Below are positions 1 to 64,000 of a DNA stretch of 64,000 nucleotides, piece after piece. Positions within the stretch are counted from its first letter, which is position 1. The number at the start of each line of letters is the position of its first letter. Origin of the DNA: an uncultured Actinomycetota bacterium (GTDB lineage: Bacteria > Actinomycetota > Actinomycetes > JAHEKZ01); NCBI GenBank assembly GCA_963848085.1, contig CAWKCE010000005.1:559667-623666 (forward strand), given 5' to 3'. Both the position numbers and the translations under genes were made by a program. The notes beneath the pieces were generated by a model, which saw only the letters and a program-made list of their open reading frames with translations, was not told where the DNA came from and did not search any database.

Positions 1-65
1 CCGAGACCAGAGCCCGCTCGAATGCCCGAGGAAGACTGGTCCGTCGCGGTCTGCTCGTCGCCGCC

Positions 66-440
66 ATGTCGCTGGTCGCGCTGTTCTTCGGCATCTGGTG
101 GGTCCTGGTGGTCTTCTTGGACGCGTTGGCGGTGTTCGCGATCCACTACGACCACCGGCACCGAGCGGACAGGGGTGGATGGAAGACGGCACCCGTGAGC
201 AGTTTCGACGCCGCGATGCGCAGGGACCCAAACCCCACATTCGTCATCAACGAGCGCTCGAGCATCTCGGTCGACCGGACCGGTCGGACGTTCGCGGCCG
301 GAAAGCCCAAGGAGCCGACACCGGGGGTGCGCGCAGCCATACGAGGGTCGTTCTGGGACAGCCTGGGCGGTCTGGTGGTCCTGGCCCTCTTCTTGGCGAT
401 CCTGGTCGGCCTGGCCTTCTGGTACTCCCCCGCGCCCTGA
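66..440 (+). CDS. hypothetical small membrane protein (hydrophobic N- and C-terminal segments)
   Basis: ORF track; two hydrophobic stretches (LVALFFGIWWVLVVFLDALAVFAI / LVVLALFLAILVGLAFW); no recognizable domain. Confidence 0.3.
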   Translation: MSLVALFFGIWWVLVVFLDALAVFAIHYDHRHRADRGGWKTAPVSSFDAAMRRDPNPTFVINERSSISVDRTGRTFAAGKPKEPTPGVRAAIRGSFWDSLGGLVVLALFLAILVGLAFWYSPAP

Positions 441-558
441 CCACTGCCGACACCCGACGAGCTCCGCGCCGTGGTCGCTCATTCCTTCGGCAGACCGCCA
501 CACTCGCTCGGCAGGACTGCGAGGGCTGGCGGCCTGCCGTAGGAATGGGGGAACCGAA

Positions 559-604
559 GCGCGCCCGGAGAGACTCGAACTCCCAACCTTCTGATCCGTA
601 GTGA
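559..604. repeat. 46-bp direct repeat identical to the 3' half of tRNA-Arg(ACG) (anticodon loop to 3' end); att site of the integrated element, distal copy
   Basis: gcgcgcccggagagactcgaactcccaaccttctgatccgtagt present at 559-604 and again at 9634-9679 inside the intact tRNA. Confidence 0.8.
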
Positions 605-703
605 CGCGAGGGGTGTTCGTCGTGCGGCGTCTGACTACGTTTCCGCAGGTCACCGCGTTTGCTGGATTCTGACGGACACTCGCGGATTGACCGCATAGCT
701 GTC

Positions 704-728
704 CCCATAGCTGTCCCCAGCGTGGTCA
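704..728. repeat. Tandem 12-bp repeat CATAGCTGTCCC x2 just inside the left att repeat (candidate integrase/Xis arm-type site); related copy GCATAGCTGCC x2 at 9541-9563
   Basis: catagctgtcccc atagctgtcccc read directly; same core CGCATAGCTG(T/C)CC near the other element end, same orientation. Confidence 0.55.
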
Positions 729-931
729 GTGATCTTCTGAGTGGGTTGCTTCGCCCTACTCGGCACCTTCGGTGACGGAGAAGATGTGTACCCCGTCAGA
801 AGTGCCCGTAGCTCGGCTCGTAGCCGTATCAGCCTCGCTGGTGGTTTGGGACTGGCGGGCCAGTCTGGCTCGGGGTTCGGGGTCATTGCTTCTCCAAGTC
901 GCTTGTGACGCTTGGCTACGGGGCTGCTCGA

Positions 932-2104
932 TTACCCGCCAAGAGAGCCATCAGTGACGGGAAGAACCCGGACGACGATCTGAGGGTCTGACTGCGAGGT
1001 TGTCGCGAGCCGGATCGTGCGTGTCCCGCGATCGACGACGTCCCAGTCCGGAAGTTGCGACCGAAGAAACGCCCCGGCCCCAGCAAGACTTTCTTCGTCT
1101 GAAACACCGACCAGCACAGAGCCGTCCGCGGGGTTGCTGCCCAACACAGTGAACTCAATTGAACTGTCGAGACCTTGAACCAGCTGCTCGATCTGCCTCC
1201 TCAGGACCATGACAGCCTGCGCCGTAACCGCGCGAGGGGCGACCACCACAGGAGCTGGACCACTCAACTGCTCTCCGAGACGTTGCGCTTCATCCGGCTT
1301 CAGATCAAGCACGCCGACGATGTAGGCGGTGTGGTCAGCGTTGATGCTGACATCGACGTAGCGGTCACCAAGCAGCGCCTTTGCTCTGCTCACCACCGCC
1401 GACGGGTTCTCAACATCCTCAACAAGGCCAGCGCTCCGCGCCGAGATGTAGACCGCCACAACTTTGCCTTTGGACAGCAGCGACAACTTGGCCGACTCGC
1501 CAACCTGGGATGCGATTCGTGCCTGGTCGGCTGCGCCAATCGCCTTGACATTCAGGGCGTGGTCGGTCTGCCCAGGAATGCTGAAACAGCCGACCAAGGT
1601 CGTACCTGCCTGGCCAGTGCTGAGTTGGGAGGAAGAGACCGAAATCCGACCTGATGTTGTGTTACACCCATCATCCGTCATCCACCACCAACCAGCGTCA
1701 AGCTCGCTGAACACCACGTCCACGGGGTGGCTAAGAGGGCCCTGAGGCTGGGTGATTGGTTCTCCAAACAGTGACTCAGCCCGCCACTTGCCTTCCAGCT
1801 GCGCCACGTCGGTCACCGCCTGCCAGTCTTGACCCTCTCCCGACGTCTGCTCTCCACTTGACGGTGTCGCTGATGGTGAACCAGCAACAACGGGTGGGGG
1901 AGATTCGTGCTGGTAGGGCAGCGCTGCCACCCCCACGACGACCGCTGCTGTTGCCGCCACGGCTGCGGGCACAACTGCCCATTGCCACCGCCGCGAAGTC
2001 TTTGCCACCGGGTCGGCGAGATACTCCGACAACGGCTTAGCTGAGGGCGCCCGCGTCCGCATGTCGTGGAACAGCTCACGCAACTCGCTCTCGAGGTCGC
2101 TCAC
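932..2104 (-). CDS. membrane-anchored anti-sigma factor (short cytoplasmic N-terminus, one TM, about 300-aa extracytoplasmic domain)
   Basis: GTGA start/stop overlap with upstream ECF sigma gene; N-terminal 'ELRELFHDMRTRAPS' then TM 'WQWAVVPAAVAATAAVVVGVAALPY'; typical sigma/anti-sigma operon architecture. Confidence 0.55.
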   Translation of the reverse strand: MSDLESELRELFHDMRTRAPSAKPLSEYLADPVAKTSRRWQWAVVPAAVAATAAVVVGVAALPYQHESPPPVVAGSPSATPSSGEQTSGEGQDWQAVTDVAQLEGKWRAESLFGEPITQPQGPLSHPVDVVFSELDAGWWWMTDDGCNTTSGRISVSSSQLSTGQAGTTLVGCFSIPGQTDHALNVKAIGAADQARIASQVGESAKLSLLSKGKVVAVYISARSAGLVEDVENPSAVVSRAKALLGDRYVDVSINADHTAYIVGVLDLKPDEAQRLGEQLSGPAPVVVAPRAVTAQAVMVLRRQIEQLVQGLDSSIEFTVLGSNPADGSVLVGVSDEESLAGAGAFLRSQLPDWDVVDRGTRTIRLATTSQSDPQIVVRVLPVTDGSLGG

Positions 2105-2613
2105 GACGACACCTCCTCACTCACCTCGAGGGACCGGCGCAGCCTCGCCAGCGCCTTCGAGGCGTTCGCACGCACCGTCGAGGCGCGGCAACCCAACACC
2201 TCGGCTGCCTGCGAGTACGACATGTCCTCGTAGTACCGCAACACCACAGCAGCCCGCTCTGACGGTGACAAAACCGCAAGCAGCGACCACAGCCGGTCAC
2301 GGTCCACTACTTGGTTCTCAAACGACCCACCCGCCGGTTGTTCCACCAGCTCAGCCAGCTCGGCGACCGGGATCTCTGAGGAGACCCGACGTTTAGCGTT
2401 GCGGGTGTACTCGTTGACCATCACCCGCTTGGCGTACGTCACCGGGGAGTCGGCCCTGGCGACCTTTGCCCAGTGCCGGTGAAGCTTCACACATGTGTCT
2501 TGCATCAAGTCCTGAGCAGAGTTGGCAGATCCCGACAGCATGAAGGCAAGCCGAAGCAACGCAGCACCGTGCGCCGCCACCAGCTCCTCCAACGACTCCA
2601 CTCTCACCTCCAC
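2101..2613 (-). CDS. ECF (sigma-70 family group IV) RNA polymerase sigma factor
   Basis: 170 aa; region 2 'AQDLMQDTCVKLHRHW', region 4 HTH 'VLRYYEDMSYSQAAEVLGCRASTVRANASKALARLR'. Confidence 0.8.
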   Translation of the reverse strand: MEVRVESLEELVAAHGAALLRLAFMLSGSANSAQDLMQDTCVKLHRHWAKVARADSPVTYAKRVMVNEYTRNAKRRVSSEIPVAELAELVEQPAGGSFENQVVDRDRLWSLLAVLSPSERAAVVLRYYEDMSYSQAAEVLGCRASTVRANASKALARLRRSLEVSEEVSS

Positions 2614-3000
2614 CTATCAAGACACCCTCAGAGCCCCGAAACGCTGCCACCTCCCATGGTCTTAGGTCCCTCATCACTGGGACGTGGCAATCAGGGCTAT
2701 CCGGACTTGTTTCCAAATCTCCTATCAAGCACTGTGACAGCGCGTACGCACCCGGTGGTCCCCCATCTGACGAGGATCGTCCGTGGAGTGGTGGGGTCTG
2801 AGGTTCGGCGAGGCTGCGTGACGCAGGCGCCATCGACGGAGATCTTCGGTTGGAACATCCAAGTCACGAATCGTAACGAGCTCCACCGCTACAACCGTTG
2901 CGCTTCGCCCGAGAAGCACTGGAGCTTTCAGCGCAGTTAAGGCAGCGGAGAAGACCGAGGGCAGCAAGGGCCGCCCCATCTCGGCGCCCGATGCAACCCC

Positions 3001-3012
3001 TATCTATAGATA
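3001..3012. promoter_or_regulatory. 12-bp perfect AT-rich palindrome TATCTATAGATA downstream of xis-like gene (candidate operator / recombination-directionality or oriT-associated site)
   Basis: Perfect palindrome in an otherwise 70% GC context, inside the lower-GC regulatory region of the element. Confidence 0.3.
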
Positions 3013-3071
3013 CCAGTGTGTACTTCGGGCTGGGGGTCTTTCGCGGTGTTGACGGAAGCCGATCGACCTGA

Positions 3072-3292
3072 CTACGCGGACTCGGCAGCGAGCTGCTCGA
3101 GGTGGGCGACGTAGGCGAGCAGGCTCGTGTAGGGGATGCGGCGTGATCGCCCGAGGGTGACCGATCGGAGTCTCTGTCGCGGATCAGTGCGTACACGTAG
3201 GTCCGCCCCACCCCGAGCGCGTCAGCGGCCTGCTCGGGGGTGAGCAGCAGCGGCGGTACCGCGCTTGTGTGTGACCGGTCTGACGGGTGCAT
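3072..3292 (-). pseudogene. xis: excisionase-like MerR/HTH_17 DNA-binding protein (Xis), apparent -1 frameshift about 3166-3185
   Basis: N-terminal frame gives 'LLTPEQAADALGVGRTYVYALIRDRDSD'; conserved C-terminus 'RSVTLGRSRRIPYTSLLAYVAHLEQLAAESA*' is only obtained in a shifted frame (stop at 3072-3074); strong RBS AAGGAGG before ATG 3292. Confidence 0.6.
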
Positions 3293-3623
3293 CTGGGTTC
3301 CTCCTTGATAGTTGCTCGCTGCAGGAGGTGTGCAGACGCGGGCTCAAGACCGGTGACCCTCGCGCGGACGACTTGCCGCAGGGCATTGGCCAGGACGACC
3401 TGCGCGAGGTCGTCGAAGGCGAATGCTGTGCAGACCTATTGAAGTGTGGCTGTCGCGACGCTTCCGTCGCTGACATGACGAACGCCGTCGCACCTGGAGG
3501 AACGAAATCGGGCGCGGGCAAGCCTTCGGTGGAAGTGCCCGGCTAATCCTGACCCGACGTCCTCGCGCCAGCCGCACGGCAACCCCTCCCGCGCAGGCTG
3601 CCCCAAACGACGAGGAGGGCAAC

Positions 3624-6506
3624 GTGCTGTCAATCGGACTGGTGACCTCGGGTCACGCGGCGGTCGAGTACTTCGTGCGGCAGACCGCTGGCTGTGACGC
3701 TGACTACTACACCCGGCCCGGACAAGCCACGGGACGTTGGGTTGGCGCGGGCGCCCGCATGCTCGGGCTGACTGGTGACCTCACGTCCGACGGCGAACCG
3801 GTCCTTCGCGGTCTGCTCGACGGTCACGGGCCGGACGGCGTCAGGCTTGTTCCGGCGGTGCTTCGCGGTGACCCCCGCGCTCGGCTGCCGGTAGCACCGC
3901 TGGTGGAGGCGGCGCGTGATGCGGCAGTCGAAGCGGGTTTGCCGATCGCTCTGCTACTGGACGACCACCGGCTGACCAAGCAGTTCACCTCGATGGCCAA
4001 GGGTCTGACCGGGGGCGAGGTCGTTCGGACTCGCGGGGTTCGGGTCGACGTCGCGGTGGCGATCGCCGAGGCGGCCGGCTTAAATGTGCAGTCGGTCTAC
4101 GAACCTGATTCACCCGACGGTCACGACCTGGTTGCGGAGGCGCTCAACCACGTCGGGGAGCGCATCGACATCCGTCGGGCGGGCCTCGACCTGACGTTCT
4201 CGGCGCCCAAGTCCGTGTCGGTCCTGATGGCCTTCGCCACGCCGGACGATGCCGATCAGGTTCGTGCTGCCCACGCGGCGGCCGTGGACGACGCCATGGC
4301 CTGGTTGGAGCGCACCACCGCGTTCGTCGCCCGCGGGCATCACGGCGATGGGCAGCGAGCGGAACGGCTCTCATCTGACGGGTTCATCGGGGTGGCTTTC
4401 GAGCACGTGAGTAGCCGCGCCGGTGACCCCCAGCTGCACACCCATGTGGTGATCGCGAACCTGCTCCGCGGGATCGACGGTCGCTGGTCGGCGGCGGACA
4501 GCAAAGCTCTGCATCGGCACGGGAAGACCGCCGGCTACCTGTATCAGGCTGTCTTGCGTGCCGAGCTCACGAAGAGGTTGGGGGTGGGCTGGGGCGAGGT
4601 GGGCAAGGGGACCGCGGAGATCGCCGGCATTCCCCGATCGCTGCGCAGAGTGTTCTCCAAGCGAGCTGAGCAGATCGCGTCCACGCTTCGCACCTCTTGG
4701 ACTGCGGGAGCCAAGGCTGCGCAGCGCGCCTGCCTGTCCACGCGCCCCAGCAAAGACCGGGCTGTCACGGTTCAGGACCTGCGCGATCGCTGGACGGTGG
4801 AGGCTGTGTCGACGGGTCACGACCCCGACCGCATCGTTGCTGAAGCTCTGGGCCAGGAACATCCCGTTAGCCGCGTCGACGTCATCGACATCAGCGATCA
4901 CTTGCTCGGGCCTGAGGGTCTGACTCGGCAGGCGACGACGTTTGACCGGAACGACCTTCTTCAGGCGATCGCAGCGGCGCTGCCCGTTGGGACCGAAGTG
5001 GACGTCGCGGGCATCGAGGCGCTCGCCAACGCAGTCCTGCGCGATCCTCGAGTGGTCCACACCTCCCCTACCGATGGAACCGGTGAGGCTCACGAGTGGT
5101 CCCCCCGCTGGACGACCACCGAGCTGTTGGCCATCGAGCAGCACGCCCTCGATCTCGCCGAGTCGCTGCGGTCTCGTCCAGTCGATGCTGCACCACGAGG
5201 GCTGGTGGAGTGGGCTATCGGCCAACGCAATCTCGGTGGCGACCAAGCCGCGATGGTCCGCGCCCTGACCTCTGCACCGCAGTTGCTGCACGTGGTGGTC
5301 GGCCCCGCCGGGTCAGGCAAGACCGCGGCGCTCGCCGCGGCGGCGACCGTGTGGCAGCTCAACCACCGCAAGATCATGGGGGCGTCGCTGTCCGCGCTCG
5401 CCACCCGGCAGCTCGCCCGCGGCGCGGACATCCAAGCCATCACCGTCGCGCGGCTGCTGTCACGGCTAGACGCCAGCGCCCGGTCTGGCGCCGGTCCACT
5501 GACCGATCAGTGGGTGCTGGTGATCGACGAGGCCGGCATGGTCGGCACCCGTGATCTGGCCCGACTACTTGGTCACGCTGAGGCGGCTGGTGCCAGCATT
5601 GTGCTGGTCGGCGACCCGGCCCAGCTCCCCGAGATCGAGGCCGGCGGTCTGTTCGCCGCCCTGGCATCGGACGCGAGCGCCGAGCTCCACGACAACCACC
5701 GGCAGAGTGAGGCGTGGGAGCAGCAGGCACTGACCCGGCTTCGAAACGGGCACGTTGACCGGGCCTTGGACGCCTACCTAGCTCACGACCGCGTTCACAT
5801 CGGCACCGATGCCGAGTCTCTGCGCAACCGTGTCGTCGCTGACTACGTGCGAGCCGCCGGGGAAAGCGACCACCCCGACAGCGTCGCGATCCTCGCCGCG
5901 ACCCGCCACCAGGTACGGACGTACAACGACGCAGTCCGAGAACTACTCGATGGCGAAGGACTCCTGTCCGGGCCGGAACTCACCATCCCAACCGATGACG
6001 GCGACCTGCGACTGCGCGCCGGGGACCGCGTCCTGATCACCCGCAACGACTACGACCGCGATCTACTCAACGGTGACCGTGCCGTCGTCGCGCACGTGAG
6101 TGCCGAGACCGGATCGCTAACGCTGGCGACTCCCGACGGAACCATCCACGACCTACCCCATAGTTGGCTCGACGACGGCCGACTCGACCACGCCTACGCG
6201 ATCACCTGCCACAAAGCCCAAGGGCAGACCCTCGACGAAACCCTCGTCGCTGACTCCGCTGCCTTGACCTGCGAAACGGCGTACGTCGCACTCTCACGCG
6301 GTCGAAGCACCAACCACCTGTACCTCGCCCCCGAGCCAGGACGTGACGACCCAGCACAGGAATGGCTCACCGACACCGTCCTGACCGACGTCAGCCGACG
6401 CCTGCGCACCAGCCGACGCCACGTCATGGCCGTCGACCAGGTCGGACCAAGTCGAGCCATCGGTATCGGCGACTCGGCTCCGAGCCGCGAGGCGGTGGCC
6501 CTGTGA
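3624..6506 (+). CDS. MobF-family conjugative relaxase with C-terminal RecD-like helicase (TrwC/TraA type)
   Basis: 960 aa; N-terminal relaxase with Tyr-rich start and histidine triad 'DPQLHTHVVIANL'; C-terminal P-loop 'GPAGSGKT', 'VLVGDPAQLPEI', 'AITCHKAQGQTLDE...YVALSRGRSTNHLYL'. Confidence 0.85.
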   Translation: MLSIGLVTSGHAAVEYFVRQTAGCDADYYTRPGQATGRWVGAGARMLGLTGDLTSDGEPVLRGLLDGHGPDGVRLVPAVLRGDPRARLPVAPLVEAARDAAVEAGLPIALLLDDHRLTKQFTSMAKGLTGGEVVRTRGVRVDVAVAIAEAAGLNVQSVYEPDSPDGHDLVAEALNHVGERIDIRRAGLDLTFSAPKSVSVLMAFATPDDADQVRAAHAAAVDDAMAWLERTTAFVARGHHGDGQRAERLSSDGFIGVAFEHVSSRAGDPQLHTHVVIANLLRGIDGRWSAADSKALHRHGKTAGYLYQAVLRAELTKRLGVGWGEVGKGTAEIAGIPRSLRRVFSKRAEQIASTLRTSWTAGAKAAQRACLSTRPSKDRAVTVQDLRDRWTVEAVSTGHDPDRIVAEALGQEHPVSRVDVIDISDHLLGPEGLTRQATTFDRNDLLQAIAAALPVGTEVDVAGIEALANAVLRDPRVVHTSPTDGTGEAHEWSPRWTTTELLAIEQHALDLAESLRSRPVDAAPRGLVEWAIGQRNLGGDQAAMVRALTSAPQLLHVVVGPAGSGKTAALAAAATVWQLNHRKIMGASLSALATRQLARGADIQAITVARLLSRLDASARSGAGPLTDQWVLVIDEAGMVGTRDLARLLGHAEAAGASIVLVGDPAQLPEIEAGGLFAALASDASAELHDNHRQSEAWEQQALTRLRNGHVDRALDAYLAHDRVHIGTDAESLRNRVVADYVRAAGESDHPDSVAILAATRHQVRTYNDAVRELLDGEGLLSGPELTIPTDDGDLRLRAGDRVLITRNDYDRDLLNGDRAVVAHVSAETGSLTLATPDGTIHDLPHSWLDDGRLDHAYAITCHKAQGQTLDETLVADSAALTCETAYVALSRGRSTNHLYLAPEPGRDDPAQEWLTDTVLTDVSRRLRTSRRHVMAVDQVGPSRAIGIGDSAPSREAVAL

Positions 6507-6595
6507 ATGACGTGGTCGTCCACAGATCAGAAGGTCAGTGCCCCCTCTCCACGGGCGATGTCGCACGGTGACGACAGGTTCGAGAGGAGGCCGCA

Positions 6596-7801
6596 ATGGG
6601 TAAACGTGGCCATGGTGAGGGCGCGGTGTACCGCCGCCGCGGCCGATGGGCCGGTGCCATCACCGTCGACATCGCTTCAGACGGCACGCAGCGGCGCCGC
6701 TACGTGTCCGGCGACACCCGTCGTGAGGTCCTGGCTCGATTGGACGAGCTGCGGCGGCAACGCGACACCGGCCGGCTGGTTGCCACCACACGCGGCCTGA
6801 CCGTCGCGGAGTACTTCAGTGAATGGGCGACCGGAACGATTGCGCACCAGGTGGCGATCGGCGAGCTTCGCGAGTCAACCGCAGACAACTACCTCGACCT
6901 CGCGGACCGAATGATCGTCCCGTACCTGGGACGCCACAGGCTGGAGGAGCTCAAGCCCGTTCATCTGAGGGAGTGGCTCGCGAAGCTTCGTCGCACGACG
7001 AACGCGCGCGGCCGCCCTTACTCGTCGCGAACCGTCCAGTTGGTCCATGCCATCCTGCGCCGCGCCCTCAACGATGCGCTGCGCGACGAAGTCGTCACCC
7101 GCAACGTCGCACTGTTGGTTAAGGCTGGCCGCGTCACATCTCCGACGGTTGAGCCGCTGCAACCCGACGAGCTTCAGCTGCTGCTGGTCGAAGCCGCATC
7201 CGACCGGCTGTATGCGCTGTGGCTGCTCTTCATCGCGCTCGGTCTTCGCCGCGGCGAGGCTCTCGGGCTGCACTGGGACGACATCGACCTCGAAGCCCGC
7301 ACGCTCATCGTTCGAAGATCGCTTCAACGGCGCCGTACCAACGAGCTGACACCCAGTGGTCGACGACGCGGTCATCTCGGTGAGGTCGAAACCAAGACAG
7401 AGGCCAGCGTTCGAACGATCGCACTGCCCAACGTCGTGGTCGACGCGCTGAGCCAGCACCGCTGCGCCCAAGAGATTGAAGCGGCTGACGCCACAGTGTG
7501 GGTCAACCCGAACCTGGTCTTCACAACCCACGTCGGCACCTGGCTTGACCCCCGCAATGTGTACAGCTACTGGCACGCCCTCTGTGACCGAGCCAAAGTC
7601 CGACGGTGCCGACCACACGACCTACGACACACCGCTGCCTCAGTTCTGCTTCTGCAGGGGACCGACATGCGGACTGTCATGGAGATCCTCGGCCACTCCC
7701 GCATGGCCACCACATCTGACCTCTACACCCACGTCCTGGCCGAAGTGAAGGCCGACGCCGCAGCACGCATGGACACATTCTTAAGGGGGCTGCAGCAGTG
7801 A
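6596..7801 (+). CDS. int: tyrosine site-specific integrase (phage integrase family)
   Basis: 401 aa; C-terminal catalytic region '[39 protein letters not shown]' (R..H..R..Y), N-terminal SAM-like/arm-binding region. Confidence 0.9.
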
Positions 7802-7907
7802 CACCGGTCGAGCCATCCGCATGCGCTGCCCGCAGGGGCGCCATTGGGACCGGCAACGACCCACTCGATGGGATCGACTGTCTGTCCCTATCCCTAGAGT
7901 TCGTGGC

Positions 7908-8750
7908 ATGAACCCGGTCGAGCCTGTCATTGACGTGTCCGGATGGGCACCCGACGACGAAGAACCGCTCGGCGCACGCGACAAGTTCTGGATCCGTGAG
8001 AGCACCGACCCCGAAGCAACCTGGTGGCTGTTCAAGCGGCCGCGAGCAATAGGACTGCCCGAACTCGGCGCAGACCTGTGGGCGGAGGTACTGGCAAGCC
8101 GGATCGCTGAGCTGCTTCCACTGCCAGCGGCGGAGGCACGCTTCGCTCTCTGGCAGGGCCAGCCAGGGGTGATCAGCAAGCGAGTGGGCGATGGCCTGGT
8201 CCACGGGAACGAGCTCCTGTCATCCCGCAACCCTGGTTACCGCACAGCGCAGGTCGGCCCGGTGCCCGGATATGACCTTGACGCAATTGCCGTCGCTCTT
8301 GACGGCTATGCCGGCAGTGAGACGGGGCTGTCCGCCTTTGAGTCCTTCACGGGATACCTGACCTTCGACGCACTTGTCGGCAACACCGACCGCCACCACG
8401 AGAACTGGGCCGTGCTCACCGGCAGCCAATCGTTGGCGCCGACGTACGATCACGGCGCCTCACTGGGCTTCAACGCCCCAACAGCTCGCCGCGTCGACCC
8501 GGAGGCCTTCGCTGAGCGAGGCCGCGCCCGTCACTTCCCAGGTGGCCCTCGACTCAGCGACCTCGCGCACCAGGCCCTCGGCAGGGTGGACGATTCAGTC
8601 CGAGCCCTGTGGCTCGACAGGGTGAGCGCCCTTGACGCAGGAATGATCCGAGACGCCATTTCGGCGGTTCCCGGTGGCTGGATGTCGGACGGAGCGCGTA
8701 CGTTTGTGGACAACTTCATCGCAACGAACCAGAGGAGGCTGACCCCATGA
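7908..8750 (+). CDS. HipA-family Ser/Thr protein kinase, minimal form lacking N-subdomain 1 (HipT-like toxin candidate)
   Basis: ATG 7908 (track ORF 7821..8750); motifs 'LGARDKFWIRE' (Gly-rich loop), 'GNTDRHHENWAVL' (catalytic DxHxxN), 'LAPTYDHGASLGF' (HipA FYDI-like Mg-binding Asp). Confidence 0.7.
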   Translation: MNPVEPVIDVSGWAPDDEEPLGARDKFWIRESTDPEATWWLFKRPRAIGLPELGADLWAEVLASRIAELLPLPAAEARFALWQGQPGVISKRVGDGLVHGNELLSSRNPGYRTAQVGPVPGYDLDAIAVALDGYAGSETGLSAFESFTGYLTFDALVGNTDRHHENWAVLTGSQSLAPTYDHGASLGFNAPTARRVDPEAFAERGRARHFPGGPRLSDLAHQALGRVDDSVRALWLDRVSALDAGMIRDAISAVPGGWMSDGARTFVDNFIATNQRRLTP

Positions 8751-9520
8751 CCGTTGACGCACTCTCGACGCGGCCTGCCCGGGTGGCCACTCCGAACCGG
8801 TTCCTTGTCTTGTGGCAGTCACCCAGCGACCGTTCCTATCACCGGGTCGGCACCCTCGAGCGTGACACCGAGGGCTACACATTCCACTACTTGCCCGGAG
8901 CCCAGGGCACCTCCGGCTTCGAGGCGTTCGCCGGCTTCCCCGACCCCGACGTCGAGTACCGATCCGAAGAGCTGTTCCCAATGTTCGCCAACCGAGTCAT
9001 GACCCCGAGACGGGACAACTACGACGCCTACGTCCAGTCACTGGGGCTGAGTGACGCCAGGCCCGAACCATTCGAGGTCCTAGCGCGAACCCTCGGCACC
9101 CGAGCCACCGACCTCGTCCAGCTGCTTCCAGTCCCCACCATCGACGCGCAAGGTTTGCTGTCCTTCTACTTCCTCGTCCACGGCAGCCGGCACGTGGACG
9201 CTGAAGCCGAGCGACTGGGCCGTTTGCAGCCCGGCGACGACCTCTACTTGGCCCCTGAGGACGACAACGAGGTCAGCCCGGTCGCGGTCCTTGTCGACAG
9301 CCAGCCGCAACCGACCCGCGACCGCGCCCTGGGGTACGTCCCGGACGTACTGGCACCCCTCGTCCGCGCACTGCTCGCCAGCGGAACCACACTCCGAGTT
9401 GTTGCCGAGCAGGTCAACCTGCCCACTGCCGGGCACGTCTCCGACCACATGAGACTCCTGGCCAGGATCGACGCCATCGCACCCGACGGCTTCGACGTAG
9501 ACGCGGCGCTGTCTTCCTGA
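8747..9520 (+). CDS. HipA N-subdomain-1-like (HipS-like) domain fused to a HIRAN-like C-terminal domain; candidate partner/antitoxin of upstream kinase
   Basis: ATGA overlap with kinase stop; N-half 'FLVLWQSPSDRSYHRVGTL...TFHYLPG...LFPMFANRVMTPRRDNYDAYVQSLGLSD...FEVLARTLGTRATDLVQLLP' parallels HipA residues 1-110; C-half 'LQPGDDLYLAPEDDNEVSPVAVLV...ALGYVPDVLAPLVRALLASGTTLRVV' fits the HIRAN consensus; homology judged by eye only. Confidence 0.45.
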   Translation: MTVDALSTRPARVATPNRFLVLWQSPSDRSYHRVGTLERDTEGYTFHYLPGAQGTSGFEAFAGFPDPDVEYRSEELFPMFANRVMTPRRDNYDAYVQSLGLSDARPEPFEVLARTLGTRATDLVQLLPVPTIDAQGLLSFYFLVHGSRHVDAEAERLGRLQPGDDLYLAPEDDNEVSPVAVLVDSQPQPTRDRALGYVPDVLAPLVRALLASGTTLRVVAEQVNLPTAGHVSDHMRLLARIDAIAPDGFDVDAALSS

Positions 9521-9540
9521 TTTCGCGACGTTCCCGCACC

Positions 9541-9563
9541 GCATAGCTGCCCGCATAGCTGCC
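9541..9563. repeat. Tandem 12-bp repeat GCATAGCTGCC(C) x2 about 70 bp from the tRNA-proximal att repeat (arm-type site candidate)
   Basis: gcatagctgccc gcatagctgcc read directly; matches left-end repeat core. Confidence 0.55.
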
Positions 9564-9634
9564 AGAGCCTCAAAACGACCAAGAGCCGATCCCTCGTGAA
9601 CGAGAAAATCGGCTCTGACCTGCGATGACGTGTG

Positions 9635-9707
9635 CGCGCCCGGAGAGACTCGAACTCCCAACCTTCTGATCCGTAGTCAGATGCTCTATCCGTTGAGCTA
9701 CGGGCGC
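9635..9707 (-). tRNA. tRNA-Arg (anticodon ACG)
   Basis: Cloverleaf: acceptor GCGCCCG/CGGGCGC, D-arm GCTCAACGGATAGAGC, anticodon arm TCTGA-CTACGGA-TCAGA, T-arm GGGAG-TTCGAGT-CTCTC, discriminator G, no encoded CCA. Confidence 0.85.
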
Positions 9708-9791
9708 CCGGCCGCATGCGACCGCCGATCACCATACCGGCCACGTCGTGACGGGCCGAAATCCGTGGGACCGACTCGACGAAGGAAGGAC

Positions 9792-10155
9792 CTAGCCCCG
9801 CGCCGAGTCGAACTCGGCGACCAGCCGCTTCGGCGCGACGGAGCGCCAGGCGTCCTGCACGAGCTCCTCGACCTGGTCGGCAGGTGCCCGGGCAAGGGTC
9901 ACTTCCACCCAGCCATAGCGCCCCACGTGGGCCGCCACGCCGTACGCCTCCGGCGACTCTGCGATGAGGGCTGCCTGCTCCTCCTTCGTCGACTTCACCG
10001 TTGCGCTGGCACCGTCCTCGGCGAGAATCACGAAGATCTTGGACCGCACCCGGAACGTGGGATGGACGTCCCACGTGATCTGTTCGGTGGCGTCTGGCAG
10101 GGCGAGCGCCGCCTGGCGGACATGGTCTGCCGAACTGGGACGAGGCGAACTCACG
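9792..10155 (-). CDS. MmcQ/YjbR-family DNA-binding protein
   Basis: C-terminal 110 aa 'ITWDVHPTFRVRSKIFVIL...GRYGWVEVTL' typical of the YjbR fold; GTG start at 10153-10155 chosen because the track ORF runs through tRNA-Ser upstream. Confidence 0.5.
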
Positions 10156-10223
10156 ACCTCGACCCTAGGACGATCCCGGCCCCAGGGACGACGAAAGCCC
10201 CGGCGAGCCGGGGCTTTCGAGCG

Positions 10224-10314
10224 CGGAGGCGGCGGGATTTGAACCCGCGAGGGGTTTTGAGACCCCAACCCGCTTAGCAGGCGGGCGCCATCGGCCGGAC
10301 TAGGCGACGCCTCC
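10224..10314 (-). tRNA. tRNA-Ser (anticodon GCT)
   Basis: Acceptor GGAGGCG/CGCCTCC, anticodon loop CTGCTAA, long variable arm, T-arm GCGGG-TTCAAAT-CCCGC. Confidence 0.8.
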
Positions 10315-10634
10315 CCGCTGACCTGCGCTCTTGTGAAGCGACTCATCTCCCGCTCCTCGAAACACTGAATGAGGAGTTGCCGGTAGAAGCCGACGGTCAA
10401 GAGGACAAGACAGCGTCGAGAAGTATAGGAGAGCGGACAGGGCTACCCGGCACGGCGCCTCCGGGGCGTGGCGAGGTGGGGGAGAACGCCGGCACGTCAG
10501 CCAGTGCGGCAGCAGACCCGGTCGGCCGGTGGGAAACCGGTTGGCGTTCGCCTCACCAGCGACGATGATCTGCGGGTGTCGTCTCCCGGTGACCAAGGCC
10601 CGCCGCACCGGTCCAACGACCCCACCTGCACCAC

Positions 10635-11894
10635 ATGAGAAGGCCTTCGGCGCGGTTCGTCTACTACGCGAGCGAGTTCTGGCTGTCTGCCTCACACACC
10701 GTGTCCTTCACCGTCACCGCCGTGTACTTCGTTCAGGTGATCGACATGACTCCCCTACAGCTCGTGTTGGTCGGTACGGCAATGGAAGTCGCGGTGTTCG
10801 TCTTCGAAATCCCGACAGGCGTCGTCGCCGACACCTACGGGCGCAAACGCTCCCTCCTCATTGGCTGGCTCGTCATGGGCCTGGCCATGCTCGTGGTCGC
10901 AGCCTCGGGGTCGTTCGTCTTCGTCCTGGTGGCCTTCGCTGTCTGGGGGTTCGGGTACACGTTCACCAGTGGCGCGGACCAAGCCTGGATCACCGACGAA
11001 GTGGGCGTCGCGGAAGTCGGCCGGGTCTTCGCGCGCGGCCAACAGCTCGGGTATGTCGGCGGGCTGATCGGCATTGGTGTGAGTGTCGCCGTCGCCAGCT
11101 GGAGCCTGCCGGGTGCAATTGCGCTGGGCGGCGTGCTCTCGATCGCCTTCGTCGGCTTCGCCCTGGTCCTCATGCCGGAGACCGGCTTCACCCGGCCCGA
11201 CCGGTCCGATGGCCGACGCGGAGCCGGCGTCCTCGTCTCCGGAGTGCGGACCAGCGCGCGCTTCATTCGGGCGCGTCCGCTCCTGCTCCTCATCCTGGCC
11301 ATCGCCTTCTTCGCAGGGGCCTCGACGGAGAGCTTCGACCGGCTGTGGCAGGCGCACATTCTCCTCGACGTCGGACTGCCCTCGCTGGGTTCACTCGACC
11401 CCGTGGTCTGGTTTGGGATCTTTGGCGCCGTGACCATGCTGCTCGGCCTGGTGGGCTCTGAGTACTTGGTCCGTCGCTTCCAGCGGGTCGGTCAGGAGCG
11501 CCTGGCCCGGCTGCTGTTCGTATTCACCGCCGCGCAGATGGTGACGGTTGTCGTGTTCGCGGTGGCGGGAAACTTCGCGGTTGCCGTTGCGGGAATGTGG
11601 ACGTACTACCTCACGCGCTCGCTCGTCCAACCGGTGTACGACACCTGGGTGAACGAGCAGATCACCGACTCGTCGGTGCGCGCGACCGTCATCTCGATCT
11701 CCGGCCAGTCGGACGCTGTCGGACAGGTCATCGGTGGACCAGGGCTGGGGGCCGTCGGGTCCGTGTGGTCCATCCGGGCCGCCTTGCTTGTCGGTGCCGC
11801 GGTTCTCGCACCCGCGCTGGCGCTGTACGCCCGAGCCGTCCAGCACGGTGGCCAGGAGCCGGAGCTCTCCGAGCTACCCAGCGGCAGCGCCTGA
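10635..11894 (+). CDS. MFS transporter
   Basis: 419 aa, 12 predicted TM segments, motif 'GVVADTYGRKRSLLIG' (MFS signature between TM2-3). Confidence 0.8.
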   Translation: MRRPSARFVYYASEFWLSASHTVSFTVTAVYFVQVIDMTPLQLVLVGTAMEVAVFVFEIPTGVVADTYGRKRSLLIGWLVMGLAMLVVAASGSFVFVLVAFAVWGFGYTFTSGADQAWITDEVGVAEVGRVFARGQQLGYVGGLIGIGVSVAVASWSLPGAIALGGVLSIAFVGFALVLMPETGFTRPDRSDGRRGAGVLVSGVRTSARFIRARPLLLLILAIAFFAGASTESFDRLWQAHILLDVGLPSLGSLDPVVWFGIFGAVTMLLGLVGSEYLVRRFQRVGQERLARLLFVFTAAQMVTVVVFAVAGNFAVAVAGMWTYYLTRSLVQPVYDTWVNEQITDSSVRATVISISGQSDAVGQVIGGPGLGAVGSVWSIRAALLVGAAVLAPALALYARAVQHGGQEPELSELPSGSA

Positions 11895-11900
11895 GGCCGC

Positions 11901-12974
11901 TCAGCTCTCGGCCGTCGCGGCGCCCTCGGGTGGGTCCGCCCCCTTCCCGCTGGCGTCTATCAGGTTGGCGAGCCATCGGGTGCTCTCGTACGGCTCAAGC
12001 ATCACGGTGCGAACGAACAAGGTCAGCGGGATGCACAGGATCGCCCCCAGCGGCCCGATCACCCAGGTCCAGAAGAACACGGAGACGAACGTCACCGTCG
12101 CGGCGAGGTTCACCGAGTCCCCGACGATCTTGGGCTGGATGAACTCCTGGATGGTGAAGTTGATGAGGCTGTAGCCAACGACGACCCACAGCGCAGTCAC
12201 CCAGCCGTCGGTGAGGAACGCCAGGAGCGCCGGCGGAATGACCCCGATGACGAACCCGATGTTGGGGATGTAGTTGGTGACGAAGGCGAGCATCCCCCAC
12301 ACGACGACGAGTGGGACCCCCAGGACGAAGAGCAGCGCAGAGTCGAGGACCGCGACGATCACGCCGAAAATCGTCGCCACACCCAGGTAGACGCGCGTTT
12401 CCGATCCCCACTTGCTCCACGCAGTCGCCACATGACTACGGTCCGCGGACACGGCCGCGTACTTGTCGGGGAAACGCAGCCCGTCGATGACCAGGAAGAA
12501 CACGACCGCGACGATCACCACGGCGTTGCCGAGGATCCCGGTGACCCCACCGAGAACCGACTGCGCGACCGCGACGACGTTGGAGGCGTCGAGATTGCTC
12601 AGGATGTCGGTGCTGGACGAGGAGCCCCCCAGCTGGTCCGACACCCAGCTGAGCGCGTCAGAGATCTGGCTCTCGTACTGCGGAAGCTCCTCCACCAGCT
12701 GCACGAGGGCGACCGCCATCATGATCGCCCCGGCAATGAACACCGCGTAGATCGCTCCCCACGCGGCGAGCATCGCCACCAGCGGCTTGGACCCACGGTC
12801 GATCAGCTTGCGCTGGATCGGGTATGCGGTCACGGTGGCGATCATCGCGAAGATCACCGGCGAGAACACCGACGCCGAGTACTTCAGGCCGACGATCACC
12901 ACCGCGCTCGCGGCAAGGGTGATGAGTGGACGCTCGATGCTCCCGCGGTCGGCTACGGGCGACGGGCTGGACAT
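11901..12974 (-). CDS. AI-2E family transporter (PerM/YhhT-like)
   Basis: Multi-TM protein with AI-2E-like layout; start trimmed to the internal Met 'MSSPSPVADRG' to avoid overlap with the corA-like gene. Confidence 0.75.
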   Translation of the reverse strand: MSSPSPVADRGSIERPLITLAASAVVIVGLKYSASVFSPVIFAMIATVTAYPIQRKLIDRGSKPLVAMLAAWGAIYAVFIAGAIMMAVALVQLVEELPQYESQISDALSWVSDQLGGSSSSTDILSNLDASNVVAVAQSVLGGVTGILGNAVVIVAVVFFLVIDGLRFPDKYAAVSADRSHVATAWSKWGSETRVYLGVATIFGVIVAVLDSALLFVLGVPLVVVWGMLAFVTNYIPNIGFVIGVIPPALLAFLTDGWVTALWVVVGYSLINFTIQEFIQPKIVGDSVNLAATVTFVSVFFWTWVIGPLGAILCIPLTLFVRTVMLEPYESTRWLANLIDASGKGADPPEGAATAES

Positions 12975-13099
12975 GTTTCGCCTCCTCCGCGGCGGCGCAC
13001 CCGGGCAACCGCTCGGGGACACTATGTCGGTTGAGCGCACGTCGAGAAAGGACATCCAAGACCCGCCCCGCGATACCTCCGCGGCCCTACGGTTACCCC

Positions 13100-14116
13100 G
13101 TGACCACCTTCCGGGCCTACCGCGACGGCCAGCTCATTCCGGACGAGCCGGCGAGTTCGGCGGTCGACCACCGGCTGACCACGGCCATGGCGCTCGTCGG
13201 AACCCCGGGAGTCGTGGTGTGGCTCGACGTCACACCAGACCAGCTCCCGACGCTGGCGGATCGACTCGGCTTTCACCACCATGCGGTGGAAGACGCGATG
13301 AAGACCGCCGAGATCGGCAGCGAGATCGCCCAGCGCACCAAGCTCGACCGCTTCCCCGGCCACGTCTTCCTGTACCTGTACCGGTCGGCCGTCGGGCCAG
13401 ACGGGTCGCTGGTGCTGCGCGAGCTGCCGGTCTTCGTCAACCCGAGCGTGATCGTCACGGTCGACCGCGCCAACGCCCTTGACGTCGGAGGCCTGATGGA
13501 GCGACTGGACGCCCATCCAGAGCTGCCTCGCTACGGAGTGTCCGCCCTGTTGTACGGCGTGCTCGACATGGTCGTCGACAGCCACCTGGCCACCATCGAC
13601 GCGCTGGGCGACGACGTGGACAAGATGGAGGACGACCTGTTCGACGGTGACTCCGACGCCGACCCGACGGCGATCACCCGGCACGGCTTCTACACCCGCA
13701 AGGCACTGGTTCGGATGCGACGGATCAGCGCCCCCATGCGCGAGCTGGTGACCGGAGTCATGCGGGTTGAAGATGACGACCAGACTCCGATTGCACCTGG
13801 GCTGATGCCGTACTACCAGGACCTCTACGATCACGTGCTGCGGGTGAACGACAGCATCGAGGGCCTGCGCGACCTCATCACCACGATCTACGAGACCCGG
13901 CTGACCAAGGCCGACCATGCCCTGAACACCGTGATGCGCAAACTGGCCGGATGGGCCGCGATTATCGCAGTGCCCACCGCGGTGACCGGCTTCTACGGCC
14001 AGAACCTGCCCTACCCGGGCTTCCTCAAGCCCTGGGGTTTCTGGTTCAGCACTGCCCTGTGGTTCCTGGTCTCCGGCGCGCTCTACCTCGGCTTCCGCCG
14101 ACGGCGCTGGATCTGA
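13100..14116 (+). CDS. corA: CorA-family divalent cation transporter with a variant GQN signature
   Basis: Cytoplasmic N-domain plus two C-terminal TM helices; signature 'FYGQNLPYPG' in place of canonical YGMNF; GTG start 13100. Confidence 0.75.
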   Translation: MTTFRAYRDGQLIPDEPASSAVDHRLTTAMALVGTPGVVVWLDVTPDQLPTLADRLGFHHHAVEDAMKTAEIGSEIAQRTKLDRFPGHVFLYLYRSAVGPDGSLVLRELPVFVNPSVIVTVDRANALDVGGLMERLDAHPELPRYGVSALLYGVLDMVVDSHLATIDALGDDVDKMEDDLFDGDSDADPTAITRHGFYTRKALVRMRRISAPMRELVTGVMRVEDDDQTPIAPGLMPYYQDLYDHVLRVNDSIEGLRDLITTIYETRLTKADHALNTVMRKLAGWAAIIAVPTAVTGFYGQNLPYPGFLKPWGFWFSTALWFLVSGALYLGFRRRRWI

Positions 14117-14118
14117 CC

Positions 14119-14145
14119 GACTTGCTAGGCAGGGCCTAGCAAGTC
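14119..14145. terminator. Bidirectional intrinsic terminator hairpin between convergent genes
   Basis: Perfect 12-bp stem GACTTGCTAGGC / GCCTAGCAAGTC with 3-nt loop AGG; overlaps the stop codon of the minus-strand methyltransferase gene. Confidence 0.5.
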
Positions 14146-15403
14146 AGCTGAGCCAGTCCGGACGCAGCGGCATCCCGCTGCGTCCGCCGGCGGCCAGCTT
14201 CACCGCCAGCACCTGGTGCAGCTGGATCCGGTTCAGGTCGAACCCGACGCGCGACGCCGCCATGTACAGCTCCCAGACCCTGGCCCTGCGCTCCCCCACC
14301 TCCGCGACGGCCTCCGGCCAGTTCTCGGTCAGGTTGGCACCCCAGTCACGCAACGTCATCGCGTAGTGCTCACGCAGGTTCTCCTCGTGCCGCGGCTCCA
14401 AACCGTTGTCCTGCAGGGCGGAGATCACCCGCCCGACCCCGAGCAGCTCGCCGTCGGGGAACACGTACCGGTCGATGAAGCCCCCGGCACGCGCCCGCTC
14501 CTTCGTGGTCGCCCGGGTGATGCAGTGGTTCAGCAGCCGCCCCTCGGGACGCAGCCGCGACGCGAGGAAGCGGAAGTAGCCGGGTAGGTTCTTGCGGCCG
14601 ACATGTTCGGTCAGCCCGATCGACGACACCGCGTCGAAGCCCAGCTGCCCGACGTCGCGGTAGTCGGAGTACCGGATCTCGACGAGGTCGGCCAGACCAC
14701 GCTCGGCAACCTTCTTCTGCGCCCAGTCGGCCTGCAGCTTCGACAACGTGACGCCAAGCACCTTGACACCGTGGTGCTCGGCCGCGTGCATGGCCATGCC
14801 ACCCCAGCCGCAGCCGACGTCCAGCAGCCGCATCCCCGGCTCCAGCGCGAGCTTGCGGCAGACCAGCTCGTACTTGTCGCGCTGCGCCTCCTCCAGCGAG
14901 GCCTCCGCCGTCGGATAGACCGCGCAGGTGTACGTCATCGACGGACCGAGGACGAGCTCGTAGAAACGGTTCGACACGTCGTAGTGGTGGGCGATCGCCG
15001 CCGCATCACGCTGCTTCGAGTGGCGAAGCCCCCGCCGCCATGGCGGTGCCGCCTCCTCCGGAGGCACCGGCGGTCGTCCGATGATCTCCGGCCCGAGGTC
15101 ACGCAGGATCGCCAGCTTCTGGGTGGCCGACACGTCCTGGCGAGACTCGCCGACCATCGCCAGCAAAGCCGCGTGAAGGTCGCCATGGACCACCAGCTCC
15201 CCGCTCACGAAAGCCCTCGCCAGACCCAGGTCTCCGGGTGCGCCAGTGATGTACTTCAGCGCGGTGGGGGAACGGACTTCGAGCGTGGCGGCGGCGTCGG
15301 TGGTCCCGAACTCGCTCCCGTCATACGCGGTCAGCCGCAGGTTGGCGCTGTTTCCCACCACGTGCTGGAATGCCTCGGCGATCGTCATCTTCCCGCTGGG
15401 CAC
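14144..15403 (-). CDS. cyclopropane-fatty-acyl-phospholipid synthase-family SAM-dependent methyltransferase (BfaB/UfaA1-like)
   Basis: 419 aa; SAM-binding motif 'LLDVGCGWGGMAMHAAEHHG', CFA-synthase family C-terminal region. Confidence 0.8.
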   Translation of the reverse strand: MPSGKMTIAEAFQHVVGNSANLRLTAYDGSEFGTTDAAATLEVRSPTALKYITGAPGDLGLARAFVSGELVVHGDLHAALLAMVGESRQDVSATQKLAILRDLGPEIIGRPPVPPEEAAPPWRRGLRHSKQRDAAAIAHHYDVSNRFYELVLGPSMTYTCAVYPTAEASLEEAQRDKYELVCRKLALEPGMRLLDVGCGWGGMAMHAAEHHGVKVLGVTLSKLQADWAQKKVAERGLADLVEIRYSDYRDVGQLGFDAVSSIGLTEHVGRKNLPGYFRFLASRLRPEGRLLNHCITRATTKERARAGGFIDRYVFPDGELLGVGRVISALQDNGLEPRHEENLREHYAMTLRDWGANLTENWPEAVAEVGERRARVWELYMAASRVGFDLNRIQLHQVLAVKLAAGGRSGMPLRPDWLS

Positions 15404-15422
15404 AGTTCCTCCTGACTTCGCA

Positions 15423-16856
15423 TCACCGGGCCCGGACGCACTTGCTGAACAGGTCCAGCAACCGGTCGTCCGGGTCGTACTCCTTCTTCAGCACGCGGTA
15501 GGAATCCCCGCCGTACGTTTGCCAGAACTCGTCCTCCTCGTAGTAGGCCGACGAGTACAGCGACTTGCGTCCGCCGAGGTCCGAGACGAGCCGCTCGATC
15601 AGTCGGTTGTGCGTCCCGTCGGCTTCGCCGGGGTCAAGGGGCACGGTGGACCAGAAACCGAAGTTCACGTAAGTAGTCGACGGGTCGAGCGCGTACAGGT
15701 CCCAGCGACGCGAACCCTCGCGCTGGCGCAGCGGGCACATCCAGACCGGGCTGATTCCGATCTCGCGCTCGAATACCTCCAGGAACTCAGCGGCGCGGTC
15801 GACCGGCACCTCGACGTCCTGGATGACCGCCTCCCGGTCGGGACGGCCGCGAGACCGGTCGTAGCGAGCCTTCCACCCGTGCCGTCGCTCGAAGCCCACC
15901 GCCCGCCAGTAGACGTCGCTGCGCTTGAGCCGCCGGGGGACGAGCGGCCGGACGAGTCGGTGCTGGACCCCTAAGGCTCGGGAGCACCAGAACCAGTCGG
16001 TGTCCCACCGCCAGATGTAGTCGTGGACGGTAAGGAAGTCACGTCGGCGATGCTGAATGGACCGGTAGTAGATCTCGTTGCCGGTGTAGTCGGAGACGTA
16101 CGGCGCGGTCGCGACGAAGCGGCCCAGCGTCAGGTACAGCTCGTCGGTGTCGAAGACCACGCCGTCGACGAAGTCGACCAGGCGACCAGCATGACGTCGA
16201 TGGGCCGCGATCTCGGCAACCGTGGCGAAGTACTCCGCGCGGTCGTGGAACCTGACGTGCTCCAGCTCCACGTACGGCAGCACCGGCTGCAGCTCGATGC
16301 GCAGCCGCAGCGCGTAACCCAGCGTCCCGTACGAGTTCGGGAAGCCGTGGAACAGGTCGGCGTGGTCGCCGTCCGGCGTGACGGTCAGCACGCGCCCGTC
16401 CCCGGTGAGCACGTCCATGTCGAGCACCGACTCGTGGGGGCAGCCGTTCACGAACGACGAGGACTCGATTCCCAGCCCAGTGACCGCTCCTCCGAGCGTG
16501 ATCGTCTTCAGCTGCGGCACGACGAGCGGCATCAGTCCGTGGGGCAGCGTGGCCGCGACCAGGTGCTCATACGTCGTCATCCCGAGAACATCCGCCGTCC
16601 CACCCGCCTGGTCGACGTCGAGCACACCGTCGAACGCCGACACGTCGAGCCCGGGACTGGCCACGGCGTCGCGCATGCGGAACAGGTTCGAGGTGCGTTT
16701 CCCTAGCCTGACCGGAGCCCCCGCATCGAGGGAGTCGTACTCCTCGAGGAGCTGGTCACGGGCGCGGGCATATGTGCCGTATGTCGGCATGACCCACAGG
16801 GTAGGACCTGGGCGACGCAGTTCGGGAGCGATCGTCAGAACCCGATTGGGCCGCAC
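15423..16856 (-). CDS. FAD-binding oxidoreductase (PCMH-type FAD-linked oxidase; BfaA-like partner of the methyltransferase)
   Basis: 477 aa; FAD-binding 4 domain motifs, immediately upstream of and co-oriented with the cfa-like gene. Confidence 0.75.
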   Translation of the reverse strand: MRPNRVLTIAPELRRPGPTLWVMPTYGTYARARDQLLEEYDSLDAGAPVRLGKRTSNLFRMRDAVASPGLDVSAFDGVLDVDQAGGTADVLGMTTYEHLVAATLPHGLMPLVVPQLKTITLGGAVTGLGIESSSFVNGCPHESVLDMDVLTGDGRVLTVTPDGDHADLFHGFPNSYGTLGYALRLRIELQPVLPYVELEHVRFHDRAEYFATVAEIAAHRRHAGRLVDFVDGVVFDTDELYLTLGRFVATAPYVSDYTGNEIYYRSIQHRRRDFLTVHDYIWRWDTDWFWCSRALGVQHRLVRPLVPRRLKRSDVYWRAVGFERRHGWKARYDRSRGRPDREAVIQDVEVPVDRAAEFLEVFEREIGISPVWMCPLRQREGSRRWDLYALDPSTTYVNFGFWSTVPLDPGEADGTHNRLIERLVSDLGGRKSLYSSAYYEEDEFWQTYGGDSYRVLKKEYDPDDRLLDLFSKCVRAR

Positions 16857-16885
16857 GCGGCCCCAAAAGGAGCGCGGGAGAGTGG

Positions 16886-18418
16886 CTAGACGCGGAACCG
16901 GGAGATGGACTGGCGCAGGTCGTCGGCCAGCGCGGTGAGCGACGCAGCGGCCCGTGCCGAGTCGTCGGATCCGGCAGCGGCCTGCTGGGAGACCTCGGCC
17001 ACCTGCCCCATCGTGGTCACGATCTCGGTCGACGCCGATCGCTGCAGCTGGCTCGCGTTGGAGATCTCGCGGGCCGACGTGGTCGTCTCGTCGGCCATCT
17101 CGGAGATCCGCTCCAGAACCGCCACGACGTCCCGGGCCAGTGCGACTCCGGTGAGGACCTCCTCGGCACCTTCGGCGGTCGCCGCGGTCGTGGCCCGCAT
17201 CTCGGACTGGATCTGGGAGACGATCTGCTGGATCTGCTTGGTGGACGTCTGTGCGCGCTCCGACAGCTTGCGGACCTCGGCTGCGACCACAGCGAAGCCA
17301 CGGCCGTGCTCTCCCGCGCGGGCCGCCTCGATGGCGGCGTTGAGCGCGAGCAGGTTCGTCTGCTTCGCCAGCTCGTCGATGACCTCGAGGATGCGGCCGA
17401 TCTCACCGGACTTGTCCGCCAGTGCCGCAGTCCGCTCAGCCACGAGCTGCGAGCGATGCGCGATCGCATCGATCGCGGCGACGGCGTTGGCGACCGCCTC
17501 CTGGCCCTCCTCGGCGAACCGGAAGGTCATGGCGGCCTGGTCGACCACCTCCGAGCTGCTGGCCGCGATGACCTCCGCCATCTGCTGCAGCTGCTCAAGC
17601 GTGGCCGTCGACTCCACGACGGCGCCCGACTGCCGGCCGGATGCCGAGGCCTGGACCTGTGCCGCGTGCAGCAGCTCACCGGCGCTCTCCGAGATGCGGT
17701 CACCGCCGTCCCGGACCCGGTCGACCAGCATGCGCAGGGACACCAGGGTCTCGTCGATGTTGACGGCCAGGGAGCGCAGAGCGGTCTCCTCGCCCTCCGA
17801 GGTCGGGATCGCCACGGCCAGGTTGCCGTCGGCCGCCTCTCCGAGTGACAGCGACAGCTGTTCCACCCGCCGGGCCAGTCGATCGTGGTGCACCTGGTGG
17901 ATGCCCGACTTGAGCACTTCGTCAAAGCCGACCACCAGCGGGATGACCGTTGCCGCAGCGAACAGCCACGGCAGGACGGCCAGGCTGAACGTTCCGGACG
18001 CGAATGCGGCCACCACCAGCAGCGCGGCCGCGATCCCCGCGAACGCCACCAGGCCGGCACGTGCCACGACGTCCGCAACGAACACCGCCACCGTGACGAA
18101 CAGCACCCACACCGGTCCGCGCAGCCCGCCGGTCAAGGCCACCAGCCCGGCGACCCACACCATCTCGGCGGTGATCAGGGCCAAGGCCAGTCGACGGTCC
18201 GCGTGAACCAGCTCGCTCCGTCTCGCCTGCACCGCGAGCCAGGTGAGCAAGAGCGCGTAGCCGGCTCCGACCACGATCCAGACCAGGGCGGGGACCAGCA
18301 CCACGGGTACGGAGGGGTCCGAGACGTCGATGAGCACGGTCAGGACCAAGCCCAGACCGACGTTCACCCATGCGGCGATCGCCCCCGTGCGCGCCAGCTG
18401 CTGCGGGTCGTCCATCAC
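16886..18418 (-). CDS. methyl-accepting chemotaxis protein with polytopic membrane N-terminal sensor
   Basis: 510 aa; MCP signalling domain '[35 protein letters not shown]'; 5-6 N-terminal TM helices. Confidence 0.85.
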
Positions 18419-18566
18419 TTCCTCGAGTGTCAGAACGCACCAGACGAGCCGGCAGTCCGGACCGTCATGGACGCAATCGGCATGCGGTGGCGACCACTTG
18501 ACCCGATCGGGCTAGTCCCGGCGGGTCTCGGCCGTCCGTCCCGCCCGCTCCCTAGGCTGTGGAGCC

Positions 18567-19637
18567 ATGACCACCAGCGGCAGCAAACGCTCGGACGGGC
18601 TGCGCCTGGGGTCCGGTGTGGTCAAGCTCCCCGAGAAGCCACCGAGCCCGTTGCGGCAGGTCCTCTCCCGGGTCGGCATCGCCGTCCTGGTGGCCTTCGC
18701 GGTCGGGTTCCTGGTCTGGCTGGACCGGGACGGCTACCGAGACGTCAACGACGACGGGGTAAGCCTGCTCGATGCCGTCTACTACTCGACCGTCAGCCTG
18801 ACGACGACCGGCTACGGTGACATCACGCCGTCCAGTGACGCCGCCCGCCTGTTCAACATCTACTTCATCACGCCGCTTCGCATCATCTTCCTCGTTGCCT
18901 TGGTGGGCACCACGCTGGAAGTGCTGACCGAGCGGTCACGTCGAGAGTTCCGCGAGAACAGGTGGAGGCAGACCTTGCTCGCACACACCGTGATCGTGGG
19001 ATTCGGGGTCAAGGGCCGGGCGGCCGCGCGCACGCTGCTCGACAGCGGGACCACGCTCGACAAGATCGTCGTCATCGACGGTGACCCGGTCTCCATCGAG
19101 GAGGCGAACGAGATGGGCTTTGCCGCGGTCCTCGGCAACGCCACCCGCAGTGAGGTGCTCCGCCGGGCCCACGTCGGACGCGCCAAGTCCGTCATCGTCG
19201 CCCCGGACGACGACGCCACCGCCGTCCTGGTGACCCTCACCGCCCGACGCCTCAACGGAACCGCGCACATCGTGGTCAGCGTCCGGGAGGCGGAGAACGT
19301 CCCGCTGGTGAACCAGAGCGGCGCCGATGCGGTCGTGACCTCGGCCGAGGCCGCCGGTCGCATGCTGGGGCTGTCCGCCGAGAAGCCCGAGGTGGGCCGC
19401 GTCGTCGAAGACCTCCTCATCACCGGTGAGGGCCTGGACATCGAGGAGCGCAGCGTCAGCCGGGAGGAGATCGGGCTCGCCACCGCCGATGTCCCCGCGC
19501 TGGTCCTGGCTGTTGTTCGCGACGGCTACGTCCGACGCTACGACGACGGCACGCTGGGCGGGCTCCGGTCCGGCGACCGCGTCATCACCGTGCGGTCGGT
19601 CCGAGGCAAGGAGGACCTGTCCGACCCGTCCCGCTGA
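18567..19637 (+). CDS. potassium channel with C-terminal RCK/TrkA-N domain (MthK-like)
   Basis: Selectivity filter 'TTTGYGD'; Rossmann-type 'VIVGFGVKGRAAA' RCK domain. Confidence 0.85.
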   Translation: MTTSGSKRSDGLRLGSGVVKLPEKPPSPLRQVLSRVGIAVLVAFAVGFLVWLDRDGYRDVNDDGVSLLDAVYYSTVSLTTTGYGDITPSSDAARLFNIYFITPLRIIFLVALVGTTLEVLTERSRREFRENRWRQTLLAHTVIVGFGVKGRAAARTLLDSGTTLDKIVVIDGDPVSIEEANEMGFAAVLGNATRSEVLRRAHVGRAKSVIVAPDDDATAVLVTLTARRLNGTAHIVVSVREAENVPLVNQSGADAVVTSAEAAGRMLGLSAEKPEVGRVVEDLLITGEGLDIEERSVSREEIGLATADVPALVLAVVRDGYVRRYDDGTLGGLRSGDRVITVRSVRGKEDLSDPSR

Positions 19638-19656
19638 GGGTCTAGCCTCAACCGTC

Positions 19657-21120
19657 GTGACGCGGAGGGCAGCGGTTGCAGCCGGCAGCGCCGGGGCCGC
19701 CGGGGCCGCGGTCGACCTCCTTCGCGCCGGGGGCAACGCCTTCGACGCGGTGGTGGCCGCGGGTTTTGCTGCCGCCGTCAGCGAGCCCGGGCTGACCAGT
19801 CTGGGCGGCGGCGGCTTCCTGATGGCCCGGCCCGCCGGAGGGCAGCCACGCGTCCTCGACTTCTTCGTCGACGCACCCGGTCACGGACACTCCGGCGCTG
19901 AGCTGGAGCCACACTTCGTCGGCGTCACGGTCCAGTTCACCGGCGCCGAGCAGGTCTTCTACGTCGGCGCCGGATCGGTTGCAGTGCCCGGGTGCCTGTC
20001 GGGATACCTGGCCGCCCACCGGAGCTGGGGGTCGCGCCCGCTGGCCGAGGTGGTCGCACCGGCGCAGCGGCTGGCCCGGGACGGGGTTGCCCTCGAGCCC
20101 ACCCAGGCGACGGTCCTCGGCCTGCTGGCCGACATCCTGACGTTGAGCGACGAGGGCAGCCGGGTGTTCGCGCCGACCGGGTCGCTGCCCCACGCCGGCG
20201 ATCTGGTGCGCAACGTCGACTACGCCGACTTCCTCGACCGGGTGACGAGCGGCGAGGTCACCGGATTCGACTCCCCGGCCGTTGCCGCTGGCCTCCTCGA
20301 CCGGATCCAGGCCGGCGGGGGCCCGCTCACGCGTGCCGACCTCGCCGGCTACCGACCGGTCGAACGGACGCCGCTGACGGCCCAGTACGGGGGAAACCTG
20401 CTGGTCACCAACCCTCCGCCGTCGTTCGGGGGGTCGATCGTGGTCGAGGCCCTTGCCGACCTCGACCGGATGGGTCCCTACGCCGACGACGCGGCACGGG
20501 TGGTGGCCACCACCCGTGCGCTCGACACGGCCACGCAGGCGCAGAAGCGGCGCCGGCAGGCGTCAAGCAGCCGCGGGACGACGCACATCAGCGTGGTCGA
20601 CGCCGAGGGAAACCTGGCCGCACTGACCACGTCAAACGGCTCCTGCTCCGGGGTGTTCGCTCCGGGGACCGGGGTGCAGCTGAACAACGTGATGGGCGAG
20701 TCCGACCTCCACCCAGACGGCTTTCACGCCACCGTTCCGGGGACCCGGATCGGGTCGATGATGGCCCCCTCACTCCTGGAGCTTGCCGACGGAAGGGTCG
20801 TCGCCATGGGGAGCGGTGGCAGCGAGCGCATCCGCAGTGCGCTCACCCAGGTGGTGGTGAACCTCGTCGACCGCAGGCTGCCCCTCGCAGACGCGATCCT
20901 GGCACCGCGCGTGCACGACGACGGGCGCGCGGTCCAGGTGGAGCCGGGGCTGTCCGACCGGGCGCTGGCCGGGCTGGCCGAGCTGCGTCCGGTCAACTGC
21001 TGGTCCTCCCGCAGCCTGTACTTCGGCGGCACCCACGGCGTGGTGCTTCACCCGGACGGGCACGTCGAGGCAGCGGGCGACCCGAGGCGGGACGGCGCGG
21101 CAGTCGTCGTCGACCTGTGA
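19657..21120 (+). CDS. gamma-glutamyltransferase family protein (no signal peptide)
   Basis: GGT N-terminal 'GGNAFDAVVAAGFAAAVSEPGLTSLGGGGFLM' and catalytic Thr region 'SRGTTHISVVDAEGN'; GTG start 19657 chosen to avoid overlap with the K+ channel gene. Confidence 0.8.
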   Translation: MTRRAAVAAGSAGAAGAAVDLLRAGGNAFDAVVAAGFAAAVSEPGLTSLGGGGFLMARPAGGQPRVLDFFVDAPGHGHSGAELEPHFVGVTVQFTGAEQVFYVGAGSVAVPGCLSGYLAAHRSWGSRPLAEVVAPAQRLARDGVALEPTQATVLGLLADILTLSDEGSRVFAPTGSLPHAGDLVRNVDYADFLDRVTSGEVTGFDSPAVAAGLLDRIQAGGGPLTRADLAGYRPVERTPLTAQYGGNLLVTNPPPSFGGSIVVEALADLDRMGPYADDAARVVATTRALDTATQAQKRRRQASSSRGTTHISVVDAEGNLAALTTSNGSCSGVFAPGTGVQLNNVMGESDLHPDGFHATVPGTRIGSMMAPSLLELADGRVVAMGSGGSERIRSALTQVVVNLVDRRLPLADAILAPRVHDDGRAVQVEPGLSDRALAGLAELRPVNCWSSRSLYFGGTHGVVLHPDGHVEAAGDPRRDGAAVVVDL

Positions 21121-21157
21121 GCCCCATACCGCCCGGGGCCAGAGAAACCCCCACGGC

Positions 21158-22216
21158 GTGGGAGACTCACCCGGTCCCTTCGGAAGGATCTGGATGAACG
21201 GCAACGCCTCGTACCGCCACACCAACACGGCGGTGCTGTCGATCGTCGCCGTCGAGGCGCCCGTCGTGGTGACCTCCGCGGACATCGATGCGCGCCTGAC
21301 CGCCGCGTACCAGCGCTTCGGTGTGCGACCTGGCGTCCTCGAGGGGCTCGCGGGCATCCGCGAGCGCCGGTGGTGGTCCGAGGGCTCCTCCTTCATCGAC
21401 GGCGCGGTGACGGCCGGTGGCAAGGCCCTCGCGCAGTCCGGGATCGACGCCAGCCAGGTGGGGCTGATGATCAACTCGTCGGTCAACCGCACCTACCTGG
21501 AGCCGTCCACCGCGGTCGCCATGCACCACCGCCTGGACCTGCCCACGTCTGCGGTGAACTTCGACCTTTCGAACGCCTGCCTGGGCTTCGTCAACGGGAT
21601 CCACCTCGCCGCGACCATGATCGACGCCGGGCAGCTGGACTATGCGCTGATCCTGGACAGCGAGGACGCCCGGGCCACCCAGGAAGCCACGCTCACCCGC
21701 CTGGCCGACCCCGAGGCGACAATCCAGGACTTCTTCAACGAGTTCGCGACGCTGACGCTGGGCTCGGGCGCGGCCGCAATGGTGCTGGGTCCGGCCGACC
21801 GGCACCCCGAGGGGCACCGCGTCGTCGCCGGCATCACCCGCGCCGGGACCGAGCACCACGACCTGTGCGTGGGCGACATGAACGGGATGCGCACCGACAC
21901 GCAGGGGCTGCTGGACGCCGGCCTGCAGCTGGCGGAGGACGCCTGGAAGGAGGCCCTGGTCGACCACGAGTGGCAGGCCGCCGACCGGTACATCCTTCAC
22001 CAGGTCTCCAGCGTCCACACGAACGCGCTGTGCGAGCGTCTCGGGCTGGACCAGACCAAGGTGCCGCTCACCTTCCCGACGTTCGGCAACATCGGCCCCG
22101 CCGCACTGCCGTTCACGCTGGCCCAGGAGGTCGACAAGCTCGCCACCGGGGACCAGGTGCTGTGCCTGGGGATCGGGTCGGGCCTGAACACCGCCTTCCT
22201 CGAGCTCGCCTGGTGA
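21158..22216 (+). CDS. oleA: OleA-like thiolase (FabH-family condensing enzyme)
   Basis: 352 aa KAS-III fold; first gene of the oleA-oleBC-oleD arrangement. Confidence 0.75.
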   Translation: MGDSPGPFGRIWMNGNASYRHTNTAVLSIVAVEAPVVVTSADIDARLTAAYQRFGVRPGVLEGLAGIRERRWWSEGSSFIDGAVTAGGKALAQSGIDASQVGLMINSSVNRTYLEPSTAVAMHHRLDLPTSAVNFDLSNACLGFVNGIHLAATMIDAGQLDYALILDSEDARATQEATLTRLADPEATIQDFFNEFATLTLGSGAAAMVLGPADRHPEGHRVVAGITRAGTEHHDLCVGDMNGMRTDTQGLLDAGLQLAEDAWKEALVDHEWQAADRYILHQVSSVHTNALCERLGLDQTKVPLTFPTFGNIGPAALPFTLAQEVDKLATGDQVLCLGIGSGLNTAFLELAW

Positions 22217-24837
22217 ACCCGTCCGCCGCCGCCTCGCTGCCCCCAGCTGGGCTGCCGGGGCTGGACCCGTCGTGGTCCAGGCTCGTGCGCGCGCCCGACC
22301 CGGAGGGGGTGGTGCGCGCCTGGCACGTCCTGGACGCCGGACCCCGGGACGGCGGCACGCCCAGGGGAACCCTGCTCTGCGTCCACGGGAACCCGACCTG
22401 GTCATACACGTGGCGGTCGGTCGTCGCGGCCGGCAGCGCCGCCGGCTGGCGGGTGGTGGCGGTCGACCACCTCGGCATGGGGTTCTCCGAGCGCACCGGA
22501 GGGCAGCACCGCCTGGCCGACCGGGTGGCCGAGCTCGCCTCGCTGACCGACGCCCTCCAGCTGTCCGGGCCAGTGGTGACGGTGGCCCACGACTGGGGCG
22601 GGGTGATCAGCCTGGGGTGGGCGCTGGACCACCGCGCTCTGCTCGCCGGTGTCGTCCTGGCCAACACGGCCGTCAGCCAGCCGCCCGACGCTCGCGTCCC
22701 CGCACTCATCGCGCTCGCGCGTACGCGGGCACTGGTGCACTCGGCCACCGTCACGACGCCGGCGTTCCTCACCGGCACGCTGCGGCTGGCACATCCCGCC
22801 CTCGAGTCAGGGGTGCGCGCCGGTTACCTGGCCCCCTACCGGACTGCGGCGAGGCGGTCGGCGATCGGCGACTTCGTCGCCGACATCCCCGTGGCACCCG
22901 ACCACCCGAGCCGAGCCGCCCTCGACACGATCGGCGCGCGCCTGGGCGAGCTGGCCGAGGTTCCCGCGCTGTTCGTCTGGGGGCCGCGCGACCCCGTGTT
23001 CTCCGACCGCTACCTCCGCGACCTGCAGCAACGCCTCCCCCAGGCCCGGACGCATCGCTTCGAGGGCGCCGGTCACCTCGTGGTCGAGGACGCGCCGGTC
23101 GCCGAAACGGTCGTCGGCTTCGTCACGGACCTGGGCACCGCCCCGGTCGCGGCGCCGGCTCTCACTGTCACAGACAGCCAGGCGCCGACGCCTCACCGGG
23201 AACCCAGCGGTCCGCCCCGGGAGGCGGCCGAGCGTCGGCCCCTCGGCCAGGCGCTCGCGTCCCGAGCTTCCGACCCGGGCGCCGCCCTCGTCGAGCTCGG
23301 TCCGGACGGCCCCCGCCGCACCGTCAGCTGGGCCCAGCTGTCCCGCGTCGTCGACGAGCTCGCGGCAGGGTTGGTCGAGCTCGGGGTGCGTCCCGGTGAC
23401 CGGCTCGCCCTGCTGGTCCCCCCGGGAGCCGACCTCACCGCCGCCGTGTACGCCTGCTGGCGGGCCCGCGCCGTCGTGGTGCTGGCCGACGCCGGCCTCG
23501 GTCTCTCCGGGCTCCGGCGCGCGCTGCGGGGCGCCGGCGTCGCCGGCGTCATCGGCACCGGGAAGGGCCTGCTGGCCGCCCGCAGCATGGGCCTGCCCGG
23601 CCGCCAGGTCCTGGCCGGGTCCGGCGGCTCGGCGGTGCGGCGGTCTCTGGGCGCCCACCACACGCTTGCCGACGTCGCGCGGCTGGGCCACGGTATCCCC
23701 GCACCGCCGGCCCCAGCCCCGGCGGACGAGGCAGCTGTCCTGTTCACGTCCGGCGCGACCGGGCCGGCCAAGGGAGTGGTCTACCGCCACGCACAGCTGG
23801 AGGCGCAGCGCGACGTCCTGTCCGAGGGGCTCGGGCTGGTGGGTTCCGACCGGTTCGTCGCCGCCTTCGCGCCGTTCGCGCTGTACGGGCCCGCCCTGGG
23901 CGTGACGACCGCCGTCCCCGACATGGACGTCACCTCCCCCGGCACGCTGACCGCCCGTGCGCTGGCCGACGCAGTCGCCGCGGTCGACGCGTCGGTGGTC
24001 TTCGGCGCCCCCGCAGCACTCCGGAACGTCGTGGCCACTGCGGATGACCTGGATCCAGAGCAGCGTGCCTCGCTCGCATCGGTCCGGATGCTGCTGTCCT
24101 CGGGCGCTCCTGTCCCACCGGAGACGCTCCGGCTTGCCGCTGACCTGATGGGCGGCTGCGAGGCACACACGCCCTACGGCATGACCGAAGCCCTGCCGAT
24201 CGCCGACATCGAGCTGGACGACCTGGAGCGGGTCGGCGCCGGTACCGGTGTCTGCGTCGGCATGCCCTTCCCCGGAGTGCGGGTCGCGGTCAGCGGCCTG
24301 GCGCCCGACGGCCACGCCGAAGGGGCGCTGACCGAGGACCCCGACGTCACCGGCGAGATCTGCGTACGGGCACCCCACGTCAAGGACAGCTACGACCAGC
24401 TGTGGTCCACCGAGCGAGCGAGCTCGCGGGACGCCGGCTGGCACCGCACCGGTGACGTCGGTCACCTCGACCGCCAGGGCCGGCTGTGGGTCGAGGGTCG
24501 GCTGGGGCACGTCGTCGTGACCGCCGACGGCCCGGTCACTCCTGTCGGGCCGGAGCGCCGGGTGGAGCAGCTGGACGCAGTTCGACTGGCGGCGCTCGTC
24601 GGTGTGGGACCTCGCGGCACCCAGGCGCTGGTCATGGTCGTGGAGTCCCCGGGAACGCCACCGGGACCGGCGGACCTGGACCTCACCGCGGCCGTGCGCG
24701 ACCAGGCCGGGCTGCCGATCGCGGCCGTGCTCGTCGTGCCGGACCTGCCGGTGGACATTCGACACAACTCCAAGATCAACCGCACGGCGGTCGCCACTCA
24801 TGCCGAGCAGGTGCTGTCGGGGAAGCGGTCGGCATGA
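22213..24837 (+). CDS. oleBC: OleB-OleC fusion: alpha/beta-hydrolase domain fused to AMP-dependent synthetase/ligase
   Basis: GTGA overlap with oleA stop; N-domain 'LLCVHGNPTWSYTWR...HDWGG' (alpha/beta hydrolase), C-domain AMP-binding 'LFTSGATGPAKGVVYRHAQL'. Confidence 0.8.
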   Translation: MNPSAAASLPPAGLPGLDPSWSRLVRAPDPEGVVRAWHVLDAGPRDGGTPRGTLLCVHGNPTWSYTWRSVVAAGSAAGWRVVAVDHLGMGFSERTGGQHRLADRVAELASLTDALQLSGPVVTVAHDWGGVISLGWALDHRALLAGVVLANTAVSQPPDARVPALIALARTRALVHSATVTTPAFLTGTLRLAHPALESGVRAGYLAPYRTAARRSAIGDFVADIPVAPDHPSRAALDTIGARLGELAEVPALFVWGPRDPVFSDRYLRDLQQRLPQARTHRFEGAGHLVVEDAPVAETVVGFVTDLGTAPVAAPALTVTDSQAPTPHREPSGPPREAAERRPLGQALASRASDPGAALVELGPDGPRRTVSWAQLSRVVDELAAGLVELGVRPGDRLALLVPPGADLTAAVYACWRARAVVVLADAGLGLSGLRRALRGAGVAGVIGTGKGLLAARSMGLPGRQVLAGSGGSAVRRSLGAHHTLADVARLGHGIPAPPAPAPADEAAVLFTSGATGPAKGVVYRHAQLEAQRDVLSEGLGLVGSDRFVAAFAPFALYGPALGVTTAVPDMDVTSPGTLTARALADAVAAVDASVVFGAPAALRNVVATADDLDPEQRASLASVRMLLSSGAPVPPETLRLAADLMGGCEAHTPYGMTEALPIADIELDDLERVGAGTGVCVGMPFPGVRVAVSGLAPDGHAEGALTEDPDVTGEICVRAPHVKDSYDQLWSTERASSRDAGWHRTGDVGHLDRQGRLWVEGRLGHVVVTADGPVTPVGPERRVEQLDAVRLAALVGVGPRGTQALVMVVESPGTPPGPADLDLTAAVRDQAGLPIAAVLVVPDLPVDIRHNSKINRTAVATHAEQVLSGKRSA

Positions 24838-25808
24838 AGGTCCTCGTCACCGGAGCCAGCGGCATGCTGGGGGCCGCCACGGCGCGAGCGCTCGTCACTG
24901 CCGGCCACACCGTCACCGTCCTCCAGCGCCGGGCATCCGGGCTCGACGTCGCCGAGGTACGAGGCGACATCACCGACGACGGCGTCGTCCGCTGGGCGTG
25001 CACAGGGCAGGACGCCGTCGTCCATCTGGCCGCCCGCGTCACGCTGACCGGGTCGTGGGAGGACTTCGAGCGGGTCAACGTCGGTGGCACGCGGACCGTC
25101 CTGGCCGCCGCCCGCGCAGCGGGCGCCACCCGGTTCATCCACGTGTCCTCGCCGTCGGTGGCGCACTCCGGATCCGCCCTGGTGGGAGTCGCCGCCGGTC
25201 CAGCTGACCCCGACGCCGCTCGGGGTCACTACGCCCGGAGCAAGGCGGTGGCCGAGCGCATGGCGCTCGCCGCGGGAGCAGGCGACTTCGCGGTCGTCGC
25301 TGTTCGTCCCCATCTGGTGTGGGGGCCCGGCGACACCCAGCTCGTCGGACGCGTCGTCGAGCGGGCACGAACCGGCCGGCTGATGCTCGTGGGCGGAGGT
25401 GGCGCCCTCATCGACTCCACCTACGTCGACAACGCAGCCGACGCCCTCGTCGCCTCACTGCACCGGATCGAGGACCTCCGCGGCCAGTCGCTTGTGGTCA
25501 CCAACGGGGAGCCGCGCACCGTCCGCGAGCTGCTGACGGCGATCTGCCGGGCAGCAGCCGTGCCCGAACCGACCCGTTCGGTGCCCCTGGCGGTAGCCGC
25601 TGGCGGGGGGACCGTCGTGGAGCGAGCGTGGGACCTGTTCGGGCGCGAGGACGAGCCGCCCATGACCCGTTTCCTCGCCGAGCAGCTGGCCACCGCCCAC
25701 TGGTTCGACCAGCGGAACACCCGCGAGGCGCTGCAGTGGGCACCCCGGGTCGGGCTCGACGAGGGCTTCGCCCGACTGGCGTCCTGGTTCGCGCGAACCA
25801 CCCACTGA
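24834..25808 (+). CDS. oleD: OleD-like NAD(P)-dependent epimerase/dehydratase-family reductase
   Basis: ATGA overlap with oleBC stop; Rossmann 'MKVLVTGASGMLGAATARAL'. Confidence 0.75.
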   Translation: MKVLVTGASGMLGAATARALVTAGHTVTVLQRRASGLDVAEVRGDITDDGVVRWACTGQDAVVHLAARVTLTGSWEDFERVNVGGTRTVLAAARAAGATRFIHVSSPSVAHSGSALVGVAAGPADPDAARGHYARSKAVAERMALAAGAGDFAVVAVRPHLVWGPGDTQLVGRVVERARTGRLMLVGGGGALIDSTYVDNAADALVASLHRIEDLRGQSLVVTNGEPRTVRELLTAICRAAAVPEPTRSVPLAVAAGGGTVVERAWDLFGREDEPPMTRFLAEQLATAHWFDQRNTREALQWAPRVGLDEGFARLASWFARTTH

Positions 25809-25914
25809 GCCGGCGGCATCGCGGCGCGGCACCGCTACCTGATCGGCGCAACGGATCACACTCGGAACCGTCCGACGTTCCGACCACGCAAGGTCTCGGC
25901 AAGAGAGGGCGCCC

Positions 25915-27582
25915 ATGAACCGGTCGATCCGCGTGCTGTCCGTCGTTGGCCTGGCAGCGGCGGGTCTGGCGGCTACCCCGCTGACGGCGTCTGCCGCGGC
26001 CGACGCCACGTGCACCTACGCCGCCGGTAAGAAGCTGGTGACGCTGAAGCTGCCGAGCACCGACGCCGAGGAAGGCCCCTACACCATCGGTCGGGTCCCG
26101 GGCTCCAAGCGGATCGGGTACGACTCCGACCTCGTCACGTGGAAGCGCTGCGGCGCCGCGACCGTGACGAACACGAACAAGATCAAGATCGTGGGGACCG
26201 ACCAGAGCGAGGCGCTGGTCATCAGTCTCGAGGGCGGCGCGCTTGCGCCAGGAGCATCCGGCGAGAAGACCGGGGTCTCCGAGATCGAGATCGTCGGCGA
26301 CCTCGGCAACGGGACGGACACGCTGACCCTGCGCGGAGGCAACGGCGGCGACCGGCTCACCTTGCACTCGAAGTCCTCCGCCTCGCTCAACTCCGACACG
26401 GACGCCGACGTCGCCCTCGAGGGGCTGGACGTGTGGATCCTTGACGGCGGGCTCGGTGCCGACGTGCTGGACGGACACGGCGTCCCCAAGGTCGAGGCAT
26501 ACGGGAAAGAGGGTCCCGACCGTGTGATCGGCAGCAAGGGGCGCGACCGCCTGTACGGCGACGGCGGAGCGACTGCCGGCGACGGCAACGACGTCATCAG
26601 CGGCGGGGCCGGCGATGACAGCCTCTACGGCGGCGGCGGCCGCGACCGACTCGAGGGCGGCCCGGACGACGACTACCTTCTCGGTGAGGGAGGCAACGAC
26701 AACCTCAGCGGCGGCGCCGGCGGGGACGCGTTCTATGCCGACCCGGGCGCCGACGGCAACGACGTGATCAGCGGTGGCTCCGGCGAGGACCGGGTCAGCT
26801 ACTCCGACCGCTCCACACCCCTACGCCTCACGCTGGACGGCAAGGCCAACGACGGTGCCAAGGGTGAGAAGGACCTGATCCGGGGCGACGTCGAGGACCT
26901 GTACGGGGGAAACAAGGCCGACGTGCTGATCGGCAACGGAGCCGACAACTACCTACGGGGCAACGACGGTGGGGATGTGCTCAAGGGCATGGGCGGCGGC
27001 GACAGCTTCAGCCCCGACAACGGGAACGACTCGGTCTTCGGCGGCAGCGGCGACGACAACTTGTCGAACAGCCCGGGCCAGGACCGCATGTTCGGTGAGG
27101 CAGGCGACGACTACCTGTACGCCGGTGACGGCAACGACGGTCGCGACGTCTTCTCCGGCGGCCCGGGTGTGGACTCACTCACCTTCTACCAGCGCACCAA
27201 CAGCGTCACGATCGACGTCACCACCGACGGCGGCGATGGCGAGGCCGGCGAGAACGACTTCGTGAAGGCCGACTTCGAGTACCTGACCGGGGGCGCCGGC
27301 AGCGACCTGATCAAGGGCGCCGGCGGCGCCGAGGTGCTGTCCGGGCAGGCCGGCGACGACACGCTGAACGGCGGCCGCGGCCCCGACAAGCTGTACGGGG
27401 GCACCGGTGCCGACACGTTGGTCGGAGGCGAGGGCTACGACGACCTGTACGGGGACGCGGACAACGACTACCTGCAGATGGCGGACGGGGGCAAGGACTA
27501 CGGCGACTGCGGAATCGGCACGGACACCGCATCCATCGACGCCTTCGACACCTACTACAACTGCGAGTCACTCGTCGCCTGA
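25915..27582 (+). CDS. secreted calcium-binding protein with RTX-type GGxGxDxUx repeats
   Basis: Signal peptide 'MNRSIRVLSVVGLAAAGLAATPLTASAAA'; more than 15 nonapeptide repeats, e.g. 'GGAGDDSLYGGGGRDRLEGGPDDDYLLGEGGNDNLSGGAGGDAFY'. Confidence 0.7.
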   Translation: MNRSIRVLSVVGLAAAGLAATPLTASAAADATCTYAAGKKLVTLKLPSTDAEEGPYTIGRVPGSKRIGYDSDLVTWKRCGAATVTNTNKIKIVGTDQSEALVISLEGGALAPGASGEKTGVSEIEIVGDLGNGTDTLTLRGGNGGDRLTLHSKSSASLNSDTDADVALEGLDVWILDGGLGADVLDGHGVPKVEAYGKEGPDRVIGSKGRDRLYGDGGATAGDGNDVISGGAGDDSLYGGGGRDRLEGGPDDDYLLGEGGNDNLSGGAGGDAFYADPGADGNDVISGGSGEDRVSYSDRSTPLRLTLDGKANDGAKGEKDLIRGDVEDLYGGNKADVLIGNGADNYLRGNDGGDVLKGMGGGDSFSPDNGNDSVFGGSGDDNLSNSPGQDRMFGEAGDDYLYAGDGNDGRDVFSGGPGVDSLTFYQRTNSVTIDVTTDGGDGEAGENDFVKADFEYLTGGAGSDLIKGAGGAEVLSGQAGDDTLNGGRGPDKLYGGTGADTLVGGEGYDDLYGDADNDYLQMADGGKDYGDCGIGTDTASIDAFDTYYNCESLVA

Positions 27583-27585
27583 CGG

Positions 27586-27670
27586 CGGAGGGTGAGGGAT
27601 TTGAACCCCCGGACGCTTGCGCGTCTCCCGCTTTCAAGGCGGGTGCATTCGGCCGCTCTGCCAACCCTCC
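27586..27670 (-). tRNA. tRNA-Ser (anticodon TGA)
   Basis: Acceptor GGAGGGT/ACCCTCC, anticodon loop CTTGAAA, long variable arm, T-loop TTCAAAT. Confidence 0.8.
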
Positions 27671-27704
27671 CGGCGCGCCCATTGTGGCGCACGGGCGCTG
27701 GCCG

Positions 27705-28199
27705 TCACCCCGGGGCGCGGCCCTCGTCGGTCAGCGACTTGGCGTAGCAGCGGTTGAGCGGCGAGTCCTTGTAGTAGCCAAACCCCGGCGTCGGCAGGTA
27801 GCCACTGCTCTCGTAGAGCGCCATCGCCTCCGGCTGCGCCGTGCCGGACTCCATGAGAACGACCCGGTAACCGAGACGGCGCGCCTCGTCCTCGCTGGCC
27901 CGGACCAGCGCCCGTGCCACGCCTCGACCGCGGTGGGGCCCGCGCACGAACATCCGCTTCACCTCAACGCGCTCGGCGTCGTGACGGCGGAGTCCGACGC
28001 ACCCGACCGGGACACCATCGAGGTAGGCGACGAGAAAGGAGCCGCCCGGCTCGGCGAACTGGTCGGGATCCACCGGGGTTCCGTCGCGGCTGCCATACCG
28101 AACGACGTACTCCTCCTGCAGCTCCTCGACCAGTGCATCGACCACAGGATCGTCGTAGCGGCAACGCTCGAAGGTGGGGGCGCCGGTCACGACCGGCAT
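27705..28199 (-). CDS. GNAT family N-acetyltransferase
   Basis: 164 aa; motif A 'RGRGVARALVRASEDEARRLGY'. Confidence 0.75.
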   Translation of the reverse strand: MPVVTGAPTFERCRYDDPVVDALVEELQEEYVVRYGSRDGTPVDPDQFAEPGGSFLVAYLDGVPVGCVGLRRHDAERVEVKRMFVRGPHRGRGVARALVRASEDEARRLGYRVVLMESGTAQPEAMALYESSGYLPTPGFGYYKDSPLNRCYAKSLTDEGRAPG

Positions 28200-28224
28200 C
28201 TTGTCAGCGACGTCGTTCGGCCCG

Positions 28225-29007
28225 TCACTCGACCGGTGAGGGCGCCCAGCGGGGGAGCCGCTTCTCGCCGAACGCCCGCATACCCTCGGCCCCCTCCGCC
28301 GATGCGAACCGCGCGGCCGACAGCTGGGCGGTCCACTCGAACGCTTCCTCGCGCGACAGGTGCGGCACCTGCTGCAGTACCTGCTTGGTGGCCGCGACTG
28401 CCTCCGGTCCGCCCAGGAGCAGGTCGGCTACGTACGACTGGACGGTGTCATCCAGCTCCGCCGGCGGAACTACCTGCTGCACCAGGCCGACGGCACGTGC
28501 CGTTGCGGCATCGATGCGCCGCCCCGTGAGGAGCAGCGCGGACGCGTCGGCCGGCGACAGGCGGCGGAGCAGCGGGATCGCGATGACCGCAGGGGCCACG
28601 CCCACGCGTACCTCGGTGAAGCCGAAACGCGCGACGTCGCTGGCCACCGCGATGTCGCAGGCGGCCACCAGACCGTTTCCTCCGCCCGCGACGTGTCCCT
28701 GGACACGGGCCACGACGGGCTTGGGGTGGTCCATCACAGCGGTGAGAACCCGGACGAGGGCCGCCGCCCCCGTGCCGGCGAACGAACCCGCGTCACCGGC
28801 GGCTGACCCGCGCAGGTCGGCGCCGGCGCAGAACACCGTGCCCGTCGCCGTCAGGACGACCACGCGGACGTCGTCCGCGATGGCCCGCGCCAGCTGGTCC
28901 GACAGGCAGTCGAGCATGTCGGCGTCAAGCACGTTCCGGCGCTCCGGCCGGTCGAGGGTCAGCCGAGCCACCCCGCCGTCGAGCGACCAGGTCACCGGGT
29001 CGGTCAT
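28225..29007 (-). CDS. enoyl-CoA hydratase/isomerase (crotonase family)
   Basis: 'VVVLTATGTVFCAGADLRG' oxyanion-hole motif; start at 'MTDPVTW' (ATGA overlap with upstream atuA-like stop). Confidence 0.8.
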   Translation of the reverse strand: MTDPVTWSLDGGVARLTLDRPERRNVLDADMLDCLSDQLARAIADDVRVVVLTATGTVFCAGADLRGSAAGDAGSFAGTGAAALVRVLTAVMDHPKPVVARVQGHVAGGGNGLVAACDIAVASDVARFGFTEVRVGVAPAVIAIPLLRRLSPADASALLLTGRRIDAATARAVGLVQQVVPPAELDDTVQSYVADLLLGGPEAVAATKQVLQQVPHLSREEAFEWTAQLSAARFASAEGAEGMRAFGEKRLPRWAPSPVE

Positions 29008-30824
29008 TCCGCCCCCTCCCTGGCCAGCAGCACTGACGGCAGGTCGACATGCCGTGACCGGAGGTACTCCCCGAGCCCCTTGCCCTGCGGGTCGAGCGCG
29101 GTGTTCTCCGCGACCCCGCGACCGAGCATCCCGCGGACGACCAGGTTCACCGCGCGCAGGTTCGGGAAGGAGTACCGGTCTACCCGCAGCCCGTGAACCT
29201 CCGGCATGAGGCCGGGCAGCGTCCGCGGGGTGACCGCACGCAGCAGCCACTGGAACGCCTCGTCCGGGTCACCCAGCTCCGGCCGCACCCAGAGTCCGAT
29301 GTTGGCGTTGCCCCCCTTGTCGCCCGACCGAGCGCCCACGACCCTGCCCAGGGGGCCGCGGACCGTGGCCCCCCAGTCGCCCCCTACCGGCTCCGGCTCG
29401 GGATCCGGGACCGAGGCGACGAACGGCTGTCGGCCTGTGCTCCAGGCGACGTCAAGCACTTGGTCACCTTCGGGCTCAGCCATGGTGAACCGGTGGGCCA
29501 CCTCGTGGTGGGCAACCGTGGTCGGCCAGTACACGCCGAACGACGTGGGCTCTGGGGGCGGTCCGGGCAGGAAGAGTCCCGGCACCGAGGACAGCGTCAG
29601 CTCCACACCGCGGGCGGTGAATGCGCGACCGACGACGTTGGGGTCACGGCTCTTCACCGTGACCCGGAGCTCCGCCTGCGCGTGCCAGAGATCTACCGGG
29701 TCGCCGTCCGGTTCCTGGTCGCCGTGTGGGAGCAGGGCGACGTCCACGTCGTCGAACACGTCGCGGCCACCCGGGACCGCGGCGAACAGCTGGCGCTCGA
29801 CCAGGGCGGCCTTGGCCGGCAGGTCCGAACCGGTCAGGACGAAGCTGATAGTCGTCCGGAAGCCCCCCGGGTAGTTGAGGGCCACCTTCACCCGGTCCGG
29901 CGGCGCCTCGCCCCGCGCGCCGGACACGTGAACCCGATGAGGACCGTCCGGCGCCAACCGCAGCGTGTCGAACCGCGTCACGACGTCGGGGCCCGCGTAC
30001 AGCGGTCCCTCCACCTCGTAGAGCAGCTGCGCGGTGACCGTCCCGACGTCGACGAGTCCGCCGGTCCCCCGGTGCTTGGTGATCACGGCGCTTCCGTCTG
30101 CGGCGATCTCGGCGATGGGGAAGCCCACGTGTTCCAGGCCGGGGACGTCTTCATGGAAGGCGTAGTTGCCTCCGGTCACCTGGGTGCCGCACTCGATGAG
30201 GTGCCCGGCCACCGTCGCGCCGGCAAGCTCGTGCAGGTCGTCCGGTCCCCAGCCGAACCGCCACGCAGCCGGGCCGACGACCACCGACGCATCGGTCACC
30301 CGACCGGTGACGACGATGTCGGCGCCGGCGTCGAGCGCAGCCTTGATCCCGAACGCACCCAGGTACGCGTTGGCCGTCAGCGGCCGGACCCCAAGCTCGG
30401 CGAGCTCCTCACCGGTGTCGAGGTTGACCAGCCGCTCGCCGTTGTCCTGCAGCGCATCGAGCCGAGGCATCAGGTCGTCTCCGTCGACGAAGGCCACGCG
30501 AGGCCGCAGGCTACGACGCAGCGCCAGGTCGTTGATCGCCTGCGCCAGGCCACGGGGGTCGAGGCCGCCGGCGTTGGAGACGATCCGGATACCGCGGGCC
30601 AGACACGGGGCCAGGACCTCCTCCAGCTGGTCCAGGAAGGTGCCGGCGTACCCGGTGCCGGGGCCCCGCTTCAGCCGGCGCCGGGCCAGGACGTACATGG
30701 TGAGCTCGGCGAGCCAGTCCCCGGTGAGAACGTCGAGCGGCCCGCCGTTCACCATCTCGGCCGCAGCGCTCAGCCGGTCCCCGTAGAAGCCACTGGCGTT
30801 GCCGATCCGCACCACTTCGGCCAT
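29004..30824 (-). CDS. AtuA-like (acyclic terpene utilisation, DUF1446) family protein
   Basis: About 606 aa from 'MAEVVRIGNASGFYGDRL', the characteristic N-terminus of AtuA-family proteins; co-transcribed with the crotonase. Confidence 0.6.
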   Translation of the reverse strand: MAEVVRIGNASGFYGDRLSAAAEMVNGGPLDVLTGDWLAELTMYVLARRRLKRGPGTGYAGTFLDQLEEVLAPCLARGIRIVSNAGGLDPRGLAQAINDLALRRSLRPRVAFVDGDDLMPRLDALQDNGERLVNLDTGEELAELGVRPLTANAYLGAFGIKAALDAGADIVVTGRVTDASVVVGPAAWRFGWGPDDLHELAGATVAGHLIECGTQVTGGNYAFHEDVPGLEHVGFPIAEIAADGSAVITKHRGTGGLVDVGTVTAQLLYEVEGPLYAGPDVVTRFDTLRLAPDGPHRVHVSGARGEAPPDRVKVALNYPGGFRTTISFVLTGSDLPAKAALVERQLFAAVPGGRDVFDDVDVALLPHGDQEPDGDPVDLWHAQAELRVTVKSRDPNVVGRAFTARGVELTLSSVPGLFLPGPPPEPTSFGVYWPTTVAHHEVAHRFTMAEPEGDQVLDVAWSTGRQPFVASVPDPEPEPVGGDWGATVRGPLGRVVGARSGDKGGNANIGLWVRPELGDPDEAFQWLLRAVTPRTLPGLMPEVHGLRVDRYSFPNLRAVNLVVRGMLGRGVAENTALDPQGKGLGEYLRSRHVDLPSVLLAREGAE

Positions 30825-30887
30825 GCGACCTCCTCGTGGCGGCGGCTTCGGGTACTGCCCCACAGCGAACCTATCTACGCTGGCCGG

Positions 30888-31874
30888 ATGCGCGCGATCG
30901 TGGTCGACCACCCTGGCCCGCCCGACGTTCTGCGGTGGGGGGAGGCGCCCGACCCCGTCGCCGCCGCCGGCGAGGTACTGGTCGCCGTGGCGGCGGCGGG
31001 AGTGAACCGCGCCGACCTGCTCCAACGCGAGGGTCACTACCCACCGCCGGCCGGCGCCTCGCCGACTCTCGGTCTGGAGTGCTCCGGGCGCGTCGTCGCC
31101 GTCGGACCGGCAGTGTCTGGCTGGGCCATCGGTGACGAGGTGTGCGCCCTCCTGACCGGGGGCGGGTACGCCGAGCTGGCGGCGGTGCCCCAGGGCCAGC
31201 TGATGCCCGTGCCGCAGACCATCGACCTGGTGTCCGCCGCGGCCCTCCCCGAGGCAGCCGCGACGGTCTGGTCGAACCTGTTCATGGTGGCCGGCCTGCG
31301 CCCCGGGGAGCGCCTCCTGGTCCACGGTGGCGGATCGGGCATCGGGACCATGGCTGTGCAGCTGGCCAAGGCCGTGGGGGCACAGGTGTTCGCCACCGTC
31401 GGCTCAGCCGCCAAGGCGGACGCCGTACGGGGGCTTGGTGCCGAGGCGACCATCAACTACCGGGACGAGGACTTTGTGGAGCGAGTCCGCGACCTGACCG
31501 GCGGCGCCGGTGTGGACGTCGTCCTCGACGTGATCGGCGCGAAGTACCTTCAGCGGAACCTCGCGGCACTGGCCACCGGCGGACGTATCGTCGTGATCGG
31601 ACTGCAGGGGGGTACTCGCGCCGAGCTCGATCTCGGGCGGCTGCTCGGCAAGCGAGCGGCCATCGTCGGGACAACGTTGCGGTCCCGGCCGGAGGCGGAG
31701 AAGGCCGAGATCGTCCGGCAGGTCGTCGAACATGTCTGGCCGTTGCTGGAGCAGGGTGTGGTCCGACCGGTCGTCGACCGCGTGGTGGCGATCCAAGACG
31801 CCGCGGACGCGCACCGCGCGATGGCGGCTGGCGAGAACGTGGGCAAGATCGTGCTTGCGGTAGACAGGCCGTAG
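30888..31874 (+). CDS. NAD(P)H:quinone oxidoreductase (MDR/zinc-binding dehydrogenase family, Qor-like)
   Basis: 328 aa 'MRAIVVDHPGPPDVLRW...GVNRADLLQREGHYPPP...VHGGGSGIGTMAVQLAK'. Confidence 0.85.
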   Translation: MRAIVVDHPGPPDVLRWGEAPDPVAAAGEVLVAVAAAGVNRADLLQREGHYPPPAGASPTLGLECSGRVVAVGPAVSGWAIGDEVCALLTGGGYAELAAVPQGQLMPVPQTIDLVSAAALPEAAATVWSNLFMVAGLRPGERLLVHGGGSGIGTMAVQLAKAVGAQVFATVGSAAKADAVRGLGAEATINYRDEDFVERVRDLTGGAGVDVVLDVIGAKYLQRNLAALATGGRIVVIGLQGGTRAELDLGRLLGKRAAIVGTTLRSRPEAEKAEIVRQVVEHVWPLLEQGVVRPVVDRVVAIQDAADAHRAMAAGENVGKIVLAVDRP

Positions 31875-31884
31875 CCTTTCCGCC

Positions 31885-32568
31885 ATGCGTGCACTGGTGG
31901 TGGCCAACTCCGACGATGACGACGCAGGGTACGTCGGCGAGCGGCTCGCCGAACACGGCTACGAGCTCGTCCTCGGCTACCGCGACGAGCCGGGCGCGCT
32001 GCCGGCGAACCTGGACGGGTTCGACCTGCTGGTGATGCTGGGGTCCGACTGGTCGACGTACTGGGAGCACGTCCGCGACGAGGTCGAGCGGGAGAGCGCC
32101 CTCGTGCGGGAGGCAGGCGTCCGGGACCTGCCGACGCTGGGGATCTGCTACGGCGCTCAGCTCATGGCCCACGCGCTGGGGGGCTCGGTGCAGGAGGCGG
32201 CGCGGACCGAGATCGGCTGGTTCACCCTGGACACCGAGGACGACGCGCTGGCCCCCGCCGGTCCGTGGTTCGAGTTCCACCTCGACGCCTTCACCCCGCC
32301 GTCGGGGGCCGAGGTCCTGGCGTCCACTGCGGCCGGGCCGCAGGCGTTCCGGATCGGTCGGATGCTGGCGTGGCAGTTCCACCCCGAGGTCACACCGGAG
32401 ATCGTGCGCCGGTGGGGCGCCGGCTCCCGCGACCAAGCCACCCGAGCCGGGGTCGACCTCGAGCAGGTCTACGCCCAGACCGACGCCGAGCGCACCTCCG
32501 CCCAGCAACGAGCCCACCACCTGGTCGACGCCTTCCTCACCACCTTCACCGGCGCATTGACGCACTGA
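31885..32568 (+). CDS. class I glutamine amidotransferase-like protein
   Basis: 'LGICYGAQLMAHALGG' nucleophile-elbow Cys, GATase1 fold. Confidence 0.75.
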   Translation: MRALVVANSDDDDAGYVGERLAEHGYELVLGYRDEPGALPANLDGFDLLVMLGSDWSTYWEHVRDEVERESALVREAGVRDLPTLGICYGAQLMAHALGGSVQEAARTEIGWFTLDTEDDALAPAGPWFEFHLDAFTPPSGAEVLASTAAGPQAFRIGRMLAWQFHPEVTPEIVRRWGAGSRDQATRAGVDLEQVYAQTDAERTSAQQRAHHLVDAFLTTFTGALTH

Positions 32569-32640
32569 CCCGGACCTAGCGGCGTAACAACGCACAACGA
32601 CGGCCCTCCTCCGTCCGGTCTGCGCACCTGACGCGGGGGA

Positions 32641-33615
32641 CTAGCGGGGGAGGGTGATTGAGTAGGAGTCGATGACGGTTTGGGGCTTCAGGCCGACCGA
32701 CTCGTACAGCCGGGTCGCCCCCGTTGTGTTCTCCGAGTCGACACCGAGCATGACGTGCGTCAGTCCTCGACGCCGGAACTCCGCAAACGAGTGCGTCAGC
32801 AGCGCCCGCGCCACTCCGCGCCCCCGGAACTCCATGAGCACCCCGACCGAGCGCACCCAACCACCCCCAAGCTCACGCCGCCGGCCGTCCCCCATGAGAA
32901 AGCCCGCTGGCTTCCCGTCGACCTCCGCAACCCACCACAGGCTGGGATCGACGTATACCGACATCAGCACGTGTTCGCAGAACTGCTCGAAGGAGAACTC
33001 CACCGTCTCGAAGTGTTCGCGAAACGACTCCGTCTCCAACCGGTGAAGAAGCTCGAGCTCGGCTCGCTTCGACTCGTCAACGGCGCGGATCGTCAGCGAA
33101 GCCGGCGGCGGCTCGACGGACAGGTGCCGATCGTCCAGCTCCACGCGCATCCACCAGAACACGCGGTTGTGTACCAGCCCAGCCGCCTGCAGGACATTCG
33201 CCAACCTCGCCTCTGACCGGTAGCAGCCAGTTCCGGTCCGGATGCCTGCCCGTCCGGACTCGTTGACGAACTCCTCGACGCGCCGCAGCACTCGCTCGGT
33301 CAGCCAGGCCCCAAGCCGATGAAAGTCGGCGTCCGGAAGCGCGGGGGAGACATACACGTCGATCTCCGCCTGCTCCGGGTGCTCGTCGAAGGCGTCCGAG
33401 TATCCGACCGGGCTCTGCTCGGAGTCGAGGACCAGCACCGCGTCGCGCGCCGGGTCGAAACCCGACCGCTCGAGGCGCTCCCGCACCTCGTCGACCGTCA
33501 CGTCGTCCTCGCCGATCACCGCGCGAGACGACTCGGCCATCAGCCCGGCGACTAACGCGGCCTCCGCCACCGTCACCGGGCGAGCGACGAACCCCTCGGG
33601 CAGACCTTCCACCAT
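32641..33615 (-). CDS. two-domain GNAT acetyltransferase (mycothiol synthase MshD-like)
   Basis: About 324 aa from 'MVEGLPEGF'; tandem GNAT folds, C-terminal 'VLMEFRGRGVARALLTHSFAEFRRRGL'. Confidence 0.5.
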   Translation of the reverse strand: MVEGLPEGFVARPVTVAEAALVAGLMAESSRAVIGEDDVTVDEVRERLERSGFDPARDAVLVLDSEQSPVGYSDAFDEHPEQAEIDVYVSPALPDADFHRLGAWLTERVLRRVEEFVNESGRAGIRTGTGCYRSEARLANVLQAAGLVHNRVFWWMRVELDDRHLSVEPPPASLTIRAVDESKRAELELLHRLETESFREHFETVEFSFEQFCEHVLMSVYVDPSLWWVAEVDGKPAGFLMGDGRRRELGGGWVRSVGVLMEFRGRGVARALLTHSFAEFRRRGLTHVMLGVDSENTTGATRLYESVGLKPQTVIDSYSITLPR

Positions 33616-33648
33616 GGGCACGCAGGCCACCCTGGCCCCTACCCCCGC

Positions 33649-34227
33649 GTGCGGTCCATCGATTTCCTGGGAGAGGATGGCCGGATGAGCGAGCCAACGC
33701 AGGAGACCGCCGGCCGAGTCGTCGTCGTCGGGCCGGACGGCCAGCCGGTCGGCGAGGTGGCGATGCCGAGTGACGCCGACGCGCAGGACCACCCGGTCAC
33801 GGAGCTCGTCGAGCAGCCCGCCAAGGTCATGCGCATCGGCACGATGATCAAGCAGCTGCTCGAGGAGGTCCGCAGCGCGCCGCTGGACGAAGCCGGCCGC
33901 GCCCGGCTCAAGCAGATCCACCAGAGGTCGATCGCCGAGCTGGAGGACGGTCTCGCCCCCGAACTGGTCGACGAGCTGGAGCGGCTCTCCCTCCCCTTCG
34001 CCGAGGAGAGCACCCCGAGCGAGGCCGAGCTCCGCATTGCGCAGGCACAGCTGGTCGGCTGGTTGGAGGGTCTGTTCCACGGGATCCAGACCGCGCTGTT
34101 CGCGCAGCAGGTCTCAGCCCGCGCCCAGTTCGAGGAGATGCGGCGCCGGGCCGCCCTCCCTCCGGGCGCGACGCCCGCGGAAGGCTCACCCAACGACGGC
34201 CAGCGCTCGTCCGGCCCCTACCTCTGA
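33649..34227 (+). CDS. bpa: bacterial proteasome activator Bpa/PafE
   Basis: 'LVEQPAKVMRIGTMIKQLLEEVR...AELRIAQAQLVGWLEGLFHGIQTALFAQQ' core; C-terminal tail ends GPYL (HbYX-like); alternative start at Met 33685. Confidence 0.65.
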   Translation: MRSIDFLGEDGRMSEPTQETAGRVVVVGPDGQPVGEVAMPSDADAQDHPVTELVEQPAKVMRIGTMIKQLLEEVRSAPLDEAGRARLKQIHQRSIAELEDGLAPELVDELERLSLPFAEESTPSEAELRIAQAQLVGWLEGLFHGIQTALFAQQVSARAQFEEMRRRAALPPGATPAEGSPNDGQRSSGPYL

Positions 34228-34249
34228 CCGGCCTGGGCCACCGACGCGG

Positions 34250-35212
34250 CTAGGACGACAGCCAGCAGGCGGCCTGGTGCTCACCGGCAGCGCCAGTGAG
34301 GATCCGTAGGTCCTGCGACGTGCACTTGTCGGCTACCGCGGCAGCAGCCCCGCCGGCCAGCTCCTGACAGCGCGGGTGGAACCGGCAGCCGCCCGGGATC
34401 TGCGTCGGGTCCGGCGGCTCTCCGGCGAGCACGATGGACTCGGTGTGCCGGATCTCCGGAACCACCGACAGCAACGCCTTCGTGTAGGGGTGCTTCGGTG
34501 ACGACAGCACCTCCTCGGTCGACCCCTGCTCGACAATCCGGCCCAGGTACATGACCACGATCCGGTCGGCAATGTTCCAGGCCAGGCCCAGGTCATGGGT
34601 GACGACAAGCACCGTGAGGCCCAGCTCCTCGCGCAGCTTCAGCAGCAACGCCAGGATCTCGCCGCGCACCGAGGCATCCAGCGACGACACCGGCTCGTCG
34701 GCGATCAGCACCTCGGGGTCCAGCGCCAGCGCTCCCGCGATCACCACACGCTGACGCTGGCCGCCGGACAGCTCGTGCGGGTACCGGAGGAAGAACCGCT
34801 CCGGCGGCCGCAGCCCAGCCTGAGAGAGGGCTCGCGTCACCTGACCAACCTCGTCGGCCATGCCGTGCACGCGGGGCCCCTCGGCCACTGCCTCGTAGAC
34901 CGAATGCCTCGGGTTGAGCGACCCCGACGGGTCCTGGAGCACCAGCTGCACCTGTCGGCGGTAGCGCTTCAGGGCTCGGCCCGAGTACTCGAGCGGCTCG
35001 CCCTTGAACCACACCTTCCCCTCGTCCGGCTTTTCGAGCCCGAGCAGCGTCCGCGCCAGCGTGGTCTTGCCGCACCCCGACTCGCCGACGATGGCCACAA
35101 TCTCGCCCTTGGACACCGACAGGTTGGCGCCGTCGAGCGCGCGCGCCTGCCCACCCCCTCGGGCCCGGAACGTGACCTTGAGGTCCTCGCCGCTCAACAG
35201 GGACTCGGTCAC
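34250..35212 (-). CDS. peptide ABC transporter ATP-binding protein (DppF/OppF-like)
   Basis: Walker A 'GESGCGKTT', signature 'LSGGQRQRV', C-terminal oligopeptide-ABC extension. Confidence 0.85.
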   Translation of the reverse strand: MTESLLSGEDLKVTFRARGGGQARALDGANLSVSKGEIVAIVGESGCGKTTLARTLLGLEKPDEGKVWFKGEPLEYSGRALKRYRRQVQLVLQDPSGSLNPRHSVYEAVAEGPRVHGMADEVGQVTRALSQAGLRPPERFFLRYPHELSGGQRQRVVIAGALALDPEVLIADEPVSSLDASVRGEILALLLKLREELGLTVLVVTHDLGLAWNIADRIVVMYLGRIVEQGSTEEVLSSPKHPYTKALLSVVPEIRHTESIVLAGEPPDPTQIPGGCRFHPRCQELAGGAAAAVADKCTSQDLRILTGAAGEHQAACWLSS

Positions 35213-36183
35213 GTCGACACCGCCTCACCGATGTGGATGCACGCCGCCAACTGGTCGTCGGTCGCCGGGCGCAGGTCGGGCTCGGCCTCGGCGCAGCGAT
35301 CCTCGGCCTCGGGACACCGCGGCCGGAACGGACATCCACTCACCAGCTCGCCGGGCAGCGGAGGGTCCCCCGGCAGCCCTGACGGGGCGAACCGAGAGGT
35401 CATGTCGCCGATCGTGGGGAACGCCGCCGACAGCGCCCGCGTGTACGGGTGCTTCGGGTGCTCGAACACGTCACCGGCGGGTCCCTCCTCCACCACACGG
35501 CCGGCGTACATCACCAGCACCTCGTCGCACGTGGTGGCGAGCACGGACAGGTCGTGACTGATGATCATCAGCGCGAGACCGTGGTCCCTGGCGATTGAGC
35601 TCAGCAGGTCCAGCACCTGTGCCTGCACCATCACGTCGAGCGCGGTCGTCGGCTCGTCTGCGATGAGTACCTGGGGGCGGCAGGCGAGCGCCAACGCGAT
35701 CATCACCCGCTGCTTCTGTCCACCGGACATCTGGTGCGGATAGGCGCTCGCAAGCCGGCCCGGCAGGCCTACTTGCTCCAGGAGCTCCACCACCCGCTTG
35801 CGGGCGGCCTTCTCGCCGACGTCGGCCTCGTGCAGCAGGATCGGCTCCATCAGCTGCTTGTCGACCCGCTGGATCGGGTTCAGCGAGTGCAGCGCACCCT
35901 GGAACACGATCGAAGCCTTGGCCCAGCGCGCCGCGCGCACCTGACCCCACTTCATCGTCAGCACGTCATCGCCGTCGACGAGCACCTCGCCGGTCACCGT
36001 GGCGTCGGCGGGGAACAGCCGCAGCACGGTCGACGCCAGCGTCGACTTGCCGCAGCCGGACTCCCCGGCGACACCCAGGATCTGGCCGGGGTCAAGCGAC
36101 AGGTTGACGCCACGAACCGCCGGGATCGGTCCCTCCTGGGAGCGGTACGTGACGTGGACGTCGCGCATCTCGAGCAGGGCCAT
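35209..36183 (-). CDS. peptide ABC transporter ATP-binding protein (DppD/OppD-like)
   Basis: Walker A 'GESGCGKST', 'MSGGQKQRV'; overlaps downstream ATPase gene by 4 nt. Confidence 0.85.
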
Positions 36184-36184
36184 C

Positions 36185-37125
36185 TCAGCGCTCTCCCAAC
36201 CGGGGGTTCAGCACGACCTCGAGCGCCCGCCCGATGAGCGTGAATGCCAGCACGACCAGGATCACGCAGAACCCCGGCGGCAGCAGGTACCACCACGCGC
36301 CGGTGGACGCCGCGCCAGACGCGGAAGCCTTGTCGAGCATGGTCCCCCAGGAGTCGGTGAACGGGTCACCGAGGCCGAGGAACACAAAGTCGTCTCCGAC
36401 AGAGATGACGATGGCGACGGTGAGCGTCGTATTGGCCAGCACCAGCGGCATCACGTTTGGTAGCACGTGCCGCGTCATCTGCTGCCAGTTGGAGTCGCCA
36501 AGCACCTTCGCCCGTTCCAGGTAGGGACGGCCTTCGACGCTGAGAGTCTGGGCACGCACCAGGCGCGCGGTACCGGGCCAGGAGGTGACGCCCAGCACCG
36601 CCACCATGACCCACACTCCGCGGCTGTTGAGCACCGATGCCAGCACGATGACCAGCGGGATGAAGGGGAGGACCAGGAACCAGTCGGTCAGCCGCTCGAG
36701 CAGTGCGCCGAACCACCCCCGAAGTGCCCGCTGCCAATGCCCACCAGGGTCCCGATCATCATGGTGATGATCGACGCCGCGATGCCGACAGTCAGCGAGA
36801 TTCGGGCGCCCCATGCGAGCACGGCGAGAATGGAGCGTCCGTTCTCATCGGTGCCGAGCCAGAACTCCGCGCTGGGGGGTGCATTGGCCGGGTTGCTGAC
36901 CGTCCGGGTGACGTCGAGCATGTCCGGACGGGAACAGCAGCGGCGCCAGAAGGCGATCGCCATGAAGAAGGCGAGGAGGACGACGCCCGCCACCCCGGCC
37001 CGCTGCCGGGAGAACGCCTGGAGGAAGCGTGCGACGGCTCGCCCGCCGCGTTGACGGGACACCGCACGGACTGAGTCCACCGTGACCAGCTCGGCGTCCG
37101 CACCCACGTGTTCGTCGAGGCTCAC
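36185..37125 (-). pseudogene. peptide ABC permease (DppC/OppC-like), frameshift in a C5 homopolymer at 36716-36720
   Basis: N-terminal frame (track ORF 36688..37125) ends '...GIGSGHFGG'; C-terminal frame (36185..36814) resumes 'GWFGALLERLTDWFLVLP'; one more G would restore 'GHFGGWFGAL'. Confidence 0.65.
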
Positions 37126-38090
37126 GTGCGGATCCTCGGGTCGATCGCGGCAATCAGGACGTCGGCGATCACGTTGAAGACGAGGATCGACACCGAGAAG
37201 ATGAGGAACAGCGCCTGCATCAAGGCCAGGTCGTTCTCGTTGACCGCCTCAAACGTCAACAACCCCAGACCGGGGTAGGAGAACACCGTCTCCACCGTGA
37301 TCGCGCCACCGATCACGAAACCCAGGTTCAGGAAGATCAACGTGATGGTGGGCAGCGACGCGTTCGGCACGGCGTGGCGACGCCGAACCAGTCGGTCCAT
37401 CAGCCCCTTCGCCCGCGCGGTGGTGAGGTAGTCCTGCCCGAGCTCGTCGACCATCGACGCGCGCATGATCAGCGAGTACTCCGCCAGGTAGACGACCGCC
37501 AGCGCGCTCGCCGGGAGAACCGTGTGGAACGCGATGCTCTGAATACCCTCGATCGACAGCGGATCCAGCCCCGAATCGATGACACCGAAGCTGGGGAATA
37601 CGCCGGGGAAGATCCAGACGCCGGTCGAGAAGAGCAGGATCAGGATCAGCCCCAGCCAGAACTCCGGGGTTGCGTAGAACAGCAGGGTGACGCCGGTCGA
37701 CGCCTTGTCGAACTTCCCGCCGCGGTTCCAGCCCGCCTTGATCCCGACCCACACTCCGACGACGATCGCGACGATCGTCGACGACCCCAGCAGCACGATC
37801 GTCGGCCAGAACCTGCCCCCGACCAAGTCCCAGACCGGTTCGCCCTTCCACGATGAGACTCCGTTGAGCTGAAGGGGATCCCTGAGGTAGTCCGACGAAC
37901 TGGTTCCACATCGGAGCACTGAGCTCCTCGCGGATGCGGGCAAGCTCAGCCGGGTCGATGTTCCTGACCCCTCGGTACCGCGCAGCCGGGTCGCCAGGCA
38001 GCAGCCGAAACAGGAAGAAGTTCGCGAGCAGCACCCAGACCAGGGTCCCAGCGGCTGCCAGCAGCCGCCTGCCGGTGTAGCGGCCAGGCC
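37122..38090 (-). pseudogene. peptide ABC permease (DppB/OppB-like), frameshift near 37885-37895
   Basis: N-terminal frame 'LLANFFLFRLLPGDPAARYRGVRNIDPAELARIREELSAPMWNQFV' then switch to frame of track ORF 37122..38180 at 'DYLRDPLQLNGVSSWKGEPVWDLVGGRFWPT'; approximate start. Confidence 0.6.
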
Positions 38091-38184
38091 ACCCTTCTTG
38101 GCCTTGGCGCTGGATTCCCGGAGCCCGGCTTCAGGGCCGGACTCCGGGAACTCGTGCGCTGCTACATCACGAATCGCCAACTGA

Positions 38185-40049
38185 TCACTCCACGTCGGCG
38201 TGGGTCGAGCGACGGCCCCTGGTCGCGAACCACGCGACGATGCCGATCAGCGCCGCGGCGGCGATCGCACCGCCGACGATGAGGCCGGCGTTACTGCCCT
38301 CGGAGCTCGCGCTGCTACCGGTGTCAGCTGTCACCGGCTCGATGTTCAGGTACGAGTAGATCCCGTACTGGAACAAGATCGCGCCGTCCGGGTCCGGCTG
38401 CGGGACGAACCCGGTGAACCGGTCGGTGCGGTACGCCTGCAGGTAGTCGTAGTACTCGGTGACGATGTACGCGTTCGCGTCATAGGCCATCTTCTCCATC
38501 TCCATCACGATGGCCGTGCGCTTGTCGCGGTCGATCTCGGTCGACTGCTCCGTGTACAGCTTGTCGTACTCGTCGTTGCAGTAGAAGGCGTCGTTGAGGC
38601 CGGCGTAGATCGTGCCGTCCTTCCACTCGTAGCTCATCTGGTCGCAGGTGAACGTCGACACCTGGTAGTCCGGGTCAGGCTCGACGATCCAGCCCCACTC
38701 GTACATGTCGAACGTGCCCTCACCGGCGATCTCGTACAGCCGGTTCTCCGACACCGTGTCGGCCGTGGAGTCGATGCCGATGTCCTTCAGCCATCCCTGG
38801 AGGAACTTGATCGTCGTCTGCGACGTCTCGGAGTTCTGCCGGGCGTAGAGCTGGTACACCAGCGGGTTCGTCCCGTCGGGCATCGTCCGGATGCCGTCGG
38901 CACCCTTGGTGTAACCCGCGTCATCCAGGATCTGGTTCGCCTTGGCGACGTCGTACGTGACCGGGTTCTCCGGCTCGTAGTGCTCCGGATACAGCGGCGG
39001 GATGATCGAGGTGCCGGGGCTGCCTCGGCCGTCCAACGTACGGCTGACCAGCGCCTCCTTGTCGACCGCGTGGTGGATCGCGAGCCGCACCTGCGGGTCC
39101 TTCAGCGACGGGTGCCCATTGCCGATCGGCGTTCCGTCGACGAGCTGGGCACCCGCGTTGAACGTCAGGTAGTTGAACCCGTAGTACACCGAGGACCGGG
39201 CCTCGATGTTCGGCTGATTCTCGAGCGCCTGCAAACACGTTGCGCGTCGAGGTCGTCGGCGAAGTCGATCTGGCCAGACTCCAGCGCCTGCACCATCGCG
39301 TCGGCGTTGCGGAAGAACGTCGAATTCCACGCCGTCGATCTTGGGTGCCTCGCCCCAGTAGTTGGGGTTGGTCTCGAAGGTGTAGAACTGCGCCCTCGCG
39401 CGCCTCGGTCAGGATGAACGGACCGGAGCCGATGCTGCCGGGAGGCGTCGAGTCGGGCTCGTTCGGGTACTTGCGTACCTCGTTCTCGTCGACCTGCTCC
39501 CAGATGTGTTTCGGCACGATCGGGCACGGACAGCCGCTCCATCAGCGGCGTGACCTTCTTCAGCTGCATGACCACCGTGAACTCGTCAGAGGCCGTCACC
39601 GACTCGATCTGCTTGACGTAGCTGCCCCAGTTGGTCTTCTCGACCTTGCCGTTCATGACGCGCTCGAAGCTGTAGACGACGTCCTCGGACGTCAGGGGCG
39701 TGCCGTCGGAGAAGCTGGCGTTCTGGACGAGGTTGTAGGTCCAGGTCAGGCCGTCCTCCGATGTGTCCCAGGACTCGGCCAGGTTCGGCTCGGGCGCGAA
39801 GTCGGCCGCGCCGTACTTGGTGAGGCTGTCGTAGGTGAGTGCCCACATCTCGTACGCCGCCGCCGTGATGCCCTTGTAGGGGTTCAGCGAGTCGACGTCC
39901 TGCAGCATGCCGACCCGGAAGATCACCGGGTCACCGTCTGCTGCGGTGGCTGTCGACACTCCGCCGAACGCGGCAGCCATCGTCGCCACTAGTCCGGCTG
40001 CGGTCACCACAGCCAGCCGACGAAGACCGGCTCTGCCGTTCCTGAGCAT
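38185..40049 (-). pseudogene. peptide ABC substrate-binding protein (DppA/OppA family 5 SBP) with at least four frameshifts between 39240 and 39530
   Basis: Protein continuity only by hopping frames: 40049 frame to '...LMERLSVP' | 'IVPKHIWEQVD...ILTEAREGA' | 'FYTFETNPNYWGEAPKIDGVEF' | 'FFRNADAMVQALESGQIDFADDLDAQ' | 'LQALENQPNIE...' to 38185; lipoprotein-type signal peptide at N-terminus. Confidence 0.65.
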
Positions 40050-40187
40050 GTGAACTCCCTCCGCGGTCGCCCGGACGCCGCCCGTCGGGCCTACCTCGGA
40101 ACGGAACCTAGCGAGTAACTGACCCGAAGATCAGTCCCCTAGCGCAATCCTTCACCGAATCGGGACCTAACAGACAAGATTGCCTCC

Positions 40188-41375
40188 ATGAGACCGGTCT
40201 TCGTGGTCGATGCCTGCCGATCCCCGCTGGGGAGGGTGGGCGGCGCCCTGGCATCCGTGCGCCCGGACGACCTGGCGGCGTTGATGCTGCGGGCACTCGT
40301 GGCCCGGACGCGTGCTTTCGAGCCGGGGGACGTCGATGACGTCGTCTGGGGCGCGGCCAACCAGGCCGGCGAGGACAACCGGAACGTGGCTCGAATGGCG
40401 GTCCTGCTCGCAGACTGGCCCGAGGCCGTGCCGGGGGTCACGGTGAACCGGCTGTGCGCCTCCGGCATGTCCGCGGTGGTGACCGGAGCCCAGGCGATCG
40501 CGGCCGGCGAGGCCGAGGTGGTGGTGGCCGGCGGTGGGGAGTCGATGACGAGAGCGCCACTCGTGCAGGTCCCCCGCGAGCGCGGCGGCGAAGGCGCCGA
40601 AGCGGACACCCGCCTCGGGTGGCGCCTGGTCAACGCCGAGCTCGACCAGCGCTACCCCGTGATCCGCCTAGGGGACACCGCCGAGGAGGTGGCCCACCAC
40701 TACCAGGTGAGCCGGGGCGACCAGGATGCCGTCGCCCTGTCCTCGCATCGACGGGCGCAGGCTGCGTGGGAGCAGGGGGCTTTCGCCTCCGAGGTGGTGC
40801 CGGTGCCGGGGACCGACGGCCCGGTGTCCCGCGACGAGGGGATCCGCCCCGACACCTCCGCGGAGGCGCTGGCCGGGCTCTCGGCGGCGTTTCGGCCCGG
40901 CGGCAGCGTCACGGCCGGCAACTCCGCCCAGCTGAGCGACGGCGCGGCCGCCGTCCTCCTCGCGACCGAGGGCGTCGTGGAGCGCTGGGGGGTGACACCG
41001 TTGGCCCGCTTCCTCGGCTCGGCGGCGGCCGGGGTGCATCCCCATCTGATGGGGATGGGGCCGGTTCCGGCGACGCAGAAGCTGCTGAGTCGGGCGGGCC
41101 TGACCCTCGCGGCCCTGGACCGGGTCGAGCTCAACGAGGCCTTCGCGTCCCAGGTGGTCGCGTCCGTGCGCGAGCTCGGCCTGGACGCTGAACTGGTCAA
41201 CCGACAAGGTGGTGCGATCGCGCTGGGCCATCCCCTCGGCTGCACCGGAGCCAGGCTGGTCGGCACGCTCGCTCACCAGCTGGCGGCCAACGCCGAGGGC
41301 CGTGGTCTGGCGACGATGTGCGTCGGGGTCGGTCAAGGTCAGTCAGTACTTCTGGAAGGGGTCGGACGTGGGTGA
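40188..41375 (+). CDS. acetyl-CoA C-acyltransferase (thiolase II family)
   Basis: 'VVDACRSPLGRVGGALASVRPDDLAA' N-terminus, catalytic Cys 'NRLCASGMSAV', C-terminal 'GLATMCVGVGQG'. Confidence 0.85.
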   Translation: MRPVFVVDACRSPLGRVGGALASVRPDDLAALMLRALVARTRAFEPGDVDDVVWGAANQAGEDNRNVARMAVLLADWPEAVPGVTVNRLCASGMSAVVTGAQAIAAGEAEVVVAGGGESMTRAPLVQVPRERGGEGAEADTRLGWRLVNAELDQRYPVIRLGDTAEEVAHHYQVSRGDQDAVALSSHRRAQAAWEQGAFASEVVPVPGTDGPVSRDEGIRPDTSAEALAGLSAAFRPGGSVTAGNSAQLSDGAAAVLLATEGVVERWGVTPLARFLGSAAAGVHPHLMGMGPVPATQKLLSRAGLTLAALDRVELNEAFASQVVASVRELGLDAELVNRQGGAIALGHPLGCTGARLVGTLAHQLAANAEGRGLATMCVGVGQGQSVLLEGVGRG

Positions 41376-43296
41376 GGGGCGGCAGGTCGAGCAGCGCATC
41401 CCGATGACGGACGGCATCGAGCTGGCGGTGACGCTGTACCTGCCCGACACCGCCGAGCCACAGCCGTGCATCCTCGAGGCGCTGCCCTACCGCAAGGACG
41501 ATGTCACCTGCACGTACCGGCCCGAATACGTGAGGCTGCGCGACGAGCACGCATACGCCGTCGCCCGCCTCGACCTGCGCGGGACCGGCAGCTCGGGGGG
41601 TGTCGCCTCCGACGAGTACCCGGCCCAGGAGCAGCGCGACCTGACCGAGGTCATCGGCTGGCTCGCCGACCAGGAGTGGTGCACCGGCAAGATCGGAATG
41701 TACGGAACGTCCTACAGCGGCTTCAACTCCATCCAGCTCGCGATGGAACAGGCGCCCGGGCTCGAGGCCATCATCGCGATCTACGCCACTGATGACCGTT
41801 ACACCGACGACGTCCACTACCTCGGTGGGGCGCTGAAGTGGCTCGACCTCATCGACTACTGCCACTACATGACACCGATGAACACCCTGCCTCCGGTGCC
41901 GGCGCTGTTCGGGGAGGGGTGGCGGGACGAGTGGCGGGCGCGGATCGACGCGCACGAGCCGTGGCTGTTCCGGTGGCTCGAGCATCAACGGCGGGATGAC
42001 TACTGGCAGCACGGGTCCCTTCGCCCCGGCTACGACCGGATCCGGATCCCGACGATGCTCATCGCCGGTTGGGCGGACGGCTACCGCAACAACTCGCTGC
42101 GGACGGCCGCCGCGCTGCGCGAGTCGGGCGTCCCCCACCGGGTGCTGTTCGGGCCGTGGGCCCACGCGTCGACGGCGTCGTCACGCCCGGGGCCGCGCAT
42201 CGACAGCGTGCCGGAGATGGCGCGCTGGTGGGACCGCTGGCTGCGGGGGCTCGACGACGGTGCTGGCGGCTGTGCAGTCCCGGGCGCAACCGTGGAGTAC
42301 TTCGCACGGCACTCCACGCCCCCGGAACCGGATCTGGTCGACGTGGACGGACACTGGCGGGCGGAGGTCTGGCCGTCCCCTCGCGTGCGGGATCGGATCC
42401 TGCCGGTGGCCGCGCGGTCGCCGTACGTCGTGCGCCCGGAGGTGGGTACGACGGCGTGGATCTCCTGTGCCGGCCACCCGCCCTACGGCACGCCGTACGA
42501 CCAGCGCCACGACGACGCGGACTCGCTGGTGTGGGAGTGGGATGTTGACGAGCTCGACCTGCTGGGTCACCCGCGGCTCCGGCTGCGGCTGACGAGCAGC
42601 GCGCCGGTGGCCTTCGTGTCCGCCAAGCTGCAGGACGTCTCGCCGGACGGCTCCTCCACCAACGTGTCGCGCACCCTGCTCAACCTGAGCTACCGGAACG
42701 GGTACGCCGTTCCGGAGCCGCTGACCCCCGGCGAGCCGACCGACGTCGAGCTGGAGCTGGACGTCACGTCGTGGGTCTTCGCGCCCGGGCATCGGCTGCG
42801 CCTGGCCGTCGCGGGCGCGGACTGGCCCAACAGCGTCGCCCCGCCACAGCCGCTCGTCCTCGAGGTGTTCACCGGGGAGCTGGTGCTGCCGGTCGTTGCC
42901 GAACCGTCCCCCTTCCCCGCCCCGGTGTTTCGGCCCGGCGACGAGCCGGAGGAGGTGGACCCGTCGGTCACCTGGCGGGTCGAGGACGACGTCCTGCGCC
43001 GGACGACGGCGTGCGAGGTCGACCACGGGTCGCAGTGGGAGACGCCGTACGGCACCGCCACCGACCACTACTGGGGCCGGGTGGAGGTGGACCGGCGAAC
43101 ATTCGACCAGCGAGCCCGGTCGGAGGTGTCGTTTCGCGTCGAGTGGCCGGAGGCGACCGTCACGACGCGGGCAACGCTGGACGTCACCGCCGACGCGGAG
43201 GCGTTCGCGGTGACGGTCCGGTTGGTCGCGCGCGAGGGTGAGGACGTCGTCGGCGAACGGGAGTGGCAACGTCGCTTCCCGCGCGACCTCGCCTGA
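41368..43296 (+). CDS. CocE/NonD-family hydrolase (S15 X-Pro dipeptidyl-peptidase-like alpha/beta hydrolase)
   Basis: 'DGIELAVTLYLPD...ALPYRKDD', nucleophile elbow 'GMYGTSYSG', C-terminal beta-sandwich; GTG start 41368 overlapping thiolase stop. Confidence 0.75.
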   Translation: MGEGRQVEQRIPMTDGIELAVTLYLPDTAEPQPCILEALPYRKDDVTCTYRPEYVRLRDEHAYAVARLDLRGTGSSGGVASDEYPAQEQRDLTEVIGWLADQEWCTGKIGMYGTSYSGFNSIQLAMEQAPGLEAIIAIYATDDRYTDDVHYLGGALKWLDLIDYCHYMTPMNTLPPVPALFGEGWRDEWRARIDAHEPWLFRWLEHQRRDDYWQHGSLRPGYDRIRIPTMLIAGWADGYRNNSLRTAAALRESGVPHRVLFGPWAHASTASSRPGPRIDSVPEMARWWDRWLRGLDDGAGGCAVPGATVEYFARHSTPPEPDLVDVDGHWRAEVWPSPRVRDRILPVAARSPYVVRPEVGTTAWISCAGHPPYGTPYDQRHDDADSLVWEWDVDELDLLGHPRLRLRLTSSAPVAFVSAKLQDVSPDGSSTNVSRTLLNLSYRNGYAVPEPLTPGEPTDVELELDVTSWVFAPGHRLRLAVAGADWPNSVAPPQPLVLEVFTGELVLPVVAEPSPFPAPVFRPGDEPEEVDPSVTWRVEDDVLRRTTACEVDHGSQWETPYGTATDHYWGRVEVDRRTFDQRARSEVSFRVEWPEATVTTRATLDVTADAEAFAVTVRLVAREGEDVVGEREWQRRFPRDLA

Positions 43297-43377
43297 CTCT
43301 CGCCACCCACCGTCGAACACCGGCAGGATGAGCCCCAGCGGGGCTCCCGGGCGTCATCGCGCCCATGGTCAACGGGA

Positions 43378-44748
43378 TTGGGGTTGGGGATGAAGCAGCA
43401 CAAGGTCGTGCTCGACGAGTCGGAGATGCCCACTCAGTGGTACAACGTCGTCCCGGACCTGCCCAGCCCTCCGCCGCCGCCGCTGCACCCCGGGACCGGG
43501 CAGCCGATCGGTCCGGAGGATCTGGCTCCGCTGTTCCCCATGGACCTGATCCTGCAGGAGGTCTCCGGCGACCGCTTCATCGACATCCCGGAGGCGGTCC
43601 AGGACGCCTACCGCCTGTGGCGGCCTTCCCCGCTGTACCGGGCGCATCGCCTCGAGCAGGAACTCGGGACGCCCGCGCGCATCTACTACAAGTACGAGGG
43701 AGTGTCACCGGCCGGCTCGCACAAGCCGAACACCGCCGTGCCCCAGGCCTACTACAACGCGCAGGCGGGCGTTCGGAAGCTGACCACCGAGACCGGCGCT
43801 GGACAGTGGGGGACGGCGTTGGCCTTCGCCTGCTCGCTGTTCGGGCTGGAGTGCGAGGTCTGGCAGGTCGGTGCCTCCTACGACCAGAAGCCGTTCCGCC
43901 GGACGATCATCGAGACGTTCGGCGGCACCGTGCACCGGTCACCGTCCGACCTCACCGAGGCGGGCCGGAGGTTCCGGCTCGACGAGAAGAACTTGTCCGG
44001 ATCGCTGGGCATGGCGATCAGCGAGGCGGTCGAGGTGGCCGCGCAGGACCCGGACGCGAAGTACTCCCTCGGCAGTGTGCTGAACCATGTGCTGCTCCAC
44101 CAGACGATCATCGGGGAAGAGGCACTGAAGCAGCTCGCGAAGGTTGGTGAGGTGCCCGACCTCATCGTCGGCTGCACCGGTGGCGGGTCGAACTTTGCCG
44201 GGCTGTCCTTCCCGTTCCTGCGGGAGAAGCTGGCGGGCACCATGAGCCCGACCATCCGGGCAGTCGAGCCTGCGTCCTGTCCCTCGCTCACGCGCGGCGT
44301 CTACGCCTACGACTTCGGTGACACCGCCGGACTCGCTCCCATGGTGAAGATGCACACCCTCGGCCACGACTTCGTCCCGGACCCGATCCACGCCGGCGGG
44401 CTTCGCTACCACGGCATGTCTCCGCTGATCTCGCACATCTACGAGCTGGGTCTGATGGAGGCCGTCGCCATCGCCCAGACCGAGTGCTTCGAGGCGGGGG
44501 TCCAGTTCGCCCGTACCGAGGGGATCGTGCCGGCGCCGGAGCCCACGCACGCCCTCGCGGAGACCGTTCGTGAGGCACTGCGGTGCAAGGAGTCCGGTGA
44601 GGAGAAGGTGATCCTCACCGCGCTGTGCGGCCACGGTCACTTCGACATGGCGGCGTACGACGCCTACCTCACCGGTCAGATGACCGACGAGGAAGTCAGC
44701 GAGGAGCGCTTCGCCGCCGGCCTGGCCACGGTTCCGCAGCTGACCTGA
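43378..44748 (+). CDS. TrpB2-type tryptophan synthase beta-subunit-like PLP enzyme (standalone)
   Basis: 456 aa; '[29 protein letters not shown]' PLP-Lys region; length and N-extension typical of TrpB2. Confidence 0.85.
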
Positions 44749-44750
44749 GG

Positions 44751-44832
44751 CCGAGTGCGCACTCGGCGGCGGAACTCGTCCCCGAGGTGTGCACTCGGCG
44801 CGCACATGTGTCCGCGGAGTGTGCACTCGGCG
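44751..44832. repeat. Three direct copies of an about 17-bp element (C/G)GAGTG(C/T)GCACTCGGCG; the first copy forms a perfect 16-bp palindrome CCGAGTGCGCACTCGG
   Basis: Copies at 44752, 44786 and 44816 in the 116-bp gap between convergent trpB2-like and serS. Confidence 0.6.
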
Positions 44833-44864
44833 CCGGGAGGGGTGGGGCGGGGAAAGGGTGGGGG

Positions 44865-46130
44865 TTAGGGGGTGAGGAGGTCAGTCCCGAGGGCGGGCTG
44901 CAGCGCAGCCGGGACGCGCACCGAGCCGTCGGCCTGCTGGTTGTTCTCCAGGATCGCCACGATCACCCGTGGAATCGCCACCAACGTGCCGTTCAGCGTC
45001 GCCACCGGACTCACCGTCTCCCCGTCCCGCATCCGGACGTTGAGTCGGCGGGCCTGGAACGTCGTGCAGTTCGACGTCGACGTCACCTCGCGGTACTTGC
45101 CCTGCGTGGGGATCCAGGCCTCGCAGTCGAACTTGCGGACCGCGCTCGACCCGAGGTCCCCGGAGGCGACATCGATGACCCGGTACGGGATCTCGAGCGT
45201 GTCCAGGAACGCCCGCTCCCACGCCAGGAGTCGCCGGTGCTCGGCTTCGGCGTCCTCCGGTCGGCAGAAGGTGAACATCTCCACCTTGTCGAACTGGTGG
45301 ACCCGGATGATGCCGCGGGTGTCCTTCCCGTAGGTACCGGCCTCGCGCCGGAAGCACGACGAGATGCCGGCGTAGCGCCGCGGCAGCGACTGCGCGTCGA
45401 GGATCTCGTCCATGTGGTAGGCCGCGAGGGGGACCTCCGACGTCCCGACCAGGTAGAAGTCGTCCTGCTCCAGGTGGAACACGTTCTCCGCCGCCTGGCC
45501 GAGGAACCCGGTCCCCTCCATCGCGGGCGGCTTCACCAGTACCGGAGGGAACATCGGCACGAACCCGGCCGCCACCGCCTGTGCCACGGCCAGGTTCACC
45601 AGCGCCAGCTCGAGAAGAGCACCGGGACCGGTCAGGTAGTAGAAGCGAGCCCCGGAGACCTTGGCGCCCCGTTCGACGTCGATGGCGCCGAGAATCCGGC
45701 CTAGGTCCACATGGTCCTGCGGCTCGAACCCCTCCGCCGCGAAGTCCCGGGGCGTCCCCACGTGCTCGAGGACGGCGAACGCATCCTCATCCCCGACCGG
45801 CACACCGGGCTCCACGACGTTCGACAGCTCCAGGGCGACGGCCCGCAACGAAACCTCGGCGTCCCGCTGCTCCGCCTCCGCGGCCTTCACCTGGGCCGAG
45901 AGCTCCTTGGTCCGGGCCAGCAGCGCCTGCCGCTCGTCGCCCTCCGCCCGAGCGACGTCCTTGCCCAGCGACTTCTGCTCGGCCCGCACGGTGTCGTAGG
46001 CCAGGACCGCCTCGCGACGCCGTTCGTCGGCGGCCAGCACGGCGTCGACCACTGCGGGGTCCTCACCACGGGCGCGCTGCGACTCCCGAACGGTGTCGGG
46101 GTCGTCGCGAAGCCGGCGTAGGTCGTGCAC
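44865..46130 (-). CDS. serS: seryl-tRNA synthetase
   Basis: Class II aaRS motifs, N-terminal coiled coil '[12 protein letters not shown]'; GTG start 46128-46130. Confidence 0.85.
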
Positions 46131-46134
46131 GCAG

Positions 46135-48105
46135 TCAGCGTAGCGACGCTTCCTTCTCGGGGCGACGGAATGACAGCTGGACCAAGACCTCGGGAAGGTC
46201 GTCTCCTGAAACCGGGCGCGACCAGAGGAACCCCTGCCCGACATCACAGCCGAGCGCCCGCAGCTGGTCGGTCACGTCCTCGTCCTCGACGCCTTCGGCC
46301 ACGACCGCCAGGCCGAACTCGTGCGCCAGCTCCACCATGGCTCGGACCAGGGTCACGCCGGCGGGGTCGTCCGACATTCGGACCACGAACGAACGGTCGA
46401 TCTTCAACGTGGTGAGCGGCATCGACTCCAGGGTGGCCATGGACGTGTACCCGGTTCCGAAGTCGTCGACGGCCAGGGTCACGCCCAGCTCGGACAGCCG
46501 GTGAAGCATCTGGTGCGTCCGCGTCGGGTCCTCGATGAGGGCGCTCTCGGTCAGCTCCAGCTCCAAGCGGTGCGGCTCGACCATGTGGCTCGCCAGCAGG
46601 TCCTCCACGAACTCCGCGAAGTCCGACTCGACAAGGTTCCGGGCCGAGAGGTTCACGGCCACCGGCAGGTAGGCGAACTGGGCTTCCACTCGGTCCCACT
46701 CGGCGACCTGTGTCAGCACCATCTCCAGGACGTAGCGCGTCAGCGTGCGAATCAGCCCGCTGCGCTCGGCGACCGGGATGAACAGGTTCGGCGGGATGTT
46801 CCCGCGCACCGGGTGGTTCCACCGCAGTAGCGCCTCGAGCCCGACCACGTCGCCGGAGACCAGGTCGATCTTGGGCTGGTAGTGCACCGACAGCTGGTCG
46901 GTCCCCAGCGCAACCCGAAGGTCACCCAGCAGCAGCCAGTCGGTGCTGCTGTCGTCGCTGTCGGCGTCGTACACCAGGACGCCGACGTGAGCGGTCTTCG
47001 CTCCGTACATGGCGATGTCGGCGCGCTGGAACAGCTCGGTGACGTCGGACGCGTGGTGCGGAAGCACGGCCAGGCCGACGCTGCAGTCGACGTGCAGCGC
47101 CAGCTCATCGATCATGAAGGGCTCGTCGAACACCGCGTGGATGCGGCGCGCAAGCCGGTCGGCGTCGAGCAGCGACGCGATCGTGGGGGCCAGAATGGCG
47201 AACTCGTCGCCGCCGAGTCGCGCCACCGTGTCCGCGTCACGCACGACCTTGCACAACCTCGCGGCGATCTCCACCAGGAGGGTGTCACCTCGGTTGTGCC
47301 CCAGCGTGTCGTTGATCTCCTTGAACCGGTCCACATCCAAGATCAGCAGGGCCACCGGCTCGTTGCGTCGGTTCGCGATCGCGATCGCGCGCTCCAACCG
47401 GTCGGACAGCAGTCGTCGGTTCGGCAGACCCGTCAGCGGGTCGTGCAGCGCCAGGTGCTCGTTCTCGCGTGCCTGTGCCCGCAGCACGGTGCTTGCTCGG
47501 TGGACCGTACGGTAGAGCAGCAGCCATGCCAGCAGCAGCGCCACCATGATCAACGAAGACATGAGCACAACGGCGTCGCGGAGAAGGCTCTCGGTTGCGG
47601 CGTACGGCAGCTGCACGTTGGCGACCCCGTACGGCTGGCTGAAGGCGTCCCCATAGGTCACCGGAACGAAGACGGACAGCACCGGCCGGCCCTCGATCTG
47701 GACGATGGTGGACACCGGCGTGCGGTCGCGAAGCGCCTTGTTGTGAAGTGCAAGCTCGTCGGCCGTCAGTGCTGTGGGAGGACCGATGCTCGACCACAGC
47801 GCCTCGCCGCTGATTCCGTACAGCCGCAGCGAGTCGAGCTCGGCGACCCGGTTGGCGCTGCCGATGAGCAGCAGCTGACGCTCCGAGTAGACGACAGCCT
47901 CCGGGTCGACCCAGAACTGACGCATCATCGGCGTGATGACCCGTTCGACGCCCATCGTCACGAACGTCTCGGCCACCCGCTCGCCGTCGTCACGTGCCTG
48001 GGTCTCCAGCGTGGAGGAGAACAGGTAGATCAGCGCGCCCGCCAGCAGCACCATGGTGGTCAGGCTCACCACGGCGAAGGTCCCTGTCAGAGAGAGCCGG
48101 CGCAC
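46135..48105 (-). CDS. membrane-anchored sensor protein with GGDEF and EAL domains (c-di-GMP turnover)
   Basis: '[10 protein letters not shown]' GGDEF; 'EALLRWNHP' EAL; N-terminal TM plus periplasmic sensor. Confidence 0.85.
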
Positions 48106-48192
48106 GAAGGGGGGATCGGCGGTTCCAGACCCCGGCTGAAGCGCTACCGGCGACCCATGAGCGGCCGCGGGCTCCCTCCTCGTCCGAACCGA

Positions 48193-49140
48193 CTACGACC
48201 GGCCCTCGCGGACGCGGGCCAGCCAGGCCTGGGCCTGGCGGAACTCCGGGTCGCTGACCCCTCGGCGCAGCTGTGGCGGGGTGCCGTCCAGCCGGGGGTA
48301 GCACCCGAGGTAACGGATGTCGGCGCAGACCCGGCGCAGCCCCATCAGGGCCTCTCCCACTCGGGAGTCGTCGACGTGCCCCTCGATGTCGATCGAGAAG
48401 AAGTAGTCGCCGATGCCTCCGCCCGTAGGCCGGGACTCGATGCGGGTGAGGTTCACCCCACGCACCGCGAACTCGGTGAGGATCTCCAGGAGCGCCCCCG
48501 GATGGTCCTCCCCGATGTACAGGACCAGGGACGTCTTGTCCGCCCCCGTGCTCGGGGCGGGCGGGCGGGGCCGTCCCACGAGCACGAACCGCGTCTCGGC
48601 TGCCGGGTTGTCGCCGACGTCAGTGGCAAGCACCGCCAGCCCGTACACCTGACTGGCGAGCGGCGCGGCGATCGCCGCGTCGAAGTGCGCATCGGGGTCG
48701 GCCACGGCGGCCGCGGCCGCGGCCGTCGAGGCGGCCGGCAGCACCAGTGCGTCCGGCAGGTGCTCCGCCAGCCACCGACGGCACTGCGCCTCCGCATGGG
48801 GGTGCGTGGTGACCCGGGTGACGTCCGCCAGCTGGGTCCCGCCTCGTGCCAGCAGCGCGAATGCCACCGGCACCTGGGCCTCGGCCACGATCACGAGCGG
48901 CTCGCCGGACGCGAGGGCATCCAGCGTGGCGGCGACCGAGCCCTCCACGGAGTTCTCGAGCGGGACCATGGCCCCTGCGACGGCCCCGGCCCGCACGGCG
49001 TCGAGCGCACCGGTGACCGTGGTGAACGGCACGCAGGTTGCGGGCCTCCCGGCGAGATGGCCCAGCAGAGCGGCCTCGGTGAACGTCCCCTCGGGGCCGA
49101 GGTAGCCGTAGCGGGGGAGGTCGTCGGGCTGCTCGGACAC
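48193..49140 (-). CDS. pheA: prephenate dehydratase
   Basis: 'YLGPEGTFTE' PDT motif, C-terminal ACT domain. Confidence 0.85.
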   Translation of the reverse strand: MSEQPDDLPRYGYLGPEGTFTEAALLGHLAGRPATCVPFTTVTGALDAVRAGAVAGAMVPLENSVEGSVAATLDALASGEPLVIVAEAQVPVAFALLARGGTQLADVTRVTTHPHAEAQCRRWLAEHLPDALVLPAASTAAAAAAVADPDAHFDAAIAAPLASQVYGLAVLATDVGDNPAAETRFVLVGRPRPPAPSTGADKTSLVLYIGEDHPGALLEILTEFAVRGVNLTRIESRPTGGGIGDYFFSIDIEGHVDDSRVGEALMGLRRVCADIRYLGCYPRLDGTPPQLRRGVSDPEFRQAQAWLARVREGRS

Positions 49141-49163
49141 GGCGGAAGCCTAGTGCGGCCCGA

Positions 49164-50129
49164 CTAGCGACGACCGGCGGCGAGCAGACAGACCAGCTCG
49201 TAGACGAGGTTCGCCCCCGCGATGGCGGTGATCTCGGCGTGGTCGTAGGCGGGCGCGATTTCGACCACGTCGGCGCCGACGAGGTTGAGACCGGCCAGTC
49301 CCCGCACCAGCTCGAGCAGCTCACGCCCGCTGAGGCCGCCCATCTCCGGGGTACCGGTCCCCGGGGCGTGCGCCGGGTCGAGCACATCGATGTCAATCGA
49401 CACGTACAGCGGGGCGTCGGACACGCGCTCGCGGATGCGATCGATGACGGCGTCCATCCCGTCGCGGTCGAGGTCGCGACACTGCACCACCCGGAAGCCG
49501 AAGGTCGCGTCGTCGACCAGGTCCCGGGGCGAGTACAAGGGGCCACGCGTCCCCACGTGCATGCAGTGGTCGGCGAGCAGCAGCCCCTCCTCCCAGGCTC
49601 TTCGGAACGGGGTGCCGTGGGTGTACGGGGCTCCGAAGTAGGTGTCCCAGGTGTCGAGGTGGGCGTCGAAGTGGACCAGAGCGACGGGGCCGTGCTTGTC
49701 CCTCATCGCCCGCAGCGCGGGCAGCGCAACCGTGTGGTCACCGCCGAGCAGCACCGTCCGCCGATGGCCGCTGATGAGACGCCCGAGCCCGGCTGCGACC
49801 TGTTCGATCGCGGCCTCGATGTCGAACGGGTTCACCACGAGGTCCCCGGCGTCGACCACCTGCGTCCCGGCGAACGGCGACACGTCCTGCGCGGGGTTGT
49901 AGGGCCGTAACAGGCGCGAGCCCTCCCGGATGGCGGACGGTCCGAACCGCGCTCCCGGTCGGTAGCTCACCCCGGAGTCGAAGGGGGCACCGACCACGGC
50001 AATGTCGTAGTCGGCCACGTCCTCCAGGCGCGGCAGCCGGGCGAAGGTCGTCAGGCCCGAGTAGCGGGGCACCTGGACCGAGTCGACCGGTCCGACGGTG
50101 CCGCCTTCGGTCACCCGGGGCTCGTCCAC
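49164..50129 (-). CDS. agmatinase/ureohydrolase (arginase family)
   Basis: Mn-binding motifs 'GGDHTV', 'HFDAHLDT', '[18 protein letters not shown]'. Confidence 0.8.
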
Positions 50130-50165
50130 GCGCTCTCCTGACGTTGCGGGGTCATCCTGGGGGAG

Positions 50166-50663
50166 CTACTCGTGGCTTCGATGAGCGAACCCGATCGCCT
50201 GCTCCTCCTCCGGCGACAGCGTGGCGTCGCTGGTTCCGGCCTGGACGCCCTTGGCGTAGGTCCGGGTCTCGGACCGCCCGTTGATGGACGACATCACCAG
50301 ACCGTCCCCGGCGTCGTCGAGCATCGCCACCGAGAACGACATGCGGCCACCCATGTCACCGAAGGCGTCGTAGCGCACCACGGCGACATGGCGGATCGCG
50401 TCGGCCAGGTCAACCCGGACCGCTGCGACCTCGTCCTGGACGGCAGACACCTCCGACCGCAGCAGCTCGACCGACGCCACCTGTCGGCCGACACTGGCGA
50501 GGAAGGAGTCCGAAGGGTCGTCGCCCTGCAGCAAGGTGAGGTCCCGTCGCATCCGCCGCACCCGACGGAGCGCAACCACGGCGACGAGCAGCCCGAGGAT
50601 CCCGACCACGACGGCACCAATGGCAAGTCCGGCGAGCAGGGTGGGGTCGAGATCCAGCGTCAC
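50166..50663 (-). CDS. DUF4446-like membrane-anchored hypothetical protein
   Basis: N-terminal TM then coiled-coil region; conserved actinobacterial family, no catalytic motif. Confidence 0.4.
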   Translation of the reverse strand: MTLDLDPTLLAGLAIGAVVVGILGLLVAVVALRRVRRMRRDLTLLQGDDPSDSFLASVGRQVASVELLRSEVSAVQDEVAAVRVDLADAIRHVAVVRYDAFGDMGGRMSFSVAMLDDAGDGLVMSSINGRSETRTYAKGVQAGTSDATLSPEEEQAIGFAHRSHE

Positions 50664-50903
50664 GGTGGTCCAGGCGTCGAAGTGGGTGAGGGCGATGTCC
50701 GGCTCAGCGTAGCCACCGGCGCCCGGCGCGCCGCCACCGACCAGGGGCGCGAGTGACAGGTCCGAGCGCCGCCGACGGGGGATGCAGCGGCGCCCGGACC
50801 TACCTCACTGTTGAACACTCTTCGAGTCCGAGGCAAGCCGACCCGGGGACTTTGACCGTTTCTTGACCAGACGTTCGGCAGCCGCTTCTGGCGGCACCCG
50901 TGG

Positions 50904-51833
50904 TCAGTTCAACGTGAGCTGTCGGGCAGCCAACGCGTGTCGCGCACGGCGCTCCACGCCGGACAGCGGGGCGGTCTCCGACAGGGCGTCGTCCAGCCGG
51001 CTGCGGAAGGCCGCGGCCGGCTCCTCGACCTCCTCCACCGGCATACCGTCGGGCAGATCCCACACCGGCACCAGCAGCCCCAGCGCCCGGAACGACCCCA
51101 GGTACCGGGAGCCGTCGCCGAGGTCCAACGAGCCGGCCGCGAACAGGCGGGCACAGGCATCGGTCAGCGGGTCCTCGTCCTCGGCCAGCACCCAGCGCAG
51201 CTGGACCCGGTCCCCCAGGGTCACCCAGTACGCAGCCTCGACGCCTGCCAGCCGGGCGGTGGGCGCCACCGCCTCACCCAGACGCTCCAGCGACGTGCGC
51301 GTGTCGGCATCCACCTCCTCCGCATCCTCGACCCAGTAGTCGAACGAGGAGTGGACGACGACCCGCAGCGGCGCCGTCACGTCGAGCAGGTCCTGCATCC
51401 GGGGCGCGTCCGCCGGTAGGGGCCGCGGGGCGATGGCAGTCCCCGGAGCCGCCGCCAGTGCCTGGACGAGCGCATCGGCCAGGTCCCGCGACAGGTCTGC
51501 GGACGATGTCTGCGTCTGCATCCCGAGCATCACCGAGCCGTCCTGGCGGACCGAGGCCGGCCGAGCCATCGGGAGGACGCTGCTCAGCGTGACCTGGCGG
51601 TCGGCCGCTTCGCCGGCCAGCGTGAGCTCAGCAGTGCCGGCCGACACGACCTCGCGCATAGCAACCCAGTCGGCCTCGTCGGCGAGCCCGGCGAAGGGAC
51701 GGAGGACCCGCGAGTGCACCGCCCGCGACGCTGCCTTGCCATGGCAGGCCTTGTAGCGGCGGCCAGACCCGCAGGGGCATGGCTCCCGTCCGCCGACCAC
51801 AGGGACCGACTGGGTCTGCTCGGACATGAACAC
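50904..51833 (-). CDS. SEC-C metal-binding motif protein
   Basis: N-terminal 'PCPCGSGRRYKACHG' SEC-C zinc-ribbon motif. Confidence 0.6.
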   Translation of the reverse strand: MFMSEQTQSVPVVGGREPCPCGSGRRYKACHGKAASRAVHSRVLRPFAGLADEADWVAMREVVSAGTAELTLAGEAADRQVTLSSVLPMARPASVRQDGSVMLGMQTQTSSADLSRDLADALVQALAAAPGTAIAPRPLPADAPRMQDLLDVTAPLRVVVHSSFDYWVEDAEEVDADTRTSLERLGEAVAPTARLAGVEAAYWVTLGDRVQLRWVLAEDEDPLTDACARLFAAGSLDLGDGSRYLGSFRALGLLVPVWDLPDGMPVEEVEEPAAAFRSRLDDALSETAPLSGVERRARHALAARQLTLN

Positions 51834-51880
51834 CCTCCGTCTGCTCGAAGGCTCACGCTAGCGCTGACCGCAGTCGCGGC

Positions 51881-52684
51881 TCAGGGCGCCAGCGACTTCA
51901 GAACGTCGCGCGGCCGGTTGGTGATGATGGCGTCGACGCCGAGTCCCATCGCCAGGTCGACGTCGGTCGGTTGGTCGACGGTCCACACGTGGACCTGACG
52001 CCCGGTGGCGTGGACCCGCTCCACGTACCGCGGATGTGCACGCAGAACCTCGATGGACGGTCCGGCAATCCCCACCCCCTTCGGCAGGCTGCCGTTTCGG
52101 TACATCAGCGGAACCCGGTCCATCAGGTACACCAAGGGCACCGACGGCGCGAGCCGCGTCATCCGGCGCAGGGCCACCTCGGAGAAGCTCATGACCCGAA
52201 CCAGGCCCGCCCGCTCCGATGCCGGGTCGACCAGCCCGTACTCGTCGAGCAGCTCGACCAGTCGGCGCTCGACCCAGCCGGCATACCTCGTCGGGTGCTT
52301 CGTCTCGATGGACAGCTCGACGCGACGGTCGGCATCCACGGCGAACTGGATCAACCGCTCGAGGGTCAGGACCTGCCGTCGGTCCTCGTCCCGGTCCGGC
52401 TCCTCATAGTCGTCCCAGTTCTCCTTCCACGACCCGAAGTCCAGCTCCTCCAGGTCCGACAGCTCGAGCACCGACAGCACCCCACGCCCGTTCGACGTCC
52501 GGTCGACACGGCGGTCGTGCACGCACACCAGGTGGCCGTCTGCCGTGAGGCGCACGTCTGCCTCGAGCCCGTCGGCTCCGTCCTCGATCGCCGTGCGGTA
52601 CGCGGCGAACGTGTGCTCCGGCGCGAGATCGGACGCACCACGGTGTGCGACCACCAAAGGTCGTCCCGGCCGCGAGCTGCTCAT
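51881..52684 (-). CDS. glycerophosphodiester phosphodiesterase
   Basis: 'VVAHRGASDLAPEHTFAAY...EADVRLTADGHLVCVHD' GDPD catalytic motifs. Confidence 0.85.
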   Translation of the reverse strand: MSSSRPGRPLVVAHRGASDLAPEHTFAAYRTAIEDGADGLEADVRLTADGHLVCVHDRRVDRTSNGRGVLSVLELSDLEELDFGSWKENWDDYEEPDRDEDRRQVLTLERLIQFAVDADRRVELSIETKHPTRYAGWVERRLVELLDEYGLVDPASERAGLVRVMSFSEVALRRMTRLAPSVPLVYLMDRVPLMYRNGSLPKGVGIAGPSIEVLRAHPRYVERVHATGRQVHVWTVDQPTDVDLAMGLGVDAIITNRPRDVLKSLAP

Positions 52685-52714
52685 GGTCGGACCATGGTGG
52701 CAGCCGGCGGCCCA

Positions 52715-53996
52715 TCAGCCCAGCAGCACACCGGGGTTCATCACCCGACGCGGATCGAGGGCGCTCTTGATCCCACGCATGGCGGCCAGCTCGGCGTCCG
52801 AGCGGGACAGCCCGAGCCACTTCGCCTTGGCTCGACCTACCCCGTGCTCCGCACTGATGGTTCCCCCCAGCTGCGCGACCAGGCGCAGGACCCGCGCGTC
52901 TACCTCCTCGTCGTCCGGTGCGGCGCCCACGATCTCGACGTGCAGGTTGGCCTCGGCAAGGTGGCCGAACACGAAGCCGTCGAAGGGCGCCCAGGCGTCG
53001 GGCAGCCGGTCCACCAGCTCGGAGAGTCGGTGGCGCGGCACGGCCACATCGAGCTTGTGGACCACGCCGAGCGTCGCCACCGCCTCGGTCAGTCGCTCCC
53101 GGTAGGCCCACACCCGTCGGTCCACGACCGCGTCGACGTCACTTGCCATCACTGGTGCTGCGGCCGTCTCGACCAGGACGTAGAACGGCCAGCGTCGGGC
53201 CAGCGGGAACGGCAGCCCGGTCACCTCGCAGACCAGCTCCATCGACGTGCCGGCCACCAGCTCAGCGGCCAACACCCCGGGCTGGTCGAGCAGCGCCTGG
53301 GCGTCCGGCACGGATGCGACACCGAGCAGTGCGGTCGTCCGGTCGACGGGCAGCGGGGGAACGAGCCGCAGCCGGGCCGCGGTGATGACGCCGAGCGTCC
53401 CCTCGCTGCCGACGAGGAGCCCGGACAGGTCGTACCCGGCCGAGTCCTTCGGCAGCCCTGCCAGGTGATCCATGACGCTGCCGTCGGGAAGCACCACCTG
53501 GAGGCCGAGCAGCTGGGCCCGACTGTCCCCATGGACCACTACCCGGACGCCACCGGCGTTGGTGGCAAGCGTGCCTCCGACCGTCGCCGAGTCCCGGGAC
53601 GCCAGGTCGACGCCATAGGCCAGGCCGGCCTTCGCGGCGTGCGCCTCGACCGCGGCGATGGTCACACCGGCACCGACGGTCACCTGCCGGCTGACCTCGT
53701 CCACTGCGTCCAGACGTCGTCAAGCGCTGCGTCGACAGGACGATCTGCTCCCGGCGGTTGGGCACCGACCCGCCCACGAGTCCGGTGTTGCCGCCCTGCG
53801 GAACCACGCCGACCCCCTGCGCGGCGCACCAGCCGACGACATCGGACACCTCGTCAGTGTTTCCCGGTCGAACGACGGCCTGCGGGGTGACCGACCACCG
53901 TCGGGTCCAGTCCGTCCCGAACGCCACGCACCGGTCCGGGTCGGTGAGGACGTGGTCGGCACCAACGACTGCGGCAAGCGACGCCACCAAGGACAC
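52715..53996 (-). pseudogene. FAD-linked oxidase (GlcD/D-lactate dehydrogenase-like), single frameshift near 53715-53735
   Basis: N-terminal FAD-binding frame (53996 to '...NRREQIVLSTQRL') and C-terminal frame ('VDEVSRQVTVGAGVTIAAVEAHA...' to 52715) are contiguous only across a frame change. Confidence 0.6.
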
Positions 53997-54034
53997 GCAG
54001 GAACCCTAGCCAGCGACCCGGCCGATGGACCCCG

Positions 54035-54901
54035 CTACTTCAGGAACTTCGAGGTACGCCTGTCAGCCAGCGGCCGACCACCCGTTTGACAGGTCGCGCA
54101 GTACTGAAGGGACGAGTCGGCGAACGACACCTCGCGCACCGCGTCACCGCACTCCGGGCACGGCTGGCCGGTCCGGCCGTGCACGCGCATGCCGGCGCGC
54201 TTGTCGTCCTTGAGCTCAGCCGCCGGCAGACCGCTGGACCGCGCCACCGCATCGCGCAACGTGGTCACGAGGGCCTCGTGGAGTTTGGCAACCTCCTCCG
54301 GCGACAACGAATCGGCCAACCTGAACGGCGACAGCCGCGCGACGTGCAGCACCTCGTCGCTGTACGCGTTGCCCACCCCGGCCAGCACCGACTGGTCCCG
54401 CAGGAGGCCCTTCAGCTGGGTTCGGGGGTGCGCCTGCAGGACCCTCGCGAACGCCGCGACGTCGAACTCCGATTGCAGCGGGTCCGGGCCCAGGCGCTGC
54501 ACACCCGGGACGTCGCCAGGCTGCCGCACGACGTACACCGCGAGCTTCTTCTTCGTCCCGGCCTCGGTCAGCTCGATGCCCGTGCCGTCGTCGAGCCGAA
54601 GCCGGAGCGCCAGCGGGTTGCGCCCGCTGGGCCGGATCGGCGAGGTCGGCACCTCGTCGCGCCAGCGCACCCATCCGGCGCGGGCCAGGTGCACCACCAG
54701 GTGGAGGCCGTCGACGTCGATGTCGAGGAACTTGCCGTGGCGATCCACCGCAGTGACGGCCAGCCCTCCCAGGGCCGTGACCGGCGGGTCGAAGGTCTTC
54801 AGCGCGCTGATGGAGGCGACGTCCACCCCTGCCACCACCCGGCCCACCAGCCGCTCCCGCAGGAAGACAGCCAGGGCCTCGACCTCGGGCAGCTCGGGCA
54901 T
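54035..54901 (-). CDS. formamidopyrimidine-DNA glycosylase / Nei-family DNA glycosylase
   Basis: N-terminal 'MPELPEVEA' catalytic Pro/Glu, H2TH, C-terminal zinc finger 'CPECGDAV...CATCQ'. Confidence 0.85.
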   Translation of the reverse strand: MPELPEVEALAVFLRERLVGRVVAGVDVASISALKTFDPPVTALGGLAVTAVDRHGKFLDIDVDGLHLVVHLARAGWVRWRDEVPTSPIRPSGRNPLALRLRLDDGTGIELTEAGTKKKLAVYVVRQPGDVPGVQRLGPDPLQSEFDVAAFARVLQAHPRTQLKGLLRDQSVLAGVGNAYSDEVLHVARLSPFRLADSLSPEEVAKLHEALVTTLRDAVARSSGLPAAELKDDKRAGMRVHGRTGQPCPECGDAVREVSFADSSLQYCATCQTGGRPLADRRTSKFLK

Positions 54902-55017
54902 GGCACCCATGGTGGCTCACGAGGCCGCCAGACGGGCGGCGACGACGCTGGATGTGTCAACCTACGCCTCCGTAGGCTACGGTGGCGTAGGTTGCCAGCC
55001 CGGATCGAGGATTCTGC

Positions 55018-56484
55018 ATGCCCACAGCCGTCCCGCCCGTCCTGCCCGCCGTCATCCAAGGCGGCATGGGCGTCAACATCTCGTCCTACCGACTGGCGCG
55101 CACCGTCGCCGCGGCCGGAGGACTCGGCGTCATCTCCGGGGTCGCTCCCGACCTGCTGCTCGCGCGCTGGCTCCAGGACGGTGACCCCACCGGCGAAGTC
55201 CGGGAGGCCATGGCCGGCTACCCCGACCAGGCGTTCGTCGCCGAGACGGTGGACCGGTACTTCCTCGACGGCGGCCGTGCCCCGGGCAAGGCCTACCGAC
55301 CCAACCCCAAGCTCGACCTCAACCAGAAGTCGGGCCCGGTTCGGCTCACCGCCCTCGGCGCCTACGTCCAGGTGGCCCTGGCCAAGACCGGCCATGACGG
55401 CGTCGTCGGCATCAACCTGCTCGAGAAGGTCCAGCTGTGGACACCGGCAGCTCTGCTCGGCGCGGTCCTGGCTGACGTCGACTTCGTCCTGGTGGGTGCG
55501 GGCGTGCCGACGCACCTGCCGCGGGTGCTCAACGGGCTGGCTGACTGTCACCCGGTCTCCCTGCCCATCGATGTCGCCGGATCCCAGACGGGCGAGTCGT
55601 GGAGCATCACATTGGACCCGGCGGAGGTCGTCCCCGGCCTGACCGCGCCGCTCAAACGACCGTTCTTCCTGGCCATCGTGTCGTCCAACATCTTGGGCAC
55701 CTACCTCGCGCGCGACGAGACCACCCGACCGGACGGATTCGTGGTGGAGCTGCCGAGTGCTGGCGGCCACAACGCCCCGCCCCGCCGCCTCGAGCTGGAC
55801 GACGGTGGCGAGCCCATCTACGGCCCGCGCGACGAGGTTGACCTGACCAAGATCGACACCATCGGGCTGCCGTTCTGGGTCGCGGGTGGCTACGCCACCC
55901 CAGACCGGCTGCGTGAGGCCCAGGAGGCGGGCGCGGTCGGCGTCCAGATCGGCACCGCCTTCGCATTGTCCGACGAGTCCGGCATGACGCCCCCGGTACG
56001 GACGGTCCTGCGGGAACGCGTCCGCGCTGACAACCTCCGGGTGCGCACCGACCCGCTGGCCAGCCCGACCGGCTTCCCGTTCAAGGTCGCCCAGATGCCG
56101 GGAACCGTCGCTGACCCCACCACCTACGGATCGCGGGACCGCATCTGCGACCTCAGCTACCTGCGCACCGCGTATCGCCGCGAGAACGGCTCCGTGGGAT
56201 ACCGCTGCGCGTCCGAGCCGGTGGACGCCTACGTCCGCAAGGGCGGCGACGCCGAGGACACGCTCGGTCGCATGTGCCTGTGCAACGGGCTGGCGGCTAC
56301 CGCCGGGCTGGCACAGCTGCGGGGTGACAGCGATGTCGAGCCCTACCTGGTGACGCTCGGTTCAGACCGCGTCCAGCTGGCCGGGCTGCTGGAGCGCCAC
56401 AAAGACGGCTGGTCAGCGCTGGACGTGATGTCCTGGCTGACCGAGCCGTCCTTGAGCTCGGTGGCCGGTTCCGCGGCTACGTGA
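55018..56484 (+). CDS. nitronate monooxygenase-family (NMO / 2-nitropropane dioxygenase-like) FMN oxidoreductase
   Basis: 'PVLPAVIQGGMGVNISSYRLARTVAAAGGLGVISG' TIM-barrel FMN motif. Confidence 0.8.
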   Translation: MPTAVPPVLPAVIQGGMGVNISSYRLARTVAAAGGLGVISGVAPDLLLARWLQDGDPTGEVREAMAGYPDQAFVAETVDRYFLDGGRAPGKAYRPNPKLDLNQKSGPVRLTALGAYVQVALAKTGHDGVVGINLLEKVQLWTPAALLGAVLADVDFVLVGAGVPTHLPRVLNGLADCHPVSLPIDVAGSQTGESWSITLDPAEVVPGLTAPLKRPFFLAIVSSNILGTYLARDETTRPDGFVVELPSAGGHNAPPRRLELDDGGEPIYGPRDEVDLTKIDTIGLPFWVAGGYATPDRLREAQEAGAVGVQIGTAFALSDESGMTPPVRTVLRERVRADNLRVRTDPLASPTGFPFKVAQMPGTVADPTTYGSRDRICDLSYLRTAYRRENGSVGYRCASEPVDAYVRKGGDAEDTLGRMCLCNGLAATAGLAQLRGDSDVEPYLVTLGSDRVQLAGLLERHKDGWSALDVMSWLTEPSLSSVAGSAAT

Positions 56485-57703
56485 GCCCGAGGGCGTCGGC
56501 CTCCTCCCACAGCTCCTCCCGGACATCCGGATGCGCCGCCTGCTCGATCAAGTGTCGCGCCTGAGCCGTCTGTGAATGGCCCCAGATCTCGGCCACCCCG
56601 TGCTCAGTCACCACCGCGCTGTGCTGGAACGACGTGACCGGCTCGTCGATGAGGGGCACGATCGTCGACACGTTGGCCCGTGGGTGCCACGACCGGAGCG
56701 CGATCAGCGCCTTTCCCCCCGGGGAGTGCATGGCGCCGACGATGAAGTCGTTCTGTCCCCCGAACCCGGAGTAGATGCGCCCGCTGATCCGGGAGGCGTT
56801 CGCTTGGCCGAACAGGTCGACCTGAAGTGCCGAGTTGACCGACACCAAAGACGGGTTCTTGGAGATGACGCTTGGGTCGTTCACCTTCTCGGTGCGCTTC
56901 ACCCGCACCCGTGGGTTCCGGTCCACCCACCGGTAGAGCTCGGGCGAGCCGAACAGGAACGAGGCGACCAGCGGTGCCTCCGGGTCAAGTGCACCGACGG
57001 TGTCGAGGTGCAGGACCCCGTCGCTGAACATCTCGCTCCAGATCCGCAGGCCGCGCCGGTTCCCCAGCTGCTGCAGTGCGGCGTCAGGTACCGCACCGAT
57101 CCCCATCTGCAGCGTCGAGCCGTCCTCGACCATCGACGCGACCCGCAGGCCGATCTCCCGCGAGCAGTCGTCCAGCGGTGACGGGGCGACGGACTCCCAG
57201 GGCTGGTCCACCTCGACCACGAAGTCGAAGTCGGCCAGCGGATAGACACCGTCGCCGTACGTGTACGGCATCGCCGGGTTCGACTGCGCAACCAGGAGAC
57301 CGCCCCTGCTGCGTACCGCCTCCATGGCGGCCGGCAGCAGGTTCACCTCAATCCCGAGCGATACCGTCCCGTCCCGCGGAGACGACGTGTGCACGACGAC
57401 GACGTCCGGTGGCAGGGTCCGGGTGAACAACGCCGGGGCCAGCGAAAGGCGCGACGGCACGTAGCGCAGGTTGGGGCGGTGCCGCATCCCCGGTCCGACG
57501 AAACACGTCTCGAGCGTGACGCCTTCGCGCGTCGGGATGCCCTGCTGCGCGTTGAGCGCGAACAGGGTGTACTCCGGCACGGCGGCGTCGATCGCACGGA
57601 CGACGTGCCACGGTGTCGCCACATTCCCGCTGACGATGATCCGCGGGGATGGCGGCAGGGCCGCCACTGCGGCGGCGGCAACCTCGGCTGTCACGGTTCG
57701 CAC
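56477..57703 (-). CDS. acetyl-CoA hydrolase/transferase family protein (CoA-transferase)
   Basis: 408 aa; family 4-hydroxybutyrate/succinyl-CoA:CoA transferase layout. Confidence 0.75.
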   Translation of the reverse strand: MRTVTAEVAAAAVAALPPSPRIIVSGNVATPWHVVRAIDAAVPEYTLFALNAQQGIPTREGVTLETCFVGPGMRHRPNLRYVPSRLSLAPALFTRTLPPDVVVVHTSSPRDGTVSLGIEVNLLPAAMEAVRSRGGLLVAQSNPAMPYTYGDGVYPLADFDFVVEVDQPWESVAPSPLDDCSREIGLRVASMVEDGSTLQMGIGAVPDAALQQLGNRRGLRIWSEMFSDGVLHLDTVGALDPEAPLVASFLFGSPELYRWVDRNPRVRVKRTEKVNDPSVISKNPSLVSVNSALQVDLFGQANASRISGRIYSGFGGQNDFIVGAMHSPGGKALIALRSWHPRANVSTIVPLIDEPVTSFQHSAVVTEHGVAEIWGHSQTAQARHLIEQAAHPDVREELWEEADALGLT

Positions 57704-57849
57704 GACGTCATCCTCCCCGTTTCACCCGGCTGGCGGAGTGATCAACGCGCTCTCGCGCCGAAACAACAACTGCACGGCGCAGCCGGTGCCACACGAGGGG
57801 GTGGCACCGACCGCGCCGTGCATTTCCTTCGGGTACCTCCGCATGATCG

Positions 57850-58662
57850 TCACGCCAGACCCGGATGTGGACACACGGACTGCGTATCGATGAGCGATCC
57901 GTCGGTGGACTGGTAGATGTCGGTGTACTCGACCCGCCAACCGGCTGCGAGCAGCTGGGGGAGCGCGGGGTGTGGGCCCGGCAGGGTGACAACGGCCCTG
58001 CGGTTCAGCGAGCCGAGGACAGCGAGCACCGCATCGGCTTGACTGGTGGCGCCGACGAGATGGGATATGCCGAACCCGCCACCCTCTCCCCCGACTGCGG
58101 CGACTCCCAAGACCAATTCGCCCCGGGCCGCCACCAGGCACTTCCCGGACGTCCGCTGGGACCAGTAGCGATAGTCGTCGGCACGGTCCTGTCCGGTCAG
58201 ACCCTCCTCGAGCGACGACGCCGTCGCCGCGTCCACCTCCGAGACGCTGACCCCCTCGACAGGTGGCAGGGCGCCGACGTCACCGGCCAGGTACAGCAGG
58301 GGCCAACGCGGCGTCATCCCCGCCCGCACATACAAGGGGAGCGCGGCCGGGTCCAGCGAGCTGAAGGTCTGCCGGTGCGGTGCATCGGTCCAGGCCGCCG
58401 CCAGCAGGGCGCCGCCCACGCCCCGCCCGCGGTGGTCAGGGTGGATGAACAGGTCGCCGAGCATGTCGGCTGACCCCACACGTCGAGACGCGACGTAGCC
58501 CACGACGTCACCGGCTACTTCTGCCACGCCCAGTCGGCCCACCGCCATGAAATGACGGAGGTAACGACGGTCACCGCCGCCGCCCTCTGCACCCTGACCT
58601 ACCAGCTCCGCAACCGCAGTGATGCCGTCCAGGTCAGCTTCCGCGGCCGGTCGTACCTTCAT
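57850..58662 (-). CDS. GNAT family acetyltransferase (two-lobed)
   Basis: From 'MKVRPAAEADLDGI'; 'FIHPDHRGRGVGGALL' motif A; the 548-aa track ORF N-terminus overlaps the VKOR gene and is rejected. Confidence 0.6.
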   Translation of the reverse strand: MKVRPAAEADLDGITAVAELVGQGAEGGGGDRRYLRHFMAVGRLGVAEVAGDVVGYVASRRVGSADMLGDLFIHPDHRGRGVGGALLAAAWTDAPHRQTFSSLDPAALPLYVRAGMTPRWPLLYLAGDVGALPPVEGVSVSEVDAATASSLEEGLTGQDRADDYRYWSQRTSGKCLVAARGELVLGVAAVGGEGGGFGISHLVGATSQADAVLAVLGSLNRRAVVTLPGPHPALPQLLAAGWRVEYTDIYQSTDGSLIDTQSVCPHPGLA

Positions 58663-58685
58663 GAGCCCCTTCCCGCCTGGACAGC

Positions 58686-59279
58686 TCAGTCCAACGCGAA
58701 CCCAGCGACCATCATGGCCGCCACGATCGCCGCCAGCCCGGTCCACAGCAGAAGGTCCGTGCCGCCTCGCACTAGCGCGCCCGCGGCGCGGAGGGGCCGG
58801 TTGCCGTCGAGGAACCCCGCGGCATAGCCCACCCGCCACCACGCGGCATTGACGACGGTGACCATCGTCCCGATGACCAGGCAGTACAGACAGATCCGCG
58901 CGATTGCGAACGTGGTCTGCGCGAGGAACCAGACGGTGAACGCAGCCATGAAGCCGGCGAGGAAAGTCGCCACGCCCCACGCCGGCTTGGCCAGCCGAGA
59001 GCCGAGCAGTGCCGCTCCGGACACCGCCAACATGACCGTGAAGACGGTCAGGCCGATGACGGAGTTGGGGATCGGGCCGAAGACGCTCGACTGCCAGGCG
59101 GTGAGGACGCTCCCGCAGGCAAACGTGCCGTTGATGTCGCACAGCAGTCCGGCGCTGGGGTCCTCGGCCAGCGCGATGCGCTCCACGATCTGGATCGTCG
59201 TCGCGGCCATGCCGATCACGGCCGAGGCTGCGATCCCCGCGAGCCAGCCGGTCGACGTCGTCGTCGTGGTGTCGGTCAC
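58686..59279 (-). CDS. vitamin K epoxide reductase (VKOR) family membrane protein
   Basis: 'CDINGTFACGSVL' loop cysteines and active-site 'CLYC' in TM helix; GTG start 59277-59279. Confidence 0.7.
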   Translation of the reverse strand: MTDTTTTTSTGWLAGIAASAVIGMAATTIQIVERIALAEDPSAGLLCDINGTFACGSVLTAWQSSVFGPIPNSVIGLTVFTVMLAVSGAALLGSRLAKPAWGVATFLAGFMAAFTVWFLAQTTFAIARICLYCLVIGTMVTVVNAAWWRVGYAAGFLDGNRPLRAAGALVRGGTDLLLWTGLAAIVAAMMVAGFALD

Positions 59280-59401
59280 CCCCTGAGCGTCGACGGGTTC
59301 GGGTCCGCGCCCTACGGCCGAAGGTCCCGACCCTCCTCGGGATGGGTCCCGTCCCGAGGAACGGGCTCGACGCCTTCTCACAGTGGCGAGACGATGGTGG
59401 G

Positions 59402-60241
59402 GTGACCTGGCAGCTGACCAACGACGTGCGGACGTTCGGCGACCTGGTCGGCCCGTTGATGGCCGCCGACCCGGCCGCGCACACCATCGGCCTCACGGTG
59501 ATCGAGAGGGCGCTGGCGCGCTCGCCAGACGCCCCCCACGCCGACAGCTACGGCTACTGGGTCGAGCCGGACGGCTCGGTGACCGGCGGGTTCTCGATCA
59601 CCCCGCCGCACGCGGTTCTGCTGGAGGTTCTCCCCGACGCCGCCCTCCAGCCGCTGGTCGAGGCACTGGGCGACCGGCTCACCCGCGTGAACGCCCCCGA
59701 GGCACTGGCCACGAAAATGGCCGCCGAGTGGTCGAAGGTGCGCGGTGGCACGGCATCGGTCAGCATGAGGACGCGTCTGTTCCGCCTCGGGGAGCTCACA
59801 CCTCCCGACCCAGCGCCGGATGGCTACGCTCGAGCGGCCACCTCCGAGGACCTCGACGTGCTCGTCGTCTGGTGGCGCGCCTTCCACGACGAAATCCCCG
59901 GGCCGGACCTGGTCGACGACCCCGCGGCCGCAGTGGCGGAGCTGCTCGCCCGCGACGCTTGCCGCCTGTGGTGCACTCCGGACGGGACGCCGGTGTCGAT
60001 GGCGGGCATCTCCGTGCCGGCTGTGGGCGCAGTTCGGATCGGCCCCGTCTACACGCCCGCGGGCTTGCGCCGTCACGGGTACGCCGCCGGCGCCACGGCC
60101 GCCGCAGCCACGGCCGCCCAGGAGCGCGCAACCGAGGTGCTCCTGTTCACCGACCTGGCCAACCCGACGTCGAACGCGCTGTACCCAAGGCTCGGCTTCT
60201 CCCCAGTGATGGACCGCGTGACCTACCGCTTCGACGCCTGA
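59402..60241 (+). CDS. GNAT family acetyltransferase
   Basis: C-terminal 'RRHGYAAGATAAAATAAQERATEVLLFTDLANPTSNALYPRLGF'; GTG start 59402 (track ORF 59342). Confidence 0.6.
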   Translation: MTWQLTNDVRTFGDLVGPLMAADPAAHTIGLTVIERALARSPDAPHADSYGYWVEPDGSVTGGFSITPPHAVLLEVLPDAALQPLVEALGDRLTRVNAPEALATKMAAEWSKVRGGTASVSMRTRLFRLGELTPPDPAPDGYARAATSEDLDVLVVWWRAFHDEIPGPDLVDDPAAAVAELLARDACRLWCTPDGTPVSMAGISVPAVGAVRIGPVYTPAGLRRHGYAAGATAAAATAAQERATEVLLFTDLANPTSNALYPRLGFSPVMDRVTYRFDA

Positions 60242-60283
60242 CAGGTGTCGCCGCGAGACGCAGGTGCCACCGGACCCAGTCTC

Positions 60284-60679
60284 CTACCCGGTGGACGCGA
60301 AGAACTCCAGCGCGATGCCGTCCGGGTCCTTTGCCACCACGGTCGTCCCGTAGGCCTCCCAGCGGATCTCGCCCCTGCTGACTCCGACGCCCGCCAGATG
60401 CTCTGACCAGGCCTCGACCTCGGCGGCATCGCGGCAGGCGACGGACAGATGGTCGAGTCCCACCCTCGTCGGCTCGAACCGGTCGCCATCGGCGGTCGCG
60501 TCGTGCTGAGTCAGCCCCACCACGACGCCCCCGTGGCTGCGCACGAGCACTCGACGCCAGCTGTCGCCCTCGCGGCGCGCCACCACCTCTGCGTCCAGCG
60601 CCCGGCAGTACCAGACCGCGCTGGCCTCGGCGTCCGTGACGGACAAGGTGACGTGGTGGAAGGCGGAAGCATCAGGCAC
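60284..60679 (-). CDS. VOC/glyoxalase-bleomycin resistance family protein
   Basis: 131 aa, 'FHHVTLSVTDAEASAVWY' beta-alpha-beta-beta-beta module. Confidence 0.8.
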   Translation of the reverse strand: MPDASAFHHVTLSVTDAEASAVWYCRALDAEVVARREGDSWRRVLVRSHGGVVVGLTQHDATADGDRFEPTRVGLDHLSVACRDAAEVEAWSEHLAGVGVSRGEIRWEAYGTTVVAKDPDGIALEFFASTG

Positions 60680-60733
60680 GACTGAATCCTGCCAGTCGGG
60701 CCGCGGAGCGCGCCGGTGCCGAGAACGACCGGT

Positions 60734-61231
60734 CTACCACCCGTTTCCCGCGGATCGCCCACCCTGGGCCAGCTGACGGGCGCACGACACGAGGTTCACC
60801 ACGACCGTGACCAGCGAGCCCACGATCCCGATCACCAGCACGAACCGGGTGAGGGCTGCCCAGTCGAACCCGTAGGCGCTGAAGTCGAACGGGAAGACGA
60901 CCAGGATCGCCCACGTTACGACGAAGCCCACGGCCGCGGTCAGCGCGTCGCCGAGCGCCTTGAACCAGCGGGGGTCGTAGGCGAGGAAGACGACGTTGAC
61001 GATCACCGAGATCACCAGCGAGGCGTTGACCAAGCCGACCACGCTCTCGGTGTCGAGGGTGAGGAAGGGAACGGCATCCCAACCTGGCCACCGGTTCACC
61101 GCTACCAGGATCGCCAGGTTGACCACGACCGCGACGACGTAGCCGAACCGGCGCGACGGCCGGGACGGCCGGGACGGCCGATCCTTCGGTGGCGCTTCCT
61201 GTGGGTACGACGACAGCGTCTCAGTGGTCAT
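60734..61231 (-). CDS. hypothetical membrane protein (4 TM) with Pro/Arg-rich N-terminus
   Basis: ORF track; repeated 'PSRPSRPSRR' then four hydrophobic helices. Confidence 0.45.
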   Translation of the reverse strand: MTTETLSSYPQEAPPKDRPSRPSRPSRRFGYVVAVVVNLAILVAVNRWPGWDAVPFLTLDTESVVGLVNASLVISVIVNVVFLAYDPRWFKALGDALTAAVGFVVTWAILVVFPFDFSAYGFDWAALTRFVLVIGIVGSLVTVVVNLVSCARQLAQGGRSAGNGW

Positions 61232-61398
61232 CGGAGGCCTCCTCGGACATCCGGCTCACTGTCGACGCTAGTGAGCAGCTGTCCGACAGGTCAGGGCCGG
61301 ATGTCACGTCCGGCGACCCACGGTCGCCGACCGCAGGTCCGGTGGGGGGACGGCGAGACCCCCGACCGTGATCGGGCTGGTCGGGGGTCTCGTGGTCG

Positions 61399-61482
61399 TG
61401 CGCGAGGGGGGAGTTGAACCCCCATGCCCTTTCGGGCACACGGACCTGAACCGTGCGCGTCTGCCTATTCCGCCACTCGCGC
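61399..61482 (-). tRNA. tRNA-Leu (anticodon CAG)
   Basis: Acceptor GCGCGAG/CTCGCGC, anticodon loop TTCAGGT, long variable arm, T-arm GGGGG-TTCAACT-CCCCC. Confidence 0.8.
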
Positions 61483-61625
61483 TCAGAGAAGCCCGCTCAG
61501 GTTATCACCGGGGAAAGGGCGGCCAGCGCGGCGGGACGAGGCACCCTGGACCGCTGGCTACGATCGTCGGACGGTCCCGTCGCCACAGCGCGTGGGTGTT
61601 CTCCGAGCCTGACAGGGAGGTGACG

Positions 61626-62297
61626 ATGGGCGTTCTCGACCGGTTCGAGCGTCGCATCGACCGCCTGGTCAGCGGCGCGTTCGCGCGCGCGTTCAAGGCC
61701 GAGGTCCAGCCCGTCGAGATCGCCAGCGCCCTGCAACGGGAGTGCGACGACAAGGCCGCGATCGTCGGTCGCGGCCGAACCATGGTGCCCAACGAGTTCC
61801 ACGTGGAGCTCGGCCCGAGCGACTTCGAACGGCTGGCGACGTATCTGGTGCCCCTGTCCACCGAGCTCGCCGACGTCGTCCGGGAGCATGCCGGGGAGCA
61901 GGGCTACGCGCTCGTCGGTCCGGTGGCAGTCACGCTCCAGGAGTCTGAGGCCCTCGAGACCGGGGTCTTCCGCGTGGTGAGTGAAGCCGTCCCCGGTGAC
62001 ATACCGGCCACGCCGCTACTCCCCAACGTCCGGCTGGAGACCGGCGGCAGGAGCATCCCGCTCACCTCCGACCAGGTCATCATCGGCCGGGGCACCGATG
62101 CGGACGTTCGCATCGACGATGCAGGAGTGTCACGACGGCACGCCATCATCCGGCTGAGCCCCACGCCCACCGTGAGTGACCTGGGCTCGACCAACGGCAC
62201 CATCGTCGACGGCATCCGCGTCGACGAGGCCGACCTCGTCGACGGGACGTCGGTGATGGTCGGCAGCAGCACCATGGTGTTCAGGTACGGGGCCTAG
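61626..62297 (+). CDS. fhaA: FhaA (DUF3662 N-domain plus C-terminal FHA domain)
   Basis: 'MGVLDRFERRIDRLVSGAFARAFKAEVQPVEIASALQRE' and FHA 'VIIGRGTDADVRIDDAGVSRRHAII...GSTNGTIVDG'. Confidence 0.8.
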   Translation: MGVLDRFERRIDRLVSGAFARAFKAEVQPVEIASALQRECDDKAAIVGRGRTMVPNEFHVELGPSDFERLATYLVPLSTELADVVREHAGEQGYALVGPVAVTLQESEALETGVFRVVSEAVPGDIPATPLLPNVRLETGGRSIPLTSDQVIIGRGTDADVRIDDAGVSRRHAIIRLSPTPTVSDLGSTNGTIVDGIRVDEADLVDGTSVMVGSSTMVFRYGA

Positions 62298-62299
62298 CG

Positions 62300-62812
62300 G
62301 TGTCCGAGCTCACCCTCACCGTCATCCGGCTCGGCTTCCTGGCGGTGCTGTGGGCGTTCATCTTGACGCTGGCCGGCGTCATGCGCTCCGACCTGTTCGG
62401 CCAGCGGATCAGTCGAAGCGCGACCGCGCAGCCACGCACCCCCAAGCCGGCGCGGAGCGCCACCAGCACGCCCAAGGGCCAACCCCCGAAACAGCCCAAG
62501 CAGCCGCGGGCCAAGCGCGGGGCACCCCGCGTCATGGTCGTGCTCGAAGGGTCATTGAAGGGCACCGAGATCTCGCTCGCCGGGGCTCCCATCACGATCG
62601 GTCGCGCCAGCGACTCGACTCTGGTGCTGAACGACGACTACGCATCCAACCGCCACGCACGGCTGTACCCCCACGAGGGCGTGTGGGTCGTGGAGGACCT
62701 GGGGTCCACAAACGGCACCTACCTCGACCGGATGCGCCTCACGGCGCCCACCGTCGTCTCGCCCGGCACCCCGATCCGCGTCGGCAAGACCGTCTTCGAG
62801 CTGCGGCGGTAG
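62300..62812 (+). CDS. fhaB: FhaB/FipA (TM-anchored FHA-domain protein)
   Basis: N-terminal TM 'LTVIRLGFLAVLWAFILTLAG', FHA 'ITIGRASDSTLVLNDDYASNRHARL...GSTNGTYLD'. Confidence 0.8.
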   Translation: MSELTLTVIRLGFLAVLWAFILTLAGVMRSDLFGQRISRSATAQPRTPKPARSATSTPKGQPPKQPKQPRAKRGAPRVMVVLEGSLKGTEISLAGAPITIGRASDSTLVLNDDYASNRHARLYPHEGVWVVEDLGSTNGTYLDRMRLTAPTVVSPGTPIRVGKTVFELRR

Positions 62813-62814
62813 GA

Positions 62815-64000
62815 GTGACCACCCTCACCCTGCATTTCGCCGCCGCGTCCGACGTCGGGCTGGTGCGCGACAACAACGAGGACTCCGGCTACGCGGGAAC
62901 CCACCTCCTGGTCGTCGCCGACGGCATGGGCGGAGCCGCAGCCGGCGAGGTCGCCAGTTCGGTCGCGGTCGCCGCGCTCGCGCGGCTGGACGACGACGAC
63001 CCCGGCAGCGACCTCCTCGAGGCCCTCGCCCAGGCGGTCAAGCGAGCCGAGGAACAGCTCGCTGCGCTCGTCGACGCGCAGCCGACGCTGAGCGGGATGG
63101 GCACCACGCTCACCGCCCTTCTGCGCTCCGGGTCCCGGCTCGGTCTGCTGCACATCGGCGACTCGCGGGCCTACCTCATGCGCGGCGGAGAGCTGGGTCC
63201 GATCACGCGCGACCACACCCTGGTGCAGAGCCTCATCGACGCCGGTCGGCTCACCAAGGACGAGGCACAGACGCACCCGCAGCGCAGCATTCTGACTCGG
63301 ACCCTCGACGGAACCCATCCGGCGCAGCCGGACCTGTCGGTGCGCGAGCTCGAGAGCGGTGATCGTCTCCTGGTGTGCAGCGACGGGCTGTCCGGTGTGG
63401 TCTCCGAGGAGACCATCGCCGAGACCCTCACCTCGCACGTCGACCCGCAGGACGCTGTCGACACCCTGGTTGCCCTGGCCCTGAAGGGCGGTGGGCCGGA
63501 CAACGTGACGTGTGTGATCGCTGACGTCGTCCCCGTCGACTTCGACGCCTCTGACGAGGACGACGTCGTCGAGGAGGACTCCGCCCTGGCGGTCGGTGCC
63601 GTCAGCCAGCGTCGCGCCTCGCGGAGACTGCAGCTTCCCGACACTCCTGCCGGCCGGGCGGCCGCACTCGTCGCGGGCTCAGCAGCCGCTCCAATGGTGC
63701 GCTCGAGCCGACGCCATCGTCGGCGGGTCGTCCTGCTGACTGCGCTGGGCATGCTTGTGGTCGGCGTGATCGTCGGTGCCCTCTTCGGCTGGTATGCGTG
63801 GGCGCGTCAGCAGTACTTCGTCGCCACGTCAGAGACGGACGCCGGTGTCGTCGTCGCCGTCTACCGCGGTCCGGCCGAGCAGCTGTTCGGCATCAAGTTC
63901 TCCGAGCTCGTCTCGCAGACCGACCTGCTCGTCGCCGAGCTTCCCGAGTTCGAGCAGGAGCAGCTGGCTACGACCATCCCGGCGCGCGGCCCCGACGACG
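62815..64000 (+). CDS. pstP: PP2C-family Ser/Thr phosphatase PstP (3' end beyond window)
   Basis: GTG 62815; 'GLVRDNNEDSGYAG...LLVVADGMGGAAAGEVAS' PP2C motifs; C-terminal TM region runs off the window. Confidence 0.8.
   Translation, partial: MTTLTLHFAAASDVGLVRDNNEDSGYAGTHLLVVADGMGGAAAGEVASSVAVAALARLDDDDPGSDLLEALAQAVKRAEEQLAALVDAQPTLSGMGTTLTALLRSGSRLGLLHIGDSRAYLMRGGELGPITRDHTLVQSLIDAGRLTKDEAQTHPQRSILTRTLDGTHPAQPDLSVRELESGDRLLVCSDGLSGVVSEETIAETLTSHVDPQDAVDTLVALALKGGGPDNVTCVIADVVPVDFDASDEDDVVEEDSALAVGAVSQRRASRRLQLPDTPAGRAAALVAGSAAAPMVRSSRRHRRRVVLLTALGMLVVGVIVGALFGWYAWARQQYFVATSETDAGVVVAVYRGPAEQLFGIKFSELVSQTDLLVAELPEFEQEQLATTIPARGPDD

Follow-up and report, generated by a model that had tools for sequence, protein, structure and literature searches.

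The Bacteroides element NBU1 is about 10 kb long, occupies the 3' end of a tRNA-Leu gene and encodes a single Mob protein, and the actinobacterial element pSAM2 carries an int-xis module, integrates in the 3' part of a tRNA gene and is likewise near 10 kb in size. pSAM2 belongs to the AICEs, which transfer double-stranded DNA by means of an FtsK-like TraB/TraSA protein and replicate with functions of the RepSA/RepAM type. NBU1 and the actinobacterial ATE-1 are examples of canonical integrative mobilizable elements (IMEs), which encode an integrase and a relaxase of their own but neither a coupling protein nor a T4SS (Guedon et al., 2017; PMC5704250). According to that review, the relaxases of known canonical IMEs are of the MobP, MobQ, MobV or MobC families, none being MobF or MobH, and the single actinobacterial IME listed has a MobV enzyme (PMC5704250). 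For comparison, the G2 group of Mycolicibacterium plasmid relaxases measures roughly 1000 aa (PMC8190616). Among possible cargo genes, hipIN modules pair a small HipA-type kinase without N-subdomain-1 with a downstream gene whose product combines HipS-like and HIRAN domains (Gerdes et al., 2021; PMC8262856), a type of module for which toxicity, neutralisation and anti-phage activity were not reported as tested in that study.

Here we describe an island from the chromosome of an uncultured actinobacterium. Like canonical IMEs, it is small, has a tyrosine integrase at a tRNA 3' end and one relaxase, and is devoid of genes for mating-pore or coupling proteins; toxin-antitoxin or defence cargo and a probable dependence on a helper are further points of likeness. 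Unlike the canonical IMEs of the 2017 review, its relaxase is a MobF relaxase-helicase, and mobilization here is deduced from the genes. With AICEs such as pSAM2 it shares an actinobacterial host, an int-xis module, insertion at a tRNA 3' end and a comparable size, but it has neither their double-stranded transfer system nor their replication functions, and carries a relaxase of the single-stranded-DNA type instead.

Limits of the island and its tRNA target

The island covers positions 603-9677 of the window (the whole stretch of 64,000 nucleotides that was analysed) and comprises 9,075 bp in the 3' end of a tRNA-Arg(ACG) gene. Its ends are marked by the following features:

559-602: attL core, a 44-bp copy of tRNA-Arg(ACG) positions 31-74 and an exact repeat of 9634-9677
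9634-9677: attR core, the 3' 44 nt of the intact tRNA-Arg(ACG)
9634-9707, minus strand: intact tRNA-Arg(ACG) (ARAGORN; Rfam tRNA at 9635-9707, 67.7 bits)

An element of about 9.1 kb in this gene had been proposed in the original prediction, and both the size and, by ARAGORN and Rfam, the identity of the tRNA hold. The tRNA-derived direct repeat is also real, but not at the length first given: identity between 559-602 and 9634-9677 is exact over 44 bp, at a spacing of 9075, and is broken directly afterwards (g at 603, c at 9678), so that the "exact 46 bp" of the original prediction are 46 bp with one mismatch. An exact repeat of 44 bp cannot be a chance occurrence. The two cores are the only duplicated tRNA fragments in the window, and an Rfam scan of positions 1-10400 returned two tRNAs and no other match. 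Duplication of a larger tRNA region, which would have spoken against an insertion, is ruled out because the repeat is confined to 44 bp and the empty site described below is precise. Lower-GC stretches were likewise seen where GC content dips to 0.60-0.62 (500-1750 and 2250-3000), with 0.65-0.70 around them.

Empty sites and copies in other hosts

If the island was inserted, an empty site should show an uninterrupted tRNA-Arg that continues into the sequence left of 559, and two independent metagenome assemblies contain this arrangement. Contig L094 matches window positions 1-602 at 100% and 9634-11469 at 99.84%; both alignments include the 44-bp core, a single copy of which joins the flanks, the tRNA-Arg is intact and exactly 9,075 bp are missing. 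Contig L095 has the identical join, from 1-602 to 9634 onward, again with an intact tRNA-Arg, and the flanks in the two contigs match at 99.8-100%. Another sample yielded an occupied junction (L097), and a further contig (L096) has a different sequence at the same site. The same 9 kb is thus not always found in the same context.

Copies of the island also occur in other hosts. In L109, the relaxase, integrase and HipI are 97.0%, 99.75% and 98.3% identical to those of the window, whereas the flanking orthologues are only 70% (CMAS), 68% (FAD oxidoreductase) and 63% (MCP) identical, and near-identical copies of the island have at least five different left flanks. The precise empty site and the same island in divergent hosts establish that it was gained or lost as a unit, and together with the varied left flanks these comparisons demonstrate its mobility. 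The circular attP junction that had also been proposed as a check was not seen: a scan of JGI metagenome contigs for the pattern of right end, core and left end matched no attP junction, circle or tandem of the window variant.

In a contig scan with the MFS transporter at 10635-11894 as synteny anchor, the best matches had only 63% identity and no tRNAs nearby, and gave no information on the insertion site. Homology search indicates that the left-flank protein has 158 aa and starts outside the window; the ORF within the window has 124 aa, and an exact-protein look-up found no record of it. About 870 bp to the left of the tRNA, the same chromosome bears a degenerate att-like scar (L094 915-977).

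Integrase and excisionase

The seven ORFs of the island and the intergenic region between two of them are as follows:

932-2104, minus strand: membrane protein with META domain (PF03724 META, 1.1e-05), putative anti-sigma factor
2101-2613, minus strand: ECF sigma factor, SigE family (Sigma70_r2 and Sigma70_r4_2; TIGR02983 at 3.3e-38, below the curated cut-off)
3072-3292, minus strand: xis (HTH_17 excisionase), reading frame broken by the loss of 1 nt between 3177 and 3176
3293-3623: 331-bp intergenic region between the divergent xis and relaxase genes, with presumed promoters and oriT
3624-6506, plus strand: MobF relaxase fused to an SF1B helicase, 960 aa (Pfam TrwC 6.7e-73, AAA_30 1.3e-50)
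6596-7801, plus strand: tyrosine integrase, 401 aa (Pfam Phage_integrase 7.3e-24 and a SAM-like N domain)
7821-8750, plus strand: hipI-type small HipA-family kinase (HipA_C 2.8e-10; likely start ATG at 7908)
8747-9520, plus strand: hipN-type putative antitoxin, HipS-like plus HIRAN (Couple_hipA 6.4e-05, HIRAN 1.5e-06)

The tyrosine integrase that had been called from the reading frames is supported both by its Phage_integrase domain and by a PDB alignment in which the catalytic residues align, namely the first Arg (GLRRGE), HDLRH, and GHS...LYTHV with the His and the Tyr nucleophile. An exact-protein look-up found no record of this integrase. The excisionase-like HTH gene is present as predicted, but the window copy is frameshifted relative to L081 and L082, in which one extra T gives an intact xis of 73 aa. 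The frame switch is visible in a three-frame translation. As read, xis matches only HTH_17 profile positions 1-25 of 51, and a complete HTH_17/TIGR01764 winged-helix domain does not lie in one frame; the repaired protein, of 73 aa, matches positions 1-48 of 51 at 3.9e-12. Unless it reflects an error of sequencing, this deletion may deprive the window copy of the ability to excise on its own, and the empty sites may therefore be chromosomes that were never occupied, rather than products of excision.

Several short repeats flank the two cores:

644-652, plus strand: CGCAGGTCA, left half of an inverted 9-mer pair, reverse complement of TGACCTGCG and putative protein-binding site
690-725, plus strand: P' arm with two CATAGCTG repeats (694-701, 706-713), putative arm-type integrase sites
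9538-9561, plus strand: P arm with two CATAGCTG repeats (9542-9549, 9554-9561), 92 and 80 bp from the core
9582-9616: hairpin AGAGCCGAT/ATCGGCTCT, read in the sequence and followed by TGACCTGCG
9616-9624: TGACCTGCG, right half of the inverted pair, conserved in right ends of the family

All four copies of CATAGCTG in the 64 kb lie beside the att sites (0.33 expected; four reached in 0 of 100 shuffles). The P' arm spacing of +135 and +147 from the core start recurs in L083-L088, whose integrases are about 80% identical, and on the P arm the distance to the core is 90 and 78 bp in L081, with one copy at 92 bp in L103. The inverted 9-mer is kept in the left ends of L081 and L083 and in the right ends of L103, L104 and L106, where the neighbouring bases vary. 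In the reconstructed attP, the core lies between two CATAGCTG repeats on each side, 80-104 bp away, together with the inverted 9-mer; these elements are probably arm and accessory binding sites. The hairpin was flagged as terminator-like on the minus strand, which is the strand of the tRNA, and may serve as a terminator. A promoter and terminator scan returned no sigma-70-like promoters, and its terminator-like sites were not above chance.

A MobF relaxase-helicase and the candidate oriT region

The original call of a MobF relaxase-helicase agrees with the TrwC match and with the NCBIfam MobF model (2e-68, above cut-off). When aligned to the TrwC structure 1omh, the protein conserves the FEH...DPQLHTH histidine motif and the DYY tyrosine region, and Walker A (GPAGSGKT) and Walker B (VIDEAG) motifs can be read in its helicase part. 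With an HUH domain, histidine triad, N-terminal tyrosines and helicase fusion, it belongs to the MobF family, and it shares the TrwC fold, histidine motif, N-terminal tyrosines and SF1B helicase fusion with TrwC of R388, TraI of F and actinobacterial mobF products. At 960 aa it is close in size to the G2 relaxases of Mycolicibacterium plasmids. The nearest plasmid relaxases, annotated mobF on actinobacterial plasmids, are only about 32% identical, and unlike these enzymes the island relaxase is encoded in the chromosome beside an integrase, not on a T4SS-bearing replicon.

The usual place of an oriT is upstream of the MobF relaxase gene. The intergenic region at this position contains an inverted repeat, GACGACCT/AGGTCGTC, at 3394-3414. 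No nic site was located in 3293-3623 by alignment, inverted-repeat search or folding: across six family members the region is conserved only between near-identical copies, the inverted repeats are all short, and the fold z-score of only -1.8 is not significantly better than that of shuffles.

Cargo genes

The META-domain gene lies downstream of the sigma factor gene, overlaps its stop by 4 bp and is translationally coupled to it. Of the ECF sigma/anti-sigma pair proposed originally, the Sigma70 domains support the sigma factor, and we infer an anti-sigma role for the membrane protein only from this position. The META membrane gene is absent from L081 and L109, which have other genes at its place, and the sigma pair was seen only in the window copy.

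The second cargo unit had been described as a HipA-like kinase module. A HipA_C kinase is indeed present, and the description can be refined: by its domains, the gene pair is a hipIN-type module, corresponding to PADLOC PDC-M03, a name that marks a defence candidate only. HipI matches PDC-M03A at 2.5e-77 (profile 4-294 of 299, aligned from residue 34) and contains the motifs GARDK, DRHHEN and DHG; HipN matches PDC-M03B at 5.1e-71. A PDB sequence search with HipI gave no match, and one with HipN gave only a weak match (E = 0.21) to HI_0666, the HipS of Haemophilus HipBST. Domain and gene order are the same as in the hipIN modules of Gerdes et al. (2021; PMC8262856), with no structural difference. 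The module is most likely an addiction or anti-phage system that would also stabilise the island. The cargo as a whole had been considered unusual. For the kinase this does not stand, since its hipIN organisation (PDC-M03) has been described and toxin-antitoxin or defence genes are the norm in the family; the sigma pair keeps its distinction as cargo of the window copy.

A family of related islands

Among sampled relatives with integrases 44-100% identical, all six whose fetched DNA reaches the right end (L081, L103, L104, L106, L107 and L108) have tRNA-Arg(ACG) to the right of int, and the core matches the tRNA variant of each host. In six of the seven clusters of integrases (P0001, P0011, P0016, P0009, P0026 and P0106), the gene immediately upstream of int encodes a TrwC/MobF relaxase-helicase. 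The cargo varies and consists mostly of defence or toxin-antitoxin genes, and domains of coupling proteins, T4SS, FtsK/TraB or Rep were found in none of the sampled relatives' islands. Cluster members at least 90% identical are labelled Acidimicrobiia and Actinomycetia, and related clusters Nanopelagicales. The family, widespread in uncultured Actinomycetota and mostly undescribed, is built on a conserved xis, relaxase and int backbone with exchangeable cargo on both sides.

Discussion

As judged from its genes, the island combines an integration module with att sites, a relaxase of its own and no coupling or mating-pore genes, as canonical IMEs do. Pfam and NCBIfam scans of the seven ORFs found no VirD4, VirB4, TraB/FtsK, other T4SS families or Rep, and because coupling protein, T4SS, FtsK/TraB and Rep genes are all missing from the island, an IME is the best reading. 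The original view that the element is mobilizable, rather than self-transmissible, fits the gene content here and in every sampled relative. An AICE is ruled out because there is no FtsK-like TraB/TraSA translocase and no RepSA/RepAM/prim-pol Rep, and the absence of a VirB4 ATPase, coupling protein and mating-pore genes from the seven ORFs sets the island apart from T4SS-type ICEs.

We consider it probable that the island is an IME that moves as follows. The tyrosine integrase recombined a plasmid-like circle, whose attP carries the last 44 nt of the tRNA, with the chromosomal tRNA-Arg(ACG), so that the tRNA stays intact at attR and a 44-bp remnant lies at attL. Integration by this integrase at tRNA-Arg(ACG) is strongly supported, and the crossover was probably in or near the anticodon loop because identity between the cores begins 3 nt ahead of the anticodon. 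The HTH_17 excisionase would be required for excision. From the gene content we infer that the island's own MobF relaxase-helicase would then nick the circle at an oriT, presumably within the 331 bp upstream of the relaxase gene, and that a co-resident conjugative element would supply the coupling protein and mating channel for export, both of which the island lacks. The ECF sigma factor and its membrane partner are copy-specific cargo.

The relaxase-helicase could instead serve mainly in rolling-circle replication of the excised circle, like NicK of ICEBs1, or in transfer without a classical T4SS helper, which would make this an integrative replicating island. In favour of this, the island lacks genes for a coupling protein or accessory relaxosome components, relaxase and int stay paired across integrase identities from 100% to 44% and are never seen with transfer genes, and MobF occurs in no characterised canonical IME of the 2017 review (PMC5704250). 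Even so, among the relaxases that serve conjugation of actinobacterial plasmids, MobF relaxase-helicases are the most frequent (PMC8190616), and the closest plasmid homologues carry the annotation mobF on plasmids of this kind. Moreover, replication alone cannot account for a near-identical island in hosts with about 70% identity in flanking proteins, since this requires transfer between cells, and we regard this explanation as improbable.

Loss of transfer genes from a larger self-transmissible ICE or AICE, leaving a decayed and now immobile remnant, would agree with the xis frameshift in the window copy and with the degenerate scar in L094, which indicates that old elements do decay at the tRNA-Arg site. 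We think such a history very improbable: the compact backbone recurs in many independent relatives and is accompanied by transfer genes in none of them; in the window copy neither att end has decayed, and its arm repeats, relaxase and integrase are likewise intact; and copies 97-100% identical are present in divergent hosts alongside a precise empty site. Movement by transduction, as a prophage remnant or phage satellite, hardly enters into consideration: prophages show the same pairing of tyrosine integrase and HTH_17 excisionase at the 3' end of a tRNA, and defence and toxin-antitoxin cargo is common in satellites, but capsid, terminase, portal, primase and repressor domains are present in none of the seven ORFs scanned, and a conjugative-type relaxase is conserved across the family. 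A prophage as such is ruled out because none of these ORFs is a phage structural, packaging or replication gene.

An integrase and relaxase island at a tRNA gene is by itself an expected kind of element, and the IME described here is a new member, and a new family, of that known kind. A bolder reading, which we hold only tentatively and consider rather unlikely, is that the backbone represents an undescribed, widespread tRNA-Arg(ACG)-specific family shuttling defence and toxin-antitoxin cassettes among deeply divergent uncultured Actinomycetota, perhaps by an uncharacterised route that uses an unknown helper, or the relaxase-helicase together with host functions. Characterised mobilizable islands with MobF are not on record in the 2017 review (PMC5704250), and the family offers a defined attP, attB, integrase and relaxase that are testable and possibly useful as integration tools. 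With an empty site, an occupied site and inter-host copies, the island is a clean, fully delimited example of how small islands move defence and toxin-antitoxin genes among never-cultured soil and freshwater Actinomycetota, lineages in which conjugation is poorly known.

The island is a discrete, polymorphic insertion in tRNA-Arg(ACG)

The original prediction described an integrated element bounded by an exact 46-bp tRNA-derived repeat, and our analysis confirms the element while shortening the repeat. A repeat finder returned a single exact 44-bp direct repeat (559-602 and 9634-9677) with a spacing of 9,075 bp, and the base that follows differs between the two copies (g at 603, c at 9678). 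The repeat spans positions 31-74 of the tRNA, from 3 nt ahead of the anticodon (position 34) through the 3' end. Crossover in the anticodon loop by tRNA-targeting integrases yields a repeat of this extent. No further duplicated tRNA fragment was found in the 64-kb window. The island and its target contain the following features:

932-2104, minus strand: membrane protein with a META domain
2101-2613, minus strand: ECF sigma factor, SigE family, overlapping the META-domain gene by 4 bp
3072-3292, minus strand: HTH_17 excisionase-like gene (xis)
3624-6506, plus strand: TrwC relaxase with AAA_30/RecD-like helicase, 960 aa
6596-7801, plus strand: tyrosine integrase (int), 401 aa
7821-8750, plus strand: HipA_C kinase (hipI), probable start 7908
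8747-9520, plus strand: HipS-like and HIRAN protein (hipN)
9634-9707, minus strand: tRNA-Arg(ACG) by ARAGORN (9635-9707 by Rfam)

Metagenome contigs sharing the left flank capture this site in both states. The ORF in the left flank belongs to P0121, a 158-aa protein encoded on several metagenome contigs. Contig L094 (ENA ERZ27256834) matches window positions 1-602 at 100% and 9634-11469 at 99.84%, the two matches overlapping by exactly the 44-bp core, and carries a single intact tRNA-Arg followed by tRNA-Ser; L095 (JGI 3300031565) has the same direct join. The empty site anticipated by the original prediction is therefore represented by two flank-core-flank joins, which show that the 9,075 bp are a discrete insertion and that natural populations of one organism are polymorphic for it. 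Five short Logan contigs stop 1-11 nt beyond the core with tRNA-side bases, endings that fit an assembly branch point. Contig L097 (ERZ28668870) represents the occupied state: it contains the attL junction and differs by three substitutions within the element end. In L096 (ERZ27256827), this flank and the core lead into only 37 nt of further sequence (1668-1704), related neither to the island nor to the 5' half of the tRNA, which indicates that a different element holds the site in that population.

tRNA-Ser(GCT) adjoins tRNA-Arg(ACG) within 9634-10314, and the same arrangement occurs in contigs from distant hosts (L103, L104, L108). As a chromosomal landmark, the tRNA pair is thus conserved among these Actinomycetota.

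Recombination genes and attP anatomy

There is good support for integration by the tyrosine integrase. In an alignment with solved integrases, the GLRRGE, HDLRH and GHS...LYTHV motifs are all in place. The predicted excisionase-like HTH gene is present, though its frame is not intact. As read, xis matches only the first 25 of the 51 HTH_17 positions, and the remainder of a typical excisionase (RLRSVTLGRSRRIPYTSLLAYVAHLEQLAAESA*) sits in a different frame; joining the frames gives a 73-aa protein with an HTH_17 match of 3.9e-12. The near-identical elements L081 and L082 encode the intact 73-aa protein, and a comparison with them shows that the window copy is missing a single T at 3177/3176, outside any homopolymer. 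The window copy is therefore broken, either by a real mutation or by an assembly error.

An attP junction of this variant was not found in the metagenome contigs searched. When right end, core and left end are joined, the reconstructed attP has a symmetric layout, with CATAGCTG occurring twice before the core (92 and 80 bp) and twice after it (92 and 104 bp). These are the only four copies in 64 kb, where 0.33 would be expected, and 0 of 100 shuffles reached four. Their spacing is preserved in related islands L083-L088, where the surrounding DNA is ~71% identical, and also in L081 and L103. An inverted pair conserved in the family lies nearer the core, made up of TGACCTGCG (9616-9624) and, as its complement, CGCAGGTCA (644-652). 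From this arrangement, the CATAGCTG repeats and the inverted pair are putative arm-type and accessory binding sites. Inside the island, just downstream of the tRNA-Arg 3' end, a hairpin at 9582-9616 (AGAGCCGAT...ATCGGCTCT) is followed on the minus (tRNA) strand by the T-run GTCGTTTT. This hairpin could end the tRNA transcript, in which case the island may supply a terminator for the tRNA that it interrupts.

Near-identical islands occupy the same site in other hosts

Integrase relatives include sequences at 99.75% identity (the P0001 cluster, including P0122) and many more at 44-85%. Contigs L081 and L109 carry the DNA of window 2781-8621 at 95.5% identity, in an island likewise bounded by a 44-bp repeat and tRNA-Arg(ACG). 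Whereas the island proteins are nearly identical to those of the relatives (relaxase 97.0%, integrase 99.75%, HipI 98.3%), orthologues encoded on the right-side chromosome are much less so (CMAS-type methyltransferase 70%, FAD oxidoreductase 68%, MCP 63%). This gap means that the island moved horizontally, and recently, between hosts that clearly differ. At least five distinct left flanks adjoin near-identical copies, the one in L111 (below) among them. The named members of the integrase clusters derive from MAGs with the labels Acidimicrobiia, Actinomycetia, Nanopelagicales and Actinomycetota.

At the left junctions of L111 (3761-3855) and L108 (3471-3565), a family-type right end (…CTGACCTGCGA…) directly precedes the core. 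Such right-end/core/left-end junctions indicate tandem arrays of related islands at tRNA-Arg, with two elements in L111. Beyond the left edge of the window, ~265-327 bp from its position 1, the chromosome has a second, degenerate copy of the tRNA-Arg 3' portion (contigs L094, 915-977, and L093, 3694-3756). This copy, 42 nt long and 93% identical, lies ~870 bp to the left of the tRNA even where the site is empty, with the gene for the 158-aa membrane protein in between. Both of its sides resemble family right-end and left-end sequences, and no CATAGCTG arms were found at it. An older or tandem element probably left this copy behind as a scar, which would make tRNA-Arg a repeatedly used hotspot.

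A probable integrative mobilizable element with a MobF relaxase

The relaxase scores above the NCBIfam MobF cut-off, and its alignment with TrwC (1omh) shows conservation of the FEH...DPQLHTH histidine motif and the DYY region. Its closest plasmid homologues are actinobacterial mobF genes, at ~32% identity. No island ORF matched a coupling protein, T4SS component, FtsK/TraB translocase or replication initiator. Having an integration module and its own relaxase without coupling protein or mating pore, the island is a canonical IME by the usual definition. Assignments as an AICE or a T4SS ICE were rejected, the defining genes of both being absent from the island. We infer conjugative mobilization from gene content, because a MobF relaxase-helicase occurs without export machinery and the relaxases of actinobacterial plasmids belong chiefly to MobF (PMC8190616). 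An oriT was not located in the xis-relaxase intergenic region by family alignment, inverted repeats or folding. The IME interpretation in the original prediction is supported and, with the empty site and the inter-host copies, strengthened.

In a 2017 review, the known canonical IMEs carry MobP, MobQ, MobV or MobC and none carries MobF; the one actinobacterial example listed there, ATE-1, has MobV, unlike the island (PMC5704250). Later large-scale screens call any island with integrase and relaxase an IME (PMC10484663), so such elements have probably already been counted. We found no published description of this tRNA-Arg(ACG) family in the literature searched.

A conserved backbone with variable cargo

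Six of the seven integrase clusters sampled (P0001, P0011, P0016, P0009, P0026 and P0106; integrase identity from 99.75% down to 44%) have a gene for a TrwC relaxase immediately upstream of int, the exception being P0058, with xis and int only. tRNA-Arg(ACG) is at the right end wherever the fetched DNA reached it (L081, L103, L104, L106-L108), and the core sequence tracks the tRNA variant of each host. No transfer genes were seen in any sampled member. In elements with ~80% identical integrase, the xis-relaxase intergenic region (L083, 6797-7034) holds ~11 GTGACGG-type iterons and palindromes such as TGACGGACTCCGTCA, a candidate relaxosome or regulator binding array; none of these occur in the window's region.

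Cargo differs between members on both sides of this backbone and includes Fic with PRiA4_ORF3, copper and heavy-metal resistance, a SMODS/CBASS gene, KAP NTPase, PRTase-CE, ParE with antitoxin, PIN with methyltransferase, nucleotidyltransferase and hipIN. The window segment with the sigma pair (733-2780) stands in place of two L081 genes without assigned function. The original prediction considered the cargo of sigma factor plus toxin-like kinase unusual, yet the kinase module is of a known type, a putative toxin-antitoxin system or candidate for defence. The hipI-hipN pair matches PADLOC PDC-M03A (2.5e-77) and PDC-M03B (5.1e-71), and its gene and domain order is that of hipIN modules, in which the HipI kinase is followed by HipN, a HipS-like domain plus HIRAN (Gerdes et al. 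2021, PMC8262856). Its role would be to stabilise the island or to abort phage infection. In the commonest near-identical variant, a ~3.8-kb segment (L081, 8697-12482; L109, 12068-15900) stands in place of window 8622-9087, so that hipI loses its 3' end and hipN its HipS-like half. Genes on the segment are one for a large serine recombinase (Resolvase, Recombinase, Zn_ribbon_recom) and several small ones, among them a DUF1508 gene, and the segment looks like a nested mobile element that disables hipI and hipN at once.

We rate the island as the visible tip of a new family within IMEs. The element type is an expected one; the documented empty site, the inter-host copies and the conserved attP layout are useful rather than surprising, as is the wide occurrence of the family among uncultured Actinomycetota.

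Follow-up and report, generated by a model that had tools for sequence, protein, structure and literature searches.

Two overlapping genes, encoding a minimal HipA-family kinase and a two-domain partner, lie between an integrase gene and a tRNA gene in a 64,000-nucleotide stretch of DNA from an uncultured Actinomycetota bacterium (the window). We asked to what family this pair belongs and what it might do for its carrier. The original prediction had taken it for a candidate novel system, in which a HIRAN-bearing antitoxin could couple release of the kinase to DNA ends.

The locus and its family

The following features of the window define the locus:

559–602, no strand assigned: distal att copy, a 44-nt perfect direct repeat of the 3' part of tRNA-Arg
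3624–6506, plus strand: TrwC-type relaxase with helicase domain (Pfam TrwC, 6.7e-73; AAA_30, 1.3e-50)
6596–7801, plus strand: tyrosine integrase of the host element (Pfam Phage_integrase, 7e-24)
7802–7907, plus strand: spacer between int and hipI, 106 nt, the presumed site of the hipIN promoter and ribosome-binding site
7908–8750, plus strand: hipI, encoding a core Ser/Thr kinase of the HipA family (280 aa, no N-subdomain 1; putative toxin)
8747–9520, plus strand: hipN, a 257-aa two-domain partner, putative antitoxin/sensor
9634–9707, minus strand: tRNA-Arg(ACG), the 3' 44 nt of which (9634–9677) are the tRNA-proximal att copy

The repeats at 559–602 and 9634–9677 are identical over all 44 nt and bound an element of about 9.07 kb that is integrated in tRNA-Arg; as it carries a TrwC-type relaxase, the element is mobilisable. 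The module has the integrase on one side and the tRNA-proximal att copy on the other, with tRNA-Arg 113 nt downstream, and hipIN is cargo of this ~9-kb integrative mobilisable element, as had been proposed. Both open reading frames were found as listed, and the predicted kinase-first order, the 106-nt distance to int and the ATGA overlap (hipI stop TGA at 8748–8750, hipN ATG at 8747–8749) hold. There is no HTH gene between int and hipI or after hipN, in agreement with the proposed lack of HipB. An alternative in-frame ATG at 7821 likewise opens the hipI frame; the start at 7908 was preferred, as the protein has 280 aa in independent gene calls from four other contigs and homologues align at their N-termini with MNPVE. 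The spacer region shows a mean identity of 98% over 126 nt in five independent copies, and scanning the spacer revealed neither a sigma-70-type consensus match nor an inverted repeat or operator-like palindrome.

From their architecture and from PADLOC profiles, the two genes are a hipIN module (the kinase HipI followed by HipN, a HipS-like domain plus HIRAN), as described by Gerdes, Baerentsen and Brodersen (mBio 2021), who counted 14 such modules among 1,239 (PMC8262856). [quoted passage not shown] Both profiles of PDC-M03, a PADLOC-DB v2 candidate for phage defence whose members PMC13245101 names as HipA and HIRAN proteins, are matched end to end by the adjacent genes: HipI matches PDC-M03A at 1.8e-77 (residues 5–279 on profile positions 4–294 of 299) and HipN matches PDC-M03B at 5.1e-71 (residues 17–251 on positions 5–233 of 245). 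It should be noted that PDC-M03 has candidate status, being defined by its association with defence genes; it has not been validated and has no mechanism attached. The arrangement is thus not novel. Neither is the idea of an antitoxin whose HIRAN couples kinase release to phage DNA ends, which stands as a hypothesis, near-verbatim, in Gerdes et al. (PMC8262856). The original prediction was to fall if the arrangement proved to be a described family with known function: the family is described, whereas for its function no experimental study of hipIN was found in the open-access literature.

Several related systems should be considered for comparison. HipBST, known from E. coli O127:H6 and Legionella pneumophila, is tricistronic (hipB-hipS-hipT), with an HTH protein HipB, a free HipS of ~100 aa and the kinase last, whereas the present module has the kinase first, no HipB HTH and the HipS-like domain fused to HIRAN; by analogy it may work as HipS and HipT do, yet it is no member of HipBST. 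Canonical hipBA, in which a HipA of ~440 aa includes N-subdomain 1 and HipB is encoded upstream, differs from the 280-aa kinase without HipB found here. HipL kinases (PMC8262856) share the three modules and their order, in one polypeptide rather than two, and this natural fusion suggests that core kinase, HipS-like domain and HIRAN work together. No true HipL was recovered in the relatives searched, and the matches yielded no usable single-chain fusion of this type: in P0097 (417 aa) a kinase with an internal deletion is joined to HipN and in L013 an N-truncated kinase reads through into HipN, both being degraded fusions, and P0033 and P0047 are start-site miscalls. DS-6/HipAD (PADLOC PDC-M66), a HipA-family kinase with a DUF3037/DUF1829 protein, has been validated as anti-phage, and its defence requires a catalytic residue of the kinase (PMC13092281). 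It likewise consists of two genes, one for a small kinase of the HipA family and one for a partner other than HipB, for which binding to both kinase and DNA is predicted; this partner is unrelated to HipN, and HipI matches PDC-M66A weakly (4.5e-4).

The kinase and its two-domain partner

In the Pfam search of both proteins that had been suggested, all matches exceeded the curated cut-offs. HipI scores 41.1 bits against HipA_C (cut-off 30.5; E 2.1e-10). Against the NCBIfam HipA-family equivalog it reaches only 16.9 bits (cut-off 401). The three motifs from which a minimal HipA-family kinase had been predicted, LGARDKFW (21–28), DRHHENW (161–167) and APTYD (177–181), were located; all core kinase motifs are present, with the Gly-rich loop near the N-terminus and N-subdomain 1 absent.

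7962–7991, plus strand: Gly-rich loop E19-P-L-G22-A-R-D-K26-F-W28, with G22, K26 and W28 invariant or nearly so
8388–8408, plus strand: catalytic motif D161-R-H-H-E-N166-W, which aligns with DRHNGNW of CtkA
8436–8450, plus strand: Mg-binding motif A-P178-T-Y-D181, with P178 and D181 invariant

Among 156 relatives, G22, W28, K43, E60, D154, D161, R162, N166, W167, P178 and D181 are invariant, H163 is kept in all but one (a distant relative with Pro), and E19 is Glu in 144. The predicted structure is confident, with CtkA, HipT and HipA as nearest folds. These intact catalytic residues suggest that HipI is an active HipA-family Ser/Thr kinase. HipI is nearer to CtkA (JHP0940; PDB 3akj) of Helicobacter pylori, with 20% identity, than to HipT. 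Studies of CtkA have treated it as a pro-inflammatory kinase that is secreted and not as the toxin of a toxin-antitoxin system; the idea that CtkA is itself a hipIN kinase was dropped, as the kinase of a Helicobacter MAG (L022) gave no significant single-sequence match to it.

The autophosphorylation sites Ser57 and Ser59 of HipT, which presumably correspond to E19 and L21 of HipI, are absent here. After the glycine of the loop, 52 of 53 close relatives have Ala and 86 of 103 distant ones Ser or Thr. With no Ser or Thr in the Gly-rich loop of this actinobacterial clade, autophosphorylation control of the HipA/HipT type appears unlikely there, and HipN would then be the only brake on HipI in the clade.

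The second gene had been read as a fusion of a HipS-like part to HIRAN, and this was borne out by Pfam, with matches to Couple_hipA (23.8 bits, cut-off 22.5; residues 32–113) and HIRAN (28.4 bits, cut-off 24.7; residues 139–215), and by structure: the AF2 model of HipN (pLDDT 92.3, pTM 0.89), as a prediction, confirms both domain assignments.

8795–9136, plus strand: HipS-like domain, resembling HipA N-subdomain 1 (about residues 17–130)
8984–9013, plus strand: F80-A-N-R83-V-M-T-P-R-R89, the most conserved motif of the HipS-like domain
9149–9481, plus strand: HIRAN domain (about residues 135–245), with the HIRAN beta-barrel fold present
9182–9193, plus strand: HIRAN pocket, G146-S-R148-H149 (profile alignment)
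9266–9286, plus strand: HIRAN pocket, N174-E-V-S177-P-V-A180 (profile alignment)
9332–9343, plus strand: HIRAN pocket, G196-Y197-V-P199 (profile alignment)

The likeness of the N-domain to HipS is marginal in sequence, with Pfam barely over its cut-off and profile E-values against the PDB of 0.007 and 0.3; a profile of the N-domain alone returned only chance myosin matches among PDB sequences. HipS neutralises HipT by a wedge into the cavity of the Gly-rich loop (PMC10627512). Mapping of Glu63 and Trp65 of HipS onto HipN was dropped, as HipS aligns with the full-length profile no further than HipN residue 81, and FANRVMTPRR as the counterpart of the wedge loop is a guess that we do not claim, the N-domain profile having found nothing usable.

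For the HIRAN pocket, HLTF served as the reference, with R71, Y72, N91, Y93, D94 and H110 as what we take to be the 3'-end pocket residues and D94 presumably contacting the 3'-OH. By profile alignment, R148, H149, N174 and Y197 of HipN are conserved at HLTF pocket positions. Across 293 HipN sequences, the positions aligned to R71, Y72, N91 and A97 hold Arg in 245, His or Tyr in 284, Asn in 286 and Ala in 284, and those aligned to G109-H110 hold Gly in 289 and Tyr, Trp or Phe in 283. The D94 position is Asp, Asn, Ser or Thr in 288 of the 293; in the profile alignment it is Ser in all 29 close relatives and Asp or Asn in 186 of 213 distant ones, and in this clade the Y93 position is Val and the K113 position Asp. 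Gerdes et al. stated that actinobacterial HipN lacks most of the DNA-contact motifs (PMC8262856). Together with Ser at D94 and Val at Y93, this makes binding of DNA 3' ends less certain in this clade; the most likely ligand of the HipN HIRAN is a nucleic-acid 3' end or something related to it. Unlike HLTF and Rad5, HipN lacks partner domains of the helicase or ubiquitin-ligase type, and compared with lp_0118 (3k2y), a bacterial stand-alone HIRAN-like protein, its HIRAN is fused to the HipS-like domain, against which it packs in the model.

Pairing, decay and genomic neighbourhoods

The two genes are kept together strictly. For intact kinases with at least 780 nt of downstream sequence in metagenome loci, a full HipN lies directly downstream on the same strand in 50 of 52 cases; in the other two HipN is impaired in its HIRAN part only, and none of the 52 lacks the HipS-like domain of the partner. 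The HIRAN domain is apparently dispensable. This pairing is kept down to ~30% kinase identity and across phyla.

Decay runs in one direction. Of 23 genome loci anchored on HipN, three were cut by contig ends and 20 were assessed: the pair with an intact kinase is present in 13 (in L022 the contig ends within hipN), and in five (L002, L003, L013, L015 and L017) hipN is intact but the kinase is truncated or missing. The orphan hipN of L002 has a dN/dS of 0.23. The kinase is disrupted or frameshifted in L024, L029, L075 and L079, with full HipN retained in the last three and the sequence ending inside hipN in L024. The decay is thus asymmetric, the kinase being often lost while hipN is intact, and the reverse was seen in neither the HipN-anchored nor the kinase-anchored loci. 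It should be considered that these are MAG and metagenome assemblies, one sample anchored on HipN and one on the best 80 kinase matches, both with selection biases.

Clustering of the HipN family gives 112 clusters at 90% identity and, with E ≤ 1e-30, 613 at 50%. In a sister element, the slot between int and att is filled by a Fic gene. One relative of the module adjoins SNF2-helicase and DUF1156 genes and another MobC/NikA-like genes, and some copies are found among housekeeping genes. A search of IMG/VR viral contigs returned no relative, and carriage by phages was dropped from consideration; this result and the copies among housekeeping genes speak against the scheme favoured below. In Actinobacteria, diDNase genes adjoin HipA/HIRAN clusters (PMC11706625). 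Such a partner was rejected for this locus, where int lies 106 nt upstream and the tRNA downstream leaves no room, and no diDNase gene was found in the neighbourhoods of the three relatives examined.

Mechanism, alternatives and meaning

Taken together, hipIN is probably, though by no means securely, a translationally coupled pair of kinase toxin and antitoxin/sensor for phage defence and/or stabilisation of the element. If free, HipI would stop growth by phosphorylating some essential component, which by analogy would be an aminoacyl-tRNA synthetase. The HipS-like N-domain of HipN, the fold of which is shown, may restrain HipI by analogy with HipBST, supplying in trans a lid equivalent to N-subdomain 1 of HipA, with which HipS blocks the Gly-rich loop of HipT. 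The HIRAN would be the input module, the ligand of which changes or releases this inhibition, and the payoff would be phage defence of the abortive-infection type and/or post-segregational stabilisation of the element.

A more specific version of this scheme, which we offer tentatively and consider unlikely as a whole, takes HipN for a rigid two-domain switch in which a free nucleic-acid 3' end in the HIRAN pocket would act on the HipS-like lid and free the kinase. In this Ser-for-Asp actinobacterial clade, with a relaxase gene on the element, the ligand might be the 3'-OH of a relaxase nick or of rolling-circle transfer, not necessarily phage DNA, and the module might keep watch over conjugative DNA that enters or competes, or over the transfer state of its own element. 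If true, hipIN would be the first case of a toxin-antitoxin system for which DNA ends are the direct trigger. That HIRAN senses phage DNA ends is already a published hypothesis, to which we add, as our own inferences, a rigid coupling, an altered pocket and a link to conjugation.

The HipS-like fold alone is no proof of inhibition, as the same N-subdomain in HipA belongs to an active toxin. HipN could accordingly be an obligatory activating and targeting subunit, with the HipS-like domain completing the kinase as N-subdomain 1 does within HipA and the HIRAN recruiting the holo-kinase to DNA ends or stalled forks for a DNA-associated substrate; the module would then serve DNA-damage or replication signalling rather than act as poison and antidote. 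We regard this as improbable.

We also think it improbable that hipIN is a plain addiction module acting by post-segregational killing, in which the HIRAN replaces the HTH of HipB for operon autoregulation or DNA tethering and neither foreign-DNA sensing nor phage defence is involved. Its place inside an integrated element, between int and att, and the lack of a HipB-type HTH gene would fit, as would the autoregulation of canonical hipBA through binding of its antitoxin to DNA (PMC13092281). However, characterised HIRAN domains recognise DNA ends and not sequences (PMC8262856), the 106-nt spacer upstream holds no operator-like repeat, the family was picked up through association with defence islands (PADLOC PDC-M03; PMC11706625), and many copies lie outside any recognisable mobile element. 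A third alternative, suggested by the frequent degradation of related copies (L002, L003, L011, L023 and L024), is that a HipA-like system is decaying here or has already lost its function. This is very improbable, as both frames are full length, every family-invariant catalytic and structural residue is present, dN/dS is 0.16 for hipN and 0.21 for hipI, and identical or near-identical copies occur on 11 contigs.

The locus counts for little as a discovery: published work already covers the family, the logic of its domains and the hypothesis that DNA ends are sensed, and annotation tools mark such a pair as a candidate for defence. What this analysis adds is the strict pairing, the asymmetric decay, the Ser-for-Asp pocket and Ser/Thr-less loop of this clade, and the cargo slot between int and att. 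It is of more value as a target: hipIN is widespread (clusters at 50% identity number in the hundreds), and DS-6/HipAD, a system with a related kinase, was recently validated against phages. From the comparative results, residues 1–130 of HipN should suffice to neutralise HipI, and the HIRAN should set the trigger. If the DNA-end-sensing hypothesis is true, hipIN would join a sensor of nucleic-acid ends directly to a kinase that blocks translation.

The gene pair and its mobile element

[quoted passage not shown] All motifs quoted in the original prediction were found where it had placed them, and its two-gene observation was confirmed in every respect (ORFs, overlap, Pfam, PDB profiles and models). 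The hipI ORF has an alternative in-frame ATG at 7821; the start was kept at 7908, as gene callers predict 280 aa on four other contigs with these genes and as, in the alignment of relatives, the homologues' N-termini fall at MNPVE of HipI.

Features of the element
559-602 and 9634-9677: perfect 44-nt direct repeat, duplicating the 3' part of tRNA-Arg
932-2104, minus strand: META-domain protein, 390 aa, overlapping the ECF sigma stop
2101-2613, minus strand: ECF sigma factor
2864-3292, minus strand: HTH_17 excisionase-like protein
3624-6506: TrwC relaxase-helicase
6596-7801: tyrosine integrase, ending 106 nt upstream of hipI
7908-8750, plus strand: hipI ORF, product of 280 aa
8747-9520, plus strand: hipN ORF
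9634-9707, minus strand: tRNA-Arg(ACG)

The pair is located on a mobile element of roughly 9.07 kb bounded by the 44-nt repeat, and no gene lies between hipIN and the tRNA-proximal att copy, in agreement with the predicted place of the pair as cargo between int and att. No mating-pore genes were found on this element, which is thus integrative and mobilisable. That an element this small carries its own ECF sigma factor and a META-domain gene, possibly an anti-sigma or regulated partner of that factor, is unusual. At 9539-9562, some 70-90 nt inward of the tRNA-proximal att copy, the 12-nt sequence CCGCATAGCTGC occurs twice in tandem; a related pair, TGACCGCATAGC / TGTCCCCATAGC, is found at 688-711, similarly far inward of the distal copy and with the orientation unchanged. 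Both pairs could be arm-type binding sites of the integrase. Beside the element, a tRNA-Arg(ACG)/tRNA-Ser(GCT)/tRNA-Ser(TGA) cluster (9634-10314 and 27584-27670) shares synteny with a locus of a Bifidobacteriaceae MAG (L003, 8896-12533), where a 70%-identical hipN lies at the same tRNA-Arg and the kinase is reduced to a C-terminal remnant.

The order relaxase-int-hipIN-tRNA-Arg is common to the window and three relatives' loci (L001, L104 and L106), while L105 has the same pair and spacer, with upstream genes called differently. In another relative's locus, L002, the int-att slot after the integrase of the adjacent element copy holds a Fic-domain gene, and the slot thus takes interchangeable cargo. 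Synonymous divergence between window 6596-9520 and L001 5850-8774 is 0.40 for int and 0.15 for both hipI and hipN, which suggests that sharing or exchange of the hipIN cassette is more recent than that of the neighbouring integrase. Elsewhere, a 65%-identical hipIN (L107, 1551-8273, on the contig of L004) is flanked by a DUF1156 gene and by an SNF2/DEAD helicase of 1,172 aa that has a NOV_C domain, a neighbourhood that resembles a defence island; one further family member adjoins MobC/NikA-like genes and another is found among sugar-metabolism genes. No hipIN relatives were found on viral contigs.

Domain identities and the known family

The folds and domain identities of both proteins are clear. 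The Pfam search proposed with the original prediction placed HipA_C on HipI (residues 22-186, 41.1 bits, cut-off 30.5), and Couple_hipA, the HipA N-terminal or HipS domain (residues 32-113, 23.8 bits, cut-off 22.5), and HIRAN (residues 139-215, 28.4 bits, cut-off 24.7) on HipN. Against PDB chains, a 65-sequence HipI profile matched the H. pylori HipA-like kinase CtkA (7e-20), Legionella HipT (3e-4) and, weakly, HipA, while a 60-sequence HipN profile matched the bacterial HIRAN-like protein 3k2y (1.3e-7), the HIRAN domain of HLTF (about 5e-3) and, marginally, HipS of H. influenzae and E. coli (0.007 and 0.3). AlphaFold models built on the respective alignments are confident for the kinase (pLDDT 95.8, pTM 0.93) as well as for HipN (pLDDT 92.3, pTM 0.89).

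The original prediction, which called the pair a candidate novel system, was correct in its anatomy but not in its claim of novelty: the arrangement is that of the hipIN family defined by Gerdes, Baerentsen and Brodersen (mBio 2021, PMC8262856) and of the PADLOC-DB phage-defence candidate PDC-M03, which both window proteins match end to end (1.8e-77 and 5.1e-71). Gerdes et al. counted hipIN as 14 of 1,239 modules, described HipL, a related single-chain kinase with a HipS-like domain and HIRAN, and had already put forward the prediction's own hypothesis, in which the HIRAN part of the antitoxin ties release of the kinase to phage DNA ends (PMC8262856). HipA/HIRAN clusters adjoining diDNase genes in integrative elements of Actinobacteria are reported by a 2025 NAR paper, where they are cited as HipI with predicted antitoxins. 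The window pair is a new, well-preserved member of this known family. Its validated sister system DS-6/HipAD (PADLOC PDC-M66) protects against phage, and loses this protection when the kinase catalytic residue is mutated (PMC13092281); DS-6/HipAD differs in pairing the HipA-family kinase with a DUF3037/DUF1829 protein.

Kinase core and HIRAN pocket

As read from 156 aligned relatives, the catalytic residues of HipI are intact: G22, W28, K43 (ATP lysine), E60, D154, D161, R162, N166 (in the catalytic motif) and D181 (Mg) are invariant, H163 is so in all but one, and K26 of the Gly-rich loop nearly so (151/156). Both genes are under purifying selection, with dN/dS against the 94%-identical copy in L001 of 0.21 for hipI and 0.16 for hipN. 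Within the Gly-rich loop (HipI residues 19-28, window 7962-7991), G-3, which we take to correspond to the autophosphorylated residues HipA Ser150 and HipT Ser57, is Glu in 144/156 sequences. At G+1, Ala is found in 52/53 close relatives, as against Ser/Thr in 86/103 distant ones, and the six residues on either side of the loop glycine include no Ser/Thr in the window kinase. Gerdes et al. (PMC8262856) proposed that autophosphorylation close to this loop may control most HipI; in the window's clade, such control seems unlikely, which would leave HipN as the sole brake.

HIRAN pocket positions, mapped by profile alignment to HLTF, not by superposed coordinates (HLTF residue; HipN residue; occurrence among 293 HipN sequences)
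R71; R148; R in 245/293
Y72; H149; H or Y in 284/293
N91; N174; N in 286/293
Y93; V176; mostly V or A
D94; S177; D 127, N 97, S 47, T 17
A97; A180; A in 284/293
G109; G196; G in 289/293
H110; Y197; Y, W or F in 283/293

The conserved positions indicate that the pocket is under selection as a ligand site. D94 of HLTF contacts the 3'-OH, and its position is Ser in 29/29 close relatives of the window HipN. Judged by this mapping, the pocket of the window's clade departs from that of the HLTF 3'-end reader. This fits the observation of Gerdes et al. that most DNA-contact motifs are missing from actinobacterial HipN (PMC8262856).

Pairing, decay and function

Searches yielded 112 HipN and 291 kinase clusters at 90% identity. 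Among 1.84 billion representatives, the HipN profile retrieved 1,552 proteins at E<=1e-10 and 613 at E<=1e-30, the latter nearly all of 230-280 aa and aligned end to end. Of 23 HipN-anchored loci from one-genome-per-species contigs, 13 have an intact kinase gene immediately before hipN on the same strand; the contig of one of these, L022, stops within hipN. Contig ends cut three others, with part of the kinase still visible in two; hipN is intact and the kinase truncated or absent in five (L002, L003, L013, L015 and L017), and both genes are decayed in two (L011 and L023). For the kinase-anchored sample, the best 80 were taken from 387 confirmed hits in metagenomes, and these extend to kinases of about 30% identity. 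Among its 52 intact kinases with at least 780 nt downstream, 50 are directly followed by a full-length HipN and two by a HipN impaired in the HIRAN part only (L088 and L103), so that the HipS-like domain is missing in none of the 52. In four further loci the kinase is frameshifted or disrupted by an insertion; three (L029, L075 and L079) keep a full HipN, and in L024 the available sequence ends within hipN.

hipI and hipN thus strictly co-occur: among the loci examined, an intact kinase is never found without a HipS-like partner, and the partner often outlasts the kinase. A harmful kinase with the HipS-like domain as its antidote would be expected to leave such an asymmetry, and the impaired cases suggest that the HIRAN domain is dispensable for neutralisation. 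Because both samples were drawn, with selection biases, from MAG and metagenome assemblies, the pattern should be considered supportive rather than proof. The decay asymmetry and the closer resemblance of HipN to free-standing HipS antitoxins weigh against the main rival, that HipN completes and targets the kinase without inhibiting it.

Several relatives depart from the usual arrangement. In L013 (7302-8729), an N-truncated kinase reads through into HipN as one ORF; a relative's protein, P0097, is a HipN fused to an internally deleted kinase; and the HipN of L088, without most of its HIRAN domain, is like hipJS. In L024 (4715-8035), whose kinase is 98% identical, hipI is interrupted after codon ~238 by an insertion of roughly 3.3 kb that contains a metalloprotease-like ORF and a large serine recombinase. 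In L002 (5235-8774), a 94%-identical relative, an ECF sigma and S26 signal-peptidase block replaces hipI up to its last ~22 codons, and hipN is intact (dN/dS 0.23); as this is a MAG contig, the assembly may be chimeric.

We infer from the family's biology that free HipI would phosphorylate an essential translation factor and arrest growth, that the HIRAN domain would serve as the trigger input, and that the outcome may be abortive infection and/or element addiction. Our search of the open-access literature found no experimental study of hipIN. While the finding by itself is unsurprising to specialists, its residual value is that of a target in a family experimentally uncharacterised so far.

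Follow-up and report, generated by a model that had tools for sequence, protein, structure and literature searches.

The chemistry of the Ole pathway and the oleA/oleBC/oleD operon that encodes it have been described previously (PMC7158056, PMC7064751). The operon, with the gene order oleA, oleBC, oleD, has been documented in Micrococcus luteus and other Actinobacteria (PMC7158056, PMC7064751). The alkenes of the Micrococcales average C27-C29 and those of Kocuria range from C21 to C27 (PMC7158056), their chain length being set by the specificity of OleA and by the acyl-CoA supply (Surger et al., PMC7158056), while some actinobacteria with intact ole clusters yield olefin traces only (PMC7158056). 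For OleA, the roles of the Glu base, of the Glu-Pro motif and of the Cys/His/Asn site are documented (PMC8180931, PMC7064751), and a search pattern, EPxx[AS]x(14,18)DxxNACL, has been published for this enzyme (PMC7158056).

Here, we present a computational analysis of a window of 64,000 nucleotides (i.e. the whole stretch of DNA analysed, from contig CAWKCE010000005.1 of assembly GCA_963848085.1) belonging to an uncultured actinobacterium. Judging from the sequence, the region 21194-25808 of this window very probably represents an actinobacterial-type oleA-oleBC-oleD operon, complete and apparently functional, in which the four Ole activities are encoded. We describe its gene organization, the predicted enzymes, their conservation and genomic context, and the explanations that compete with an olefin biosynthesis pathway.

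Gene organization of the ole locus

Between positions 21194 and 25808 of the plus strand, oleA, oleBC and oleD are co-directional and overlapping (Table 1). Direct reading of the DNA revealed that the oleA stop and the oleBC start share a GTGA overlap at 22213-22216 (context ctgGTGAacc), and the oleBC stop and the oleD start an ATGA overlap at 24834-24837 (context ggcATGAagg), thereby confirming the three overlapping plus-strand genes and the two junctions proposed by an earlier, sequence-only reading of this DNA. These stop/start overlaps suggest translational coupling along the three genes. Their third-codon-position GC content (GC3 of 0.87-0.94) follows the pattern expected for real genes in a genome of ~ 70% GC, which is the GC content of the window, and the long antisense ORFs that cover them lack this pattern.

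By contrast with the junctions, the start that had been given to oleA was revised. It had been placed at 21158, which is also where the mechanical ORF of the gene begins (21158-22216, 352 codons, with a KAS-III-like product). The start is most likely the ATG at 21194, and not the GTG at 21158 located 36 nt further upstream, because a GGAAGGA motif lies just 5' of ATG 21194, a 340-aa product has been called publicly on the identical contig, and the homologue alignments begin at residue 1 of this 340-aa form. The start of oleBC at 22213 stands, since homologues align from residue 18 of the fusion protein and no alternative in-frame start codon occurs upstream of that residue.

Upstream of the operon, the stop of a ggt gene is separated from the oleA start by 73 bp. 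A scan of positions 20900-26100 detected no promoter-like site, with a sigma-70 consensus as the only model, which fits high-GC actinobacteria poorly. The terminator scan of the same interval returned one terminator-like hairpin at 21148-21164, oriented on the minus strand and at chance frequency. The ggt-oleA spacer folded no better than shuffled sequence (z = -1.2), and an Rfam search of the window recovered tRNAs only.

Table 1. Coordinates and predicted products of the ole operon and of the neighbouring cassette (positions in the window)
Feature	Position	Strand	Description
CMAS/CFA-synthase family methyltransferase (bfaB-like)	14144-15403	-	neighbour cassette
FAD_binding_4 oxidoreductase (bfaA-like)	15423-16856	-	neighbour cassette
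oleA	21194-22216	+	340 aa; predicted head-to-head (non-decarboxylative Claisen) condensing thiolase
oleBC fusion gene	22213-24837	+	874 aa; GTG start, TGA stop
OleB domain	22321-23124	+	aa 37-304; predicted beta-lactone decarboxylase, haloalkane-dehalogenase subfamily III type
Interdomain linker, Pro/Ala-rich	23128-23292	+	about aa 306-360; begins VTDLGTAPVAAPALTVTDSQAPTPHREPSGPPREAAERRP; between Pfam domain boundaries
OleC domain	23293-24834	+	aa 361-874; predicted ATP-dependent beta-lactone synthetase, ANL adenylating superfamily
oleD	24834-25808	+	324 aa; ATG start, TGA stop; predicted 2-alkyl-3-oxoalkanoate reductase, extended SDR

Predicted enzymes of the pathway

Pfam domains were recognised in the products of oleA, oleBC and oleD with E-values of 1e-9 to 1e-49, far beyond chance. 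Those of the first protein (ACP_syn_III and ACP_syn_III_C) are generic KAS-III domains only. Against NCBIfam, this protein scored 439.6 bits with NF006720 (cut-off 285) and at most 102 bits with all FabH models, whose cut-offs are 249 or higher. NF006720 is generically named ‘3-oxoacyl-ACP synthase III’. The crystallised OleA homologue of Xanthomonas oryzae (3FK5) also matches this model (467.6 bits), which indicates that NF006720 in effect represents the OleA family despite its name. Among PDB sequences, the query scored 268-276 bits with twelve Xanthomonas OleA sequences and at most 63 bits with every other thiolase chain, including 46 bits with the E. coli FabH structures; pairwise identity reached 42% with 3FK5 and 23% with E. 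coli FabH.

The residues of the protein point in the same direction. Its predicted catalytic residues are E103-P104 (within YLEPSTA), C129, H269 and N299, and in the alignment E103/C129/H269/N299 correspond to E117/C143/H285/N315 of X. campestris OleA. A Glu base followed by Pro (Glu117 in X. campestris) is unique to OleA among thiolases, and E. coli FabH harbours a Phe in the column of this Glu. An insertion of ~ 15 residues is common to the query and to Xanthomonas OleA, but absent from E. coli FabH. Residues 103-130 fit the published OleA search pattern, with x16 spacing (PMC7158056), and the key residues are invariant across 72 aligned homologues. On the basis of model scores, PDB scores, pairwise identity and residues, the predicted protein belongs with the OleA-type thiolases and not with FabH.

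The second gene encodes a protein in which Pfam identified an Abhydrolase_1 domain (aa 53-295, 95 bits) followed by an AMP-binding domain (aa 361-727, 166.5 bits). When the OleB domain was isolated, its top NCBIfam matches were haloalkane dehalogenase models (114 bits for a cut-off of 265). Its best solved structure in a PDB sequence search was DhmeA (8CKP/8OOH, 99 bits), and its pentad N60, D127, W128, D260 and H288 aligns residue for residue with the N63/D129/W130/D258/H286 pentad described for DhmeA (PMC10503415). Across 74 homologues, these five residues are invariant in 73-74. OleB of the Xanthomonas type falls in the HLD-III group (PMC10503415), as does the query domain. We thus predict a haloalkane-dehalogenase-like domain of subfamily III acting as a beta-lactone decarboxylase, with the in-frame fusion to OleC as supporting context. 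The sequence search of the PDB found no solved OleB, OleC or OleD structure, the best matches for these parts of the locus being DhmeA, generic acyl-CoA ligases and a sterol dehydrogenase.

For the OleC domain, the top NCBIfam model was PRK09274 (335 bits), followed by the two OleC-specific models OlefBLtnSynXan (276 bits, cut-off 900) and OlefBLtnSynShew (229 bits, cut-off 850), which outranked every NCBIfam model but PRK09274; among the generic long-chain acyl-CoA ligase models, the highest score was 150 bits. The adenylation motifs TSGATGPAKG (512-521), YGMTE (655-659) and TGD (746-748) as well as K854 are present, and 70-74 of the 74 homologues retain them.

The third protein displays Epimerase/3Beta_HSD domains in Pfam, and its top NCBIfam models were oxyalk_red_OleD (315.3 bits, cut-off 580) and then oxyalk_red_Shew (243 bits), the best non-OleD model being HpnA with 118 bits. 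The match to oxyalk_red_OleD extends over residues 1-318 of the protein and positions 1-327 of the 329 of the model. The Rossmann GxxGxxG motif (GASGMLG, 7-13), S105 and Y133-x3-K137 are invariant in 75 homologues, except for the middle Gly, which is a Ser in 9 of them. An Arg-Arg pair after the second beta-strand gives a weak indication of a preference for NADPH. The OleD of Stenotrophomonas uses NADPH. Elsewhere, OleD has been described as NADH-dependent (PMC7158056). The scores below the curated cut-offs of the OleC and OleD equivalog models count against the olefin assignment. These models are proteobacterial by their names (Xan, Shew), and the shortfall may be read as the narrowness of models specific to the Xanthomonas and Shewanella lineages, and not as an argument against orthology.

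Altogether, the identities given to the three genes by the sequence-only reading were upheld. The FabH-like thiolase that it had named OleA scores 275 bits with Xanthomonas OleA against at most 63 bits with other thiolases, and carries the Glu-Pro and Cys-His-Asn residues; the 874-aa OleB-OleC fusion contains both domains and both sets of catalytic residues; and the third gene, taken for an OleD reductase, has the OleD model as its top match and a complete Ser-Tyr-Lys set. Scores and residues are the contrary of a thiolase grouping with FabH and of a fusion protein deprived of its OleB/OleC catalytic residues.

Distribution and conservation of the ole trio

Of 8000 candidates scored, at least 5285 are relatives of the fusion protein at E <= 1e-20. 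The best 120 homologues are mostly 850-909 aa long and all of them contain both domains; for some homologues, the JGI name is ‘cis-3-alkyl-4-acyloxetan-2-one decarboxylase / olefin beta-lactone synthetase’. An identical 874-aa protein (P0001) occurs in public databases, in a MAG annotated as ‘Actinomycetes bacterium’, and the public annotation of the fusion is ‘alpha/beta fold hydrolase’ only.

Scanning species-representative genomes identified 148 encoding stretches, of which 80 loci were fetched and compared. All three ole genes were found in 72 of these loci, the 8 others being cut by contig ends, and the order and strand of oleA-oleBC-oleD were kept in 71 of the 72 untruncated loci, with oleA inverted in the exception (L059). 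The 80 loci include members of the Intrasporangiaceae, Cellulomonadaceae, Microbacteriaceae, Micromonospora, Propionibacteriales, Jiangellales, Nanopelagicales, Acidothermaceae and Acidimicrobiia, together with one gammaproteobacterium (Congregibacter). The nearest named relatives of the ole genes, at ~ 58-67% identity, belong to the Intrasporangiaceae, Jiangellales and Motilibacter. In alignments of 72-75 homologues sharing 47-67% identity, the catalytic residues of OleA, OleB, OleC and OleD were invariant or nearly so, and their retention at such identities indicates purifying selection on activity.

Flanking genes and the putative 10-methyl fatty-acid cassette

In the window, the operon is surrounded by genes for CorA, a CFA-synthase-like methyltransferase, an FAD oxidoreductase, an MCP, a TrkA-type channel, GGT, an RTX-repeat protein, an enoyl-CoA hydratase and AtuA. 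Across the 80 loci, these flanking genes do not accompany ole and do not form a larger conserved lipid locus with it; L010 alone has the MCP, GGT and enoyl-CoA hydratase genes in common with the window. With a syntenic ole trio and variable flanks, the three genes behave as a self-contained module.

The methyltransferase and the oxidoreductase deserve attention, as the sequence-only reading had seen in this stretch two distinct lipid-tailoring routes. On the minus strand, their order is oxidoreductase then methyltransferase, and the same order is known for bfaA-bfaB in 10-methyl fatty-acid synthesis (PMC7791843). The region 14144-16856 is therefore a plausible bfaA-bfaB-like 10-methyl fatty-acid cassette. 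The pairing of the two routes is positional only: the cassette lies 4.3 kb from oleA, with three unrelated genes on mixed strands in between, and a bfaAB-like pair occurs near ole in none of the 80 related loci. Since the flanking genes are not conserved, the cassette looks like a chance neighbour of the operon, and the proximity of the two loci appears incidental.

A functional connection would imply that OleA takes 10-methyl-branched acyl-CoAs, leading to mid-chain methyl-branched long-chain alkenes, which we consider very unlikely. The two loci are not co-conserved and the sequence lends no support to a link between ole and bfaAB. To our knowledge, mid-chain methyl-branched alkenes are a class that has not been reported from the Ole pathway. 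Furthermore, the Bfa enzymes act on chains bound to phospholipids, not on the acyl-CoA pool (PMC7791843).

Proposed pathway and alternative explanations

The reaction chemistry proposed here is read across from the Xanthomonas, Shewanella and Micrococcus homologues that have been characterised. OleA would join two long-chain fatty acyl-CoAs head to head by a non-decarboxylative Claisen condensation, with Cys129 as the acyl acceptor and Glu103 of the partner subunit as the base, generating a 2-alkyl-3-oxo acid, and NAD(P)H-dependent reduction by OleD would convert this acid into the 3-hydroxy acid. The OleC domain would then adenylate the carboxylate with ATP and close the cis-beta-lactone, which the OleB domain would decarboxylate through its haloalkane-dehalogenase-like Asp127/His288/Asp260, releasing a cis internal membrane alkene. 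The fusion of the B and C domains would tether the last two steps of the pathway. Because the operon was read from the MAG of an uncultured member of the Actinomycetes, alkene production is here a matter of inference, and chain length is not readable from the sequence, as it depends on OleA specificity and on the acyl-CoA pool.

Three other explanations were weighed against this pathway. The cluster could be intact but physiologically minor, yielding trace or conditional olefins without being a major membrane-lipid tailoring route. The sigma-70 scan, which detected no promoter-like signal upstream, and the short gap left between ggt and oleA are consistent with such a role, which we nevertheless hold to be rather unlikely: a scan limited to the sigma-70 consensus is poorly suited to high-GC actinobacteria, and the strict conservation of catalytic residues, together with the retention of the operon in very many lineages, argues for a selected function. 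It is highly improbable, on the other hand, that the pathway stops at a beta-lactone (or at a 3-hydroxy acid or ketone), as in the oleACD-type clusters of lipstatin and nocardiolactone. Homologues of OleA, OleC and OleD are indeed common to olefin and beta-lactone pathways, but what defines beta-lactone clusters is that they lack oleB (PMC7064751). In the present locus, OleC is preceded by an in-frame OleB domain whose five pentad residues are all intact and invariant in homologues, and neither P450s, glycosyltransferases, NRPS nor other tailoring genes flank the cluster. We rejected the beta-lactone natural-product reading on these two grounds, the intact fused OleB domain and the flanks without tailoring genes.

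Finally, the generic public name of the fusion protein, the equally generic name of NF006720 and the Pfam domains could be taken to describe unrelated lipid genes that happen to be adjacent, i.e. a FabH primer synthase, an acyl-CoA ligase-esterase fusion and a sugar epimerase. Such a reading is scarcely credible, given that the thiolase scores 275 bits with crystallised OleA against 46 bits with the E. coli FabH structures, shares only 23% identity with E. coli FabH and combines the Glu-Pro motif found in OleA only with the OleA-specific insertion. Moreover, the OleC- and OleD-specific models score more than 120 bits above generic models for ligases and epimerases, and the synteny of the trio is kept, with variable flanks, in 71 of the 72 complete related loci. 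The OleA scores, the specific models and this synteny effectively refute the assignment to generic FabH, ligase and epimerase genes. With the oleA-oleBC-oleD operon as the preferred explanation, the residual uncertainty is one of physiology (the amount and structure of the alkenes), not of gene identity.

Significance of the locus

The fused ole layout and its actinobacterial distribution are already known (PMC7158056, PMC7064751), and this locus is real but ordinary. It extends the long list of actinobacterial lineages with an Ole pathway by a further uncultured one, raises no new question and has little significance beyond correct annotation. Its genes can be re-annotated as oleA/oleBC/oleD, as their present public names are generic, the fusion being called only ‘alpha/beta fold hydrolase’ and the model matched by OleA ‘3-oxoacyl-ACP synthase III’. 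In addition, the query OleA could serve as a variant for the engineering of olefin chain length.

Comparison with known systems

Among structurally characterised proteins, DhmeA of Haloferax mediterranei (8CKP/8OOH) is a subfamily III haloalkane-dehalogenase-like enzyme whose N/D/W/D/H pentad matches that of the query OleB domain. It is however a stand-alone, multimeric protein without any link to olefin synthesis, and is used here as a structural reference only. The oleABCD genes of Xanthomonas campestris and X. oryzae encode Ole proteins, OleA to OleD, studied both biochemically and structurally. The catalytic residues of their OleA are identical to those of the query, with 42% identity to 3FK5, and the OleC and OleD models of the Xanthomonas type score best or near-best on the query domains, although below their equivalog cut-offs. 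The two systems differ in that oleB and oleC are separate genes in Xanthomonas, whereas they are fused in the query through a Pro/Ala-rich linker of ~ 55 aa.

The lipstatin (LstABCD) and nocardiolactone clusters share OleA-, OleC- and OleD-like enzymes, and the chemistry as far as the beta-lactone, with the present locus (PMC7064751). Unlike the latter, in which the OleB domain is intact and tailoring genes are missing from the window, these clusters lack oleB and often contain paired OleA homologues along with tailoring enzymes.

The gene layout resembles that of the Micrococcales. The ole clusters of Kocuria, Kytococcus, Arthrobacter and Mobilicoccus display the same three-gene fused organization, whereas the locus analysed here belongs to a MAG of the uncultured Actinomycetes. 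Micrococcus luteus NCTC 2665 (oleA Mlut_13230, oleBC, oleD) has the same gene order, polarity and domain order and the same OleB-OleC fusion, a likeness established from its described layout (PMC7158056, PMC7064751). The sequence-only reading had likewise compared the three-gene fused arrangement to that of M. luteus and its relatives producing C27-C29 alkenes, in agreement with these descriptions (PMC7158056, PMC7064751).

Taxonomic range of the fused ole layout

Among the 80 related ole loci fetched, the fused layout has a wider taxonomic range than the "typically Micrococcales" wording used to describe it (PMC7064751), as it also occurs in Acidimicrobiia, Micromonospora, Propionibacteriales, Jiangellales and Acidothermaceae. 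Complete oleA-oleBC-oleD clusters were recovered from five Candidatus Nanopelagicales MAGs (L027, L057, L070, L071 and L074), and the cluster of a sixth (L028) was cut before oleD. Members of this actinobacterial lineage live in freshwater and have small genomes.

A gammaproteobacterial MAG, Congregibacter sp. (L020), carried a fused oleBC (51% identity), and its oleA and oleD were arranged as in actinobacteria. This is consistent with the horizontal transfer that published work has suggested for Pseudohaliea and Granulosicoccus. A complete cluster with 54-62% identity was found on a MAG contig binned as Bifidobacterium breve (L041), which may be a mis-binned contig and not a real Bifidobacterium locus. 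In a single related locus, that of a Candidatus Aldehydirespiratoraceae MAG (L059), oleA and oleBC-oleD lay on different strands in divergent orientation, and the OleA of this locus was also the most divergent of all (45% identity).

Genomic neighbourhood of the ole operon

Features flanking the ole operon in the window
Feature	Position	Strand	Remark
tRNA-Arg(ACG)	9634-9707		Upstream of ole
tRNA-Ser(GCT)	10223-10314		Upstream of ole
CFA-synthase/CMAS-family methyltransferase gene	14144-15403	-	Second gene of pair, after the oxidoreductase
FAD-binding oxidoreductase gene	15423-16856	-	First gene of pair (14144-16856)
Methyl-accepting chemotaxis protein (MCP) gene	16886-18418	-	
RTX-repeat protein gene (555 aa)	25915-27582	+	HemolysinCabind, 118 bits; calcium-binding nonapeptide repeats
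tRNA-Ser(TGA)	27584-27670	-	Directly after RTX-repeat gene
Enoyl-CoA hydratase and AtuA-family protein genes	28225-31325	-	Downstream of ole operon
Degradative thiolase gene	40143-41375	+	~15 kb further downstream

The neighbourhood of the operon was shared with a single related genome, a MAG contig (L010) whose MCP, GGT and enoyl-CoA hydratase were 66%, 56% and 54% identical to their counterparts in the window. The presence of the MCP gene suggests motility of the source actinomycete. Directly 3' of oleD, the RTX-repeat gene encodes a protein with a signal-peptide-like N-terminus, and no such gene was found beside ole in the related loci; RTX-repeat proteins are not usually expected in an actinobacterium. 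No sign of an integrated element was detected around the window's ole cluster. Further downstream, no link was evident between ole and the enoyl-CoA hydratase, the AtuA-family protein (acyclic terpene utilisation; 510 bits) or the degradative thiolase.

Upstream of the operon, the oxidoreductase and methyltransferase both scored under their NCBIfam model cut-offs, and such a bfaAB-like pair was near ole in none of the 80 related loci. The gene order of this pair is the same as that of bfaA-bfaB, the oxidoreductase and methyltransferase genes of 10-methyl fatty-acid synthesis (PMC7791843).
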